Translations under genes and position numbers: made by a program | Notes under the pieces: generated by a model | What the model was told of the DNA's origin: nothing | The model's input: only the letters and a program-made list of their open reading frames with translations | Database searches by the model: none | DNA from: Nitrosopumilus sp. | Lineage (GTDB): Archaea; Thermoproteota; Nitrososphaeria; Nitrososphaerales; Nitrosopumilaceae | Direction: 5' to 3' | DNA length: 64,000 nucleotides | Assembly: GCA_965205425.1 (NCBI GenBank) | Contig: CBDBGZ010000009.1 | Coordinates: 1-64,000, forward strand | Part shown: positions 1-64,000 of the stretch, one piece after another | Position numbering within the stretch: the first letter of the stretch is position 1 | Layout: each line of letters starts with the position of its first letter

Positions 1-199
1 AATTTCTATGTGCTTCTATCTGCTCTGTTGAATTTGCCCATGGTCTGTCATTAACCTCGTTAACTATTCCTACAGGACCTACTCCATTTGCTTCTAGTTC
101 TTCTCCGCCTGGTACCTCTTGTGCCATTGCATTGTCCATTCCAGCAGGAACAAGTAATACAATTGCCAAGAGTGGTATTGAATATTTTACCAATGTCAT
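1..199 (-). CDS. Secreted protein, N-terminal part (runs off window start)
   Basis: Own translation MTLVKYSIPLLAIVLLVPAGMDNAMAQE...; signal-peptide-like; frame open to position 1. Confidence 0.6.
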   Translation of the reverse strand, partial: MTLVKYSIPLLAIVLLVPAGMDNAMAQEVPGGEELEANGVGPVGIVNEVNDRPWANSTEQIEAHRN

Positions 200-575
200 T
201 AGGATCAAGGATCGTATACTAGATTAAAAGAATGATGATCAGAATGGTGCTGTCCAAATTTTTTCCGCAAAACTTGCGAAAAGCTTATAGATCATGACGG
301 ATTCCGCCATGTTTTTTGATCACCAAATAACTGGCACATGTAATGACTGGGAAAAAGAAGCACAGGAACGCACTGTACGGTGCACACGTAACACAATACC
401 GCAAGCACGTCAGAAATCTCAAAGCACGAAAGTATCGCAACTACTCACAATATGAGAAGAATAGAAGGGCGAGAACAAGAAGATAAGGACAAGGATCAAG
501 CGAATCAAGAAGCTGATCCCCTCCGTGTGGAAAGATGCTACCAAAAACCTCGACACTTACCACGAAGAAGATTTG

Positions 576-642
576 TACACTGTTCAATCTCCGGAGCTTT
601 TCAACAGGGTGTTAAATTAGAGACTTTTTGTGTGAAGTTAGG
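576..642 (+). repeat. Left TIR of transposon 1
   Basis: Reverse complement of 6391-6457 with 4 mismatches. Confidence 0.95.
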
Positions 643-991
643 TGCTTTTCATATTGAAAAAATAACTGGAATTTTTAATTATTATTTTTGTAAATCTTGG
701 AATCTTCTTTAAGTAAATCCTCTAGCATATCTATTAGTTGAGGCGTATTCCACATACCTCCAACAGATTCAACTTTGAGAAATTCTATTGTTTCCTTTAG
801 TCTTTTGACTATTTCTTGATCTGATACTTCTATACCTAACATGACTATTCATTGAATAAAATTATGGTAATGGTTCATGCCCTCTTTTATATCCTGAAAA
901 TTTACGATACTCGTAATCAGTTAGTGGTGTTTGACATCCACATTTACAAAATGTTTTCATGATTTTGATGAATTTTACACATACAAAAAGT

Positions 992-2341
992 TTAGGAAAC
1001 TAGCTTGATCCAATAACTGTCTTTTCCATTAGATAACCATGCAAATCCATATAGTCTCAATATATCATTAATCTCTCGCCAGATGTGTTTATCGATCCAA
1101 CATTTAGGAATTATCCTGATACAATCACCTTCATTTACAATAGTTACTTTCTTGATTCGTTTCCCTAGATTATTTACAAAATTTGGTTTGCTTCCAGCTT
1201 GTTTGATTAAATCTAAATATTTGTCATTGCCCAGATTCAAGTCAATATTTGCAGCTTGAGCTGGCGTTTTACCTTTTAATCCTTGATGTGGTTTTACAAA
1301 ATTATGATTAATCTTTAACAGTTCTACAAAGTCTTGAGCAGAATCATCGTTACCTAGTCCACGTCTAGTTTTAGTATTTTCCCTAATTTCATTGTGGTAT
1401 CTTTCGATAGGTCTATTCACAAATCCATCTTTGAGAGATTTGGTTCTCACATGTGCAGTTCTATTTTCAAACTCTTTTCTGATTGCTTCTTGGTATGAGT
1501 TTAGAGAATCAGTTAGAACATAATTTGGGTTTTTTGAGATTGATTTTTTACCCCTTGCAATAATCTTTCTTGCATCTGAAATTTCCCTCTTTTTGGAAAC
1601 TTCTGTAGCAATTAGAAATCTAGTTTTTGGGTCAATGATACTCCATAACCAGTCATGAAATCCTTTACCTGTTTTCTTTGTATTTTTAACATTAAGATAC
1701 ATTTCATCAAGTGACCACACATCACCTAATTCAGGATAAAATGATTCCACATATTCTTTAATCATGTAAGTGTATTTCTTTATCCAGTTATTTACAGATA
1801 CATGACTAATTTTAATTTCATGTGTAGAGTAAACATGTCTTGCAATATTTCTGTATGAAACACCCGACATAACCAAGTTAAGGCATTCAGAGATTATTTT
1901 TGGATCAGATGAAACTTTGGAAAATCCGTTCTCACCCAAAATGAATTTACGATTACATTGTTTACAACCATATTTTTGTCTCTTTGTACCATTCTTTAAT
2001 TTCCTAAATCCACGTTTAATTATTGTAGTAGAACTACATTTTGGACAAACTTGAGGTTGTTCTGTTTTCTCTATTTTATTTTCTATGTTTATTGTATCTT
2101 GAAGTAACAAACAAGCTCGAATATGTTTGCAATGCTTATCATCCATTTTTCTCAATCTATAATGAAAATCTTTACACTCACAAGTCCATACATCAACTTT
2201 GGACAATTTTTTGATGTTATATTTTTTATCTGAATTTTGTGAATTTACAACATAGTGATTATTTGTAATTTTTCTAATTGAGTTTGTCTTTGAGAAAATT
2301 TGTGTTGCTTTTTGTTTTCTTTTATTGTTTGTAGACATCAC
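992..2341 (-). CDS. IS6-like DDE transposase with N-terminal SWIM-like finger and Zn ribbon
   Basis: CECKDF..CKH (SWIM-like), CPKC..CKQC, HTH, WSLDEM / LTDSL / IERYH catalytic triad, NFVKPH..KTPAQAA. Confidence 0.88.
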   Translation of the reverse strand: MMSTNNKRKQKATQIFSKTNSIRKITNNHYVVNSQNSDKKYNIKKLSKVDVWTCECKDFHYRLRKMDDKHCKHIRACLLLQDTINIENKIEKTEQPQVCPKCSSTTIIKRGFRKLKNGTKRQKYGCKQCNRKFILGENGFSKVSSDPKIISECLNLVMSGVSYRNIARHVYSTHEIKISHVSVNNWIKKYTYMIKEYVESFYPELGDVWSLDEMYLNVKNTKKTGKGFHDWLWSIIDPKTRFLIATEVSKKREISDARKIIARGKKSISKNPNYVLTDSLNSYQEAIRKEFENRTAHVRTKSLKDGFVNRPIERYHNEIRENTKTRRGLGNDDSAQDFVELLKINHNFVKPHQGLKGKTPAQAANIDLNLGNDKYLDLIKQAGSKPNFVNNLGKRIKKVTIVNEGDCIRIIPKCWIDKHIWREINDILRLYGFAWLSNGKDSYWIKLVS

Positions 2342-2434
2342 TATTAGTGGACTCTAATAGTGTATATAAATTTTAATATTTTAAGTGATCACTTTTAGTG
2401 AATGTTTTTATAGAAGTGGTGATCACCTTTAGTG
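2337..2434. promoter_or_regulatory. Divergent promoter region with three repeated operator-like boxes (ATCACnnTTAGTG)
   Basis: ATCACTATTAGTG at 2337-2349, GTGATCACTTTTAGTG at 2385-2400, GTGATCACCTTTAGTG at 2419-2434; TATA-like TATATAAA and TTTATA between them. Confidence 0.6.
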
Positions 2435-2572
2435 ATGCCAACGGTTACACGCAAGGTTTGGAAATGTTGTAGATGTGATCATGAATGGTTGTCTAGAGAT
2501 GGAGAAAAACCATTACGTTGTGCAAAGTGCAAAAGTGTCTACTGGGATCGTAACCCAAAAAAATCAAAGTGA
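2435..2572 (+). CDS. Small Zn-ribbon protein (45 aa), putative regulator of the R-M operon
   Basis: Own translation MPTVTRKVWKCCRCDHEWLSRDGEKPLRCAKCKSVYWDRNPKKSK; CxxC...CxxC; ends 6 nt before mod. Confidence 0.7.
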   Translation: MPTVTRKVWKCCRCDHEWLSRDGEKPLRCAKCKSVYWDRNPKKSK

Positions 2573-2578
2573 TGATTC

Positions 2579-4256
2579 ATGGCAGTTAACGGAAAAATCG
2601 ATTATAAAAAATGGAGTAAACCAGAACTTGTTAAAGAAATTCAAAAACTGAACAAGAGAAAAAAATATGGTCTAATTTGGGATGAGGAAAGAGTTAAAGA
2701 AGTTTTTGAAGAAGAAGTAAAGAAAAAACTTCCAGTTCTAAAAGATGTTACAAAAAATGGAATTGAAGATAAATCAAAACCCAATAATATTTTGATTGAA
2801 GGAGATAATTATCATGCACTTTCAGTTTTGAATTATAGTCATAAAGAAAAAATAGATGTTATCTATATTGATCCTCCTTATAATCTTGGAAATGAATTTA
2901 CGTATAATGATAAGATTGTAGATAGAGAAGATACATACAAACACAGTAAATGGCTATCATTTATGAAAAAGAGATTAGAACTGGCAAAGAAATTACTCTC
3001 TTCAAAAGGAATTATTTTTATTTCTATTGATGATAATGAACAAGCTCAATTAAAATTATTATGTAATGAAATTTTTGATGAAAATAATTTTATTGCCACT
3101 TTAATATGGCAGAAAAAACATACGTCTTCTAATGATGCAAAATATTTTTCAGACAATCATGATTTTATTTTTGTATATGCACGAGATTCAAAAAAATTAA
3201 AAATTAATCTTTTAACCCGAATGGAATCTCAATTATCAATTTATAAAAATCAAGATAATGATTCTCGAGGTGTTTGGGCATCAGGTCCATTACAAGTGAA
3301 AACTCCAAATCAAAAAGACATATATGAAATAATAACTCCAAGTGGTAGAAAAATTATGCCTCCTAAAGGTACAAGTTGGAGATTTTCAAAAAGAAAACTT
3401 GATGAATTGATAAAAGATAATAGGATATATTTTGGAAAATCTGGAAATAATGTGCCTAGATTTAAGCGATTTTTATCAGATGTTAGAGATGGAGTAATAC
3501 CAAAAACAATTTGGTTAAGAGATGAAGCTGGAGATAATCAAGAAGCAAAACAAGAACTACAAAATATTTTGCCTGATGATGTATTTTCTACACCAAAACC
3601 AGTTAGACTAATTAAAAGGATTTTACAAATTGCCTCAAACAAAGAGTCCTTGATTTTAGATTTCTTTGCGGGTTCGGGAACTACAGGACATGCAGTAATG
3701 GAATTGAATAAAGAGGATGAAGGAAACAGAAAATTTATTCTCTGTACAAATAATGAAAATAATATTTGTACTGATGTTTGTTATCCAAGATTAAAAAAAG
3801 TGATCAAGGGTTACAAGAGTGTCAAAGATAAAAAAATAGACGGATTAGGTGGTAATCTCAAATATTTCAAAACTTTGTTTGTAGATTCAGAACCAACAGA
3901 TCAGAATAAGAGGGTGATGGTGGAACAATCAACAGAAATGTTATGCTTAAAAGAAGATTGTTTTGAACTAGTCAAAAAAGGAAAACAATTCAAAATATTC
4001 AAGAATCATGAGAATAAATATCTTGGAATTATCTATTAATGATGGAATAGAATCATTCAAAAAAGAGGTTCTAAAATTGGATAAAAAAATCAATACGTAT
4101 GTATTTTCATTGACTGATGAAGTAAATACAGATGAGTTTGAAAATATCCGATCATTAGTAACTTTAAAACCAATACCTTCCGCAATACTAAATGTATACA
4201 AGAGGATATTTGCGTATGTTCAGACTAAGAAATTATCAAGAAAAACACGTAAGTGA
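2579..4256 (+). CDS. mod: Type III R-M methyltransferase Mod (beta-class N6-A), frameshifted near 4035
   Basis: IEGDN, YIDPPY motif IV, FSTPKP, LDFFAGSGTT motif I; ORF 2579-4039 continues in the overlapping frame 4008-4256. Confidence 0.9.
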
Positions 4257-6387
4257 GTTAAAACAAAAAATAGATGAATTTCTTAATTTAGAATCAAAGA
4301 AAATTTGCATTTTCAAGTCTCCGACTGGATCAGGTAAGACAATCATGATGGCTGAACTGATCAAGAGACTTGTAGATAATAGAAAGGATGGAAAAGAAAT
4401 TGCATTTATTTGGATTACTGTTCATAAACTACATGACCAAAGTAAGGAAAAATTAGAAAAATATTACGAGGATTTACAAACTGTAGGATGTGCAAATTTC
4501 AATGATTTACAAGACAAACAGATACAGGATAAAGAAATCTTGTTTTTCAACTGGCAGAGTATAAACCAAGAAAAAAATATCTACATACGAGAAAATGAAA
4601 ATGAGTTTAATCTATCAAAAGTCATAGAAAATACAAAAGATGAAGGTAGAGAAATAATCCTAATCATTGATGAAAGTCATCATACTGCAAGCTCTGAAAA
4701 ATCAAGAGAAATAATCCAAAAAATAAACCCAAAGGTAACGATAGAGGTTTCAGCTACGCCTAAAATTTCTGATACTGATTATGTTCAAAGTATTGATCTT
4801 CAAGAAGTCAAAGATGAAGAGATGGTGAAAAATTCTGTAAGATTAAATTATCATCTTGGAAATACTCAAGGTAGCACAACAGATGAATTAATCATAAAGA
4901 CAGCTCTTGAAAAAAGACAGGAATTAAAGAAAAGTTATGAGAATGAAAATTCTAGTGTGAATCCTCTGGTATTAATACAATTACCTGATTCACGCAAAGG
5001 AATGTCGGATAGAAAAGATCAAGTAATCGAACTCTTGAACTCAAGGTTTGGAATAAATACAAACAATGGTAAACTTGCAATTTATCTTTCAGACAAAGAC
5101 AACAAGGTAAATCTTGAAAATATTGAAAAAAATGAAAATGAGGTTGAAGTTTTAATCTTTAAACAGGCAATTACTGTAGGATGGGATTGTCCACGTTCAT
5201 CAATTCTTGTGTTATTTAGAGAATGGAAAAAATTTGAATTTTCTATACAGACAATAGGCAGAATAATTAGAATGCCAGAAATAAGACATTATGATAATGA
5301 TGAATTAAATCATGCCTATGTATACACAAACATTGAAGAAGTACAGATTGCCGAAGATGTCACAAGAGACTATATTACAATTTATGAGTCCATACGAAGA
5401 GAAGATCTTCATGAGGATATTGATCTAAAATCCATATACATAAAACGAAAACATGAAAAAACTCGTCTTAATGCAGAATTTCGCAAGATCTTTTCTAATG
5501 TTGCAAACAGACAACATATCATAGATAAAATTTCATTGAATGTTCCACAATTAGAACAGAATCTAATATCTGATGCAGAGATTATAGAATTGGATAAAAA
5601 CCAAAGTCTTCAAGGAACTTTACTGATTAGACAATCTGATGCAATGAATTTACAAAATAGATTCGATTCATTTGCAAGAGAAATGTCAGAACCTTTCGCA
5701 AAAGAACACTCTCACGGAATCATAAAAAGATGTATTCATCAATTTTTTGAGAAAAACACCAAAATAACTGATCTTATGGACATGGCAAACATAACATTGT
5801 CTACAAAAAATAAGGATCATTTTATCAGGGCAATATCTGAATCAAAATCTCAGTTTACCAGAGATGTTGTTGAAAAAATCAATCGTGAAACAGAAGATAT
5901 TCAAAAATGGAATATACCAAAAAATACAGAATATACCAAAGTCTATGACAAAAAAGACTACAAAAAATGCATAATGTCACCAGCTTATATCAAAACAGAC
6001 ATACAAAATGAGATCCGATTCATGGATTTTCTTGAAGAAGAAAATAACGTGAAATGGTGGTTTAAAAATGAGGTCAATGACAAGAAATACTTTGCCATAA
6101 AGTATGATGATCCTGAGACTGGAGAACCTCACGCATTTTATGTTGACTTTGTTATTCGCATGAATGATGGCAGAATAGGTCTATACGACACAAAAGCAGG
6201 ATTTACAGCCAAGATTGCCAAACCAAAGGCAGAGGCATTATCTAGATACATCAGAAACAACAAGTCCAAGAAGGTTTTTGGTGGTATTGCAGTATTTGAG
6301 AATGGTGAATGGTTGTACAATGACAATGAGGAATATGAGTATGATGAAAAGGATTTTTCAGACTGGAAACCTCTTGATCTGAATTAA
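4192..6387 (+). CDS. res: Type III restriction subunit Res (SF2 helicase plus PD-(D/E)xK nuclease); true start probably ~4216
   Basis: SPTGSGKT, IIDESH, GWDCP, QTIGRIIR; C-terminal FYVDF...YDTK. Confidence 0.9.
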   Translation: MYTRGYLRMFRLRNYQEKHVSELKQKIDEFLNLESKKICIFKSPTGSGKTIMMAELIKRLVDNRKDGKEIAFIWITVHKLHDQSKEKLEKYYEDLQTVGCANFNDLQDKQIQDKEILFFNWQSINQEKNIYIRENENEFNLSKVIENTKDEGREIILIIDESHHTASSEKSREIIQKINPKVTIEVSATPKISDTDYVQSIDLQEVKDEEMVKNSVRLNYHLGNTQGSTTDELIIKTALEKRQELKKSYENENSSVNPLVLIQLPDSRKGMSDRKDQVIELLNSRFGINTNNGKLAIYLSDKDNKVNLENIEKNENEVEVLIFKQAITVGWDCPRSSILVLFREWKKFEFSIQTIGRIIRMPEIRHYDNDELNHAYVYTNIEEVQIAEDVTRDYITIYESIRREDLHEDIDLKSIYIKRKHEKTRLNAEFRKIFSNVANRQHIIDKISLNVPQLEQNLISDAEIIELDKNQSLQGTLLIRQSDAMNLQNRFDSFAREMSEPFAKEHSHGIIKRCIHQFFEKNTKITDLMDMANITLSTKNKDHFIRAISESKSQFTRDVVEKINRETEDIQKWNIPKNTEYTKVYDKKDYKKCIMSPAYIKTDIQNEIRFMDFLEEENNVKWWFKNEVNDKKYFAIKYDDPETGEPHAFYVDFVIRMNDGRIGLYDTKAGFTAKIAKPKAEALSRYIRNNKSKKVFGGIAVFENGEWLYNDNEEYEYDEKDFSDWKPLDLN

Positions 6388-6390
6388 GAC

Positions 6391-6457
6391 CCTAACTTAA
6401 CACAAAAAGTCTCTAATTTAACAGGCAGTTGAAAAGCTCCGGAGATTGAACAGTGTA
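6391..6457 (-). repeat. Right TIR of transposon 1
   Basis: Inverted copy of 576-642, followed by TSD AAGATTTG. Confidence 0.95.
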
Positions 6458-6823
6458 AAGATTTGTAGTTATATCTCGTTAACTTACCAGTTCCGGTATA
6501 TTACATGAATATGCCTGAAACCCTTTCTACGGTTCTGGTGCATTTTGATGATCTACACACATAATCATGAATTATGGATCTTCTCAAGATTCGATTTTAT
6601 CTGACTTTGGTATTTCTATTTGAATGATTTACACTAAATTGTTTCAAAAAACCCTGCTGGTGCATTTTGATGATCTTTAGAATAATTTGATCTGAGAACA
6701 CATATCTCAAAGGAGTCACAGTAAAGGATTTCAGGCTTGGTCTTATTTTTTTAATATGGTGATTGGACAACTATGATTTTCACGTATAGTAGTTTTTTAT
6801 CTTAGGTGTTTATAACGTCATAG

Positions 6824-9076
6824 ATGGAAAAGAAATTAGATTTCAAAATTAGTGCTGGGCTCAAAAATATTATAGGAAAAGAGCTAATCACAGAAGATCA
6901 TACTGCCATCTTTGAATTGGTAAAAAATTCTTATGATGCTGATGCAACTAATGTTAAAATTATTTTTCAGAACATAAAATCGGAAGACAATACAAAATCA
7001 AAAATTCTCATTGTAGATAACGGAGTTGGAATGTCCTATGAAGAGTTAAAAAACAAGTGGTTATTTGTAGGATATTCTGAAAAAAAACTTGATAGTTCTC
7101 AAGAAAATTTCATAGATAAAATGAGTAAAAATAAAAGAATTTTTGCAGGTGCAAAAGGAATCGGCAGATTTTCTGCAGATAGATTAGGTGCCAAACTTCG
7201 AATGTATACAAAAACTGCAAATAATTCAGACATTCATTTTATTGATCTTGATTGGAGAAAATTTGAACATAACCAGCAAAAAGAATTCCACAAAATCAAA
7301 GTGGAGTACATTACTACCAAACACATGTCTTTAGAGAATTTTGAATTAAAAACTTTCAAACATGGTACGGTTCTAGAGATTTACCCTCTTAACACCGTCT
7401 GGAATGAAGACAAACTTTTGAGATTACGTAGATATTTACAACGTTTGGTAAACCCTAATCAGCTTGAAAAAAATAATCAATTCGAAATCGAAGTAATAGC
7501 AAAAGAATTTTCATATGATGACAGAGGAAAACCAAATTATCTTAAAATCAATGGCAAGATTGAAAACATAGTTTTTGAAAAATTAAAAATTAAAACAACT
7601 GAACTAAGTTCAGAAATTAAAGATGGAAAAATAATTACCACACTAAAGGACAAAGGAAGGTTTGTGTTTACCATTGAAGAAGAAAATACATTTGAACTAC
7701 TTGACAACATATCGATAAAAGTATTCTTCCTCAATAGAGATGCTAAGGCCGAATTTACACGCACGATGGGTCTTGTACCAGTAAGATTTGGTTCTATCTT
7801 TCTTTACAAAAATGGATTTCGTATACAACCGTATGGTGATGAAGGAGATGATTGGTTGAATCTAGACAAAAGGAAAACTCAGGGCCATAGCAGATATCTT
7901 TCTACTAGGGAAATTATGGGAAGAATCGAACTTCAAGGCCCACAACCCGAATTCAAGGAAGTTTCAAGTAGATCTGGAGGAGTTGTTTATACATCAGGAT
8001 ATGAACAATTGATAGATTTTTTCATCAGTAAAGTGCTTCGAAGAATTGAGAGATATGTTGTTGAGGGAATAGATTGGGATAAACCTGTTGAAGAAAGAAG
8101 GAAAACAGAAGATGAGATAATGCATGATAGTTTAGAAATTGTTAGTAAACTTGCAGGGCAGGTAAAAGACCCACAAAAATCAATCAGGTTCAATCCAGAC
8201 TTACTAAATATTTTCAAAGAAAGACAGATAGAAAACCTTCCCGACATGGTCAAAAACTTGGAACCTGTGATGGATTTTCTTCCTACAAAAGATCGTAAAT
8301 ATGTAGAATCTCAAATCAAACGAATTACTAACATTAGTAAGACATATTCTCAAGAGATGAAATCTGTTGCAAAAGAAAAAGAACAAAGTGAAAAAGAATT
8401 ACTGTTTCTAAAGAAAACACTTTCCAATGATGCACAGATGGTTCAAGATTATAATCATTCCATTACGATAACAACTGGAAATATAGCAACATATCTAAAA
8501 GAGCTTATAGACCTTGTAAAAAATCACTCATCTACAGATAAAATTCTTGAAGGAATTGAAAAAATAAGTATTGAGAATCAAAAAGCACGTGTACTCGCAT
8601 CAATAATTACTAATGCTACTTTTGACCTGAAACTTAGCAAGATTCCTGCAGACATTCCATCATATATCAAACAATATTTACAACAAGTCATATCTCGAGT
8701 ATCAAACAGAATACAATTCAAATTCATCAATGAGGATATTGAGTTTAAGACTAAATTCATCCCGCTGGAACTTTCTATGATTCTTGATAATTTCATCAGC
8801 AATTCTAGAAAAGCAAATTCAACAAAAATGTCATTTCAATTTAAAGTAAAAAATAAAAAATTGCATTTACTTGTAGCCGATAACGGACGAGGAATTTCCA
8901 AAGAAGACCGTAAATTTCTCTTTAAGAGAGGATTTACCACCACAAAACATGGTTCAGGAATTGGTCTTACACATATTAAGACATCTATAGAAAAAATGGG
9001 TGGTAGTGTAAGATTTGTTGAGAATAATTTTGAGGATTTGGGGAAAGGAGCATGTTTTGAGTTGGTGTTTGAATGA
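6824..9076 (+). CDS. MORC/GHKL ATPase fused to a C-terminal histidine kinase
   Basis: N-terminal ELVKNSYDADA, DNGVGM, GAKGIGRFS, HGT; coiled coil; putative H-box YNHSI; N-box DNFISNS; DNGRGI; FTT; GSGIGL. Confidence 0.88.
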   Translation: MEKKLDFKISAGLKNIIGKELITEDHTAIFELVKNSYDADATNVKIIFQNIKSEDNTKSKILIVDNGVGMSYEELKNKWLFVGYSEKKLDSSQENFIDKMSKNKRIFAGAKGIGRFSADRLGAKLRMYTKTANNSDIHFIDLDWRKFEHNQQKEFHKIKVEYITTKHMSLENFELKTFKHGTVLEIYPLNTVWNEDKLLRLRRYLQRLVNPNQLEKNNQFEIEVIAKEFSYDDRGKPNYLKINGKIENIVFEKLKIKTTELSSEIKDGKIITTLKDKGRFVFTIEEENTFELLDNISIKVFFLNRDAKAEFTRTMGLVPVRFGSIFLYKNGFRIQPYGDEGDDWLNLDKRKTQGHSRYLSTREIMGRIELQGPQPEFKEVSSRSGGVVYTSGYEQLIDFFISKVLRRIERYVVEGIDWDKPVEERRKTEDEIMHDSLEIVSKLAGQVKDPQKSIRFNPDLLNIFKERQIENLPDMVKNLEPVMDFLPTKDRKYVESQIKRITNISKTYSQEMKSVAKEKEQSEKELLFLKKTLSNDAQMVQDYNHSITITTGNIATYLKELIDLVKNHSSTDKILEGIEKISIENQKARVLASIITNATFDLKLSKIPADIPSYIKQYLQQVISRVSNRIQFKFINEDIEFKTKFIPLELSMILDNFISNSRKANSTKMSFQFKVKNKKLHLLVADNGRGISKEDRKFLFKRGFTTTKHGSGIGLTHIKTSIEKMGGSVRFVENNFEDLGKGACFELVFE

Positions 9077-9888
9077 CTAATGACATGAGCATTAATTTTT
9101 TGTTGATTGATGATGAACCTGCATCTGTAAAAAGCAGTATTGATGAAGTACTTGAGAATTTAGATGAAAAGGGGTATAAATCCAATCTGATTAAATTGGA
9201 AACTACCGATGACATAACATCTATAATAAAAAATAAAAAAATTGATATCGTTCTGACAGACAAAAATATTGAAAATCCAGGTGACGGATTAGACGTAGTC
9301 AGGAAGATACGTTCTGAGTTCCAACATCTTGATGTATTGTTTTATTCAGCTGACAAATATGACAGAAAAGAACTCGATGTTATTTGTCAGTATGGTTCTG
9401 TTGAAATTGTCGAAGGGAGAGAAATTCAAGATCGTTTTCAGACATTGGTAGAAAAAAATATTTCTCAATGGGAAAATATGAACTATTTGAGAGGAATAGT
9501 AATATCTAGAATTATCGAGATTGAGCTAGAAATAAATAATTTTATTGAAAAATATTTTTCTCAAACAAAAAATCATCGATTTAGAGATTTTGTGTTGGAA
9601 AACAAGCACATATCATTAGAAGCAAAAAAGACAATTCTTTCAAAGATTAAGGAATCTGAAAATGTTGAATTTTCAGGACTTGGAAATCTCGGAGATCTTC
9701 AGCAGAAGAGAAACCTTCTTGCACATTGTAAAGTAAAAGATGGGGAGAATAACAAGTTGATTCACATGGGAAACGATGAAGAATTTACACGAGATGACAT
9801 TCATAAAATATTTGGAAAAATAGATGGTTTTTCGTCATTATTGAAGGAATTTGAAGCAAAAATTGATGAAAAAAGAAGTTTGGAATAG
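9073..9888 (+). CDS. Response-regulator receiver domain fused to a HEPN-like helical domain
   Basis: FLLIDDE, IVLTD, FYSA receiver motifs; C-terminal RNLLAH (Rx4H); ATGA overlap with the kinase gene. Confidence 0.75.
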   Translation: MTNDMSINFLLIDDEPASVKSSIDEVLENLDEKGYKSNLIKLETTDDITSIIKNKKIDIVLTDKNIENPGDGLDVVRKIRSEFQHLDVLFYSADKYDRKELDVICQYGSVEIVEGREIQDRFQTLVEKNISQWENMNYLRGIVISRIIEIELEINNFIEKYFSQTKNHRFRDFVLENKHISLEAKKTILSKIKESENVEFSGLGNLGDLQQKRNLLAHCKVKDGENNKLIHMGNDEEFTRDDIHKIFGKIDGFSSLLKEFEAKIDEKRSLE

Positions 9889-9890
9889 CC

Positions 9891-10952
9891 TCACACTAAT
9901 TTTACAAGGGTCATAAAAACACGTCTAGCCATCATAGGAGGAACAGCATTTCCAACTTGTGTGTATTGAGGACATTGATGTATTCTTCTTGGTCCTCCTG
10001 TAGTCCTAGGCCCAGAAAATACAAAGGTGTCTGGAAATGACTGAAGTCTGGCCATCTCACGTACTGTTGGTATTCTGTTTTTTTGATAATGGATAAAATC
10101 TTCAGGTAATGTTGTGACTGTTCTGCTTTGCTTTTTGGGATCAAGTCTATAACAGTCTCTCTTATTAGTCTCTTTTTTGGCAATAATGCTTCTAATATTT
10201 ATCCCTGAAGGAATTCTTGCAAACCTATTCTGGACCTTTTGGGAATGGTTTGCTGCTTCGTGATTACAAAGTCTTTTTGAATTTTTTCTCATAGTTTTTT
10301 GGTATTGTGATTTTGGCTTCATTTTATAAGAATCAGATTTTTCTCCAACCTGAAGAAAACATAAATCTGATAATGCATCTTTTACTGTAACTTGTTTGGC
10401 TTTCCCAATACGGGGAAACAACATTTCATATCCGATCTCTTTTTTTGTACCAATTATGAATACTCGGTTTCTATTTTGAGGTATTCCAAACTCTGCAGCA
10501 GATAAAACCTTATGATGAACATTATACCCAATTTGCAAAAAATATTTTTTTATTTTCTTTATTACATTTCCTTCTTCCATACTTAGAAGACCACTGACAT
10601 TTTCCATGACAAAAAATTTCGGTTCAAATGTATTGACAAATTTTAGTAATTGTCTAAAGAGTTTGTTTCGTGGATCATTAGGATTTCTTTTTCCCGATGT
10701 AGAAAAACCCTGACAAGGGGTGCCTGCAACTATAAGATCCACATGTTTTCTACCAATTCTTTTTTGTACATCATTAGGATTGATTTTTGTAACATCCCCA
10801 CATTCAACGATTTTGGCATTTAGATTCATTTTGTACGTGTTAGTTGCATCCTTGTTGATGTCATTTGCATATAGTATGTCAAATCCTGCATTTTCCAGCC
10901 CTAATCCCATTCCTCCACAACCCGAAAATAACTCAATTGCAGTCGGTCTCAT
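9891..10952 (-). CDS. dcm: DNA (cytosine-5) methyltransferase
   Basis: ELFSGCGG, GTPCQGFS, ENV, QNRNR, REMARLQSFPD, QVGNAVPP. Confidence 0.95.
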   Translation of the reverse strand: MRPTAIELFSGCGGMGLGLENAGFDILYANDINKDATNTYKMNLNAKIVECGDVTKINPNDVQKRIGRKHVDLIVAGTPCQGFSTSGKRNPNDPRNKLFRQLLKFVNTFEPKFFVMENVSGLLSMEEGNVIKKIKKYFLQIGYNVHHKVLSAAEFGIPQNRNRVFIIGTKKEIGYEMLFPRIGKAKQVTVKDALSDLCFLQVGEKSDSYKMKPKSQYQKTMRKNSKRLCNHEAANHSQKVQNRFARIPSGINIRSIIAKKETNKRDCYRLDPKKQSRTVTTLPEDFIHYQKNRIPTVREMARLQSFPDTFVFSGPRTTGGPRRIHQCPQYTQVGNAVPPMMARRVFMTLVKLV

Positions 10953-11057
10953 GTTAGCCCTAAAAACATCCTGGTTTTAAGATTAGCGATTGTTCAGGCT
11001 TACTCACATTAGGCATCTGACCAAAAGGTCTTAAAGGAATAATTTCTGATCGCATAA

Positions 11058-12668
11058 ATGAGCAAAACCATCACACGCTACTATCCAAAAAGTGATGGCA
11101 TTACATCTTCAAAACCTAATTCATGTTACTGTGGGAATGGTGATAATTTTAATAAAATTACAATCTCGGAAAATAATTCTATACGATACATGTGCAAAAA
11201 TTGCAAGAAAAGTTACATCATAAAAAGTCCACAAGTCACTAAAACCCGACTAAAAAAGATGGGGAGTATATTTGACAATATTGTCTTTGGGATGAGTTCA
11301 AGGCAAACATGTCTTAGACTGTTTATTGAGTGGGGAGACATAACAGACCATACAACAATACTCCGATGGTCAAACCAATACTTGCAATATGCGAAAATGT
11401 TCACTGACGATATTTTATGCTGTCTGGAATATGGTAAAGTCTGGGGGATAGATGAGACAATAATTAACATACAAGGAACATGGCATGATGCAGATGCCAC
11501 ATTACTATCTGAAATGCAAAGCATTGAAAAGAAACGAAAAGATGGAGGGTTTCTTGATGACAAAGAGTTTAGAAAAGAATGGGAAAGACTTCGTGCCAGA
11601 GCAGAAAAATCAAAAAGAACATCAAAGAAAAAATATCTTACCGCAGTAATAGATATCAAAACCAGAATTATAATTTCCCATATCATTACAGATTTCAGGC
11701 CTAACAACAAAGAAATCTACAAACTAGTCAAAACTGCAATTGTTGTTGCAGGATTCCCAACTAATATAATCACCGATTGTTACAAGGCATACAAGCCAGC
11801 AATGAATCAAATTACAAAAGATATTAAAAATCACAATAGCTCAAAATTAAACCACATCCTGATTCGTTCAAAAGACCAATCAACCCTACACCTTAAACCT
11901 CAAAAATCAAAAGATGATACGCCAAGACACAACAATAACATCGAAAGTACTTGGGCCAAAATAAAGAGAAACATGCATGTTTTGTCTAACTACAAATACA
12001 ATTCAGACAGCATAATTCATTACAACATTATAAATTATAATTTCATTAGACCGCATTCATCGCTAGATAAAATTACAGTATCAAGGCACGCTGTCAGAAA
12101 CAAGATAAACATGACTCCTGCAATGGATGGAGGATATCCCCAATGGTTTGCAAGCTTTGAGGAATTATTATCAGAATCTTGGGGATATGACAAGTCATTT
12201 GTGTTCAAATTAGGCTCAAAACTAATGGAAATGATTCGCATTGGAATCAGAAACAAAAAGACAGTAGTGATATCTGCAAAAGAAAAGATTCCAAAAAGCA
12301 AGATTGCAGAACTTGACAGAATTCTTCAGGTTGAATGTGGATTTACAAACACCAAGAAAAATGAATGGAAGAAAGACATGCCATCTATACTCAACATGAA
12401 CAGAAGAAGAGAAGAGAATATGGGCAGTGTGATGCCCGAACAAACATTTGAGGTCTGCAACAGATGTGGCATAACTGCAATCACAACTCAGACAGTATCA
12501 GAGATTATCGGATATAGAAAGACAAATGGCAGAATCATCACTCAACCCAACTGTCACAAATGCAGAGCCAAAATATCAAAGAATCCAACTAGAAAAACAG
12601 GACCTAACAAAAAGAAGATGATTAAGAGTTCATTGTTAGTTAGTAATTCTGAGACCAAATTATCCTAA
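11058..12668 (+). CDS. IS6-like DDE transposase with N- and C-terminal Zn fingers
   Basis: CYCG..CKNC, HTTILRW, WGIDET / ITDCY / IESTW, NFIRPH..MTPA, C-terminal CNRC..CHKC; stop codon overlaps the inner end repeat. Confidence 0.82.
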   Translation: MSKTITRYYPKSDGITSSKPNSCYCGNGDNFNKITISENNSIRYMCKNCKKSYIIKSPQVTKTRLKKMGSIFDNIVFGMSSRQTCLRLFIEWGDITDHTTILRWSNQYLQYAKMFTDDILCCLEYGKVWGIDETIINIQGTWHDADATLLSEMQSIEKKRKDGGFLDDKEFRKEWERLRARAEKSKRTSKKKYLTAVIDIKTRIIISHIITDFRPNNKEIYKLVKTAIVVAGFPTNIITDCYKAYKPAMNQITKDIKNHNSSKLNHILIRSKDQSTLHLKPQKSKDDTPRHNNNIESTWAKIKRNMHVLSNYKYNSDSIIHYNIINYNFIRPHSSLDKITVSRHAVRNKINMTPAMDGGYPQWFASFEELLSESWGYDKSFVFKLGSKLMEMIRIGIRNKKTVVISAKEKIPKSKIAELDRILQVECGFTNTKKNEWKKDMPSILNMNRRREENMGSVMPEQTFEVCNRCGITAITTQTVSEIIGYRKTNGRIITQPNCHKCRAKISKNPTRKTGPNKKKMIKSSLLVSNSETKLS

Positions 12669-12813
12669 GATCACCAAAATGCACCAGCAGGGTCTAAAGA
12701 TGATTTCTATTGGAAATTATCCAAGTAGAAATCAGATAATTTAGAGGAATCTAATTTGGAGAAGATCTATATTTCACATTAAATGGTACAGATCACTAGA
12801 ATGCACCAGAACC

Positions 12814-13386
12814 GATAGAACTGTAAAGTATGCAGAGATCGACGGCACTAGAACTTACAAAAAAGACACTATAGATTTTGTTGAAAAAATGCTTCTAGTC
12901 ATGCCAACTGAAAAAATCAAAATAGATTCCTATATTCATAGAGCTTGCTCTTTGAAAGTGTTTGAGCATAAGACACAAACAAGTTATCAAAAATACATTT
13001 ATGATGAATCTTTTGTTATTGCACTAGAAAAATATTGGAAACAAAGAAAATTCCAAAAGAAAAAATATCTTTTTTGGGATGATAACAATACAGTATTTGA
13101 ATTTGAAACTTATGACAAAGTAGTTTATTCTAAAGTTTCTGCTGACAATAAATTTTTACAGAAATTGTTATTGAAAGTTGGATTTACCAAAGAAGATTTT
13201 GGTGCAATGTTTAGAGCTAATTACGCCTTTAGGCATTTTGGTCTTCAGATGTGGTTGGAACTAACTGATTATGATTATGAATTTGTTAGTGAGATGTCTC
13301 ACGATGATGTTGCTACTTTGAAGAACTGGTATGGTAAAAGAAGTTCTGAACACTTTGAGAAACAAGCTAGTGAGGTCGTTGTTTAG
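12814..13386 (+). pseudogene. Proviral tyrosine integrase, 5'-truncated by transposon 2
   Basis: Frame open from the transposon edge (DRTVKYAEIDG...); EHKT, YAFRH, MSH, NWY motifs present; first catalytic Arg region missing. Confidence 0.8.
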
Positions 13387-13809
13387 ATGGTTACTGATGT
13401 TGCAATATTTCGTTTTAGATTAAACCCTGAAGAACGTGAATTTTTACATTCTAAATTTTCAACAGAAACAAGAAACGACTTACAAGATAAAATTAAAGAA
13501 TTTTTACTAAAACCTGAAAGTGTCAAAAATTTAACACTTGCAGAACAACTAAAAGAACAACAATTACTATCTCTCAAATTAAAAAATCAATTATTGCTTG
13601 TTCGGGATTTAAAATATCCAATTTCTAAAGCGTTAGAAATTATGAAAGATCCTGATTCGTTTGAAGCTCCTAAATTAGAAAATTCAAGTGAACCTGCATT
13701 AAACGATAACAAATTCAAAATTAATCCTCACTGTGATGATTGTGGCCATGAACATTATCAAACTGGTATGTTCAACTGTAGAGAATGTAATTGTGGGGTT
13801 AGAGGCTAA
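13387..13809 (+). CDS. Proviral protein with RHH-like N-terminus and C-terminal Zn finger
   Basis: FRFRLNPEEREFL; CDDCGHEH..CRECNC. Confidence 0.6.
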   Translation: MVTDVAIFRFRLNPEEREFLHSKFSTETRNDLQDKIKEFLLKPESVKNLTLAEQLKEQQLLSLKLKNQLLLVRDLKYPISKALEIMKDPDSFEAPKLENSSEPALNDNKFKINPHCDDCGHEHYQTGMFNCRECNCGVRG

Positions 13810-14264
13810 TGAATAGAGCAGTTGAACATTTACAAAATATCGGTGTAAGAGATTATTATCGCACACCTAAAGAATTATTTGATGAAGCTTGTCAAAAATA
13901 CGGACTTGATATTATCTATGATGTAGCTTGTAATTCAGAAAATAAAGTTTGTAGTATTGGAATCACTGAAGAACAAAACTCTTTAAGTTTTAATTGGGAT
14001 AGAGATTTTTTTATGAATCCACCATATTCACAAGTCAAGAAGTTTATGCAAAAGGCCTATACTGAACACTTGAAGCATAATGTAAATGCACTAATTCTTG
14101 TTTATGCAAAAACTGACACTCAATTTTGGCATGACTATGTTGAAAATAAAGCTGAAGTGCATTTTATCAAAGGTCGAATTAAATTTTTAGATGAACACGG
14201 CAATAAGACAAAATACCCTGCCCCTTATGGCTCATGTTGGATAATCTATAGGAGAAAAATCTAA
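13809..14264 (+). CDS. Phage-type N6-adenine DNA methyltransferase (Dam family)
   Basis: YRTPKELFD, DVAC, FMNPPYS, KGRIKF. Confidence 0.9.
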   Translation: MNRAVEHLQNIGVRDYYRTPKELFDEACQKYGLDIIYDVACNSENKVCSIGITEEQNSLSFNWDRDFFMNPPYSQVKKFMQKAYTEHLKHNVNALILVYAKTDTQFWHDYVENKAEVHFIKGRIKFLDEHGNKTKYPAPYGSCWIIYRRKI

Positions 14265-14410
14265 TGGAATGTGATGAATGTACTAAAGGTTTTTTGTTTA
14301 TCCTATTGCGATTGAAAGTAATTAAGAAAGGTTGGATGATAGATTTTGAAACTAAAGATTTTCTAGTTTGTTCAAATCCCTTTTGTGATTTTGAGAGTGA
14401 GGCAGTATGA
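14264..14410 (+). CDS. Small Zn-finger protein (48 aa)
   Basis: Own translation MECDEC...CSNPFC; overlaps both neighbours. Confidence 0.6.
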   Translation: MECDECTKGFLFILLRLKVIKKGWMIDFETKDFLVCSNPFCDFESEAV

Positions 14411-14541
14411 GAAATTACGATAGACATAACTTTTGTGTCAAGTGCGAAATTATCTATCCTAAATCCTACAGTTGTTGCGTTGTATGTAAAAAGCAATTAC
14501 GAACTAAACCTAGATCTAAAAAATTAAAGGTGATTGCTTGA
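14407..14541 (+). CDS. Small Zn-finger protein (44 aa)
   Basis: Own translation MRNYDRHNFCVKCE..CCVVCKKQLRTKPR; ATGA overlap. Confidence 0.65.
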   Translation: MRNYDRHNFCVKCEIIYPKSYSCCVVCKKQLRTKPRSKKLKVIA

Positions 14542-14744
14542 AATACAAAAAATTTTCTAATGTAGGATCTTATTCAAAGTATGATTGGAAGCCAAAAGAT
14601 AACCATTCACTAGATATTTTTATGGAATTTCCTAAAGATCTAACTAGAGAAATTTTAAGATTATTAATTCTAAAGTGTCCTTGTTCAAAATGTACCAACT
14701 CTATGAGAAAATTTTACACTAAATTGATTAGAGGGGGTGATTGA
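14538..14744 (+). CDS. Proviral hypothetical protein
   Basis: ORF in operon, GGTGA RBS, CPCSKC. Confidence 0.55.
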   Translation: MKYKKFSNVGSYSKYDWKPKDNHSLDIFMEFPKDLTREILRLLILKCPCSKCTNSMRKFYTKLIRGGD

Positions 14745-14951
14745 ATGGGACAATATAAAAAACCTACAAAAACTCAATATGTTTCATATGAAACGGGTCA
14801 TGGTGCTGAAGTAGCTTTCGAATCAAAAATGGGAACTTTTGTTAATGTACATGATGCTGATAATACCTTTGAAGTAAAGATAACAAAAAAAGCATTTAAA
14901 GAATTTATAAAAGAAGCAGAAGTTAAGCCTGTTCTTGAACCATATTCTTAA
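14745..14951 (+). CDS. Proviral hypothetical protein
   Basis: ORF preceded by GGGGGTGA RBS. Confidence 0.6.
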   Translation: MGQYKKPTKTQYVSYETGHGAEVAFESKMGTFVNVHDADNTFEVKITKKAFKEFIKEAEVKPVLEPYS

Positions 14952-15057
14952 ATACAAATTTTGTGATAGATATTGGAATTCAGCATTTTCCCGAAATATA
15001 ACACCATGTATTTTGAAAAGCGTAAAGCTGTATGATGTAGTGCTGAATTCCAACTTA

Positions 15058-15083
15058 CTTTTGATCTAATATACTCGATTTTT
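15058..15083 (+). promoter_or_regulatory. Proviral promoter motif, copy 1
   Basis: CTTTTGATCTAATATACTCGATTTTT, identical to 23988-24013; ends 13 nt before the start codon at 15097. Confidence 0.7.
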
Positions 15084-15096
15084 TTAATAATATCAA

Positions 15097-15405
15097 ATGG
15101 GTGGCTCACCAGTGAAGGAATCTGAACAACCTAAATCAAAACGAACTGAATCCTCGCAAGATTTAGGCGGTGGCTCACCTGTTGGATTAATATTTTTAGT
15201 TCTTGCAGTTCTTGGAGCTTTAGCATGGTTTCTTAAATTCAGAAATAAAAAAAATTCCGATAGCCAAAAAAAATCAAATAAAGGGGGCGGTAATGATTCA
15301 CAAAAGGCTCTACCTGTTAAAGGAAATAGTGATGAACCTAAACCCAAAAAAGATCCTGTAGAACCTCACCCTGAAGATGAAATTAAAAAGAGGTTTGCTC
15401 ATTGA
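15097..15405 (+). CDS. Proviral single-TM membrane protein
   Basis: TM segment LIFLVLAVLGALAWFL followed by a basic stretch. Confidence 0.7.
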   Translation: MGGSPVKESEQPKSKRTESSQDLGGGSPVGLIFLVLAVLGALAWFLKFRNKKNSDSQKKSNKGGGNDSQKALPVKGNSDEPKPKKDPVEPHPEDEIKKRFAH

Positions 15406-16229
15406 GTTCCGAAGTTATTCAAAGTCCAGCGGGTAAAGAAAATTCTAAACCATTACCAAAATCAAAAGAATCAAAATCAGAACTTGTTCAAAAAAAGATT
15501 AAAGAAAAATTAGATAACGGCTATGAAGTTAAAGATAAAAATTCTGTTAATGAATTAAAAAAAATGGTTATTGATGATTTAGGCCTCTCTAAAGGTTGGG
15601 GTAGTGATACAAAAAAATTAATTGGCTCTGAATTATCTGCACGAGATATTTCTCTTGCAGATAAGGGATTTAAAGATGAAAATCTTGATGGCATTACTGT
15701 TAATGTTGATAAACCAATGTTACCAGTAATTGATGAATCACAAGAAGTTTCAAAAGGAACTATGCCCGTAATAGATTCAAATTCTAATACCCCTGCTGAA
15801 AATCCTCATGGCACATTACCTCAAACAGATTCTCACCCTGCACTAGAACAAGAAAAAAAAGTTGAACCTTTAACCCCTCAACAAATAGAACTACAAACTA
15901 AATTTTTTAAAAAATGTGGTAATATCGTCGCTGATATTTACATTGGAATGGGTTTAGTTGAAACTGATGATGAAGAAGAAAAGAAAGAACTGGAAAAGCC
16001 TAAACCTATCAAAGAGTTTAGAGCTGAAGTAGATGGATTATGTGAGGAATTTTCGCAATTAATGATTACTTACGGAATGAGATTACCAAAATATTTAGAT
16101 CTTGGAATGTTTGGAGTTGGTGTAGTTGTAACTTTTGGTGTTCCAATTTTGAAAAGAGTTATGTCGGGTGAGAAAAAACCTGATGTTGATTATGATAAAA
16201 AACTTGATGAGGTTGATGTAAAATTATGA
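15402..16229 (+). CDS. Proviral protein with a C-terminal TM segment
   Basis: LGMFGVGVVVTFGVPIL near the C-terminus; upstream of the ATPase. Confidence 0.7.
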   Translation: MSSEVIQSPAGKENSKPLPKSKESKSELVQKKIKEKLDNGYEVKDKNSVNELKKMVIDDLGLSKGWGSDTKKLIGSELSARDISLADKGFKDENLDGITVNVDKPMLPVIDESQEVSKGTMPVIDSNSNTPAENPHGTLPQTDSHPALEQEKKVEPLTPQQIELQTKFFKKCGNIVADIYIGMGLVETDDEEEKKELEKPKPIKEFRAEVDGLCEEFSQLMITYGMRLPKYLDLGMFGVGVVVTFGVPILKRVMSGEKKPDVDYDKKLDEVDVKL

Positions 16230-16459
16230 TGCCCCCAATAAAATTAATGGTTTCATTATTCCAAAATCTAAAACCCATTTTGGAATTATTAAATGACCAT
16301 AAAGGCGTTAAACAAACTTTCGGAAAACCTGATATTATTGAAAAAGAAATTGATGGTGAGAAAATTTTTGTTGTAGTTGAAAAGACTGGATTTGAATCAA
16401 AAAAAGATGCTCAAGCTTACATTGACATTGGCGAAAGATTTCATAGTATGAAGTTTTAG
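16226..16459 (+). CDS. Proviral hypothetical protein
   Basis: ATGA-coupled ORF. Confidence 0.6.
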   Translation: MMPPIKLMVSLFQNLKPILELLNDHKGVKQTFGKPDIIEKEIDGEKIFVVVEKTGFESKKDAQAYIDIGERFHSMKF

Positions 16460-16470
16460 GTGATTATGTT

Positions 16471-16575
16471 ATGAAAGATTATACTTTTTGGGATTTTATT
16501 AAAAAAGATAGATGGATTCATTTCGCTATCGCTGTAGGTCTATCATTAACAGTTCTTGTTTTATGGTATCGGTGA
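16471..16575 (+). CDS. Small TM protein (34 aa)
   Basis: Own translation MKDYTFWDFIKKDRWIHFAIAVGLSLTVLVLWYR; AGGTGA RBS. Confidence 0.55.
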   Translation: MKDYTFWDFIKKDRWIHFAIAVGLSLTVLVLWYR

Positions 16576-16579
16576 TTAA

Positions 16580-16753
16580 ATGTTTGATTGGTTACGTGAT
16601 TACATAAGGGCTTTTAGAACTGGTTGGGCTGTTGCTACATTTACAGGCTATAAAGATAAATGCTGTAAATTGAGAAATATGGAATATAATTGTAATTTAG
16701 GTATTTTTCAATGCAAAACTTGTTTTAGATGTTTTATTAGAAGAGATGGTTAA
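16580..16753 (+). CDS. Small Cys-rich protein (57 aa)
   Basis: Own translation MFDWLRDY...CCK...CKTCFRC; GGTGA RBS. Confidence 0.5.
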   Translation: MFDWLRDYIRAFRTGWAVATFTGYKDKCCKLRNMEYNCNLGIFQCKTCFRCFIRRDG

Positions 16754-16755
16754 CT

Positions 16756-17412
16756 TTGGTTAAAGATTTCAAAAATTTCAAGTATAACCCAAAAAAAGAA
16801 TCTATTGTAATTGCTGGTGAAACTCAAAGTGGAAAATCTGAATGGACTAAAACTTTAGCACATATCAACGCCTTTTCAGGTTACAATGTTTTAGTTGTTG
16901 ATAGGAACTGGATATTTACAAACTTGAATCCAGAAAAAGTTATTCACACAATTTCTGATATCAAGGGTAAAGGTTTGCAGATCCTTCAACCTCAAACTAT
17001 CAGAACAGGTAAAGAGAAACACGATTATATTAATAATGTATGCTATGTTGCACAAAGTTTTTCTAAAAAAGGGAACTTTATTTTAATCATTGATGAGCTG
17101 CAAGACTGGATTGAGCATTTTAATAAGAAAGTTGATGGACTGGACACGTATATTCATACTTGCCATAATTACAACTCTAGCTATATTGTTAATTTCCAAA
17201 GCCCGTCCGAAATTCCAAAATATGTATTTTCTAATGCGATTCATAAATTCTGTCTATACATGGACACGCCAAACAACGTCAAATTTATGAAAAATTATGT
17301 AGGCAATATGATGGATGGTTTTTCAAATGGAACTTTTGCCAAATATGAGGGATTTTACAAACAATCAGGCCAAGCCCCAGAAAAATTTAAGGTGGTAAAA
17401 TTTGGAAAATAA
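16756..17412 (+). CDS. Genome-packaging ATPase (A32/FtsK-HerA superfamily)
   Basis: Walker A IAGETQSGKS, Walker B ILIIDE, FQSP motif; 218 aa; located just upstream of the MCP. Confidence 0.85.
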   Translation: MVKDFKNFKYNPKKESIVIAGETQSGKSEWTKTLAHINAFSGYNVLVVDRNWIFTNLNPEKVIHTISDIKGKGLQILQPQTIRTGKEKHDYINNVCYVAQSFSKKGNFILIIDELQDWIEHFNKKVDGLDTYIHTCHNYNSSYIVNFQSPSEIPKYVFSNAIHKFCLYMDTPNNVKFMKNYVGNMMDGFSNGTFAKYEGFYKQSGQAPEKFKVVKFGK

Positions 17413-17590
17413 AGAGTATATGTGTCCTACTTGTAAAAAGCGATTCTCTAGTGTCGTTAATGTAAATCGCCATATCAAAAAAACAAAATGCAATAAAGGT
17501 CAAGATGTAACAATAAAGGATTATTTTTCAGATCGCCAAATTGAAGAAATCCATAGACAATCTTATGACTTATTTAAACCCCGTGCCTAA
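17402..17590 (+). CDS. C2H2-type Zn-finger protein
   Basis: YMCPTCKKRF....VNRH...C. Confidence 0.7.
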   Translation: MENKEYMCPTCKKRFSSVVNVNRHIKKTKCNKGQDVTIKDYFSDRQIEEIHRQSYDLFKPRA

Positions 17591-17635
17591 AGTGTTACCA
17601 GCTCTATCTATAACGAATAAAACGTTCTGATCGCT

Positions 17636-17743
17636 ATGTTTAGCAAAGGAATGCTCGTAGCAGTCGGCGTAACTATCGTCGGTGTTGTTCTTGCAGTTGC
17701 TTTTGTCCTTCCATATCTCAACAAAAAGGGTATTGGAAATTAG
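17636..17743 (+). CDS. Small virion membrane protein (35 aa)
   Basis: Own translation MFSKGMLVAVGVTIVGVVLAVAFVLPYLNKKGIGN; directly before the MCP. Confidence 0.7.
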   Translation: MFSKGMLVAVGVTIVGVVLAVAFVLPYLNKKGIGN

Positions 17744-17762
17744 ATAAAGGAGCTGTTGATTA

Positions 17763-18755
17763 ATGCCTGTCGAACCGAATGAACGACCTATACCCGAACT
17801 AACCTTGAAAGATAACGAAGCTGAAATTAAGCTAAAGTTACCGCAAGACGGAGCTTATCGTTGGATTCATGGTAGAGTAGTTTTTGATATGACTAATGTT
17901 GGTGTTCCAACATTCAAAACTGGTGATATCATAAATTATATCAAATCTATCGGAATTCAAAGAAATGGTAGGGGTTACAAATACAAACTACCATTAGAGC
18001 ATATTCACCTACTTTCTATCCGTAGAAAAGGTAAAGCTCCTTACAAAAAAGATCCGTCCGTTGTGGCAGGTGCAGCTAATTATGAGGCAGTCGTCGATTT
18101 TGAAATTGATTTTGCTACGTTCCCTCTATCTGATAGAGATACTACAGCATTACTTCAAACAAAGAATCTATCCAGTTTGCACTTGATTGTTCAAACTGGA
18201 GATAAAGATGATATCGCTAGTGCAAACCCACCAACTATCAACAGTGCAAAAATCGAACTTGAAGTTCGTGAGTATTTGGGTATCGGTGATAATGGACGAG
18301 ATATCAATGACGATACACAAGTTCAAATGACGGACTTTATCGAACAAGTCGAAATTGTTAACCTTGAGGCTAACAGAAACGAATTTGATGGTAAAGCCCA
18401 AAGCATACCTCTAGTTGCTGGTGCAGATATCTTAGAACAAGTATTACTTGTAAAAGATAATACAGTTCTAAGTGATGACCGCGTAACTGATATCAAAGTC
18501 AGTAGAGCTAGAGCCGATACTAACTTTCCCAAGAAAGATCTTATCGAAAGAAGTTGGAAACACCTTAATGAGAAAAACATTACGGGTTACAATTTGGATG
18601 CTAGAAAGACTGGACAAGTTATCTTAAACTGGGTTGAAAAGTTAGGCCAATTAGGATTAGTTACACGTGCTACTCAATACGAACTCTTGAGACTGAAGAC
18701 CAACGGGGTTAATGAAGCTCAAGATACAATAGAGATCTATACCCGTTATGTGTAG
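17763..18755 (+). CDS. Double jelly-roll major capsid protein, STIV B345-like
   Basis: 330 aa, beta-rich; segments IKLKLPQDGAYRWIHGRVVFDMTN, INYIKSIGIQRNG, FEIDFATFP and IERSWKHLNEKN resemble the STIV MCP as recalled; AAGGAG RBS; T-rich terminator after. Confidence 0.82.
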   Translation: MPVEPNERPIPELTLKDNEAEIKLKLPQDGAYRWIHGRVVFDMTNVGVPTFKTGDIINYIKSIGIQRNGRGYKYKLPLEHIHLLSIRRKGKAPYKKDPSVVAGAANYEAVVDFEIDFATFPLSDRDTTALLQTKNLSSLHLIVQTGDKDDIASANPPTINSAKIELEVREYLGIGDNGRDINDDTQVQMTDFIEQVEIVNLEANRNEFDGKAQSIPLVAGADILEQVLLVKDNTVLSDDRVTDIKVSRARADTNFPKKDLIERSWKHLNEKNITGYNLDARKTGQVILNWVEKLGQLGLVTRATQYELLRLKTNGVNEAQDTIEIYTRYV

Positions 18756-18763
18756 ATCTCAAA

Positions 18764-18776
18764 ATTTCTTTTTCTG
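18764..18776 (+). terminator. T-rich terminator after the MCP
   Basis: TTTCTTTTTCT tract shortly after the stop codon. Confidence 0.4.
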
Positions 18777-18804
18777 AACATAAAAAAAATGATGTGAAAA
18801 AAAG

Positions 18805-19959
18805 ATGGTAAAAATAGTAATAACAGCGATTGTCCTTGCGGTATTAGTAGGGTTATTTGTAATTTATAGAAAACAGATTTTCGGGGCTTTTGGTGAAGCT
18901 GGTGATGGTATATCCGATTTCTTCGGTCGTGGAGCTCAAGGCGTTCAAGATTTCTTTAGTGGTTTTGGTTCTAGTTCTAGTCCTAGCCCTGATAGTGGCC
19001 TAAACCCTGATGCTTCTCAACAATCAGATGCAGAACAAATAGAATTATTTGATAGAACTTTAACTTCTGATGAAGAACTTGTAATTAATTTCAATGATAA
19101 CCCTGATAGTCTATCTGATACAGAAAAAGCCAAAGCTCAAGAAATAATTAATGGCCAACTTGATGCAGATCCCCAACTAAACGACATTGATAGATTTAAT
19201 CCACCTGGAATTATTGGCTATGGATATGAGAATTTTGGCGATGGTCGGGGCTTACCTGATACACCTGAAAATCGTGATTTGTTAGAACAGTTTCTAGCTT
19301 CAAGGGAAACAACCCCTAGTTTTGCCCCTGAAACTATCCCTGATTTTGATGGTTTAGGTGATGTTATCCCTAATCTTAATCTCGTCCCTGAAGCTTTTGC
19401 AGATGATGGCGTTGAATCTGATACTTTACAAGCTGATGATGTAATACCAAAATCTGAAATAGATTCTACTAATGAAGTTGATCCCGATATTTTACAAAGA
19501 TATCCAAATTTCAAAGCATTTTCACCTAGACTGCAAGAAAGAATATTATCAAACTTTGAATCTGCCTCTAATCAGATTGAATCTGATGGTGTCCCTGCTT
19601 CTACTAGAGCTGCACAAAGAGAAATTGATGTAACCTCTCAAATTGATAATCAACAATTCAGTGGTGGTGGCCAATCTTTTCAAGGTGGAACAGTAAGGAC
19701 TTCTAACTTAGATGAAGCTACAATCCGTTCAAGACGACAAGAATCAGAAGAAATAATGCAAGCAAGACGTTTAGCTGGTGAATCAAGGGATAGTGCTATT
19801 GCAGAACTTGATAGAACAAATTCTGAATCAAGATCTAAAGATGCAGAATTGATGAGAAGAGCTGAAGAAGCAAACATGCAATCTCAAGGACAATTTTTCG
19901 GCAAAACCCCTGAAGAAATTGTGCAAATAATCAATGGTGGGGACATTAACAAGTTTTAG
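18805..19959 (+). CDS. N-terminally membrane-anchored acidic virion protein
   Basis: TM segment VKIVITAIVLAVLVGLFVIY; Gly/Ser- and Asp-rich, low complexity. Confidence 0.7.
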   Translation: MVKIVITAIVLAVLVGLFVIYRKQIFGAFGEAGDGISDFFGRGAQGVQDFFSGFGSSSSPSPDSGLNPDASQQSDAEQIELFDRTLTSDEELVINFNDNPDSLSDTEKAKAQEIINGQLDADPQLNDIDRFNPPGIIGYGYENFGDGRGLPDTPENRDLLEQFLASRETTPSFAPETIPDFDGLGDVIPNLNLVPEAFADDGVESDTLQADDVIPKSEIDSTNEVDPDILQRYPNFKAFSPRLQERILSNFESASNQIESDGVPASTRAAQREIDVTSQIDNQQFSGGGQSFQGGTVRTSNLDEATIRSRRQESEEIMQARRLAGESRDSAIAELDRTNSESRSKDAELMRRAEEANMQSQGQFFGKTPEEIVQIINGGDINKF

Positions 19960-19969
19960 GTGATATGAT

Positions 19970-20440
19970 ATGAGTTTTCAAGAAGATATACAAAAAGAGA
20001 TGAGAGAGCAAAATCAAAGAGTTATTGAAGCTCTTAATGAAATACGTCCTAAAGATATTCAAGTTACCAACGTTAAGAAAGTCCCTGTAAAATGGGATTA
20101 TACTGTATGTGATAAAAAAACAGTAACTCAAAATAAACTAGACATTAACAAACCCGCTATTGAGATAGAAGCCCCTGATGAAGTAATTAGAACTATCCAA
20201 TCAATCTCAATAACTGGCGATACTGCATTATTGGAAAATGCAAAAGTGTTAGTATTTGTAGATGATGCTAGGGTTTTTGAAACTAAAAGTTATGGTTCAT
20301 TACAATATTCAAATGGTGCAAGTATTATTTTTGATAATGGTTTTTCAATTAGCCCTCAAGATAAAGTAAAAATTTATTGTTTTACTGATGGTGATACTGA
20401 AATTAACATTAGTGCAATAGTAAGATTTGGTGAGTATTAA
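19970..20440 (+). CDS. Putative penton protein (single jelly-roll)
   Basis: Beta-rich 156 aa; similar to the N-terminal domain of 21366-23609. Confidence 0.55.
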   Translation: MSFQEDIQKEMREQNQRVIEALNEIRPKDIQVTNVKKVPVKWDYTVCDKKTVTQNKLDINKPAIEIEAPDEVIRTIQSISITGDTALLENAKVLVFVDDARVFETKSYGSLQYSNGASIIFDNGFSISPQDKVKIYCFTDGDTEINISAIVRFGEY

Positions 20441-21363
20441 TGAGTTTTATCCCTAAAGGTGGCGGGGGTTCTGGCGGAACTGGTCAAGATGGAATGGACG
20501 GAATAGATGGGAATAGATTTAGAAATACCAATGATGATATTTTTAATTTTAATTTTGATATCAGTATAAGTAATGTCGCTGTTAATGGAGCTAGTCTAAA
20601 CGGATTAAAAAAAGGAGATATGATATTTTATAATGCAAAATATGTTTTTCAAGTATTCGCTATCGGAAATGTAAATACAACTTTTGAATTTTTAGGTGAT
20701 ATTTCGGGAGCTCAAGGAATACAGGGTGATGCTGGAGCTCAAGGAATACAAGGTGAAAAAGGTGATAAAGGCGATCAAGGTGTAGGTGCTAATGATAACA
20801 CTAGAACTATTATTGTAGAATCTACAGAACCAAACAAAAATTATGCAGTAAGAGACCAAGCAGTAGGAACTGTTGATTATCACGGTGTTCATGTTCCAAT
20901 TAGTTTTAATGTCGTTCCCTCAAAAATTGATAATGAAATTTTTGAAATTATAGATGTTCCATTAGCTAACAATGCAAATCCTTCAACTTCAGAAACAATC
21001 AAAGCAGTTAGAGTAAAACGATCTGGTCTTTATGAAATTGAATTGTTATGTAATTTAGAGGAAACTGATGATAATGATGATTCAAACCAAAGAGTAGATC
21101 CTCGTTTAACTTGTCATAAAGCTGCAGTAAATGGTGGTATGGTAACAGGTATTACAGCTATACTGAAAACAACTTCCTATATCAGAAATATTAACGGAGA
21201 ACACGAACACGGGGTTTTACATATTGGACACAAATTACAATTAGTTCAATTAGATACGATCTTTTTTAGAATTACTGATCATAGTTTAGACCCTCACACT
21301 TTGATTAAAGATAGTGCTGGGGGCGGTATGATGAATTTAGTTATGACTTTTGTTGGTGATTAA
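20440..21363 (+). CDS. Collagen-repeat spike/fibre protein
   Basis: G-x-y repeats GAQGIQGDAGAQGIQGEKGDKGDQG; beta-rich C-terminal head (VKRSGLYEI). Confidence 0.7.
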   Translation: MSFIPKGGGGSGGTGQDGMDGIDGNRFRNTNDDIFNFNFDISISNVAVNGASLNGLKKGDMIFYNAKYVFQVFAIGNVNTTFEFLGDISGAQGIQGDAGAQGIQGEKGDKGDQGVGANDNTRTIIVESTEPNKNYAVRDQAVGTVDYHGVHVPISFNVVPSKIDNEIFEIIDVPLANNANPSTSETIKAVRVKRSGLYEIELLCNLEETDDNDDSNQRVDPRLTCHKAAVNGGMVTGITAILKTTSYIRNINGEHEHGVLHIGHKLQLVQLDTIFFRITDHSLDPHTLIKDSAGGGMMNLVMTFVGD

Positions 21364-21365
21364 AT

Positions 21366-23609
21366 TTGGTTTATCAAAAAACATTTGTCAAGGAAATCGA
21401 AACTAATGTTAGAAAAAGACCTAGTAACCCTCAAGTCAAAATACTAAATCCATTAGAAAAAACTATTTTTGTTAATTCAATTTCTTTAAATTTTGATCCC
21501 TATTTTGCTAGACGGGGTAAAATTGTCGTTGAAGTTGGTGATGATGTAGTTTTACCTGTTGCTGAAGTTGGTGCATATAGACAATCTAAAACTTTTCAAA
21601 TTCCATTAGAAAATCAAGAATTTTATCAACAAAAATCAATCAAAGTTTGGGCATGGAATCCCGATAGCGAGGAAAATATTTTTGTTGTTGTTAAAGCCAA
21701 AATTTCAGAATCCCCAGTTTCTCTTAATTCTGCTGATGAATCTTTATCCCCTGAAGAATTAAACCGTCAAGTTTCAGATAATTTTGTTGATAATCAAGTT
21801 CAAGTGCAGCTTGATAAATTAGATGAATTAATTGAAGAAGTCCAAAATAAAGAATTTACTGCAAATTTTGACACTGCCCCTATCACAACTAAACTCACTG
21901 AAGTAAAAACCGCTGTTGGCCTTTTACCTCAAAATCATACGGATATTATCAATAAATTAACTGATACAATTACTGCAATTAACAACGGGGCATTTAGTCC
22001 TACTGAAATTATCACTGCTCTAAATTCCTTAATTTCAGAAGTCGCAAATTTAGAAACAGATTCTCTAGGTATTCAAAACGCCATAACCAGTATTGATGAA
22101 ACACTAGCTAAAGATGATATTACTGATAACGACACTGATAGATTTACAACTTTGAGGGGCTTTCTAGTTGAGCTGTTAAATGGCTTTGATGTTCCCGAAA
22201 TTGACACTGCATTAACGAATCTAGTGTTATATCAAAATGCACAAGATAGACACCCTGAAACTAAAGCAAAAATTCAAGTTGTTATTGCTAATCTAAATCA
22301 AATAAAAAATACGAATACTGTTGGCGTAGTTTCTGAGTTAGTTGCTGTTAGACAATCTGTAAATGATGAAAATACTAATCTAGGAAATAAACTTGATGGC
22401 GTAAAATCTTCAGTAGATGGAATATCTGTAGCAAGTGAAACAATCCCTAAAGCCATTGAGGATATTAATCTTGAAATTTCTAATGGTGCTGAAGGTGATT
22501 ATTTAGAGGCTCTAAATTTGATAAAAACTGCTCTAATTGGTTTAAGAGATGATTTTGATCTTGATGAGCTAAACAGTGTCATTCAAACTCTTAATACTAA
22601 TCTAGGTGAAATTAGAAATAATTCTGATGCTTTAGGGTTATTACTTGATAGCTTGAAAATATCTTTAGAGATTGCAGCTAGAAACCCGTCTTTAATTCCT
22701 TCACAAGTTAATTTCCTATTTCCAAAAAGAGTATATCGGAATGAAACAGTTACACAATTTATCAATACTAAAGGCAATAGAAATTTGATTGTATTACTAG
22801 GTGCTTCAACTATTGGTTCACCTGATAATCTAAATCATGTTGATAACCCTGCTGATGTTCCAATTAATTATAATGGCTTTGTTACTGGCGGTTCTCAAGA
22901 TGCAATAACTAGAACTAAAGAAACTAGATTCGATTTCAAATATCCTCAATTTGAAGATAGATTATTTGATTTACACCCTGAAGCTGATATTTCTATTGAT
23001 ATTGCTAGTGGTTCATGTAGGATCTATTACCCTGCTGGAAAAAATCGAGGCGGTCATTACATTACTTATGGATGGGTTAGAAGGGCTTCATACGTTAGAA
23101 CTTTTGATGTTTATGAATCTGATAGTGAAAATTTTGCTAATGAAACTCAATTAAAAGATGGTGTAGGAATTGCTGAATTAAGTGCTATTGTTGGCACTAA
23201 AAGATATTTGAGAATTGTTGAAACTATGGTAATAACTATCTCAAATCATACTACTTCAAGTAATCAAACTAACGTTGGTCAAGGTAGTTCTTCAACTACT
23301 ACTTGTGCTTCTTCTTCAGTGGGAAATCATACACCTGTTTCTACTACTTTTGATGATGCTATGGATGATGCAATAGTTGGCGGAACTGCAGCTATTTCTT
23401 TTGAAGTTAAAGATGGAAATAATGATTGGTTTGAAACTATCCCTTCTAGTGAAGTAGGTGCAATTACTGAAGGACAAAAAACAGTTTTTGAAGTTGGTGA
23501 AGCTGTAAGTGGCCATGTATTACCTTCAACTCAAACTCACTTTAGGGCAAAACTAACTGTAACGGGTGGGGGAATTGAAACAAGTGCAAGTTTAGTGAGG
23601 GTGGCATAA
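21366..23609 (+). CDS. Vertex spike/turret protein (penton-like N-domain, helical stalk, beta head)
   Basis: N-domain similar to 19970-20440; long heptad-rich middle; Thr/Ser-rich beta C-terminus. Confidence 0.65.
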   Translation: MVYQKTFVKEIETNVRKRPSNPQVKILNPLEKTIFVNSISLNFDPYFARRGKIVVEVGDDVVLPVAEVGAYRQSKTFQIPLENQEFYQQKSIKVWAWNPDSEENIFVVVKAKISESPVSLNSADESLSPEELNRQVSDNFVDNQVQVQLDKLDELIEEVQNKEFTANFDTAPITTKLTEVKTAVGLLPQNHTDIINKLTDTITAINNGAFSPTEIITALNSLISEVANLETDSLGIQNAITSIDETLAKDDITDNDTDRFTTLRGFLVELLNGFDVPEIDTALTNLVLYQNAQDRHPETKAKIQVVIANLNQIKNTNTVGVVSELVAVRQSVNDENTNLGNKLDGVKSSVDGISVASETIPKAIEDINLEISNGAEGDYLEALNLIKTALIGLRDDFDLDELNSVIQTLNTNLGEIRNNSDALGLLLDSLKISLEIAARNPSLIPSQVNFLFPKRVYRNETVTQFINTKGNRNLIVLLGASTIGSPDNLNHVDNPADVPINYNGFVTGGSQDAITRTKETRFDFKYPQFEDRLFDLHPEADISIDIASGSCRIYYPAGKNRGGHYITYGWVRRASYVRTFDVYESDSENFANETQLKDGVGIAELSAIVGTKRYLRIVETMVITISNHTTSSNQTNVGQGSSSTTTCASSSVGNHTPVSTTFDDAMDDAIVGGTAAISFEVKDGNNDWFETIPSSEVGAITEGQKTVFEVGEAVSGHVLPSTQTHFRAKLTVTGGGIETSASLVRVA

Positions 23610-23824
23610 TGGATAGATTCATTGCTGAAAAAATACTTGAAAATGGATTAATCGCTAAAGTAACTGCTATGATTGTTATTATTGCATTATCATTAAGTTT
23701 GGTTCAAAATCTAAATTGTTTTACTAATGCTGAAAGTATCAATTTGACATTACCTATAATTTCCAGTGTTCTAACTGGTGCTATGACTTTTCTTTTCTTG
23801 AAAAAAGATAAAGGTGAGAAGTGA
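23609..23824 (+). CDS. Two-TM membrane protein
   Basis: Two hydrophobic segments and a basic C-tail. Confidence 0.65.
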   Translation: MDRFIAEKILENGLIAKVTAMIVIIALSLSLVQNLNCFTNAESINLTLPIISSVLTGAMTFLFLKKDKGEK

Positions 23825-23836
23825 GGGGGTGATAGT

Positions 23837-23986
23837 ATGGCAGTTTTTGTTTTACTGGCAATAGCAATAGCAAGTGGTTTAGCTATTGAACTGTATCGAG
23901 ATAATAAGAGTGGAATTCATAAATTCCTAAACAATATGGTTACTGGTGTTGGTAATGATGTCCGTAACCAGTTACGCCCACGTTGA
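23837..23986 (+). CDS. Small TM protein (49 aa)
   Basis: Own translation MAVFVLLAIAIASGLAIELYRD...; GGGGGTGA RBS. Confidence 0.6.
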   Translation: MAVFVLLAIAIASGLAIELYRDNKSGIHKFLNNMVTGVGNDVRNQLRPR

Positions 23987-23987
23987 G

Positions 23988-24013
23988 CTTTTGATCTAAT
24001 ATACTCGATTTTT
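23988..24013 (+). promoter_or_regulatory. Proviral promoter motif, copy 2
   Basis: Identical 26-mer to 15058-15083; ends 13 nt before the start codon at 24027. Confidence 0.7.
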
Positions 24014-24026
24014 CTCTTTTTTTGTA

Positions 24027-24386
24027 TTGATTCCAAAAAATCAACATGAAGCAGAACTTTTAGAGAGAATTCAAAACCTCGAAAAAAGTGAATTTGGCGG
24101 ATCTAAAGAAGAAGGTTACAAAAAACCTCAATCTGCAAGATCTGAAATGACTGAAAATGAAGAAGGACAAAATGGATTAGAACGTGATTATCTGGGAACT
24201 GATAGTTATGATTCTTTGAAAGCTGTTTTAACTTCATTAGGTCAAGACAATTCAAGAAATGCAAAATGGAATGAAAAACTACAAGAAGTGAAAGTTAGAT
24301 TATCAAAAACTGATCTTGATGCAAATCAAGAACGTAATTTGATTATGCTACTTCAAAGAGTAGAAGCGGGGGTAATTAGAAATTGA
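24027..24386 (+). CDS. Proviral hypothetical helical protein
   Basis: ORF following the promoter motif. Confidence 0.65.
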   Translation: MIPKNQHEAELLERIQNLEKSEFGGSKEEGYKKPQSARSEMTENEEGQNGLERDYLGTDSYDSLKAVLTSLGQDNSRNAKWNEKLQEVKVRLSKTDLDANQERNLIMLLQRVEAGVIRN

Positions 24387-24592
24387 CCTCGATAAGCTCT
24401 AAAGCGATTCCATTCATTGCACTTGCTATAGCTGGTGGCCTTTTGGGTATTGATGTATTCACTGATTTTGTTATCACTGAAACTCATATTCAATTAGTCG
24501 GTGTTATTGTTACGCCTCTAGGTCTTGGTGGACTTGTTAACAAGGGTTGGAATGTCTACAGGGACATAAAGAAACAGGGTGAAATAAGATAG
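24383..24592 (+). CDS. Two-TM membrane protein
   Basis: Two hydrophobic segments; TTGA overlap. Confidence 0.65.
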   Translation: MTSISSKAIPFIALAIAGGLLGIDVFTDFVITETHIQLVGVIVTPLGLGGLVNKGWNVYRDIKKQGEIR

Positions 24593-24771
24593 CTACAAAA
24601 AAACAACTTGCAGCTCTAGCTAAAGGTCGTGCCAAATTAAAAAAAATGAGAGCAAAGAAAAAAGTAAAATCTCATAAGAGAATTACCAAAAAGTGTAAAA
24701 AATGCGGAAAATACCATAAATCTGGCGTTCATAAATCACATGGTAAAGGATCTTATGCAAAAACTCACTGA
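24589..24771 (+). CDS. Highly basic small protein, putative genome-condensing protein (ATA start)
   Basis: Own translation (I/M)ATKKQLAALAKGRAKLKKMRAKKKVKSHKRITKKCKKCGKYH...; GGGTGA RBS upstream. Confidence 0.6.
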   Translation: MATKKQLAALAKGRAKLKKMRAKKKVKSHKRITKKCKKCGKYHKSGVHKSHGKGSYAKTH

Positions 24772-24810
24772 TTCAAAGCTTTTATAATCTCTATTTTTTT
24801 ATTTTAAATT

Positions 24811-25329
24811 ATGAAATTTTTAATCCTATTTGCTGTTTTAATTATTGGCGGGGGCGGTGTTTCTGCTTTTGCTCACCTTCATACAATAGATGAATCTCAT
24901 TATCCTGAAATTCTTCTCTATATGTCCTATTCAGATTCCCATGAAGCATTTCATATTGATCTTTATTCTGATGCTTTTCTTCAGTTGAACTGGTCTTCAT
25001 TACCTTTCAATTCTACTTTCTATCTTACTAATGGAACTGAAATAACTACAAACTATCAAACTCATCATGTATTCCCTGAAAATAATGATGGAACTGTTTT
25101 AATTCAATTTGAGCTTGAAGAATTTTATTTTAATGATTCAAGATTTTATTTAGAATCTCCTTTTGTTGTTGATGAAACTTTTGAATTTTCATCTAATAGC
25201 ACAAATGTCTATACGGTTCATAAACCAGTTACAACTTCTGATTTAGAAGATCTACTTCAAAGAGTATCGCAATTAGAATATGCTATGAGAATTGTTGAAG
25301 ATGCTATTGCTTCTTTGATTTCAAAATGA
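24811..25329 (+). CDS. Secreted/surface protein with its own TATA promoter
   Basis: Signal peptide MKFLILFAVLIIGGGGVSAFA; TTTTATAA ~30 nt upstream; C-terminal coiled coil. Confidence 0.7.
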   Translation: MKFLILFAVLIIGGGGVSAFAHLHTIDESHYPEILLYMSYSDSHEAFHIDLYSDAFLQLNWSSLPFNSTFYLTNGTEITTNYQTHHVFPENNDGTVLIQFELEEFYFNDSRFYLESPFVVDETFEFSSNSTNVYTVHKPVTTSDLEDLLQRVSQLEYAMRIVEDAIASLISK

Positions 25330-25425
25330 TACATATACACAATGGCTTACGCCCTTACACACTGTCTATAAAAAATTATTTTGGCTTTTGCTTTGAGGAT
25401 TTTTAAAATAGAATTTAATTAGATA

Positions 25426-25872
25426 TCACAAATCACTACTTTCTGGAAATAGTAAATTAACATTCCAATCAGAGACACTTAGAACAACATGGAAAGGAGT
25501 TTTGCCAGTAATTTGTGCATATTTTTCAATTCTTCTTGTAGATCTATTTGATTGTCGCCCCATCCATTTCTTGTCACATTCTTTGCATGCTGCTCTATAA
25601 CAAGAACGTTGGAATTGTTTTACAAAAGATACATCACCAAAGCCTAATTGTTTATGTTTTTCAGAGTTTACACACCCAATCGTTTTCCACATACCACACC
25701 AATCATGAGGATCACTTGTTCCAGGAAGCCGCCAACCATCATGTTCTACATCATCCCAATTTGTTAGGAATTTTTGTTCTTCATAAAAGTCAGATTTACT
25801 TTGCTCAGAGGCAGGAAGTAAAAATTTTATCATGGATTGGTTAGGATTGAGTTTAGACAATATCCTGGCCAA
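25426..25872 (-). pseudogene. Rolling-circle Rep (HUH family) N-terminal fragment, 3'-truncated
   Basis: Zn-binding WCG..GC..H..SCYRAACKEC and motif-1-like FHVVLS; stops before any HUH or YxxK motif. Confidence 0.65.
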
Positions 25873-26008
25873 TCAAAAATTTTTTGTTTTGTTTTGCTTC
25901 ACATTCATCACATAGTTCTAAAATATAATGTCCTATTACACCGGCATCCATTAACAAATGATGTTTTTTCTTATTGGTACACTTGCAAGAAAAAGTAGGA
26001 GGGGTCAT
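25853..26008 (-). CDS. Small Zn-binding protein (51 aa), paralog of 26005-26190
   Basis: Own translation MTPPTFSCKC...MDAGVIGHYILELCDEC. Confidence 0.6.
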   Translation of the reverse strand: MTPPTFSCKCTNKKKHHLLMDAGVIGHYILELCDECEAKQNKKFLIGQDIV

Positions 26009-26190
26009 AATCTTAATCTCCATTTTGTATTTTTTGGAACTTTATCCCACTCTATCATCCAGGGAACAGAAGCATATCGTTTACAGAATGCACATAATAC
26101 AATTACAAATTCACCCAAGATTCCTGCATCCACGTAATAGACATTTAGTTTTGATCTGTTACATCTACATTCTAATTTTAAAACAGACAA
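26005..26190 (-). CDS. Small Zn-binding protein
   Basis: CRC...VDAGILGEFVIVLCAFC. Confidence 0.6.
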   Translation of the reverse strand: MSVLKLECRCNRSKLNVYYVDAGILGEFVIVLCAFCKRYASVPWMIEWDKVPKNTKWRLRL

Positions 26191-26192
26191 TC

Positions 26193-26330
26193 TTAGAAAT
26201 CACCCTCACTCCATCTTGAAAGAAGTTTTTGGATGATACTATCATAAGTGTCATCTTTACTCCCAATGCCTGCTAGTTCCTTTCTTGTTAGACGACTAAT
26301 CTGAATAGTCGTAAATTCCTCTATAGTCAT
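26193..26330 (-). CDS. Ribbon-helix-helix (CopG-like) regulator, 45 aa
   Basis: Own translation MTIEEFTTIQISRLTRKELAGIGSKDDTYDSIIQKLL... Confidence 0.7.
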   Translation of the reverse strand: MTIEEFTTIQISRLTRKELAGIGSKDDTYDSIIQKLLSRWSEGDF

Positions 26331-26375
26331 ACCAATAGTGATATTTTGATATATTAGTTATAACATGCCTAAATT

Positions 26376-27230
26376 GTGCCAAAGAAGAACAATTCATACC
26401 TAAATCAAGATTTAGAAATATTGAAAAAAATACTCAATTTTGGAAAACCTGAAAAATTTAGAAAAATAACTTCAGGATACGGACTAAAAGAGATAGATTT
26501 TGATAACGAAGAGATTAAAATTCCTAAAATTATGACAAGGAAGATTTTTCGAGGAAGAAAAAATATTCTATTATCACGGAAATTAATCAGAGAAGTCAAG
26601 ACAAAAGGCGAGAGGAAATCATATGGAATTACACCATTAGGAATTATACTTCTATGTCAGCATATCAAACTAAAAGAACATGATATAATACGAATTTCTA
26701 AAATTATACAATTTCACCTAGATATAGTTTTCAATAAAGATAAGAAGAAAAAATTCAATGTAATAGAGACACAAATAAAATCAAAATCAGAACAAAAAAT
26801 TGCTAAAAATATAATGAAAGCACTAAAAGACGTACAAATTTTTGAAGAAGAAGGTACACAAAAAATCTTCCTGACATATGAAATTGCAAATACTGTGTTA
26901 ATCGTTTTAGAAAAATATGATATTTTAAACAGTTTTGTATATAGAGGCTTAGAAAAAACATTCCCAAGAGTAGATCATATTGAAGATGATTCATTTTTTG
27001 GCACGTTGTCATTTTTTATTTTAGGATCATATGCACATGCATATGTTATTGATGATTTAACCATAGAAGGTAAAATTTTGAAAGAAGAATCAAAGAACAT
27101 GAAAGAGTATCAAAAGAAAAACGAGAATATATTTAGATGGTTCCAGATATTTCAAGACTCATTGGTTGGAATGATGGATAAACAAACAAAGTATGTTGAC
27201 AAATTCAGGGAATTAACTTCCACAGTTTAA
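26376..27230 (+). CDS. Hypothetical protein with a winged-helix-like N-terminus
   Basis: LLSRKLIRE...KSYGITPLG wing motif. Confidence 0.6.
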   Translation: MPKKNNSYLNQDLEILKKILNFGKPEKFRKITSGYGLKEIDFDNEEIKIPKIMTRKIFRGRKNILLSRKLIREVKTKGERKSYGITPLGIILLCQHIKLKEHDIIRISKIIQFHLDIVFNKDKKKKFNVIETQIKSKSEQKIAKNIMKALKDVQIFEEEGTQKIFLTYEIANTVLIVLEKYDILNSFVYRGLEKTFPRVDHIEDDSFFGTLSFFILGSYAHAYVIDDLTIEGKILKEESKNMKEYQKKNENIFRWFQIFQDSLVGMMDKQTKYVDKFRELTSTV

Positions 27231-28330
27231 GCAGGCATTATTTTGTATTTTTCATTTGCCAATTTCCATTCCTTAACTTTTTCAAGTTCTATCTCTAGAT
27301 TTTTTAAAGTACTTTCCATATCACCTATAGTTTCTTCAACTTTAGAATTATCAGAAATTGTCAGACTAGACTCAATTTTCAAGTATGTTTTGAGCCTATC
27401 TTGAGAATTTTGCTTGAAATATACCAATTTTAGACTCTTGTGACCCATCAAGGCCTCTGCAAAATCAGATTGATAAGCACTAGTCACTTGTGTTTTAAAC
27501 CATTTTCTAAAAGCGTGAAAATGAATACGATATTGGCCATTTTTATTTCTATTCCCAAGATCAGGAACGGATTCAACAGTTTTTCGTAACGAGTTCATCA
27601 AAGACCCCCTTGCAGCTTGAAATGCAGCAAAATATTCAGTGGAATCTATAGAAGATAAACAATTCATAAACAAATAGAAATCATTTGAAGATATTTTTTC
27701 TTGTCTTTTCTGGATATAGTCATGTAGTAAATCAGAAGACTCCTTAGTAATATGAGTAAATCTTGTTTCACGAGTTTTTGTTGTTTCTCTTCTTATCCTA
27801 ATTGTTGCAGGGTTTGTGGTAAAATCAATATCAGATAATCTGAGTTGTGTTATTTCACCTATACGCATTCCACTTGAACAAGCTAGGAGAATTGCTGTTT
27901 GTAGTTTTTGAGAAGAGTTATGAAGTAATCTAACCAGTTCTTTTTTTGGGATTCCTTCCTCATAGAAGACCTCACGTTTTGGAGATCTAAATCGTTGTTT
28001 TAGATCTTCAGAATATATTTTCAATCCATTAAAGTTAAGAAAATCTTTTGATATACACAAATTACCACATATTGTGCTGTTACGCAAGTTATGTTCAGAC
28101 ATGAAACTATAGTATTCATCCAAAAGAATTACAGGATCTTTTTTCTTTTGTTTCAAATCTATTAGAATTTCTTGTAAGGTTGTTTGTGTGGATATTAGAA
28201 AACGGTTAAAATTTCTTAATGCAACCTTGTAGCCTCTTTTGGTATTATGACTCTTAGAAATACGATAAACACGCTCAAGATAAGACTCAATTTGTGAATC
28301 TATTGTATGCATATTGAATATATTCAACAT
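27227..28330 (-). CDS. Tyrosine recombinase/integrase
   Basis: SSGMRIGE, TTKT, HAFRK, LMGH, VY; SAM-like N-domain. Confidence 0.93.
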   Translation of the reverse strand: MLNIFNMHTIDSQIESYLERVYRISKSHNTKRGYKVALRNFNRFLISTQTTLQEILIDLKQKKKDPVILLDEYYSFMSEHNLRNSTICGNLCISKDFLNFNGLKIYSEDLKQRFRSPKREVFYEEGIPKKELVRLLHNSSQKLQTAILLACSSGMRIGEITQLRLSDIDFTTNPATIRIRRETTKTRETRFTHITKESSDLLHDYIQKRQEKISSNDFYLFMNCLSSIDSTEYFAAFQAARGSLMNSLRKTVESVPDLGNRNKNGQYRIHFHAFRKWFKTQVTSAYQSDFAEALMGHKSLKLVYFKQNSQDRLKTYLKIESSLTISDNSKVEETIGDMESTLKNLEIELEKVKEWKLANEKYKIMPA

Positions 28331-28349
28331 ATTCTATATAAAATAAGTG

Positions 28350-28379
28350 ATTAGGTGTTATTTTAAAATAAGGTCTAAT
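28350..28379. other. Candidate att/recombination site (imperfect 11-6-11 palindrome)
   Basis: A-TTAGGTGTTAT-TTTAAA-ATAAGGTCTAA-T between the integrase start and the hemD stop. Confidence 0.4.
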
Positions 28380-28410
28380 AGCTTCAGCTAAATTTTGGAG
28401 TTTGGATAAT

Positions 28411-29214
28411 CTAACTAAGACTAGTTTTCAATGTGTTAAATGCTCCAGCGACCGTATGTATCTCAGATACTACATAAGAAACATCAAATTTCTTTAGTTC
28501 CTCAGATGTGAAAGGACCAATACAGACTAGAGATAATTTTGATAGGTGGTTAATCAAATCAGATTTTTCATAATCTTTTTGCATAATTTCAAAGAATCCA
28601 CGAACAGATGATGCACTAGTGAATATCACACCATCAATTTTATTTTGAGAGAATGATTCGCGAAATCCATTCCATTGAGTTGTGTCTCTAAATGCACACA
28701 CATCATACAGATGAATTTCTACAACATTGATACCAATCTTGTTTAGTAATTCTTTAAGAAAAGGATTTGATGCGCCGCTACGAGGAATAATTACTTTTTT
28801 ACCAACTGCTTTGATTTGAGAGAATTCCTCACCAACTCCTACTGAAGAATTGTTTTTTGGTTCATGGTTTACTTTAATACCATACGTATTGAGAGTTGCC
28901 GTAGTTTTAGGACCTACAGACATTACCATGGTATTTGCAACTGACAATTGTAATTTTTCAAAGTTTCCAACATTTTTTGCAGTATCAAATAGTATCTTTA
29001 CTGCTTTTGAGCTTAGAAATACAGAGTAATCAGGATGTTCAGTGTCAATTAGATTCAAAAAATCATCAACAATTTTTTCCCCCTTACTGACAAGTTCTAT
29101 TGTAGGTAACGGAATTGGAGTTACATTATTTTCTTCAGCAAGTGAAATGAATTCATATGCATCATCTTTTGAGCGAGTAATGGCTATAGTTTTTCCATCA
29201 AGCATCATTTCCAA
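28411..29214 (-). CDS. hemD: Uroporphyrinogen-III synthase
   Basis: IAITR, FLSSKAV, VGPKT, FTSASSV, IGPFT; hem operon context. Confidence 0.92.
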   Translation of the reverse strand: MEMMLDGKTIAITRSKDDAYEFISLAEENNVTPIPLPTIELVSKGEKIVDDFLNLIDTEHPDYSVFLSSKAVKILFDTAKNVGNFEKLQLSVANTMVMSVGPKTTATLNTYGIKVNHEPKNNSSVGVGEEFSQIKAVGKKVIIPRSGASNPFLKELLNKIGINVVEIHLYDVCAFRDTTQWNGFRESFSQNKIDGVIFTSASSVRGFFEIMQKDYEKSDLINHLSKLSLVCIGPFTSEELKKFDVSYVVSEIHTVAGAFNTLKTSLS

Positions 29215-29945
29215 CCCATAGTATCTGACAAATCAACAACATTGCCAATTATAATATTTGTAGGAGGAGTAATTTTATTTTCTTTGACTTTTTTTGCAAT
29301 ATTTGTGACTGTACCTTTGATCATTTTTTGTTTAGGAGTAGTTCCATTTTGAATAACAGCTACAGGAGTTTTTTTATCCATTCCACCTGCGATTAGTTGT
29401 TTACAGATTACATCAATTCTAGATAATCCCATCATAATTACAATAGTGTCAACTGATTTTGCCAGGTTTTTCCATTTGACAATTTCTTTTTTCTTTTCTG
29501 GATCTTCATGACCAGTTACAAAAACTACAGATGATGCATGTTTTCTATGAGTTAATGGAATACCAGCGTATGTTGCAGAACCAATTCCAGAAGTAATTCC
29601 TGGAACAATTTCATATTTTACTTTATTTTCTTTGAGAAACTCGGCTTCTTCACCACCACGTCCAAAGATAATTGGGTCGCCACCCTTTAGTCGAACTATA
29701 TTTTTGTAAGATTTTGCATATTGTATCATCAAATCATTAGTTGTGTTTTGATGTGTTGTATCATCACCTACTGCCCGACCAACATAGACTTTTTCAGCTT
29801 TTTTTGGAATCATTGAAATAATTTTTTTACTTACCAATCTATCATAAAGAACAACATCTGCTTTTTCAATTAATTCAACAGCACGTAATGTGATTAGTTT
29901 ACTATCTCCAGGGCCTGCACCAACAAGATACACTTTTCCAGTCAT
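29205..29945 (-). CDS. cobA: Uroporphyrinogen-III C-methyltransferase
   Basis: VYLVGAGPGD, RLKGGDP..FGRGGEE. Confidence 0.96.
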   Translation of the reverse strand: MTGKVYLVGAGPGDSKLITLRAVELIEKADVVLYDRLVSKKIISMIPKKAEKVYVGRAVGDDTTHQNTTNDLMIQYAKSYKNIVRLKGGDPIIFGRGGEEAEFLKENKVKYEIVPGITSGIGSATYAGIPLTHRKHASSVVFVTGHEDPEKKKEIVKWKNLAKSVDTIVIMMGLSRIDVICKQLIAGGMDKKTPVAVIQNGTTPKQKMIKGTVTNIAKKVKENKITPPTNIIIGNVVDLSDTMGWK

Positions 29946-30877
29946 GTCTTATTCCATTCCTCCACTTTTTCTCTCCAATTTAATGCAAGATCATTCACTC
30001 CTTTGGAACGTAGTTCTTCTCCTACACTTTTTCCCAAAGATTTAGGATCATCTTTGGTTCCAAGTTTATTTACCTGAATAGATTGTTTTCCATCTACAGA
30101 GAATGCAGATACAGTCAAAGTCATCTCAGAACCATTTGATTTAGCATATGCACCTAAAGGAAATCGACATCCAGAGTCAACATAATCAGAAAGTGAACGT
30201 TCAGCCTCAATTTCTAAACGAGAATCAGCATCTTCAATTTTTTTTAACATTGAAATTGTTTCAGCATCATCGGCTCTTGCAACAATAGCAATAGCACCTT
30301 GTCCAGGAGATGGAGAAAAATCTTCAATTGATAATGGAGAATGCGTTACATTAATTCCCAATCTAGAGATCCCAGCTTGTGCAAGAACAATAGCATCATA
30401 GTTCTCTCCAGATATTTTGTTAATTCTAGTTTCAATATTTCCGCGAATAGGTTTTACAACAACGTCAGGTCTTTTTCTAGACACTTGAACTGCCCTACGT
30501 AGTGAACTAGTTCCAATAACGGAACCTTCCTTGATGTCATCTAATGTTGAACCATCTGAAGAAATAAACACATCATTAACGGCTTCACGTTTTGGAATAG
30601 ATGCCAGTATTAGATTATCATCTAGTTCTGATGGAACATCTTTGAGACTATGTACAGCAAAATCAACTTCCTTTTGGGTAACTGCTCTATCAATTTCTTT
30701 TTCAAAAATTCCTTTTTGATCTATTGTAAATAATGGACGAGTATCAGTATCACCTTTTGTTGTAATTGGTTTAATTTCATATTCACAATCAGGATTTACT
30801 TTTTTTAATTCAGATATCACCCAATTTGTCTGTGCAACAGATAACTGACTTCCTCTAGCTCCAACTATGTACTTCAA
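29942..30877 (-). CDS. hemC: Hydroxymethylbilane synthase
   Basis: GARGSQL, AVHSLKDVP, GTSSLRR, RGNIETR. Confidence 0.97.
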   Translation of the reverse strand: MKYIVGARGSQLSVAQTNWVISELKKVNPDCEYEIKPITTKGDTDTRPLFTIDQKGIFEKEIDRAVTQKEVDFAVHSLKDVPSELDDNLILASIPKREAVNDVFISSDGSTLDDIKEGSVIGTSSLRRAVQVSRKRPDVVVKPIRGNIETRINKISGENYDAIVLAQAGISRLGINVTHSPLSIEDFSPSPGQGAIAIVARADDAETISMLKKIEDADSRLEIEAERSLSDYVDSGCRFPLGAYAKSNGSEMTLTVSAFSVDGKQSIQVNKLGTKDDPKSLGKSVGEELRSKGVNDLALNWREKVEEWNKT

Positions 30878-32154
30878 TTTTTCACCGACTTTAATGCAGA
30901 ATGATATGCGTCAAGTGTTTTGTTTAGATCAGTTTCAGTATGAGCATCAGAGAGAAAAACTACTTCAAACTGGGATGGAGCAATGAAAATTCTCTTTTTC
31001 AATAAAGTTTGGAATAATTTTTGGAATTTCTTTGCATTTGCATTCTTGGAAGTTTGATAATCTACAACAGGCTTGTTTGTAAAGAAAATCTGGAACATTG
31101 AGGCTGTAAAATTGATTTGGTGAGGGATTTTCATGTCAGTGGCCATGTCATCTAATGCAGTAGAGAATAGCAGATTAAATCTCTCAAGTTTTGAATATAG
31201 TTTATTTTTGATTTTGTTAATTGTTTTAATTGAACTAATAGCAGCACTAACAGAAATTGGATTGCCAGCAAATGTACTTGCTTGGTAAACTTTACCACCA
31301 GGAGAAAGTAAGTCCATAATTTCTTTTTTGCCACCAACTGCAGATATTGTAAATCCATTGCTTAGTGCTTTGGCCATTGTAGTAATGTCAGGTTTAATTC
31401 CAAAATGTTCTTGCGCTCCACCAGGTGCAACTCTAAAACCAGTAACTACCTCATCAAAAATTAATGGGATGTTATTTTCTTTAGTAATTTTTCGCAAATC
31501 AGAAAGGAAATTCTTTTCAGGTAAGATTAATCCCATGTTTGCAAGTATTGGTTCGACAATCACTCCAGCAATATCTTTATTTTTTCTAATTGTTTTTTGT
31601 AAATCTTCAATATTGTTATACTCTACAACTAGTGTGTTTTTTGAAACCTCATCCAACCCACCATCAGATACTGAAACACCATTATGTGCAGCACCAGATC
31701 CAGCTTTTACCAAAACAGAATCATGTGCACCATGATAACATCCTTCAAATTTTATAATTTTTTTCTTTTTTGTGAACCCACGTGCTAGTCTGATTGCAGT
31801 CATTGTTGCTTCCCCTCCAGTATTCATCAATCTTACTTTGTCAATAGACGGAAAATTTCCAATAATTAATTTTGAGAGTTCAATTTCAGACTCAGTTGGA
31901 GTACAGTACAGAGTACCTTTGGATAATTGGCTTGAAACAGATTTGATAATTTCTTTTCGTCTGTGTCCTAAGAGTAAAGCCCCATATCCATTGCAAAAAT
32001 CAATGTAACGATTGTTATCAGCATCCCAGATGTATGCCCCATTGGCTTTTTTTGTAAAGAATGGATATGGCTCAAAATATCTAACAGGACTATTAACTCC
32101 TGATGGGATTACTTTTTTTGCAATATTGAATAATTTCTTGGATTCAGACACCAT
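30874..32154 (-). CDS. hemL: Glutamate-1-semialdehyde 2,1-aminomutase (start adjusted to MVSESKK)
   Basis: GVNSPVR, FEGCYHG, FDEVVTGFR, PDITTMAK. Confidence 0.96.
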   Translation of the reverse strand: MVSESKKLFNIAKKVIPSGVNSPVRYFEPYPFFTKKANGAYIWDADNNRYIDFCNGYGALLLGHRRKEIIKSVSSQLSKGTLYCTPTESEIELSKLIIGNFPSIDKVRLMNTGGEATMTAIRLARGFTKKKKIIKFEGCYHGAHDSVLVKAGSGAAHNGVSVSDGGLDEVSKNTLVVEYNNIEDLQKTIRKNKDIAGVIVEPILANMGLILPEKNFLSDLRKITKENNIPLIFDEVVTGFRVAPGGAQEHFGIKPDITTMAKALSNGFTISAVGGKKEIMDLLSPGGKVYQASTFAGNPISVSAAISSIKTINKIKNKLYSKLERFNLLFSTALDDMATDMKIPHQINFTASMFQIFFTNKPVVDYQTSKNANAKKFQKLFQTLLKKRIFIAPSQFEVVFLSDAHTETDLNKTLDAYHSALKSVKN

Positions 32155-32176
32155 TGACTGATGTTTTGGGTCATTA

Positions 32177-32860
32177 TTATTCGTAATTTGAGGCTCTTTG
32201 TGCTTGGAATTTCTTTCTAAAGAAGAATGCCGCAATAGTAGTTCCCACAAAGGGTGCAGTCCAATAAAGCCAAAGATGTTCAAAAGTTCCAGATAACAAT
32301 GCCGGAGCAAGAGCCCTAGCAGGATTCATCGATGCCCCTGAGATAAAAGCCAAAAATAGAATATCCAAACCAACTATTCCTCCAATTGCAACCCCACTAA
32401 ATCCTCTCAAACCTTTGGTATAAACAACATAAAAGATAACTCCCATTAACATTGCAGAAGCTAAAACTTCAACTGGAAAAATTACAAACATTGAAAAATC
32501 AAGATTAGGGGCATTTGCTCCAAGATTTGCTTTTTCTCCAATAAATGTTAAAACAAAAAGAGAGCCAAGTATTGCACCAATTATCTCGGCTGCAAAATAA
32601 TATACCACTTGAATTTTCGATATGTGTCCGGTGACATAGTAGCCTATTGTTACTGCAGGATTAAAATGTGCAAGGGAAATTTTTCCAAAGGAGTAAACAC
32701 CAATTAGTAATGCAATAAACGGAGCAAGAGCTGCGAAAGGAATCCCCAATTTACCATCAAATACCTCAGCATCATAAACTATTGAACCAGTTGCAAAAAT
32801 TACAAGAATAAAAGTTCCAACTAATTCTACTGTAAAAATCTGCAAATTGGAATAGGCCAT
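32177..32860 (-). CDS. MIP/aquaporin family channel
   Basis: HFNPAVT and SMNPAR (two NPA motifs); lies in the ars cluster. Confidence 0.93.
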   Translation of the reverse strand: MAYSNLQIFTVELVGTFILVIFATGSIVYDAEVFDGKLGIPFAALAPFIALLIGVYSFGKISLAHFNPAVTIGYYVTGHISKIQVVYYFAAEIIGAILGSLFVLTFIGEKANLGANAPNLDFSMFVIFPVEVLASAMLMGVIFYVVYTKGLRGFSGVAIGGIVGLDILFLAFISGASMNPARALAPALLSGTFEHLWLYWTAPFVGTTIAAFFFRKKFQAQRASNYE

Positions 32861-33267
32861 TAACTTTTTGCCTCAAGGGTTTTGATAAAATTTTGTACTT
32901 CTAATTTTATTTTATCACGAATAATCCTTACATCATCGAGGGATTTTTCTTTGGGATCAGGGATGTCCCAATTAACTGTATCTTTTACAAACAGAGAGGG
33001 ACATGATTCTTTATCCATACATCCCATGTTGACAGTTTTAAAAGAATTGTTGATCATTGAATCAGATAACATTTTTGGTTGTTGATTTTCCATAATAATA
33101 CCAACTTCTTTCATTACCTGAATTACAATAGGATTGATTTGAGAAGAAGGAGTTGTACCAGCACTAGAAACGTTGAATGTATCAGAAGCAAATTTTCTAA
33201 AAAAAGCCTCAGCCATTTGACTTCTACCGGCATTTTCTACGCATACAAAGAGCACATTTTCAGGCAT
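32860..33267 (-). CDS. arsC: Arsenate reductase (LMW-PTP type)
   Basis: FVCVENAGRSQMAE, MGC, CP, WDIPDP. Confidence 0.92.
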   Translation of the reverse strand: MPENVLFVCVENAGRSQMAEAFFRKFASDTFNVSSAGTTPSSQINPIVIQVMKEVGIIMENQQPKMLSDSMINNSFKTVNMGCMDKESCPSLFVKDTVNWDIPDPKEKSLDDVRIIRDKIKLEVQNFIKTLEAKS

Positions 33268-33313
33268 ATTTTCACTATTACATAAATATTAGTTTATATA
33301 AATTTAAATTGAT

Positions 33314-33613
33314 ATGAATGGAGTTAGTCTCCTAAAGTGTATTTGTAACGAAACACGTTTTGAGATTTTAGAGATGTTACAAAAAAATAATGAATTATGT
33401 GTGAATGATTTTGTAGAAAGATTAGAAAAAGATCAACCACTAGTATCGCATCATCTAAAGACATTAAAAAAATGTGGAATAGTCAAATCAAGAGATGAAG
33501 GTAAAAAAGCAATGTATTCAATTTCAAACAATCAACTATCAGAATTAATTTCAAATGTCACAAAAACAAGTAAAAAAATTCCAGTTTTATGTTCAGATGA
33601 TAAGTGCTGTTAA
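33314..33613 (+). CDS. arsR: ArsR family regulator
   Basis: ELCVND, VSHHLKTL, C-terminal CC; divergent from arsC. Confidence 0.88.
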   Translation: MNGVSLLKCICNETRFEILEMLQKNNELCVNDFVERLEKDQPLVSHHLKTLKKCGIVKSRDEGKKAMYSISNNQLSELISNVTKTSKKIPVLCSDDKCC

Positions 33614-33912
33614 AATTTTTCCGTTCGGACTACGCCAACATCACTAACATAGAGAACTATAGCAAAGTTTGCAAATAATGTTCTTGAAATTTCTTCTACA
33701 ACATCTTGTAATTTTTCTTCACGCATAATTACTTCAACTTTAACATTTTTTTCAGTTTTTAATCCTTGCCCACGAATTCCACGTGCACCATTCCCATCAA
33801 CCTCATAGGTTGTATATCCAGTGATATCATGTTTGCTTAAAATTTCAATAATGTTCTTTTGAGTAAGAATCTCACAAGTAATTGTAAGTAATTTTACATT
33901 GTATAATTTCAT
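33610..33912 (-). CDS. sbtB: PII-like regulator of the bicarbonate transporter
   Basis: GYT..VDGNGARG, NVKVEVI, VVRTEKF; downstream of sbtA. Confidence 0.85.
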   Translation of the reverse strand: MKLYNVKLLTITCEILTQKNIIEILSKHDITGYTTYEVDGNGARGIRGQGLKTEKNVKVEVIMREEKLQDVVEEISRTLFANFAIVLYVSDVGVVRTEKF

Positions 33913-34994
33913 ATGAATCCCTTTGTTATGGAATTGAATAAGTCTATCGTTCCTTCTCCAGTATGTAGTAGTGTAGATATTGTAAACAGAATTGGCAATG
34001 TAATAATAATATTAAATGGAAATGTTATTCCCAAGGCAGATGTTATGTATAGACTTGGTTTTGCCTGAGGGATTGCATATCGTAAAATTGCAGGTGCTGC
34101 AATAAATGAAGCACTAGCCATCAATAATCCAAACATTACTGCACCTCCTATACTTAATCCAAGTACAGTTGCAACTAGAACACCAATTATTCCATTGAAT
34201 ACAGGGATAAGTATAGCAAACGACATAAGAAAAATACCTACTTTTTTGATATCATCAAGTCTTTGACCAGCAATGATTCCCATCTCAATCATAAAAATTA
34301 CTATTGCTCCAGTAAACAGATCATCAAATACAATCTTGATAGGTTCAAAACCCTCCTCACCAATAATGTAACCAATCACAATACTACCAAGTAGAATTAC
34401 AATTGCTTTTCCAGTAATGGATTCTTGCAATACTGTTGATAGTTTTGTTTTAGTTTGTTCAAATCCAACATCTATATCAGTGGAGTTATCATCGGTGAAA
34501 GATTGTTTCTTTGCTTTGATTTGTTTTGCTACAGCCATATTTGTCATAAATATTGCCATAATGAATGCAAGAGGTTCTAGTACTGCAAGAATTGCTGCAA
34601 TATATCCTTCTGATGTAACTCCTTGATTTTTCAAAAAGGATAAGCCAACAGAGAAATGAACTGCACCAACAGCACCATATGTAGATGCTAATGCATATGA
34701 GTCAAAAATATTGAACTTTCCAAGTCTTCGTAAAATTTGATAGTGGTTTAAAGTAAACAATAACGATAATCCAATTGCAGCTAGCATTGGAATCAACATA
34801 TTTTCAAATCCAGTATTACGCATTTCAATTCCACCATGCAAACCAATTGCTGCAAGCAGATAGATTGGTAAAAATTCTGAAATTGCTTCAGGAATTTTCA
34901 AATCAGATTTTATTCGAGCTGCAATAATTCCAAACAAGAAGAAAAGAATTATCGGAGTAAGTAAATTAGCTTGAATTAATTGTAATATGTCCAT
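33909..34994 (-). CDS. sbtA: Na+-dependent bicarbonate transporter
   Basis: KSDLKIP, YLLAAIGLHGG, ASASFIAAPA, ITFPFNI. Confidence 0.9.
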   Translation of the reverse strand: MDILQLIQANLLTPIILFFLFGIIAARIKSDLKIPEAISEFLPIYLLAAIGLHGGIEMRNTGFENMLIPMLAAIGLSLLFTLNHYQILRRLGKFNIFDSYALASTYGAVGAVHFSVGLSFLKNQGVTSEGYIAAILAVLEPLAFIMAIFMTNMAVAKQIKAKKQSFTDDNSTDIDVGFEQTKTKLSTVLQESITGKAIVILLGSIVIGYIIGEEGFEPIKIVFDDLFTGAIVIFMIEMGIIAGQRLDDIKKVGIFLMSFAILIPVFNGIIGVLVATVLGLSIGGAVMFGLLMASASFIAAPAILRYAIPQAKPSLYITSALGITFPFNIIITLPILFTISTLLHTGEGTIDLFNSITKGFI

Positions 34995-35048
34995 TTGAAT
35001 ACTTCAAAAAAAAATTTGCTGAAATAAAAACCAAGGTATTATTGAAAA

Positions 35049-36035
35049 TTAAACAAAGAGGTGAATCAGATAAGTAAATCCAATTCCCATTGCTGCAGCA
35101 CCAGGGATTGTAATAATCCATGAGAAAATAATCTGCCTACTAACTTTCCATCTTACTGCACGTTTTCTACGAGCAGCGCCTGAGCCCATAATTGTTCCTG
35201 TAATTGCGTGTGTGGTACTAGCAGGAATACCAAATACAGCAAATATTGCCAGCATCATTCCACCACTTGTTTCTGCAGCAAATCCTTGGTATGGTTTGAG
35301 TCTCGTAATTTTGACTCCAAGAGTTTTGATGACTTTGTATCCACCAAAGAAAGTACCAAGACCCATAGCTGCTGCTGCTGCAAAGATTACCCATAAAGGC
35401 ATTTCAAGATCTGGAACTAGTCCTGCCGAAAACAAAATTAAAACTATAATTCCCATTGTTTTTTGTCCATCGTTTGCTCCATGTGTCAATGCAAACCAAG
35501 CTGAAGAAATAATTTGTAATCTACCAAATGTTTTGTTTACAGGTCCAGGTTTTTTACTTGCAAAAATTGTAATAATTATAGTTGTAACTATAACTCCAAA
35601 AATTATTCCACCAATAGGAGCAATAACTATTCCTGCAAAAACTTTGGTTAAACCACCATAAACTAATTTTTCAAATCCTAATCCTGCAATACCCGCACCC
35701 ATTATTCCTCCAACTAAAGAATGACTGTTAGAAATTGGTAATCCAAAGTAGGTACACAATGTACTCCAACCAATTGCACCTGCAAGACCACCTACAATCA
35801 TGTAAACTGTGATATCATCAGGGCTGACAATTCCTTTTGCAATTGTTGCTGCAACAGCAACACCAAAGACGAATGGGCCAATGAAATTCATTGCTGCAGA
35901 TAAACCTACAGCATGGATTGGTTTTAGAACACGTGTTCCAATTACAGTAGCAACAGAATTTGCTGAATCATTAAATCCATTTACAAAATCAAAGATTAAT
36001 GCAACAATTATTGCACCTATTGCTATTTCTAACAT
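35049..36035 (-). CDS. pit: PiT inorganic phosphate transporter
   Basis: NGFNDSANSVAT, HGANDGQK, PASTTH. Confidence 0.93.
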   Translation of the reverse strand: MLEIAIGAIIVALIFDFVNGFNDSANSVATVIGTRVLKPIHAVGLSAAMNFIGPFVFGVAVAATIAKGIVSPDDITVYMIVGGLAGAIGWSTLCTYFGLPISNSHSLVGGIMGAGIAGLGFEKLVYGGLTKVFAGIVIAPIGGIIFGVIVTTIIITIFASKKPGPVNKTFGRLQIISSAWFALTHGANDGQKTMGIIVLILFSAGLVPDLEMPLWVIFAAAAAMGLGTFFGGYKVIKTLGVKITRLKPYQGFAAETSGGMMLAIFAVFGIPASTTHAITGTIMGSGAARRKRAVRWKVSRQIIFSWIITIPGAAAMGIGFTYLIHLFV

Positions 36036-36044
36036 TTAATCATC

Positions 36045-36674
36045 TCATGTATATTTTAAAACGATATCTTCGATTACATCTGCAACATCAACGCATCTAT
36101 CAGATGCAGTTTCCATTGTTTCGTAGATATCTTTTAGTTTGATGATTTTAATTGCATCATCACTTTCAAAGAGTTCTTTGATTGCTTCTCTATACAAGTC
36201 ATCAACAGTATGCTCAATATCACCAGTATTTCTACAATGTTCGATCATATCATTTGAATTTTTGATGTTTTGTAGTTTTGAGATCATATATTGTACTTCT
36301 TTTGTAGCTTTGACTAGTTCCTCGGCCATTTGTTGGGTATATGCTGGAGGAGTAGTGATTTTGTAACTGTATACTCTAGCTGCAATTCCATCCATGAAGT
36401 CAATTACATCATCAATTTTTGATGCAATTCTCTGCATATCCTCACGATCCAGAGGAGTGATGAATGTCTTGTTTAGTTCAGAAAAAATATCACGTGTTAA
36501 AACATCGGCCTCTGTTTCAAGTCGATGAATTTTTTGAACTTGTTCTAAATTATCAAGATTTTCGAATAAAACTACTACGGCTTCAGAGGTTTCAACTGCT
36601 TTTATTGCTAAATTGTCAAGAATTGTTAAAAGTTCTTTTTCATTGGATTTTACCCAAGATAACCATTGTCCCAT
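36045..36674 (-). CDS. DUF47/PhoU-like phosphate transport regulator
   Basis: LETEAD, FITPLDRED, DRCVDVA; upstream of pit. Confidence 0.9.
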   Translation of the reverse strand: MGQWLSWVKSNEKELLTILDNLAIKAVETSEAVVVLFENLDNLEQVQKIHRLETEADVLTRDIFSELNKTFITPLDREDMQRIASKIDDVIDFMDGIAARVYSYKITTPPAYTQQMAEELVKATKEVQYMISKLQNIKNSNDMIEHCRNTGDIEHTVDDLYREAIKELFESDDAIKIIKLKDIYETMETASDRCVDVADVIEDIVLKYT

Positions 36675-37370
36675 GATTCATTGAATGTAAATTTAGAGAT
36701 AAGGCTAGTGAACATAATGTCTATTGTTCTATATAGAGACATGATCAAAATACATATTTTATTTTGATCGAATATACTCAAAATTTATTTTAAAAAAAAT
36801 AAAAATAAGAAAAAAGGTAACTGTCTAGAGTTTTGAAGTAAAATCTCCAAGATATTCTAAAGAATAATCATGAAAGTTTAATCCTCATAATCTGCATGTC
36901 CCCTTTATACTCATCAGTATCTTATGAGAATCAGCACCATGAATGGTTCTATGACCGTTTGTAATTTTACGAATTATCACATTTGGTCTGATTGCCCTCT
37001 CTGCTGTGTTATTGTGTGAATCAGTTCCAGTAATTAGAAATGTAAAAAGCATTTTTCTCTCACGTTTCAATCGTTTTACAAACCTGATACAGTTTTTCTC
37101 TGTATATTTTTTTGATATGATGTGATTAATTCTCCTTTCAAGATTCTTTTTTGCGTGGATTCTTTCTGATTCTGATTTTATTTTTGCCACACCATGAGAG
37201 TCATAAATTATTTTCTTAAGATTCTTGGCAAATGGTACAAATTCTGGTCCGGGATTCTTGTGATTAATGATATCATTAACCTCTCTGAGATAATGGATGT
37301 GACATTTCTGGTGAGTTGTTCCAACATGGTTCCATGCAGGGTACGAATCACTTGTAATGTTGCCATTATA

Positions 37371-37501
37371 TAGCGAAAAGATAAAGTTCGTGAACTAAAA
37401 ATCATCAAAAAACTAGAGATTAGATGATTTTACCTAAGGTAAATACGAATAAACAATCTGAAACACCTTGAAAATAGTTCATGAACATATGCTTCTCGCT
37501 A
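37371..37501. mobile_element. 131-bp MITE of the IS630 type
   Basis: Imperfect 27-bp TIR TAGCGAAAAGATAAAGTTCGTGAACTA / TAGTTCATGAACATATGCTTCTCGCTA; TA duplication; left end identical to 38166-38194. Confidence 0.85.
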
Positions 37502-38165
37502 TATTCCTTGAGAATTCTCTTGGGAACATCCATTGAACGTGATTTGTCAATCTCGTAAATTACAGTCCATTTACTCACAAATGCCCACAACCAGTGGTTC
37601 TGGCCATCTACCCTCCAACTTGTCTCATCACCATGTATGTTTAGATCTTCTTTTAACTCTACAATCATTGTATCATATCTGCTCCCAAATGCTTTTGATA
37701 CTATTGATACTGCATGATTAATTGCAGATTCTGTAATGTGCAGTGAGAAGAGCATCTGCAAAAGATGAGATATTTTACCATACGATAATCCGATAGTTTT
37801 TAGTGATATGATTAGCACCATGAGCCTAATTCCAAACCTTTCATTTGACAGTACAGTGTGAATGTTACCCGAGATTTGTTTTTTGCAGTTTGTGCAGTAT
37901 CGTCTAACTATCGTATATTTTGTCACAACTGCTTTTGCAGGAATGATGTCTTCTACTATTCTGGTGTATGAATCAGTTGGTTCTGAGAGTAATTTGCCAC
38001 ATGTGTTGCACTCTTTTTGGTCAACTGTAATGGCATCATCAATGTGTGCCCGTCTGCTTCTACTTTTTCTAGGATGTCTTGATGTTTTCTTCTTTTTTGC
38101 AGTTTCAGTCTGGTTTGGTTTTGCTTTGATATTTTCTGCAACAAGTGTAGACACTGTTTGTTTTA

Positions 38166-39249
38166 TAGCGAAAAGATAAAGTTCGTGAACTAAATTATTC
38201 CAAAACAAAAAACTTTTTGATCACTATGTATGGTAAAATTTGATGAACAAGTTAGAATCACTTGAAAGCAGCATACAAAAAAGAAAACTCCAAGGTTGCA
38301 GTAAGGATGCTTGCAGTGTTGATGATTCTAAAGGATGGAAAGGACATACAGTGCACTGCAAAGACATTACACCACTGCACAAGCTGGGTGAGAAAATGGA
38401 CGAGTCGTTGAGATAGATGGCCTCTACGACCACCCAAGAAGTGGCAGGCCAAGAACAATCTCCCAGACTCGAATGGATGCTATCATGTCAAAAGCAATGC
38501 TAACTTTGTTTACCCCCATAATGTTGCAACAAAGTATCTTTTATTCCACTGGAGTAAAATTTCACATAACCCACATCAGAAAGATAATGCACCAATACGG
38601 CATGTCTGCAAAAACTGCACAAAAATATCACATCAACCATGCAAGTATATCTGCTGTGAGAAGCTGGCAACAACGCATCAAAAAGAGAATTTCACGCCTA
38701 AAAAAGAAAGGATTTGTAATTGCAATGGCTGATGAAGCATTCTTTGTAAGGGATACAAAAACAGGAAAAAAGTACTGGTCACCAGTTGCCAAGAGAATAT
38801 TTCTTCCATATACAGGACGACATGAGAGTCTGGCAGTGTATGGTACAATTACAGAAAATGGTAATCAACTATTCAGAGTTTATGACAAATTCAACGCTGT
38901 GACATTTGTAGAGTACCTAAAGGAATTGCATCAGAAATACGGCAAGATTGCAATCATTTTAGATAGAGCATCAGTTCACAAATCAAAGAAGGTAAAGGAA
39001 TACCTTGCAAACAATAGAGATGTCAAACTAATTTGGTTGCCAAATGGATCACCATACTTGAAGAACATGATAGAGCAGTGCTGGAAGATAAGCAAATATG
39101 CATTGTTGGTTTCAGAGTATTATGCAATGTTTACAATAATGAACAAGGCAGTGTCCTAATATTTCAGAGTGACAAAATTCAAGCTTGATGTTGCAAATTA
39201 TATCTTTAGAAATCCTGCAAAGATGTTTGCGAACTTTTGATCGTCGCTA
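38166..39249 (+). mobile_element. IS630-family element (degenerate)
   Basis: TIR TAGCGA..AAAGTTCG / CGAACTTT..TCGCTA; TA duplication. Confidence 0.85.
38242..39240 (+). pseudogene. IS630 transposase, frameshifted with a premature stop at 39157-39159
   Basis: DEAFF, LDRASVH, SPYLKNMIEQCW in ORF 38473-39159; frame continues past the stop to 39240. Confidence 0.8.
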
Positions 39250-39419
39250 TAGTTCTGCAATTTCCCTGTGTAGTGATTCAATATCTTTGCGTAACTGACG
39301 GTTTTCTTGCTCCAACGAGTGACATCTGTTACGATAATATTCCAGCTCATCATATACTGACAATTGTATATTGTAATTATCCATGTGAATTGTTTTTATA
39401 CATTTCCTCTCTTTCCATA

Positions 39420-39582
39420 CATCAGGGCATGGCTTTCGCTAGAGAATGGTTTCAATCAAAAGATGCGGACATGTATCCATACGAGACTATTCTCTCAATG
39501 CTATCTTCATCCTTTCATTAGGATTGTTCGCAGTTATCAAACGAGGCCTTGTCCCTCATAAATTACAACGCGACTTGCAGTC
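39420..39582 (-). ncRNA. Candidate IS110 bridge/seek RNA region (3' non-coding end)
   Basis: ~160 nt non-coding region downstream of the transposase with stem-loop potential (GAGG..CCTC, AGAGAAT..ATTCTCT); boundaries uncertain. Confidence 0.4.
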
Positions 39583-40575
39583 CTAACTATAATTTTGTAC
39601 AAATTCTCTCCTCTCCTTTAACATCCAATAAATCACCCTCAGGATCTTTGATGCACCAGCTACTGCAGCTTTGGATGATCCTCTTTTCTTTTTAATGCGA
39701 TTGTAAAATTTTGTAATGTCGCTATCTGGTGCGTATCTAACATGTGCATGAATTGCCTCCACTAGCAACCATCTTAGCATGGTGCTTCCTCTCTTTGTAA
39801 TTCTTCCGTGATGTATTGTATCTGCAGAATTTCTCACCGATGGAACAATCCCTGCATATGCACATAACTTGTGAGAATTTGAAAATCTACTAATCTCTGC
39901 AATTTCTGAGAATATGCTCAATGCAGTGTATGGTCCAACTCCAGGTATTGATGTCAAAATACACACATCAGGATTATCATTTACCATGCGACGTATCATG
40001 GAATCTATTTTTGCAACCTCCTTTTTGTGAAATTTTATGCTTTGTAGGTACGAATCTATTCTATAACTCTCCAATTTTCCAAGTGCACGTATGTGTTCTG
40101 AGGAAAATGGTGTTGCTTTGATATGGATTCCCTCCTGTAGTGTAATGCCATGTATGGAATTCTTCATCTTTACAATGATGCGCACAATCTTGTGTCGATG
40201 TCTTACAAGCTGTCTGTATTGCACAATTGTGTGATCTGGCACAAATGATTCTGCAATGTATCCTCCTCGTAGCAAATTTGCAAGATGGTACGCATCAATT
40301 TTATCAGTCTTTTTGAGTGATGATGCTATTATCTTTGTGTTGTATGGATTAGATAGTATAACATCAAGATGTAATTTGTCTGTCATGTGTCTGTACAATC
40401 CATACCAGACAGATGATGACTCTAAAACATATTTTGCGTTCTTTGGAATTTTGGATGTAATTTTGCTAATAGCAGAAAAATCACTGGAAATCTTTTTGTT
40501 AAATAATAATTTGCCAATCTCATCTACTGCTGCCACCTGTACAGAGTTCTTGTGAACATCCAATCCTACAAACAT
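39583..40575 (-). CDS. IS110-family DEDD recombinase (start adjusted to MFVGLD)
   Basis: GLDVHK, VLES, KTDKIDA, SIPGVG, YAGIVPSVRNSA, RWLLVEA. Confidence 0.93.
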   Translation of the reverse strand: MFVGLDVHKNSVQVAAVDEIGKLLFNKKISSDFSAISKITSKIPKNAKYVLESSSVWYGLYRHMTDKLHLDVILSNPYNTKIIASSLKKTDKIDAYHLANLLRGGYIAESFVPDHTIVQYRQLVRHRHKIVRIIVKMKNSIHGITLQEGIHIKATPFSSEHIRALGKLESYRIDSYLQSIKFHKKEVAKIDSMIRRMVNDNPDVCILTSIPGVGPYTALSIFSEIAEISRFSNSHKLCAYAGIVPSVRNSADTIHHGRITKRGSTMLRWLLVEAIHAHVRYAPDSDITKFYNRIKKKRGSSKAAVAGASKILRVIYWMLKERREFVQNYS

Positions 40576-40765
40576 CAAATATTTTTTTTCAGGAAGGGTA
40601 GTGTGTTTGTTTGCATTTCTTACTTTCTTGATACGAATGCAAGTACCATCTAATTTCCTAGCTGATTTTGGCACATATGGTTATAGTTATCATTGATCAG
40701 AAAAGATATTGATGAAAAATATCAGAGAAACAACTTCAAAACTCTAGACAGTTACGAAAAAAGAT

Positions 40766-42373
40766 TTATTCTGAACTAAAATCAGAACGCCAATCTTGGG
40801 TGTTTCTAAGATCTTTGGAACTTAAAGTATCTGCTTTTACCACTTCAAACATTGCATGATATACAGGATTATTGGGATGATATCCTATACATTCAAAATC
40901 AACAATGCTTGCCAATGCAAAGCCCTTAAAGTAACCATCTTCCTTATCACGATCGGATTCAACAACATAGTCAGTTACTCTACAATCAACATAGTTGAAA
41001 GTACGTATGTGTTTACCATCTACAATTAATTCAACATCTGCTTGGAATAAACTCAAAGTAGGATTTACACCAGATTGACTTTGGATTTTAAGATTTTCAT
41101 CTATTGCAGAATACAACAATGGAGTATTATCAACTAATCCTTCAACTACAAAGGTAGGATTTGATCTAGATAATACATCTCCTTGATCATAGAAGGGAAA
41201 ATCAATTACTTCTTGTCCATCCTCAAACGTAAAGGTAGCTATGGCATGCACATTTCCAGAAGTTGGAAACTCATGTTGTGGAAGTTCATTGGAAACAAAT
41301 GATGTTTTCCAAATAGGAACGTCACTGTCATATAATGATATTAAATTATCATTTATTGGAGTAAGTCCAGAACAAGTAAATCCAATTTGATTTACCATTG
41401 CAAATCCACTTTTTCCAGTAAATCCATCTTCCTTATCGGCCAGTGTAGTGAGTATTGCAGTATCAACAATACAATCTCTATAATCAAGTGCTCGAAGAGT
41501 TTTATCATCTTTGGTAAATTCAACTAATGCATCAAAGTCATTGTTGAATGCTGTAGTGATGCCAGAAACTTGTCTTGATTTATCAATTGCTGCATATAAC
41601 AATGGGTAATCAGCAATCACACTTTCAACATTAAACTGAGCAACAACATTGTCTGCATTCTCCGCAAAGCCAGAAGTTATTTCAAAGAATGGAAATTCGA
41701 TTCTCTCAAAGCCTTCATCAAATTCAAATGTGATAAATGTTCGTACATCATTTGCAAATTTGTAATCAAGTGTGCCAAAATCAGCATGTGTTCTTTCAGA
41801 TGCTCTTACAGGAACAATGTCAGTGCTAATTCCATCTAATCCACCACAATTGAAATCAATTAAATTAACTACAGCAAAACCAGTCTTAGAAGACATGTAA
41901 CTTTCTTGATCATCTCTAAGAGTTTTTACTTCATAGTCTGTAACATCACAATCATGATAATTTAGAGTTTTTATCACTTCGCCATGTTTTACAAAATCAA
42001 CGTCAACTTCAAAATAACGATAGCCATATTCAAAACTTGAACCACCAGTGGTTTGCAGCCTATATTGATATGCTTGATCTAATGCTTCATACAAATGAGG
42101 AGCCTCATCCAATATACCTTCTACTTGAAAGGAGATTCCACTGTTATCAATAAGATCCTCACCCATTTTGAAAATAGGGAAATTATGGATTTCAACACCG
42201 TCTCTGAAAGTAAATGTTAGAATTGCCTCTAGATCATCTGCCATTTTGTATTGGGTTGAGTTTTCAGTTGTTTTTGCATCTTCAGCATATACATTTGAGA
42301 TTCCAAAGGAAATCATCGTGAATAATACAATAAAGCTAAAAATTGCAATGTTTTTTGTATTTTTACAAGTCAT
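40766..42373 (-). CDS. Secreted protein with three tandem internal domains
   Basis: Signal peptide; motif TFxF.xG.E...FP.F ... Y.DC.V..... GFA...F.C.G occurs three times. Confidence 0.8.
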   Translation of the reverse strand: MTCKNTKNIAIFSFIVLFTMISFGISNVYAEDAKTTENSTQYKMADDLEAILTFTFRDGVEIHNFPIFKMGEDLIDNSGISFQVEGILDEAPHLYEALDQAYQYRLQTTGGSSFEYGYRYFEVDVDFVKHGEVIKTLNYHDCDVTDYEVKTLRDDQESYMSSKTGFAVVNLIDFNCGGLDGISTDIVPVRASERTHADFGTLDYKFANDVRTFITFEFDEGFERIEFPFFEITSGFAENADNVVAQFNVESVIADYPLLYAAIDKSRQVSGITTAFNNDFDALVEFTKDDKTLRALDYRDCIVDTAILTTLADKEDGFTGKSGFAMVNQIGFTCSGLTPINDNLISLYDSDVPIWKTSFVSNELPQHEFPTSGNVHAIATFTFEDGQEVIDFPFYDQGDVLSRSNPTFVVEGLVDNTPLLYSAIDENLKIQSQSGVNPTLSLFQADVELIVDGKHIRTFNYVDCRVTDYVVESDRDKEDGYFKGFALASIVDFECIGYHPNNPVYHAMFEVVKADTLSSKDLRNTQDWRSDFSSE

Positions 42374-42465
42374 TGAATGTTAACTAGCTTTTCACAGTAT
42401 AAGCTGATACAATGTTTTCTATAGTGAAAATATTCTTCTAAACTAAAGAGTTATTCTATATAGTT

Positions 42466-43618
42466 GAGACATGGGCATAACTAATTCTAATTTTTGAGTC
42501 AATTCTCAAATTATTCAAATAGAAAAAGCTAAGGATCTTATCATGTTTTGTTCATTGTAATGTCAAAACAAATGAAAATCCCTAGGGCAAGATTCTATCG
42601 GAATCATTTCTTATTGGTATGTTACATTTGGTGGGAATGTTGTCTTTGTATGAGGAGATACTGAAAACCCGGTAGACCGTACGTATACTCTACAATTCTA
42701 ATGGTGCAACTATTCATCATAAAGTCATGGATGAGAATTCCTAGTAACAATACATTACATTATTTCCTTTTGACTAAAGGTATCAATGATAAATTGCTCA
42801 AGGTTTGCAGACTAACTCAAATTCCAAACAGAAGAACCATTGACAGGAGATTCCAAGTTCTGCCAATTGGTGATATAATCAGTAATATGGAAAGTCTGTT
42901 TGTATCAGAGAAACTAGTCGATGACATATCTGCATCAGTGGATAGTTCCATGCTAAAAGCTGCAGGTCCAGTATGGCACAAATCAGATATGAAAAAGAAT
43001 AGAATTCCAATCTCAGGAATTGACACAGATGCAAAATGGGGTTTTTCAAAATCAAAGGGTTGGGTATTTGGGTACAAACTGCATATGAGTTGTAGTACTG
43101 GCAAACTGGTTGTTCCACTATCTGCTGATGTCTCAACTGCAAATGTTTCTGATGGTAAAATGTATTATACAATAGTTGAATCGCTTTCAGGACTGGTTGG
43201 GAATATTTTATGTGATCCAGCATATGATGATAAATCATTATATCAGTTTAGTGATGGGAGACATTTGAGATTGATTTGTCCTATCAAAATATATCCATCA
43301 ACACCACCAGAGCGAATCAAACTTGCAGATTTTTATAATTCTGTAATTGGTCAAGAGTTGTACTCACAAAGAAAAGTTTCAATTGAACCTTTATTTGAAA
43401 TATTCAAAGATACGTTCAACATTAGAACTGTACATGTGAAAGGATTTGACAACGTGAAATCATTTGTATTGGTTTGTGTTCTTGTGTATCAGTTGATAGT
43501 TTACTACAACTGTATAATTGGAGCAGAAAATCCAAGAACTGTAAAGAGAATGCTTTGCTGTTAGAGAATTTAGAATGAAATTAGATTTTATTTTTGTAAA
43601 TCATTATGCCCAAGTCTC
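42466..43618 (+). mobile_element. IS4/IS5-superfamily insertion sequence
   Basis: TIR GAGACATGGGCATAA / TTATGCCCAAGTCTC; 8-bp TSD ATATAGTT (42458-42465 and 43619-43626). Confidence 0.9.
42701..43564 (+). CDS. DDE_Tnp_1-type transposase (5' part frameshifted upstream of 42701)
   Basis: SVDSS, DAKWG, FGYKLH, CDPAYD, YSQRKVSIE. Confidence 0.85.
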   Translation: MVQLFIIKSWMRIPSNNTLHYFLLTKGINDKLLKVCRLTQIPNRRTIDRRFQVLPIGDIISNMESLFVSEKLVDDISASVDSSMLKAAGPVWHKSDMKKNRIPISGIDTDAKWGFSKSKGWVFGYKLHMSCSTGKLVVPLSADVSTANVSDGKMYYTIVESLSGLVGNILCDPAYDDKSLYQFSDGRHLRLICPIKIYPSTPPERIKLADFYNSVIGQELYSQRKVSIEPLFEIFKDTFNIRTVHVKGFDNVKSFVLVCVLVYQLIVYYNCIIGAENPRTVKRMLCC

Positions 43619-43675
43619 ATATAGTTAGTCTACATAGTTATTCTAAATAAAAATAATACTCCGAAAAGTAAATTC

Positions 43676-45244
43676 CTATTCTTCACAATTTATCAATAGA
43701 TCTTTGCTTGAATCCATATAACATCTATCAGAGTAAGAACCACCATCAATTACATCTGAACCTGAATTAGCATAAATCAAATCACTTCCAGATTGACCCT
43801 TTAGAATATCATTTCCAGAATTTCCTTTAATTACATCACTACCTTCATTACCAGAAATAATATCATCTCCAGGACCTCCAAAAATACAATCATTTCCTAA
43901 CCCTCCAGATATCAAGTCATTGCCAGCCATTCCAAATATTAGATCATCTCCATCAGTTCCAGAAATTACATCATCCCCGGATGTTCCTTCTATGAGATTG
44001 TAATCAGAATAGTTATGACCACAAGTCATTACAGTAATCCTTTGATTATCAGTAGAACTATGTCCCGCATTATCAAAGGCTATCCAAATTACATTATTAG
44101 ATCCAGGTTTGAACTCCTCAGGGGCATTATTCACAATGGTTTTGATTCCACTTGCATCAGTGGCATTTGCATTTCCAATAAATACATCAGTTAACATATC
44201 TTCTGCCTCGACAACGATCGAATCAGGGGCAATAATTACAGGCTTGGTTTGATCTCTTGATGGAGGTCTAACCTCTGCAGGAGCAACATAGTATGATTCA
44301 GTAGGTAGTTCAAAAAATTCTGTTTCAAAAGATTGTATTGCATGAGTTTGAGAATCAATTACTAGTAATTCACCATTTATTCCAATTGCGATATCAGTAA
44401 TGGTTTCAAAAATATCAGGGTATGGACCAATTTGATCAGCTGAACCAAGTCGTAATTCAGTATTTTCAGACAAGTGTAAAATTCTACTATTACCAGAATT
44501 TACAACAAATATGTCTCCTGAAGGAGTAATAGATATGGCTTCAGGGGCAAAGACATAACTTGGAAAATAAAATGGGAATGAGTCTATTAAATCACCATCA
44601 GAATTAAATTTTTCAATTTTTCCATTTCCTTTATCAGTGACGTAAAGATTTCCATATTTGTCAGAATCAATTCCAATAGCATTTAGAAATTGTCCAGGAC
44701 CTAAACCACTTGAACCAAAGGATGAAACAAATTCTCCATCAGTTGAGAATATTTGAACACGTTGATTTCCAGTATCAACTACATAGAGAAGACCATTGGT
44801 TACAGTTATTCCATTAGGATAGAAAAATTGTCCTTCGGCAATTCCTTTTTTACCCCAAGTTTGAATAAATTCTCCATCCAAAGAAAATTTCTGAATACGG
44901 TTAAGATCACGATCTGCAACAAAAACAGAATCATTAGTTACTGCAATTCCAGAAGGATTGTAAAAATTACCCACGTCTTTTCCGCTATTCCCCCAGTGAG
45001 CTACATATTCACCACTACTAGAAAATTTTTGAATGCGTTTGTTACCAAAATCAGTTACATAGATACTTCCATCATCACCTACTGCAACAAATTGAGGATG
45101 AACAAAATGTCCAGCTTCAGTTGGTCCATATTTGCCCCATTTATGCAATGGATCATAATCGCCATATCCAAATGATGTTTGTACAAAAGAACTAGCTAAA
45201 AGTATTCCAGAAACAATCAGAATTGTAAAAAGTAATTTCAACAA
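43676..45244 (-). CDS. Secreted NHL-repeat beta-propeller protein with RTX-type Ca-binding repeats
   Basis: Repeated F..P.GIAV...YV.D.GN.RIQKF; C-terminal GG.GND repeats. Confidence 0.9.
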   Translation of the reverse strand: MLKLLFTILIVSGILLASSFVQTSFGYGDYDPLHKWGKYGPTEAGHFVHPQFVAVGDDGSIYVTDFGNKRIQKFSSSGEYVAHWGNSGKDVGNFYNPSGIAVTNDSVFVADRDLNRIQKFSLDGEFIQTWGKKGIAEGQFFYPNGITVTNGLLYVVDTGNQRVQIFSTDGEFVSSFGSSGLGPGQFLNAIGIDSDKYGNLYVTDKGNGKIEKFNSDGDLIDSFPFYFPSYVFAPEAISITPSGDIFVVNSGNSRILHLSENTELRLGSADQIGPYPDIFETITDIAIGINGELLVIDSQTHAIQSFETEFFELPTESYYVAPAEVRPPSRDQTKPVIIAPDSIVVEAEDMLTDVFIGNANATDASGIKTIVNNAPEEFKPGSNNVIWIAFDNAGHSSTDNQRITVMTCGHNYSDYNLIEGTSGDDVISGTDGDDLIFGMAGNDLISGGLGNDCIFGGPGDDIISGNEGSDVIKGNSGNDILKGQSGSDLIYANSGSDVIDGGSYSDRCYMDSSKDLLINCEE

Positions 45245-45312
45245 ACATTAATGGTAAAATTAGAGAAACATTACCAAGGTTAGTTTATTTTGCAATTATT
45301 GTCAACTTTATG

Positions 45313-46098
45313 TTAAAATGGTTTGTTTACTTCACGCGTAAACACATAGCTTGCCAAACCAATCATAGCAAGTACAAATGCTATCAAAATTCCTAGGCTC
45401 AAAATTATGGGGATTCCACCTTCAGATACACCTGTCATTAATTCTCTGACCAATAAAACAGTGTAAGTCACTGGATTTAGTTTTGCAATAACTGCAAGCC
45501 AATCAGGGAGTAATTCTAGAGGGAATAATGCAGGACTAAGCATGAATAATGGCATTCCAAGGAAATTTATCATGCCCCAAAAAGTTTCCTGAGATTTTGC
45601 AGTTGCTGCAATCATTACAGATATTCCAGAAAATCCTAATGAAAATAAAATAACTATTGCCATTATAGGTGCAATCATTATCGGGTTAGGGAAATTAACA
45701 CCAATAGCTAAAGCAATTCCTAAAATCAAACTAGCTTGTAATGCAGCAATCAAAGAGATTGCAGACATTTTTCCCAATGCAATTGCAGACCGAGATATTG
45801 GAGAGGATAGAGCTTTATTCATAAAACCATAACGTCTATCCCACAAAGTATTGACACCACCAAAAATACTCGTAAAAATTGCAGTTAGAATAATAACTCC
45901 AGGTGCCATAAATTCAATATATTCACCTTCAAATCCAACAGATTGAATCAAGGGTTGAGTTCCAGAAAAAGTATTTCCAATTACTATAATCCAAATTGCA
46001 GGTTGGATTAATCTAATTAAAACTCCACTACGAGATTTTTTGTATCTCTTTAGTTCTCGCCAAAATATTGTGTAAGCATCATATGCTAAGGTGTTCAT
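45313..46098 (-). CDS. ABC-2 type permease
   Basis: FMAPG, DRRYGF, NPVTY; several TM segments. Confidence 0.92.
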   Translation of the reverse strand: MNTLAYDAYTIFWRELKRYKKSRSGVLIRLIQPAIWIIVIGNTFSGTQPLIQSVGFEGEYIEFMAPGVIILTAIFTSIFGGVNTLWDRRYGFMNKALSSPISRSAIALGKMSAISLIAALQASLILGIALAIGVNFPNPIMIAPIMAIVILFSLGFSGISVMIAATAKSQETFWGMINFLGMPLFMLSPALFPLELLPDWLAVIAKLNPVTYTVLLVRELMTGVSEGGIPIILSLGILIAFVLAMIGLASYVFTREVNKPF

Positions 46099-47114
46099 GC
46101 ACGTAACCTCTTCATTTTTGCATGTTCACGTTTTCTATTGAATCCAGAATCATCATCTTTAATTTCATGACCAGTATAAGATATGAAAACATCGTCAAGG
46201 GTTGGCTGTGTTAAAGAGATAGATTTTATTTTCATTTCAAGTTCTGAAGAGATTTGAAAAATTTTAGGGATTACTTCAGTACCATTTGAAGCAAATAGAG
46301 TCAGTTTAGAACCATCTTCATTGATTTTTGTTATAAATTCAATTTTTTTTATTTCAGATAAGAAAGAATTACGGTTTTCACTTTCATCAATTACGATAGA
46401 AATCACTTCATTGCCCATTGCATTTTTCATTTTTTCAGGCGAATCTATTATCTGAATTTTCCCACCATCAATGATTCCAATTCTATCACACAACTGATCT
46501 GCTTCTTCCATATAGTGAGTAGATACAAAAATGGTCATATCAAATTCAGTGTGGATTTTTTTGATATATTCCCAAATTTTTCTACGGGTTTGAATATCTA
46601 ATCCAACTGTAGGCTCATCAAGAAATAATACTTTTGGCCTATGCAATAAACCACCTGCAATATCCAATCTTTTTCTCATACCACCAGAGTATGTAACAAC
46701 TGCTTGATCTTGTTTATCAACAAGTTCAATTAAGTCTAAAACTTCATCAATTCTTTTGTTAATTTCATTTTTTGGAATATGATTAAGCTTGGCCTGTAAC
46801 AAAAGATTTTCCCGTCCTGTAAGATATTCATCTACGGTTGATTCTTGTTGAACATATCCAATATTTTCTCGAACTTTTTTAGGATTTGTAGTAACATCAA
46901 ATCCAGAAATTAATGCTTCACCAGAAGTTGGTTTTAGTAAAGTAGTAAGAATCATCATCGTAGTACTTTTCCCGGCACCATTAGGTCCTAGAAAACCAAA
47001 GATCTCACCTTTTTCAACTGTAAATGAAATATCATTTACTGCAGTTACATCTCCAAATGATTTGGTAAGAGATTTTGTCTCTATTGAATACAATACATTG
47101 ATCGCAATTGTCAA
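46095..47114 (-). CDS. ABC transporter ATP-binding protein (DrrA-like)
   Basis: GPNGAGKST, YSGGM, FLDEPT, STHYM. Confidence 0.95.
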   Translation of the reverse strand: MTIAINVLYSIETKSLTKSFGDVTAVNDISFTVEKGEIFGFLGPNGAGKSTTMMILTTLLKPTSGEALISGFDVTTNPKKVRENIGYVQQESTVDEYLTGRENLLLQAKLNHIPKNEINKRIDEVLDLIELVDKQDQAVVTYSGGMRKRLDIAGGLLHRPKVLFLDEPTVGLDIQTRRKIWEYIKKIHTEFDMTIFVSTHYMEEADQLCDRIGIIDGGKIQIIDSPEKMKNAMGNEVISIVIDESENRNSFLSEIKKIEFITKINEDGSKLTLFASNGTEVIPKIFQISSELEMKIKSISLTQPTLDDVFISYTGHEIKDDDSGFNRKREHAKMKRLRA

Positions 47115-47185
47115 TTATAAATTGCTAAGTATTAGATTAGCCGATCCTCATAAAAAATTTAAAGACGAAATAAAGAGTTCAAAGC

Positions 47186-47284
47186 ATGAAAGGATTATGT
47201 CAAAAATGTCACTCATCAAATGTTGAAGTAACAGTTCATGAAGGAATTCCCGTATGTGAAATTTGTTCTAAAAAAACAGATTAA
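47186..47284 (+). CDS. Tiny Zn-finger protein (32 aa)
   Basis: Own translation MKGLCQKCHSSNVEVTVHEGIPVCEICSKKTD. Confidence 0.5.
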   Translation: MKGLCQKCHSSNVEVTVHEGIPVCEICSKKTD

Positions 47285-47321
47285 TCAAAAAGGTATTTTG
47301 AAAAAAGAAAATTAAAAGAAA

Positions 47322-47774
47322 TTATTCAAGATTCTTGAATTCTTCTTTAGTCATTCTTAAAATGACTTTTTCTCCTACTCCCCAAATTTCAGATTTGGAT
47401 AAGATTTTAGAATGCAGTAAACCGTCACTAACTTCTATTGTTTCTAATTCGTTAGTTTCAGAATTTTTGTGCAATCTTTTTACTTTGCCTATTTTGTGAC
47501 TATCAATATCAGTTACTTGGATTCCAGTTCTTACAGGAGGTCGACTAAGTAGTAATGTTTCTTCAGAAAACTTGTCGATATAGTCTTCAGATAGAAAATA
47601 ATCTCTACGGAATCCTTGATGAATAGTTACACCGTTAACAGCAAGTGTATCTTGATTGATATGGATATGTTTGACTTTACCATATTGAATTCCTTCTCTA
47701 TCGATAACTTTTTTTCCAGTAAATGTATCTGCAGTAGCCAAATTGGTAGGCATTCCTTCGAGTTTTACGGACAT
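47322..47774 (-). CDS. Tandem PRC-barrel protein
   Basis: GKKVIDREG..YGKV and G.QVTDID..KIGKV. Confidence 0.85.
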   Translation of the reverse strand: MSVKLEGMPTNLATADTFTGKKVIDREGIQYGKVKHIHINQDTLAVNGVTIHQGFRRDYFLSEDYIDKFSEETLLLSRPPVRTGIQVTDIDSHKIGKVKRLHKNSETNELETIEVSDGLLHSKILSKSEIWGVGEKVILRMTKEEFKNLE

Positions 47775-47862
47775 GCCACTAAATCAACAGATTTGCTTAT
47801 CACACCGAATATCAGAAATTTCTATCAATGGGGTTAAATTACTTGACAGAAGAAGATTACGC

Positions 47863-48180
47863 ATGGAAATCAAAGAAGAGCGCTTCAGACCAATCCTAAC
47901 TACCAAAGGAAGAAAAACAGGAAAAGAACATTCTGTAATGCTCAGAGCAGTGAATTATAATGGAAAAATCTATTTTTCAAGACACAAACCAGATGGAGAT
48001 TGGTTTCAAAATGCCATTACAAATTCAGAGATTAAAATAGAATATAATGAAAAAATATTCACAGGAAAAGCTCAGTTAGTCCAAGATGAAGAGTTAGATG
48101 AAAAAATTTCAATGTTAAAGTATCCAGGAGAAGAAAGAGCTAAAGAAAAACGAGTTACAATTGAAGTGACATTAGATTAA
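47863..48180 (+). CDS. Deazaflavin(F420)-dependent nitroreductase / PNPOx-like protein (start adjusted)
   Basis: LTTKGRKTGK, DWFQN. Confidence 0.75.
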   Translation: MEIKEERFRPILTTKGRKTGKEHSVMLRAVNYNGKIYFSRHKPDGDWFQNAITNSEIKIEYNEKIFTGKAQLVQDEELDEKISMLKYPGEERAKEKRVTIEVTLD

Positions 48181-48968
48181 TTTGATTTTTTAAAAAATTT
48201 ATACAAATAGTAAGCTGTCAGTCCACCAAGAATTGAAGTAATTATTAGAAATGGAATAAATAAATCAGATGTAGTTGTAATTAATTCACCAGAAGACAAG
48301 GCTACATCAGTAACGTCTAAAGATTCTTCTTTCAACTTTTCAGATACTTCAAATGCATCTAAATCCATTTCAGATTCAGAAATCGTTGGAGTAGACGCCA
48401 TGGTTGGTTGAGCAGATTCATCAGCAGCAAGAGATTTTGAAGATTCAAAATTTTGTGTGGAATCTTCAATAGATGAAAGTTCTCTACCATACATAGGTTC
48501 AACAATTGGGATTGATGGATTCTTTTGTATTTGAGATAATGAAAATAATCCAGATAATCCAGTTGCCATTCCAAATCCTGCAACTTTGTAAATATGTCTA
48601 AAAGAGCGAACTAGAAGTTTACTTTCTCTAGTTTTATTAGATAATGTGGGAGGGACAATTACAAGACTAAACTTTGATGCAGTGTAAACTTTCATGTCTT
48701 GAGATTTTGAATTTTTTTCAATCTTTGATATTTTTACAATGCCAAGATCTTGTAATTTGTTTAGATGATATTTTACAAGTTGAAGAGAGACAGCACTTTT
48801 TTGAGCAATTTGAGTTGCAGTCAATTCTTCATTAAACAATAATTGTAAGATTTCACGACTAGAATTATTAGTAAATATCTCTCCAAAGGATTTGATTTTT
48901 TCATCATCGGTGGCAAGTATTTTGATATTTTCAGTTAAATCATTATCAGAGTATTCATCAGATGGCAT
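48177..48968 (-). CDS. ArsR-type HTH regulator with C-terminal membrane anchor
   Basis: SREILQLL..LTATQIA..LVKYHLNKL; C-terminal TM segment. Confidence 0.82.
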   Translation of the reverse strand: MPSDEYSDNDLTENIKILATDDEKIKSFGEIFTNNSSREILQLLFNEELTATQIAQKSAVSLQLVKYHLNKLQDLGIVKISKIEKNSKSQDMKVYTASKFSLVIVPPTLSNKTRESKLLVRSFRHIYKVAGFGMATGLSGLFSLSQIQKNPSIPIVEPMYGRELSSIEDSTQNFESSKSLAADESAQPTMASTPTISESEMDLDAFEVSEKLKEESLDVTDVALSSGELITTTSDLFIPFLIITSILGGLTAYYLYKFFKKSN

Positions 48969-49116
48969 TAGAGATAGTTAGCAAAATCTAGTATATGTAA
49001 ATTGTTTGGTAAAATTTGAATTTCACTAAACCTTTTATCCCAAACTAGGAAACAATAGTAATCACTAAATTGCAGTTTTCAAAAAAATGAATACCTGTGA
49101 AAAGTGAGGAGAAAAA

Positions 49117-51366
49117 ATGAATTCAAAAATAACAATACCAATTGTAATTGCCATTTCGGTAATAGTTACAGCAGGAATTATGTTTTCATTAGGATTTGAT
49201 AATCAACCACAAATTACAGATGTAGGCGGTCTTGAAACTCAAACAGAAATCATCTATGTGGATAAGACAATTTCAGAATTTTTTGAAGGAAGCAATGATA
49301 TTAAAAAAATATCATCACAAGAAGAACTAAAAGAAATTCTTGAAACATCATCGTTACTTGGAGGGAATTTCTATGACAACAGAATGTTCCGAGCAAATAT
49401 GGCAGTAGACGAAAGTATGGGAGGTTTCATGGGGATGGATTCAGATGTAATGATGGCCGTACCAACAATAGAATCTTCCAAAGTAGAATCAGGAGGATCA
49501 GATTATTCAACTACAAATGTTCAAGTTCAAAATGTAGATGAACCAGATTATTTAAAAAATGATTCAAAATATGTATACATTGTATCACAAAATACACTTT
49601 CAATTATAGATGCACATCCTGCAGAATCTGCAAAATTAATTTTAAAAATTGCACTAGACATTGAATCACAATATATTCAAAACATGTTCTTAAATGGTGA
49701 CAGATTAGTGATTTTCTACAACGGGCAAAGTGATGATGAGATTATTCCACAGTATGACTTTGTCCCAAGACGATCATACAGTTCAATTACGCATGCGTTA
49801 ATTGTAGATGTGTCATATAAAGAAAAACCTGCAATAATCAAAGATTACTCTATTGATGGTCATTTTATGGATGCAAGGATGATTGGTGATTATGCATATT
49901 TTGTAACAAATAGCAACGTAGATCATCAATATCCAAAACTTCCAGTAATCATGGAAAATTCAGTTAGAATTATGACACCTGATGCATTCTACTTTGACAA
50001 TGTTGAACAGTTTTCAAACTTTAACACATTAACTGCAATTGACATTTTTGGAGATAAAATAAATTCTGAATCATTCTTGATGGGGCATTCTGGGACATTC
50101 TATGTATCTGAAGATAACTTCTACCTAACATATCAACAAAACATGCCATTTGGATTTTATGAAAATTCATCACGAGATAGATTTTTTGATGTTGTAGTCC
50201 CCCTATTACCAAATAACATTCAAGAACAAATCAAATTAATCCAAAATGATTCTACAATTAATACCACTACACAATGGATGAAAATTTCAGAATTAATGCA
50301 AAAATCTTACAATCAAATGGATAAAGACGATAAAGAGAAATTATTTGAAATAATTAGAGAAGCATTAAATGAATATGATGCAAAAATTCAAGAAGACACA
50401 CGAAAAACTATTATTCATAAAATTTCAATTGATGAAGATAAAATAGAATATGTTGCAAAAGGTTCTGTTCCAGGAAGGCTACTAAACCAATTCTCAATGG
50501 ATGAAAATGAAGATAGATTTAGAATTGCAACAACAACAGAATATTACATTCAACATCAAGGTACAGTAAGAGCTAATGCAGTCTATGTTCTTGATGAACA
50601 ACTAAACATTGTTGGAGAACTAGATGAGATTGCCCCAGATGAAAGCATTTTCTCAGCACGATTTATGGGTGACAGACTATACTTAGTTACATTCCAGCAA
50701 ATTGATCCATTCTTTGTAATTGACCTATCTTCAGATACTCCAAAGATTCTAGGAGAATTAAAGATACCAGGATTTTCAAATTATTTGCACCCATATGATG
50801 AAGAGCATGTCATTGGATTTGGCAGGGATACAAAAGAAGTAGGTAATGGTAGAGTTCAGCAATTAGGAATCAAAATTGCATTGTTTAACGTATCAGATGT
50901 GAATAATCCCAAAGTTGCAGATGATATCATTATAGGAGATAGTTCAACTCATTCAGAAGCACTACATAATCACAAGGCATTTTTCTTTGATAAAAAAAGT
51001 AAAATCTTGTCAGTTCCAATAAGTGGAGATGCTGAGAATCTTAATGGAATTTCAAGTTCCAAAATGTTTGTACCAGAATATAACCGATGGAGTGGATTCT
51101 ATGTGTTTGACTTGGATGGATCTGAAGGATTCAATCTTAAAGGAACAATAACTCACTCTGCTGAAGATTCACGTTATTACGGAATGGGTAATGCAAGAAC
51201 ATTCTACATAGATGATGTTTTGTATACAGCATCTGAAGGATTTTTGAAGATGAACTCCATGAACAGTTTGGAAGAAATTAATTCAATAAAACTTGAAAAC
51301 ACTGGGAAATTTATTGAATATCTAGATGAAGAAGTAATTCGTGAAGCTATACCAGATGAACAATAG
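49117..51366 (+). CDS. Secreted beta-propeller domain protein (Beta_propel family)
   Basis: YSTTNVQVQNVDEPD, LLNQFSMDE, FQQIDPFFVIDL, LKIPGFSNYLHP. Confidence 0.88.
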   Translation: MNSKITIPIVIAISVIVTAGIMFSLGFDNQPQITDVGGLETQTEIIYVDKTISEFFEGSNDIKKISSQEELKEILETSSLLGGNFYDNRMFRANMAVDESMGGFMGMDSDVMMAVPTIESSKVESGGSDYSTTNVQVQNVDEPDYLKNDSKYVYIVSQNTLSIIDAHPAESAKLILKIALDIESQYIQNMFLNGDRLVIFYNGQSDDEIIPQYDFVPRRSYSSITHALIVDVSYKEKPAIIKDYSIDGHFMDARMIGDYAYFVTNSNVDHQYPKLPVIMENSVRIMTPDAFYFDNVEQFSNFNTLTAIDIFGDKINSESFLMGHSGTFYVSEDNFYLTYQQNMPFGFYENSSRDRFFDVVVPLLPNNIQEQIKLIQNDSTINTTTQWMKISELMQKSYNQMDKDDKEKLFEIIREALNEYDAKIQEDTRKTIIHKISIDEDKIEYVAKGSVPGRLLNQFSMDENEDRFRIATTTEYYIQHQGTVRANAVYVLDEQLNIVGELDEIAPDESIFSARFMGDRLYLVTFQQIDPFFVIDLSSDTPKILGELKIPGFSNYLHPYDEEHVIGFGRDTKEVGNGRVQQLGIKIALFNVSDVNNPKVADDIIIGDSSTHSEALHNHKAFFFDKKSKILSVPISGDAENLNGISSSKMFVPEYNRWSGFYVFDLDGSEGFNLKGTITHSAEDSRYYGMGNARTFYIDDVLYTASEGFLKMNSMNSLEEINSIKLENTGKFIEYLDEEVIREAIPDEQ

Positions 51367-52024
51367 TTGAGACACCACGTCTGTCAAACTCTACATCATT
51401 TTCAATTTCGCTTAGAGTTACAGTAAATGAAATAACATCACGTGGTTTTGCATTCTCTGCATGAAGTTTCAAATGAATATCTAACATTTCAGATTCTTGA
51501 GTGGGCAAATTTTCCTCATCCAACAAAGCACCACATGTAGATTCAATTCTAAATCTATCATCTTTAAAATGAAATCCAAGTTTTATTTTTCTTCCTTTTC
51601 TTCCAGAGCCTTTAACATTTACATCAATTATTCCAGGATTTGTTTCAGCATATCCAGATTTTTGATTTACAAAAACCCCAATTTCAAGAGGTTTTCCAGC
51701 AGTGGACTCAGCCATCTTTTGAATTCCATCATTCATTACTACATCTACTGCTTTGATAGAAGTTGCAACTTTGGCTATCCAATCATTGGTTCGGGTGATG
51801 GTAGCACGAATTCCTGCTCGTCTTCGTTTATCTTCATCTTCAGGCAATTTGTAATAATCAACCCAGGCCTCATAATCATGAGAAATATCCTCGATAAAAT
51901 CAATACAAGTTCTCTTGTAATCATCAACATTGTTAGTTCTCAGTGAAGCATCATCTGTTCTCATTCCATCAAAATCCATAGGCATTGCCATATTATGATC
52001 TAATTGAAGTTCTAAAAAAACCAA
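51347..52024 (-). CDS. Hypothetical protein (start probably ~51990)
   Basis: Long ORF with host-like codon use. Confidence 0.7.
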   Translation of the reverse strand: MVFLELQLDHNMAMPMDFDGMRTDDASLRTNNVDDYKRTCIDFIEDISHDYEAWVDYYKLPEDEDKRRRAGIRATITRTNDWIAKVATSIKAVDVVMNDGIQKMAESTAGKPLEIGVFVNQKSGYAETNPGIIDVNVKGSGRKGRKIKLGFHFKDDRFRIESTCGALLDEENLPTQESEMLDIHLKLHAENAKPRDVISFTVTLSEIENDVEFDRRGVSTIVHLV

Positions 52025-52039
52025 TCTTGAGAGAAATTA

Positions 52040-52552
52040 ATGAATATAATAGGAATTTTTCAAGAATCAATCATGATATTTTCAGAATTGGTAGATGATT
52101 TACAATTACAACTAAAAAAAGACCTTGCACAAATTAGATTTCTTTTGAAGAAAAATCCAGCCATGGCATATACAAGAATTGTAGAAATAGGCAAAGAAGT
52201 TGGCAAAAGATACAATATCAAATTAATAGTAAATTTTCCAAAACAAGGAAAAATTGAAGAATTTGAAAAATATGGAAAAAGAGATTTGAGTTTAATTATT
52301 GATTATGATAGGAAAAGATTTCCCATAGATAGAGAAGTAATCAAACAAAAAGCAATAGAAATGCTCGGAGAAGTTAAAACTGAAGATGCATACATGTATG
52401 AGAATAAAGAAGGGGTTAGAGTATTTACAGAGGATTGGAAGATAGATATCCTACCTCATTCAGTTCACATTTGGACTGATTTTGATGATAATGTTACAGC
52501 ATTTTGTAATTGGTTAATGGAAAATGCATATGAAATGAAAAGGAATAATTAA
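52040..52552 (+). CDS. Hypothetical protein (start probably ~52073)
   Basis: ORF. Confidence 0.7.
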   Translation: MNIIGIFQESIMIFSELVDDLQLQLKKDLAQIRFLLKKNPAMAYTRIVEIGKEVGKRYNIKLIVNFPKQGKIEEFEKYGKRDLSLIIDYDRKRFPIDREVIKQKAIEMLGEVKTEDAYMYENKEGVRVFTEDWKIDILPHSVHIWTDFDDNVTAFCNWLMENAYEMKRNN

Positions 52553-52561
52553 TTTCAAAAA

Positions 52562-52921
52562 TTACAGACTTTCAAGTTTTTCAAGTAAATCTTGGGCTTC
52601 AGTATTTTTTGGTTGAAGTTTAACTACCAGTTTACAGCATTCAATTGCTTCATTTTTTTGTTCTAATGCTAGATGTACATTAGTTTTCAAGGTCAATGTC
52701 TCAACATCATCACTATCTAATGCAAATGCTTTTTCAAAGTATGGCAATGCTCTTTTTGCATCATCTACAATAAAGAAGGCACTTCCTAAAATGAACATAA
52801 AATCATGATCATTAGAATATTGAGATTCTAAATTGAGTCCAAATTTTATTGCTTCATCATATTCTCCATCTCTGAGGAGTTTTTTGATATGACGTTTGGG
52901 TTTCTTGAAAAGGCCTGCCAT
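52562..52921 (-). CDS. TPR-repeat protein
   Basis: A..YFEKA..LD and A.ECC...VKLQP.N.EA patterns. Confidence 0.8.
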   Translation of the reverse strand: MAGLFKKPKRHIKKLLRDGEYDEAIKFGLNLESQYSNDHDFMFILGSAFFIVDDAKRALPYFEKAFALDSDDVETLTLKTNVHLALEQKNEAIECCKLVVKLQPKNTEAQDLLEKLESL

Positions 52922-52975
52922 TTCTTAATCAAAAATACATTAATTCACAATAATTTGAATGTAGAAGTTTAGATG

Positions 52976-54481
52976 TTAATCATACCAAGCTGGAGGTTCA
53001 GAACCACTAGAAGTAGAACTAGGAGTGGTAGAAGTAGGAATCCTCAATATTCCTTCTTTAATCAAAAATTGGATTCCCTGAATAAAGTCTGAGTCACCTA
53101 TCGCACCATCAGACCACCATCCTGCATTAGTCTTAATCCAATCAGGGATTTCATTAGAACCAGAACTCGAACCAGGTGTTGTTGGAGGAATCTTCATTAT
53201 TCCTTCTTTAATCAAAAATTGGATTCCCTGAATAAAGTCTGAGTCACCTATCGCACCATCAGACCACCATCCTGCATTAGTCTTAATCCAATCAGGGATT
53301 TTTTGTACAGGAATAGTGCCATCTGAAGCATATATTGGAACAGAGAATTTAAGATAATCTGAAGCACTTGATGGAACAATTCCTTCGGGGGATAATCCAT
53401 AAACCCAAACAACATAATTTGCAGTTCCAGGTTCTTCTTCAACAATTAAATCAAGAATAGCTTGTCCAGATGGAGAATAAAGGAAATTCCTACCTTCTTC
53501 TTGTGCAATCGATCTTAATGAAGTTAAATTGTCATCAACAACTAGAAAATCATATTGAACTTGATTTAGAAATTCGGTATCATCATATTTACTGATAAAT
53601 TTAATTAAAAATTGTATTTCACATCCTTGAACAGGATCTTCAGGTCCATAAAATATGTGGATTTGATAATCAAAATTGTTTGTAGGTTTTTTAACACTAA
53701 CTTCTTTTTCAAAATTAGTATCACAGCCCTTTGCAATTAATGCATCTTCAGTAGGAATGACATTATCAAAGGGACTTTGAAGTACATTTTCTCTATACTC
53801 TAATAATGAAAATACGTATTCTGGTGGAGGTATACCTTCAGATACGTGTGTAAAAGTTTTAGCCTTTATAGGAAATGGAAAATCATCAACTATCCAAACT
53901 TTACTTACAGCACCACCAGTTTTCCATCCAACTTGAACTGTTTCCCAAGTACCAGCTGGAACTGTAACGGTTTCAATTGCCATAGGAACTACTTGTTGAC
54001 CACCTATGTTACCAATTTTTCCCCATGATGCTGCTGAAAATTCTTTTGGGCCTTTTCCTCCAGAGCTTCCATCAGATGTTGCAAATGCAGATAACCAAGA
54101 AATTGATGATTTGAAAGCGCCTCTATAAACACCCAAAGACTCACTGCCACCAGTAGGTTCAGGTGCAATCTTTCCCATTTCCATTTCACCTTTAACAATT
54201 TTTTTACCATCATAAACAACTACTTCAGACAACCATTTAGTTTCAGTACCAACTTGGATGTCACCCTTTATCCAAATATCCATTCCAAATTCAACACACT
54301 CTTTGTAATCCACATGACACATAGAATATGAAAAATAATCACCTTTCTTGAGACCTTCACCAGCAAACCAAGAACCTTCTTTGGCAACTCCTCCTGCTTC
54401 AATCTGTGCAAATGCAGATGTAGGTAATGATAAGCCTAAAAGAAGAACAGGAATAATGGATAGTAACAATAATTGCTTCAA
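52976..54481 (-). CDS. Secreted protein with two C-terminal IPDWIKTNAGWW domains
   Basis: Signal peptide, VTVPAGTW, duplicated thaumarchaeal surface domain. Confidence 0.85.
   Translation of the reverse strand: MKQLLLLSIIPVLLLGLSLPTSAFAQIEAGGVAKEGSWFAGEGLKKGDYFSYSMCHVDYKECVEFGMDIWIKGDIQVGTETKWLSEVVVYDGKKIVKGEMEMGKIAPEPTGGSESLGVYRGAFKSSISWLSAFATSDGSSGGKGPKEFSAASWGKIGNIGGQQVVPMAIETVTVPAGTWETVQVGWKTGGAVSKVWIVDDFPFPIKAKTFTHVSEGIPPPEYVFSLLEYRENVLQSPFDNVIPTEDALIAKGCDTNFEKEVSVKKPTNNFDYQIHIFYGPEDPVQGCEIQFLIKFISKYDDTEFLNQVQYDFLVVDDNLTSLRSIAQEEGRNFLYSPSGQAILDLIVEEEPGTANYVVWVYGLSPEGIVPSSASDYLKFSVPIYASDGTIPVQKIPDWIKTNAGWWSDGAIGDSDFIQGIQFLIKEGIMKIPPTTPGSSSGSNEIPDWIKTNAGWWSDGAIGDSDFIQGIQFLIKEGILRIPTSTTPSSTSSGSEPPAWYD
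53048..53301. repeat. Identical 104-bp direct repeat (period 150)
   Basis: 53048-53151 is identical to 53198-53301. Confidence 0.9.
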
Positions 54482-54606
54482 GTCTAAAAAAAATTGGCAA
54501 AACGGATAGTTAAACGTTATTCAAAAATGTAAAAAATGAGAAAAACTAGGAGTAAAATCTTATTCAAATAAGCAAATATAGAGGAATAAGTACAGAAATT
54601 CCAGAA

Positions 54607-54774
54607 ATGTGCGAATGCTCAAAAGTTCACTTGTTCGAAGTAGAATTCAAACTTGATGGGATGACTGTAGTTCCTACTCACAAAAATTGTGGTTTTGGAT
54701 TAGATGAAAAACAAGCAGACAAGTTCCAAAAAGAGTTGGTAAAATCATGGGGCTTTGAGGAAGAAGAAGATTAA
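54607..54774 (+). CDS. Small protein (55 aa)
   Basis: Own translation MCECSKVHLFEVEFKLDGMTVVPTHKNCGFG... Confidence 0.6.
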   Translation: MCECSKVHLFEVEFKLDGMTVVPTHKNCGFGLDEKQADKFQKELVKSWGFEEEED

Positions 54775-54810
54775 TCAAAAAATAAAAAATTAGTATTGGA
54801 AAAAATCCAA

Positions 54811-54954
54811 TTACATATCTTTAGTTGCTTCTTTACAAACGTCTGTATTACATTTGCAATCAGAACTGCATATACAATGACCTTGCATTGCACAATCACA
54901 TGAGTAATCTGGATCGCCGCTGTCAGCTTCGCATCCACATGCTTGATCTACCAT
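54811..54954 (-). CDS. Metallothionein-like Cys-rich peptide (47 aa)
   Basis: Own translation MVDQACGCEADSGDPDYSCDCAMQGHCICSSDCKCNTDVCKEATKDM; four CxC motifs. Confidence 0.65.
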   Translation of the reverse strand: MVDQACGCEADSGDPDYSCDCAMQGHCICSSDCKCNTDVCKEATKDM

Positions 54955-55007
54955 GGTAAACTAGAGATTTTACTTATTTTAAAAGGTTAGTACATCCAGA
55001 TAGAACA

Positions 55008-55892
55008 TTACGCACTTGAAAGGATCTCAAGAATTTCATTGCAAGATTTTTGCACAAGTTCTGATTGTTGCTGAAGAAAATTTGAATCAGCCTCAACATC
55101 AAAGGCAATTTTCAAGATGTGAATAAGGTCTTGCTCACGATTTAAGGTATCCTTGATTTTTACAAAGTTTTCTTTGTTTACATATCCAAGATAAAAATAA
55201 CAATCAGAAAGCATAGAGTTTTTTACAAAGAAATCATGTTTTTGTTGAATTATTTGAGAGTGATTATTTTTTTCTATCAAATCAGAAAAACCTATTGTGG
55301 ATTTTAACATTCGTTCAAGTAATGTTGGAGTAGCCCGTTCAATACCAACAGTCTGAGTAACAATAGAAATATGTTCATTGATTGTATTTTTTTCTAGTTT
55401 TCGAAGTTGATCAAGCATATGTGAAGGACTTGAACGGTGATGATTAATTGAAGAAATAGCATTTGCTAAATAATAACTTGCACATTTTTGCCAACAAGAT
55501 GCAAATACATCGGAAGACTCTACAGATTCTTTTGTTTTTTGACAACAAAATTGTGACTCTATCAAACAATTTTTTGCAAAATCAGAGTACAATGATGCAT
55601 GCTTTTCACGAATTGCAGAAAGTAACATTCGTAAATCCCAAGATTCATCATGAATAATTTGCATTTGATCATATTGAAGGAGTTTATCAGAATGAGTTTC
55701 AGACAATGATGCATGATGAACCATTATAGAATGTTCACCACATTGGATCATTTTTGATTCCTTAGATTTATCATCAAAAACAAAAAGATCATAATCACAT
55801 GAATCAAAAGATAGATCAGAAGTCCTACAACCACCTATTCCAATAGGAAATGAAGATAATCCATTTTGTGCAATGAATTTTTTAATATCCAT
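55008..55892 (-). CDS. Hypothetical protein with a nucleotidyltransferase-like N-terminus
   Basis: IGIGGC...SCDYDLFVFD. Confidence 0.7.
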   Translation of the reverse strand: MDIKKFIAQNGLSSFPIGIGGCRTSDLSFDSCDYDLFVFDDKSKESKMIQCGEHSIMVHHASLSETHSDKLLQYDQMQIIHDESWDLRMLLSAIREKHASLYSDFAKNCLIESQFCCQKTKESVESSDVFASCWQKCASYYLANAISSINHHRSSPSHMLDQLRKLEKNTINEHISIVTQTVGIERATPTLLERMLKSTIGFSDLIEKNNHSQIIQQKHDFFVKNSMLSDCYFYLGYVNKENFVKIKDTLNREQDLIHILKIAFDVEADSNFLQQQSELVQKSCNEILEILSSA

Positions 55893-56067
55893 GTTATGTG
55901 CTAATTGTGATTTTTCTATAAAGGAATCAACTCACAAAGTTTTACAAATTCATGCAAAGTCAAAAACATTTCATCTACAGTGTGGTTTCAAAATATCATT
56001 AAATTATATGATTAATTGGTTGTTTTCTAGTTTTTTATTTATTGAAATAATATTTTTTGTGCGTAGA

Positions 56068-56610
56068 TTATCGTCTCTTCAGATAATCAGACAGGATCTC
56101 ACCTGCCATCTCTACCACATCCATCTCCTTTCTTGCAGCCAGACTCTTCAGTTTTTTGGCATTTCCTTTAGTTAACTCAATTGTAACTCTTTGTTGGAGT
56201 AATCCTATCTTTGCCTTTTTTAGTAGTTTGAGATGCGATGACTTTGGGGAACGTGCAAGTGATTTTAGATACTCTTTTCTCAGTTTTTGATCCAGTGGGA
56301 TTATTCTTTGAGCAATCCTTACAGCCTTTGGCACGTTTGGAACGGTTTGGTATAGCTTGACACAGTCATCACGCGATAATTCCCTTGGAACAAATGCTCG
56401 TAATTTGTCTGGAACTGCTGCAAATCTCAGATATTTTTTCAATGTTTGAGAAGAAATCCCTAATGACTTTGCAGCCTTTGATTTTCCTATAGATTCACTC
56501 AAGAACACACAAGCTGCAGTCATATCTTTAGTGTTCATTTTATTGCGGTGTAAATTCTCGACAACTGATGCTGCCTTTGCATCCTCTAAATCATATTTGG
56601 TACTCCTACA
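56068..56610 (-). pseudogene. ParB/Spo0J-like protein, C-terminal fragment
   Basis: ASVVENLHR followed by HTH KAAKSLGIS; N-terminal ParB domain absent. Confidence 0.6.
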
Positions 56611-56880
56611 GGAGAAAAAAGTTCTTCCCAAAATGTTGATGGAATATCAAGTGAGATGAAACAAGATCTTGCTGCATGTGGAGGAAATCTTGATGCAACT
56701 GCAAAGATAAATTATGAAGCAGGTTCTATGCCGCCATTGGATAATTTGCCTGGAGTAGATATGCCAATAAAACCAACAGTTATGCCAGAAATGAGTAGCG
56801 CACCAATGGATATTCCACCAGGTGCAGTACAACCTCCAGGGCCATTGTACAGTAGAACTATGAGTGCTGATTGGAGCTAG
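56611..56880 (+). pseudogene. C-terminal fragment of a Pro-rich protein
   Basis: Frame open from the ~56611 junction, back-to-back with the ParB fragment. Confidence 0.45.
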
Positions 56881-56973
56881 AAAAAAATCATAAATTATTA
56901 CAATTTTTAATATTTTGTTTTGATTTATTTTTAGAAAAATTATTGTTTTTGAAAATAATTAAAAAAAGAAATT

Positions 56974-57624
56974 CTAAAAGTCGATACCCACAGCTGCTTC
57001 ACCGAGTGATTGACCAAGCAACCCATAACCGGGATTTGCCATTGTAGATGCTGGAACGTATTGTACTTGTTGTGTTTGCTGTTGTAACATTAGGTTTTGT
57101 TGTTTACGATTGTATTCAATCACTTTGAGACGTGCACGTTCATACATTTTCCCTTCTTGTTCTGTCCACTGACGTGATAATAAAGAACGAGGGTTACCAT
57201 GTTTCATCATATAATTCTCAACATACTCTGCAAATTTCTTATCAGCATCAGAACCATTAAACCTACGTCTGTACGGAGGTATGTGATGACGCAATGATTC
57301 AAAATATTCAGAATATGTGGCATATTCTTCATCATTAAGTTCATCTACAAGTTTTAATGGGGTGATTCCTTCTTTTTCACAATCTGCAAGATATTCTTGA
57401 TACCTTTCATCGCTTAATCCTAATACCAGTACTTGGGAAAGTAAAATTTGATTCTTTGAATTTCGGTTAGTTCATACTGATTTCATGACGATATTTTTGT
57501 CAGTGCTATAATTTGAGCATGATATTTTCATAGGCACAAAATTAACATAAAAAAACTAGTGAAAATCGTACAACTGAAATCTACTTTCCCAAGTACTGAA
57601 TACATGTTGAACGGTCACTCTCAT
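56974..57624 (-). pseudogene. Hypothetical protein interrupted by a MITE
   Basis: Removing the MITE and one TSD copy restores MRVTVQHVLGLSDERYQE...FESLRHHIPP. Confidence 0.75.
57427..57598. mobile_element. 172-bp MITE, ISH3-like ends
   Basis: Perfect 17-bp TIR CAGTACTTGGGAAAGTA; 5-bp TSD AATAC (57422-57426 and 57599-57603). Confidence 0.88.
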
Positions 57625-57687
57625 GAGTATAATACGACATTAATCCTTTTAAGGATTTAATCGGATTTCATTAATGTCTAGCGGAAT

Positions 57688-57948
57688 TTGGTTTTCTCTT
57701 TGTTTCATTCGTCCAACATGGATCAGTTTTCTTATAACTCGAATTTAGAGTTAGGTGTAATATTGAGATTATCAGAATTTACCCTATCCACCAACCACTC
57801 AAAAGTACCCAAAAATCATCAAAATTATAAACAAGAGCTTTCTATTTTACTCATGGTATTAGAGAAATCAAAACTCAAAGCAGATGAACCATGGGGCAAA
57901 AAAGACGAAGAAGTATTTGAAAGATATAAAAAATCCCTCAAAAAATAA
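57688..57948 (+). CDS. Hypothetical protein
   Basis: ORF; start uncertain. Confidence 0.4.
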   Translation: MVFSLFHSSNMDQFSYNSNLELGVILRLSEFTLSTNHSKVPKNHQNYKQELSILLMVLEKSKLKADEPWGKKDEEVFERYKKSLKK

Positions 57949-57971
57949 ATCAAATTTTTAATTGAAACATC

Positions 57972-58259
57972 ATGACACACGTTCTTCATGTCCAATTCAA
58001 CAAAGACTTTGAAAACGATAAGAAGATGTATGATCTTGATGTCCAATCTGAAATAATTTCTGCAGTATCTGATTGTGCAAGAGATGTCATCAAACAAAAA
58101 TACGCAAATATACGATGCAATGATTTGGTAAATGACAAAATCCGAAGAAGGGTAACGACACAAAACCTGTATGTCTTTGCAGTTTTAAGAAAATATGTTT
58201 TAATTTTTGTCGGCATTAGGGAAATAGGGAAGAGAATTCCAATTTATGACAAATCTTGA
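57972..58259 (+). CDS. Hypothetical protein, weakly RelE/ParE-like
   Basis: 95 aa; VQFNKDFENDKK N-terminus. Confidence 0.4.
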   Translation: MTHVLHVQFNKDFENDKKMYDLDVQSEIISAVSDCARDVIKQKYANIRCNDLVNDKIRRRVTTQNLYVFAVLRKYVLIFVGIREIGKRIPIYDKS

Positions 58260-58389
58260 GACAATTATAGTAATCTATTTTGGAACATCTATAATTTTGT
58301 CAGTCAGAAAAAGGCAACAGTATCATGATGTTGGCTTTGCCAACCAAAAAATCATAACATCTAAATTTTGATAGTATTTTATAGAAATA

Positions 58390-59061
58390 TTGGAGTATCA
58401 AATTCTAAAAAACCCGATGAGTCTAATTGAGTTTACCCTAAATAAGGGTGAAAAGGTAACTGCAGAGGCAGCTGCAATGGCATACATCAGAGGCAATATT
58501 CTAACTGAAACCAAAATGAGAAAGGGGGGATTTCTCAAATCACTCAAAGCAGCAGCATTTGGCGGGGAATCATTTTTTGTAAATGAATTCATTGCACAAG
58601 AAGATAATTGCAAATTAGGATTGACAGGCAACACACTTGGAGATATACAAGTCATTTCAATAAATGAAGAATTTATCATTCAGTCGGGATCTTTTGTCGG
58701 ATCCACTGGAGATTTGACATTGGATACAAAATGGCAAGGATTCACAAAAGGAATATTTGGAACAAACATGTTTATGCTAAAAACAATAGGAACTGGAGAT
58801 ATTTTTGTCAATGCGTGGGGCGGAATTATTAAAACCGAATTAAATCCAGGAGAAAAAATGACAATTGACAACTATCAGCTAGTTGCATTAACCTCTACTG
58901 CAAATTATAAAATAACAAAACACGGTAGTCTCAAAACAACTCTATTTGGAGGAGAGGCACTAGTTATGGAAATTGAAGGGCCTGGAACTGTATACATTCA
59001 GACGAAAAACGTCATGGAATTTGTAAGGTCAATAATTCCATTTTTGCCAAAAAGAAATTAG
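58390..59061 (+). CDS. AIM24/TIGR00266 family protein
   Basis: GEKVTAEAAAM, GGESFFVN, GGEALV, GPGTVYIQT. Confidence 0.9.
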   Translation: MEYQILKNPMSLIEFTLNKGEKVTAEAAAMAYIRGNILTETKMRKGGFLKSLKAAAFGGESFFVNEFIAQEDNCKLGLTGNTLGDIQVISINEEFIIQSGSFVGSTGDLTLDTKWQGFTKGIFGTNMFMLKTIGTGDIFVNAWGGIIKTELNPGEKMTIDNYQLVALTSTANYKITKHGSLKTTLFGGEALVMEIEGPGTVYIQTKNVMEFVRSIIPFLPKRN

Positions 59062-59460
59062 AATTTGAAACCATAAAATCCTAAATTTTGATTGATGTTA
59101 ATTGGAGATATGTGGTCTATTTTTGAATTTAAAAATTAAAAAGATTAAGAACCATTTTTCAGGTCCCTAATCATAATTACCATCGGGTAATCGACTATCA
59201 ACATAATTTACATTCTAAATATAATTAAAAGTTGTTTTTGTCTTAGACTTGTTTATAATTTACAGATTGTTCTGAACCAAGCTTTTCAAACAATCTAGAA
59301 TATTTATTCAAAAACATTTTTTGGAAGAATATGTCATCTTGACTCATGTTACTTGATACTTTTTGAAATATATAAAATAATCTTATCCATTGTATCTTGA
59401 TTTAGATGTCCTCTTTCTTCTTGAATCTCATATAAAACATCAATCATCAAATCCTCATTA

Positions 59461-60502
59461 TATCTTTTCCGGAAATTATTTCACCCCTTAACTAGGAGAG
59501 CATCATTCCCATACTATCGTATGCGTGGGTATCGTGGCATACCTATGGTAAAGTTAGATGAGAATAAGATCAGGTGGATTATACAATCTAAAAATGAAAA
59601 AGTCAAGAATTTAGATATTTCAGTAATCCTCAAGATAACGCCTAGAAGAGTACAACAAGTCTACTCTCAGTACAAAAAAACCAAAAAGATTCCCACACTC
59701 AAAAGACCAGGGCGTCCAAAAAAGCCAGTCACTGTACACGAGATAGAGCTAGTCAAACAAGTTCAAGAAAAATTTCATACAAACGCACTATACCTTGAGA
59801 AAATCATATCAAAATTGTACAATACCAAGATAAACCACAATCGCATCCACAAGATTATGCTAGATGAAGGATTATCAGTTGAGCAACCACGGAAAAAGAT
59901 GAGAAGAAAGTGGATCAGGTATGAACGTGAATATTCAAATTCACTGTGGCATACTGACTGGCACACAATACATGATTCACGCTGGGCAGGAAAACAACTA
60001 ATTGCATTTGAAGATGATGCCTCACGATTTATCACGGGTTTCGGAGTGTATGATGAGGCAACATCTGTGAATTCTTCTGAAGTACTATCTGATGCAATAA
60101 AGAATCACGGTAGACCAGCATCTGTACTATCTGATAATGGAAAACAGTTCACATCAAATGTCAATACTCTTGATCATAACAAGCCAGTAGACTTTGAGCA
60201 GCAACTAATGAGACATCACGTAAAGCACTCTCGTACAAGAGTGAGACATCCACAAACAAATGGTAAGCTAGAAAAGTTCTGGGATATCTTTGAGTGTAAA
60301 ATAGAATACTTTGAGTCAGTGGAGCAGTTTATGCATTGGTACAATCACATTAGAGTTCATGGCGCACTAGACTTGGATAACATGGAGACACCATCTGATG
60401 CGTATCACTCCAAGATGATAACAAACGAAATACTCATAGACCCAAGCATTCTATGGAGGAATTACTCATGAAAGTGACACGAAATAATTTCTGGAAAGAA
60501 CA
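59461..60502 (+). mobile_element. IS481-family element with a 15-bp TSD
   Basis: TIR TATCTTTTCCGGAAATTATTTC / GAAATAATTTCTGGAAAGAACA; TSD ATCAAATCCTCATTA (59446-59460 and 60503-60517). Confidence 0.9.
59521..60471 (+). CDS. IS481-family transposase (rve integrase core)
   Basis: WHTDW, DDASR, SDNGKQF, HPQTNGKLEKF, YNHIRVH. Confidence 0.92.
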   Translation: MRGYRGIPMVKLDENKIRWIIQSKNEKVKNLDISVILKITPRRVQQVYSQYKKTKKIPTLKRPGRPKKPVTVHEIELVKQVQEKFHTNALYLEKIISKLYNTKINHNRIHKIMLDEGLSVEQPRKKMRRKWIRYEREYSNSLWHTDWHTIHDSRWAGKQLIAFEDDASRFITGFGVYDEATSVNSSEVLSDAIKNHGRPASVLSDNGKQFTSNVNTLDHNKPVDFEQQLMRHHVKHSRTRVRHPQTNGKLEKFWDIFECKIEYFESVEQFMHWYNHIRVHGALDLDNMETPSDAYHSKMITNEILIDPSILWRNYS

Positions 60503-60894
60503 ATCAAATCCTCATTAAAAGGCTCAAAATCTAGGTATTCTTGGTAATGATCATTGTTGTTTACAACATTATTAAATGCATAATATGTGCTCAATTTTGT
60601 AACGCAGCCAACGTTTTCAACATGGCCTTTTGTAACGCCGCTTTCTATCCATTCACCTGTTGTTGTGATTAGCCAACCTGTTGAAACTGCAATGTTGACA
60701 CATTGATTTCTATCAACGTACAAATCTGGAGAATCCAATGTGTATCTGATGCCATCAACAGGTGAGGATCTGCTTGATTGAGATAATGCATAGCAGTGGG
60801 GATCATCACATCCCAGTATTCCAAAGGCATCCTGACCAAGTGATGTCACACCCAACGCAAAAATAATTGCAGATAAAATTAAGAGTCTAATCAT
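60503..60894 (-). pseudogene. Secreted protein, 3' end disrupted by the IS481
   Basis: Signal peptide; ORF runs into the IS; frame resumes at 59445 and stops at ~59348. Confidence 0.6.
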
Positions 60895-61874
60895 TATTCC
60901 ATTATGCTGTTAAAAACAGGAATTAGTTCATCCAGTGTGTGGTAATTTGAATGGACGCCTATACTAGTATTTTCATCTGGTAGAAAATAAACTACTGCTT
61001 GATAAGGATTTAGATCATTTCCACCTTCAAATGCCGACACTGTTTTCCCATCACGAGTCATATCACGATAACCGCCATAGTTGCCAGGTTGTTTTTCATC
61101 AATCTCTTTGTGATATTCAATACCATCTTCTACAGAATCAAATGGTAAAGTACTATGTTCTACACGAATTGTAAACCCTTTGGATACTTTTAGGTCATGA
61201 CTGCTCATGCCTTGATTCAAAACAAATGACATTGGAACAAACTGGTAAATTGCTTCATGACTCTCATATGTTCTTTCATTTACCTCAAAAGCGAGATAGT
61301 TGGTATCTGCGTATAGCAACTTTTGACCGTCTGGAATGTGTGTTGGCATCCAGTCTTCTAGATATAGTCCAACTTTGTGATTTAGAGAATATTTCTCGTG
61401 TGTAGTTGTTTGCATACCTAATACTCCGCTAGGTCCTGGAACTATCAAACCTGTGGTACTGTTTATGATTTTATCATATATGGGCCATGGTGCAGGTACT
61501 CGTTGCAGGGTGGAGGTTTTTACTTTTCGTCCATCATCTACAAACTCTGTATCAGATGTGACACTTAGTGTGATGGTTGTAGATTCTATTGGAGTATCGA
61601 TAGTGTCTTTTTCTGATGGAATCATTTCTGGCATGAATTCTGTCTGTATGATGTTCCAGAGCTTTTTCTCTGCAGTTGATGGTGAGACACAGGCCATTTT
61701 ACCATTATCCCTAATTATCAATATTTTGTCTTCATTACACTGTATATCCTCAGGTAATACTCCTGATTCTAGCTGTTTTTTGGGTGAGAGATATTCGGCA
61801 TGTGCAGGGATTGCAACACTTGTAATCAAGACAACTGCAAATATTGTACCTGCAAGGACTGCGCCTAGTTTCAT
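60894..61874 (-). CDS. Secreted protein with a thaumarchaeal SPKKQ..C..ACV domain
   Basis: Signal peptide; SPKKQLESGV..IQC..MACVSP. Confidence 0.8.
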   Translation of the reverse strand: MKLGAVLAGTIFAVVLITSVAIPAHAEYLSPKKQLESGVLPEDIQCNEDKILIIRDNGKMACVSPSTAEKKLWNIIQTEFMPEMIPSEKDTIDTPIESTTITLSVTSDTEFVDDGRKVKTSTLQRVPAPWPIYDKIINSTTGLIVPGPSGVLGMQTTTHEKYSLNHKVGLYLEDWMPTHIPDGQKLLYADTNYLAFEVNERTYESHEAIYQFVPMSFVLNQGMSSHDLKVSKGFTIRVEHSTLPFDSVEDGIEYHKEIDEKQPGNYGGYRDMTRDGKTVSAFEGGNDLNPYQAVVYFLPDENTSIGVHSNYHTLDELIPVFNSIME

Positions 61875-61947
61875 GTGGCTTTGATATTACCATATCATAA
61901 AAGCATACCTGCTGAATTCTCTGTTGTAACTTTGCACAGGTGACTAA

Positions 61948-62343
61948 TTACGAGTATGTCGCCCTTGGTCTTCTCTTGTCTTTTGTCCTTGACTTTATGA
62001 TTATGGTACCAGCTCTGCAGTCAATGTCTAGTTCGTCATTTTTTTGCAGGTGCAATTCCCTTACGATGTGAATCGGTATGGTAATCCTTGTGGAATGGTA
62101 TTTTTGATTCTTGTACACTTTGGTTAACCTCTGTCTGATTTTGACTGGAGTGGAATCTTTGAGTTCCTTTTTGTAGAGTCGTATCGTACCAGTTTTTTCT
62201 GATGCCGTAGCGTGCAATACCATGCCGTCTTGTACATGCATATCCTCTGCTGTTCTGTAGGGGATTACAACATTATACGAGTCATGTCTTTGTATGCCAT
62301 AGCTTTCCTTTTTTGTTTTACAGAATACCTGGAGTTTTGGCAT
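61948..62343 (-). CDS. Tandem AbrB/MazE-like DNA-binding protein
   Basis: VVIPYRTAEDMHVQDG and ITIPIHIVRELHLQKNDEL. Confidence 0.7.
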   Translation of the reverse strand: MPKLQVFCKTKKESYGIQRHDSYNVVIPYRTAEDMHVQDGMVLHATASEKTGTIRLYKKELKDSTPVKIRQRLTKVYKNQKYHSTRITIPIHIVRELHLQKNDELDIDCRAGTIIIKSRTKDKRRPRATYS

Positions 62344-62417
62344 ACATTATATCAAGTAAAAATTGGATTTAAAGGAGGAAAAATATGCTGTTTGGTTTTA
62401 GATTTGTATATACTGAG

Positions 62418-62801
62418 TTATTTGTTCATAGATTTTTTACCAAATACAACATAGAGATCTTTGAGATTTAATGGGTCTTGTAATATGTTACGTTTGCTTA
62501 TTCTTACAAATGTATGTAATTTGTTTTTTGTATCCAGTCTGATTCTGTTATCTTCTGTAATGTCAACTGCAGTAAATTTTGGATCAAGATCTTTGTTTGC
62601 TTTGAATATTCTATCATGTTCTTTGTAATTATCAATTGTCTTTTCAAATTTAGATCCTTTGACTATGCGAACTATATCTTCTATCACAGATACATTTACA
62701 AGATTTTTCTCTAAAAATCCCCTGTTTGTTTCAACTAATGAGTCCAATTCTAACAATGCATCAATGCTTAATTTTTTATAATATTCATCAAATCCCAACA
62801 T
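62418..62801 (-). CDS. Hypothetical protein or fragment (possibly DUF4868/KwaB-like C-terminus)
   Basis: ORF; weak remembered resemblance only. Confidence 0.35.
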   Translation of the reverse strand: MLGFDEYYKKLSIDALLELDSLVETNRGFLEKNLVNVSVIEDIVRIVKGSKFEKTIDNYKEHDRIFKANKDLDPKFTAVDITEDNRIRLDTKNKLHTFVRISKRNILQDPLNLKDLYVVFGKKSMNK

Positions 62802-63005
62802 CTTTTTGATGATTTTTTACAAATTCGTTTGGGATTATTATGTCGCCTTTGTTGAATTTTTCAAAGGTTTTTGCCATCCTAGGCGTGATTTTAGCAGAAT
62901 ATTTCTTGTTTTTCTCATAGTTGGAAATAATTTCATATCGTGAACTTCCACCCGCCATAAATAAAAAAAGATGTGAGGTTATTTAAGATTGGCAAAAATG
63001 GTGAG

Positions 63006-64000
63006 TCACTCTGTGGAATCAGGCCACATCATTTTACGCATTTCTTTACCAACTTTTTCAATTTGGTGTTCATCATATTCTTTCATGTATTTGTCAAATG
63101 CATCTTTGCCGTTTTTCTGATATTCAGAAATCCACTCGCTGTTGAATGTACCATCTTGAATCATGGTAAGAACTTTTTTCATGTTTGCTTTACTTGCAGC
63201 ATCCATGACCATTGGTCCACGAGTTAATCCACCATATCTTGCAGTTTCACTAACACGTCTCCACATTCCATTGATTCCATATCTCTGAATCATATCTACA
63301 ATGAGTTTGAGTTCATGTAAAACTTCAAAGTATGCAATTTCAGGCTGATATCCTGCTTCAACAAGAGTTTCAAATGCATTTGTAACCATAGAAGCTGCTC
63401 CACCACAAAGGTCTGCTTGTTCACCAAACCAATCAGTTTCTACTTCTTCTTTGAATTCAGTTTTGATTAATCCAGCTCTTGCACTTCCAATACCCTTTGC
63501 AATTCCCAATGTTCTATCCCAGGCTTTTCCGGTAAAATCTTGTTCAACTGCAATAATTGCAGGAGTACCAAAATTATCAAGATAGGTTTCTCTAACTTTG
63601 GAACCAGGTCCTTTTGGTGCAATCATGATTAAATCAACATTGCTTGGTGCTTCAATCCATTTCCAATAGATTGCAGCTGCATGAGAAAATGACAATGCTT
63701 TTCCTTCTGAAAGATTTGGTCCGATTTCATCTTTGTATACTTGACCTTGAATCATGTCAGGAATCAATATGTGAACAATGTCTGCTTGTTTTGTTGCATC
63801 TGCAACAGACATTACTTTGTGACCATCAGCTTCTGCCTTTTTCCAGCTATTACCGCCTTCTTTAAGACCAATTATCACATTAAGACCAGAGTCTTTCATG
63901 TTGTTTGCTTGTGCATCACCTTGAATTCCGTAACCAATTACAGCAATTGTTTGATCTTTAATTGGATCAAGACTGATATCGGTATCTTTCCATGTTTTTG
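63006..64000 (-). CDS. ilvC: Ketol-acid reductoisomerase (5' end beyond window)
   Basis: IAVIGYGIQG upstream in frame; APKGPG, ETDWFGEQADLCGG, AYFEVLHE, SETARYG. Confidence 0.97.
   Translation of the reverse strand, partial: KTWKDTDISLDPIKDQTIAVIGYGIQGDAQANNMKDSGLNVIIGLKEGGNSWKKAEADGHKVMSVADATKQADIVHILIPDMIQGQVYKDEIGPNLSEGKALSFSHAAAIYWKWIEAPSNVDLIMIAPKGPGSKVRETYLDNFGTPAIIAVEQDFTGKAWDRTLGIAKGIGSARAGLIKTEFKEEVETDWFGEQADLCGGAASMVTNAFETLVEAGYQPEIAYFEVLHELKLIVDMIQRYGINGMWRRVSETARYGGLTRGPMVMDAASKANMKKVLTMIQDGTFNSEWISEYQKNGKDAFDKYMKEYDEHQIEKVGKEMRKMMWPDSTE

What the first reader, a model, noticed from the sequence alone, without database searches (positions are those of the whole stretch)
17763..18755. 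Capsid protein with colinear motif matches to STIV B345
Seen in order: IKLKLPQDGAYRWIHGRVVFDMTN, IINYIKSIGIQRNG, FEIDFATFP, LEQVLLVKDN, VTDIKV, IERSWKHLNEKNITGYNL, VILNW. From memory these parallel STIV MCP segments (IPIKIPRNNFIRKIRV, NLVQTFNLSYEG, WEFDLARFP, IKVSWAALQAENQAEY). It ends at YTRYV, apparently without STIV's basic C-terminal helix, so membrane contact may rely on the adjacent 35-aa TM protein (inference).
Basis: partly seen in the sequence, partly recalled or inferred. Interest (0 to 1): 0.85.

Follow-up and report, generated by a model that had tools for sequence, protein, structure and literature searches.

The report
STIV-type capsid of Nitrosopumilus provirus
This gene encodes the shell protein of a small tailless virus, related to the hot-spring virus STIV, that sits integrated and damaged in the chromosome of a Nitrosopumilus ammonia-oxidising archaeon; the virus type is known, but this lineage appears to be undescribed.

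Summary
Confirmed. [quoted passage not shown] Its model (pLDDT 93) best matches STIV B345 (Z 27.6). A 100-sequence profile hits only STIV coat protein in PDB (E 5e-26). It ends at the last strand without STIV's helix, but that is the norm among 167 aligned relatives. The upstream 35-aa membrane peptide is conserved, yet STIV and STIV2 also carry one, so it does not simply replace the helix. The gene lies in a 14.1-kb provirus with a B204-like ATPase, a single jelly-roll protein and an A510-like integrase. The provirus is inserted by a 9-bp core into a Rep gene of a larger island. An insertion sequence split its integrase, and the left end lies on contig C5. The genome holds an intact-looking sister (12.8 kb) and a distant remnant. 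Host genus is Nitrosopumilus (inferred). I found thaumarchaeal DJR proviruses reported only from Nitrososphaera. New member of a known kind; trimer untested.

The parts
17763..18755 (+). [quoted passage not shown]
17636..17743 (+). 35-aa single-pass membrane peptide with a basic C-terminal end, directly before the capsid gene
   Evidence: family found in 8 of 12 related loci; hydrophobic ORF in this position in 14 of 17 loci
16756..17412 (+). Packaging ATPase, closest to STIV B204; Walker A and B present, arginine-finger position not canonical
   Evidence: 12-sequence profile, top PDB hit STIV B204 E 1.3e-17; alignment
17402..17590 (+). C2H2-like zinc-finger protein, conserved between ATPase and membrane peptide
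   Evidence: Pfam zf-C2H2 E 1.6e-4, below the curated cut-off; 9 of 12 related loci
18732..18760 (+). Terminator-like hairpin over the capsid stop codon (consensus match only)
18805..19959 (+). 384-aa acidic protein with an N-terminal membrane anchor, conserved after the capsid gene; role inferred structural
19970..20440 (+). 156-aa single jelly-roll protein with an N-terminal helix; penton or cement candidate
   Evidence: model pLDDT 84.6; generic single jelly-roll matches, Z 7-9.4
20440..21363 (+). 307-aa protein with a short collagen-like repeat; fibre candidate, not conserved in relatives
21366..23609 (+). 747-aa protein whose N-terminal domain belongs to the 156-aa jelly-roll family; spike candidate
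   Evidence: role inferred
15097..16459 (+). Three conserved genes before the ATPase (102 aa with a membrane helix, 275 aa, 77 aa); function not identified
23609..24771 (+). Small late genes: three hydrophobic proteins (71, 49, 69 aa), a 119-aa protein and a 41-aa basic protein (net charge +16, DNA-condensing candidate)
13809..14264 (+). Dam-type adenine methyltransferase
   Evidence: Pfam PF05869 E 8e-27
13387..13809 (+). 140-aa protein after the integrase, with homologs in relatives; regulator inferred from position
12814..13386 (+). C-terminal part of the provirus tyrosine recombinase (A510-like); the N-terminal part lies at G000:C5:53911-54710
12814..12821 (+). 8-bp target duplication, also present at G000:C5:54703-54710
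11058..12813 (+). IS6/IS240-type transposase gene and the inverted-repeat end that abuts the broken integrase
   Evidence: Pfam PF13610 E 3e-8; junction bridged by a contig of run X2
24811..25329 (+). 172-aa protein with an N-terminal hydrophobic stretch, inside the right end; not in relatives
25441..25449 (.). Right attachment core (9 bp); the identical left core is at G000:C5:53249-53257
   Evidence: contig break at 25441 in three runs
25426..25872 (-). N-terminal part of a putative rolling-circle Rep gene of the host island, interrupted by the provirus
   Evidence: colinear with the C5 part against 7 of 7 homologous loci; HUH motifs read by eye, no convincing family hit
27227..28330 (-). 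Integrase of the surrounding island (not the provirus's own)
   Evidence: Pfam PF00589 E 1.7e-18
28375..28404 (.). Imperfect repeat of about 30 bp ending the surrounding island; partner near G000:C5:39276-39305, empty site on contig C4

Best explanation
[quoted passage not shown] Shown: two consecutive jelly-roll barrels closest to STIV B345, a neighbouring B204-like ATPase, a single jelly-roll gene, an A510-like recombinase, att cores, and a 14,090-bp length. Inferred from the lineage: three copies form pseudo-hexameric capsomers over a host-derived membrane, and the ATPase packages a circular DNA of about 13-14 kb. The capsid protein has no terminal helix, so the shell is most likely tied to the membrane by separate small membrane proteins and the vertex, as in PM2. 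The 35-aa peptide is the first candidate, possibly through its basic end and the conserved acidic linker on the inner capsid face (inference, about 0.4). The recombinase inserts the genome at varied sites through a 9-bp core. No replication gene was recognised, so host enzymes probably copy the DNA (inference). This copy is probably defective (about 0.75), since an IS6-type event split its integrase and separated its left end.
For: Fold: Z 27.6, rmsd 2.6 A, 294 aligned to STIV 2bbd; PRD1 P3 Z 25.9; cellular double jelly-roll enzymes only 12.1-12.3; Foldseek E 5e-18 to PRD1 P3 and 5e-17 to STIV. Profiles. ATPase. Recombinase: a family member passes Pfam PF00589, catalytic-motif residues align with STIV A510, family profile to A510 E 0.0056 among STIV ORFs. 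Three independent joins link C5:39.3-54.7 kb to window 12.8-28.4 kb: an 8-bp duplication, a 9-bp core inside the Rep gene, and an outer repeat with an empty site on C4. Same gene order in the sister and in metagenome contigs. G427 has two 14,067-bp copies, 99.99% identical, at different sites. L009 has a circularly permuted gene order without host genes. PM2 P3 and P6 membrane links: PMC13552765 passages.
Against: No particle, trimer, membrane or expression was shown. Foldseek ranks PRD1 P3 slightly above STIV. The single jelly-roll protein matches no penton specifically. At the arginine-finger position the close clade has His, and the window copy also lacks the nearby Arg kept in 9 of the 11 other rows. 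STIV and STIV2 carry a similar upstream peptide while keeping their helix. NO16 shows little ordered capsid-membrane contact, so no dedicated linker may be needed. The assembly is 5.2% contaminated and partly redundant, and the split could in part reflect assembly across repeats.
Confidence: 0.93

Rival explanations
1. Capsid-membrane contact is made at the vertices (as A223/A55 do in STIV) or by the 384-aa or 102-aa membrane proteins; the 35-aa peptide serves packaging or membrane recruitment instead.
For: A similar peptide gene is present in STIV and STIV2, whose capsid has its own helix. Six other element proteins have hydropathy above 1.9, besides the 172-aa cargo gene. The STIV review calls the turrets the strongest capsid-membrane contacts (PMC10551542 passages).
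Against: The peptide gene directly precedes the capsid gene in 14 of 17 loci. Its basic end and the acidic linker (net negative in 25 of 26 sequences) are complementary, which is only suggestive.
Confidence: 0.5
2. The provirus is still mobile: the split is an assembly artefact or a minority state, or the sister's integrase acts on these att sites in trans.
For: All morphogenesis genes are open. Contigs of three runs break exactly at 25441, with about twice the depth on the Rep side (X1 64 vs 175, X2 498 vs 1054), as an empty site would give.
Against: A contig of run X2 spans 12676-13293 across the IS-integrase junction. Both halves carry the same 8-bp duplication. The tool warns that contig depth is no copy number, and these runs may be the source sample. 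A provirus-free strain explains the depth equally well.
Confidence: 0.2
3. [quoted passage not shown]
For: Capsid, ATPase and recombinase are each closest to or align with STIV proteins; the gene order ATPase, small membrane ORF, capsid is shared.
Against: Genome 14.1 kb versus 16-17 kb, and host not Sulfolobales. Structural identity to B345 is 13%. No other gene family found its syntenic STIV counterpart at E<0.001, C92 included. STIV lies on a long branch away from this clade.
Confidence: 0.07
4. It is a cellular or domesticated double jelly-roll protein rather than a viral capsid.
For: Cellular double jelly-roll enzymes match at Z about 12; this copy is in a broken element.
Against: Viral capsids score twice as high. 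The gene occurs in only 5 of 401 genomes of the family, and in the Nitrosopumilus-clade loci inspected it lies in virus-like gene blocks.
Confidence: 0.02

Closest known systems
Sulfolobus turreted icosahedral virus (Turriviridae), coat protein B345, PDB 2bbd/3j31
   Same: Double jelly-roll fold (Z 27.6), colinear motifs, B204-like ATPase, A510-like recombinase, small membrane ORF directly before the capsid gene.
   Different: No C-terminal helix, which in STIV contacts the membrane, is needed for replication and binds a CdvB paralog (PMC10551542 passages). Smaller genome, different host group, and no detected match to C92, A223, C381 or C557.
Thaumarchaeal DJR proviruses NitGar-E1/E2 and NitEve-E7 (Krupovic et al. 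2019, PMC6563490; section Proviruses read)
   Same: DJR capsid, packaging ATPase and divergent tyrosine integrase in a thaumarchaeal chromosome; NitEve-E7 is likewise nested in another mobile element, and NitGar-E1 carries an insertion sequence.
   Different: Those are in Nitrososphaera. I did not compare the named sequences directly. Capsids from another family of the same order (G389, G929) are 24-28% identical, G878 gave no blastp hit at E<=10, and all three lie outside the window's clade.
STIV group of Yutin et al. 2018 (PMC5894146; passages)
   Same: STIV-related capsid with an STIV-like ATPase, archaeal hosts including Thaumarchaeota.
   Different: The main text has no occurrence of 'Nitrosopumil'; supplements not read. 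No Rep, MCM or polymerase gene was recognised here.
Phage PM2 and vibriophage NO16 (Vinavirales)
   Same: Plain double jelly-roll capsid without elaborations (PMC6260650 passage); small membrane proteins under the shell (PMC13552765 passages). This is the best model for how it works.
   Different: Lower structural score (Z 20.2), bacterial hosts; no P3/P6 family hit was seen in PHROGs.

Membership tests
Double jelly-roll viruses (Varidnaviria, Bamfordvirae) | Major capsid protein with two consecutive jelly-roll barrels | tested here: met
Double jelly-roll viruses (Varidnaviria, Bamfordvirae) | FtsK/HerA-type packaging ATPase near the capsid gene | tested here: met
   top hit STIV B204 E 1.3e-17; Walker A and B intact
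Double jelly-roll viruses (Varidnaviria, Bamfordvirae) | Canonical arginine finger in the ATPase | tested here: inconclusive
   His at that position in the close clade; window copy also lacks a nearby Arg
Double jelly-roll viruses (Varidnaviria, Bamfordvirae) | Single jelly-roll penton protein | tested here: inconclusive
   156-aa protein folds as a single jelly roll, matches generic
Double jelly-roll viruses (Varidnaviria, Bamfordvirae) | Trimeric pseudo-hexameric capsomer | not tested
Double jelly-roll viruses (Varidnaviria, Bamfordvirae) | Icosahedral particle with an internal membrane | not testable with these tools
   only indirect: several membrane-protein genes
STIV group (Yutin et al. 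2018) | Capsid related by profile to STIV B345, with an STIV-like ATPase | tested here: met
Turriviridae | dsDNA genome of 16-17 kbp | tested here: not met
   14,090 bp reconstructed length; sister 12,809 bp; family definition
Turriviridae | Host Sulfolobus or Saccharolobus | tested here: not met
   host genus inferred as Nitrosopumilus
Turriviridae | Capsid C-terminal membrane helix | tested here: not met
   model ends at its last strand, aligned to STIV residue 313 of 345
Turriviridae | Turret proteins (A223, C381, A55) and pyramid protein C92 | tested here: inconclusive
   no sequence match at E<0.001; C381 appears among generic fold matches at Z 7.9
Turriviridae | Pseudo T=31 turreted virion of about 75 nm | not testable with these tools
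   needs particles
Integrated provirus | Tyrosine integrase and direct-repeat att cores | tested here: met
   9-bp cores; catalytic motifs in the family; gene split in this copy

The most novel reading that the evidence does not exclude
An undescribed family of temperate, tailless membrane-containing viruses of Nitrosopumilus with circular 13-14 kb genomes and no replication gene of their own. Their A510-like recombinase inserts at many unrelated 9-bp sites. Their helix-less capsid is tethered to the membrane by a tiny peptide whose basic end binds a conserved acidic linker. The same peptide gene, unannotated in the STIV and STIV2 records, would then be an overlooked virion component of the whole STIV lineage.
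Probability: 0.3. Interest if true: 0.72.

Novelty: new member of a known kind. Interest (0 to 1): 0.5.

Why it matters
Nitrosopumilus drives much of marine ammonia oxidation (general knowledge). A 2026 survey found five proviruses in 1078 Nitrosopumilaceae genomes and three Varidnaviria vOTUs among all archaea (PMC13573593 passages). A profile search here finds DJR capsid genes in 5 of 401 genomes of the family, three of them in this genome. The lineage extends STIV-type viruses to a mesophilic host and adds taxa to the open question, posed in PMC6563490, of whether DJR viruses co-evolved with archaeal phyla. The intact-looking sister and the duplicated element in G427 are concrete induction targets. 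The capsid protein itself is an ordinary member of a known fold.

Tried and rejected
Single-sequence searches found nothing: PDB, Pfam only a sub-threshold MamI hit, PHROGs no convincing family, phage records, IMG/VR 0 confirmed of 43 pattern matches. The ESM Atlas gave unnamed clusters at 0.98 and P3/P2 capsid clusters at 0.96-0.97 with low recognition, a lead only; for the 275-aa gene it gave nothing usable. Trimer prediction: tool not available, no verdict. No tRNA gene in the window, so tRNA-type integration is rejected; a plain repeat search did not show the att sites because the left end is on another contig. The integrase at 27227-28330 and the Rep gene were considered as the virus's own and rejected, since the provirus interrupts the Rep gene and the sister and G427 elements lack both. 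A 13-bp repeat near the sister was rejected in favour of a 9-bp core whose flanks match the window's viral ends. A planned alignment of the 275-aa family for comparison with STIV B264 failed on my coordinates and was not repeated; the family profile did not find B264. No RNA holder listed. No short matches of the element elsewhere in the genome, so no spacer evidence. The tree is the quick version, not the finished search. The tail count used a multiple alignment that gave STIV 10 extra residues instead of 32, so it is approximate. Veesler et al. 2013 was not held. Supplements of PMC13573593 could not be read and may list these elements; supplements of the other papers were not opened.

Full report
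Observation. The protein has 25 relatives at E<=0.001 among 2837 candidates. The 26-sequence profile scores 374 cluster representatives at E<=0.001. The single sequence does not reach STIV significantly. The 26-sequence profile gives STIV coat protein as the best of three PDB hits at E<=10 (E 0.0023), and none of 2000 shuffles of B345 reached its score. A 100-sequence profile gives E 4.9e-26, with STIV chains as the only 2 hits at E<=1.

Fold. The model has mean pLDDT 93.0 and pTM 0.88. Against 48,161 chains the best match is STIV 2bbd (Z 27.6, rmsd 2.6 A, 294 aligned), then PRD1 P3 (25.9) and PM2 P2 (20.2); cellular double jelly-roll enzymes score about 12. Foldseek ranks PRD1 P3 first (E 4.8e-18) and STIV at rank 14 (5.2e-17); the viral library agrees.

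The missing helix. The last strand is residues 322-329 and aligns to STIV residue 313. STIV continues for 32 more residues ending in a basic stretch. A review reports that this tail contacts the membrane, that deleting 22 residues abolishes replication, and that it binds a CdvB paralog (PMC10551542, passages). Of 167 aligned capsids (of 172 proteins held, those of 280-400 aa, plus four locus ORFs and STIV), 131 extend by at most 5 residues, 35 by 6-14 and 1 by more, an acidic tail. That alignment undercounts STIV's own tail. Four of 167 have four or more K/R in the last 12 residues, STIV among them. STIV is therefore the exception, and the absence is ordinary.

The membrane peptide. The 35-aa ORF has homologs in 8 of 12 related loci. 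A hydrophobic ORF lies directly upstream of the capsid gene in 14 of 17 loci. The count includes the window and two near-identical metagenome contigs; the misses are G729 (weak), the C9 remnant and G389. STIV and STIV2 each have a conserved 31-aa one that their records do not annotate. So the gene is an old part of the module and not a substitute gained when the helix was lost. The linker between the barrels (173-192) is net negative in 25 of 26 sequences. By known double jelly-roll topology it faces inward (my knowledge), so it could bind the peptide's basic end. This is inference. PM2 uses P3 and P6 as membrane links, whereas NO16 shows little ordered contact (PMC13552765, passages).

The element. 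Upstream lies an ATPase whose family profile is closest to STIV B204 (E 1.3e-17). Walker motifs are intact, but the arginine-finger position is His in the close clade. Downstream lie a membrane-anchored 384-aa protein, a 156-aa single jelly-roll protein, fibre and spike candidates, small membrane proteins and a basic 41-aa protein. No Rep, primase, helicase or polymerase was recognised among the provirus ORFs scanned. ORF 12814-13386 is the C-terminal part of a tyrosine recombinase. One family member passes Pfam PF00589, and the motifs align with STIV A510.

Boundaries. The N-terminal part of the recombinase is on contig C5 at 53911-54710. Both parts abut an identical 25-base IS end and share an 8-bp duplication, the only such direct pair involving these two among the 15 ends listed. 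An IS6/IS240-type transposase gene is adjacent in the window; 8-bp duplications are typical of IS6 (recalled). At the right end, a putative Rep gene breaks at a 9-bp core (25441-25449). The same core is at C5:53249-53257, where the gene resumes in frame, and the two parts are colinear with homologs in 7 of 7 loci. The provirus is thus 14,090 bp. It is nested in an island of about 31 kb between sufB-like and hemD-like genes (names recalled from sequence), whose empty site is seen on the redundant contig C4. Public contigs of three runs break exactly at 25441, with about twice the depth beyond it in X1 and X2, and one X2 contig bridges the IS junction. These runs may be the source sample, and depth is no copy number.

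Relatives. The genome has three capsid genes: this one, a sister on C5 (64% identical; 80281-93089, 12,809 bp, full-length integrase, a different 9-bp core with similar viral ends) and a distant IS-riddled remnant at C9:1.05 Mb. Capsid genes occur in 5 of 401 genomes of the phylum, 5 of 401 of the family and 7 of 401 of the order, G000 included, and in 7 JGI metagenome loci. G427 holds two 14,067-bp copies at unrelated sites, which indicates recent integration with relaxed target choice. L009 (12,105 of 13,437 bases seen) starts within the gene before the ATPase and ends in the 102-aa family, a circular permutation without host genes; terminal redundancy was not seen. In a quick tree of 73 capsids the window sits in a 21-row clade (support 100) with the sister, G323 and the JGI contigs. 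Capsids from another family of the order, and STIV, fall outside it. The host genus is inferred as Nitrosopumilus, because same-genus genomes carry proteins and loci that the tools title so.

Literature. Seven searches returned one paper on thaumarchaeal DJR proviruses, PMC6563490 (passages and the Proviruses section read), which finds them in Nitrososphaera only. PMC5894146 (passages) does not mention Nitrosopumilus in its main text. PMC13573593 (passages; supplement unreadable) counts five proviruses in 1078 Nitrosopumilaceae genomes. PMC11316562 was read whole. PMC6260650, PMC10848233 and PMC11849493 were searched by term (the last had no hits). Subscription papers are mostly not held, so absence from print is not established. 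Earlier notes of this scan report similar elements in other hosts, and none by place or sequence.

Verdict. The protein is an ordinary STIV-group capsid protein of a probably defective provirus, from a lineage and host genus that I could not find described. New member of a known kind, candidate new family; interest 0.5.

Noticed in passing
G000:C5:80281-93089 (L016, L017): Intact-looking sister provirus of 12,809 bp with a full-length integrase and a 9-bp att core; best induction candidate.
   Followed up: yes
G000:C9:1045500-1050900 (L018): Third, distant DJR provirus remnant broken up by several insertion sequences; no ATPase was found by the family profile.
   Followed up: partly
L031:14831-14926 and L047:934-1029: Conserved 31-aa hydrophobic ORF directly before the capsid gene of STIV and STIV2, not annotated in either RefSeq record.
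   Followed up: partly
L038:4730-18796 and L039:4734-18800 (G427): Two near-identical 14,067-bp DJR proviruses at unrelated sites in one single-contig genome, with short A/T-rich ends.
   Followed up: partly
L009 (Ga0114931_10007366): Circularly permuted gene order without host genes; probably a free circular genome of 13.4 kb.
   Followed up: partly
L001:8612-15657: Shortened provirus: truncated integrase followed directly by the membrane peptide and capsid genes, with the ATPase region missing.
   Followed up: no
G000:C5:53324-53405 and C5:93030-93080: Three to four short direct repeats just inside the left end of both proviruses; integrase arm sites or replication iterons.
   Followed up: no
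window 16756-17412: The ATPase lacks arginine both at the usual finger position and at a nearby position kept in 9 of 11 relatives; possible decay or a variant mechanism.
   Followed up: partly
window 2579-10952: Restriction-modification cargo: methyltransferase and helicase-like genes, a HATPase protein with a receiver-domain protein, and a C5 methyltransferase, between IS ends. Window 1-11639 is repeated at 99.97% on contig C8.
   Followed up: no
window 25426-28404 with G000:C5:39276-53260: Host island with a putative rolling-circle Rep, integrase, restriction-modification genes and a tRNA-Ser copy. The Rep fragment has matches in 31 of 151 genomes of the genus.
   Followed up: partly
G000:C4 versus C5 and C9: Contig C4 duplicates parts of C5 and C9 at 84-93% identity, so the assembly holds a second strain or haplotype.
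   Followed up: partly
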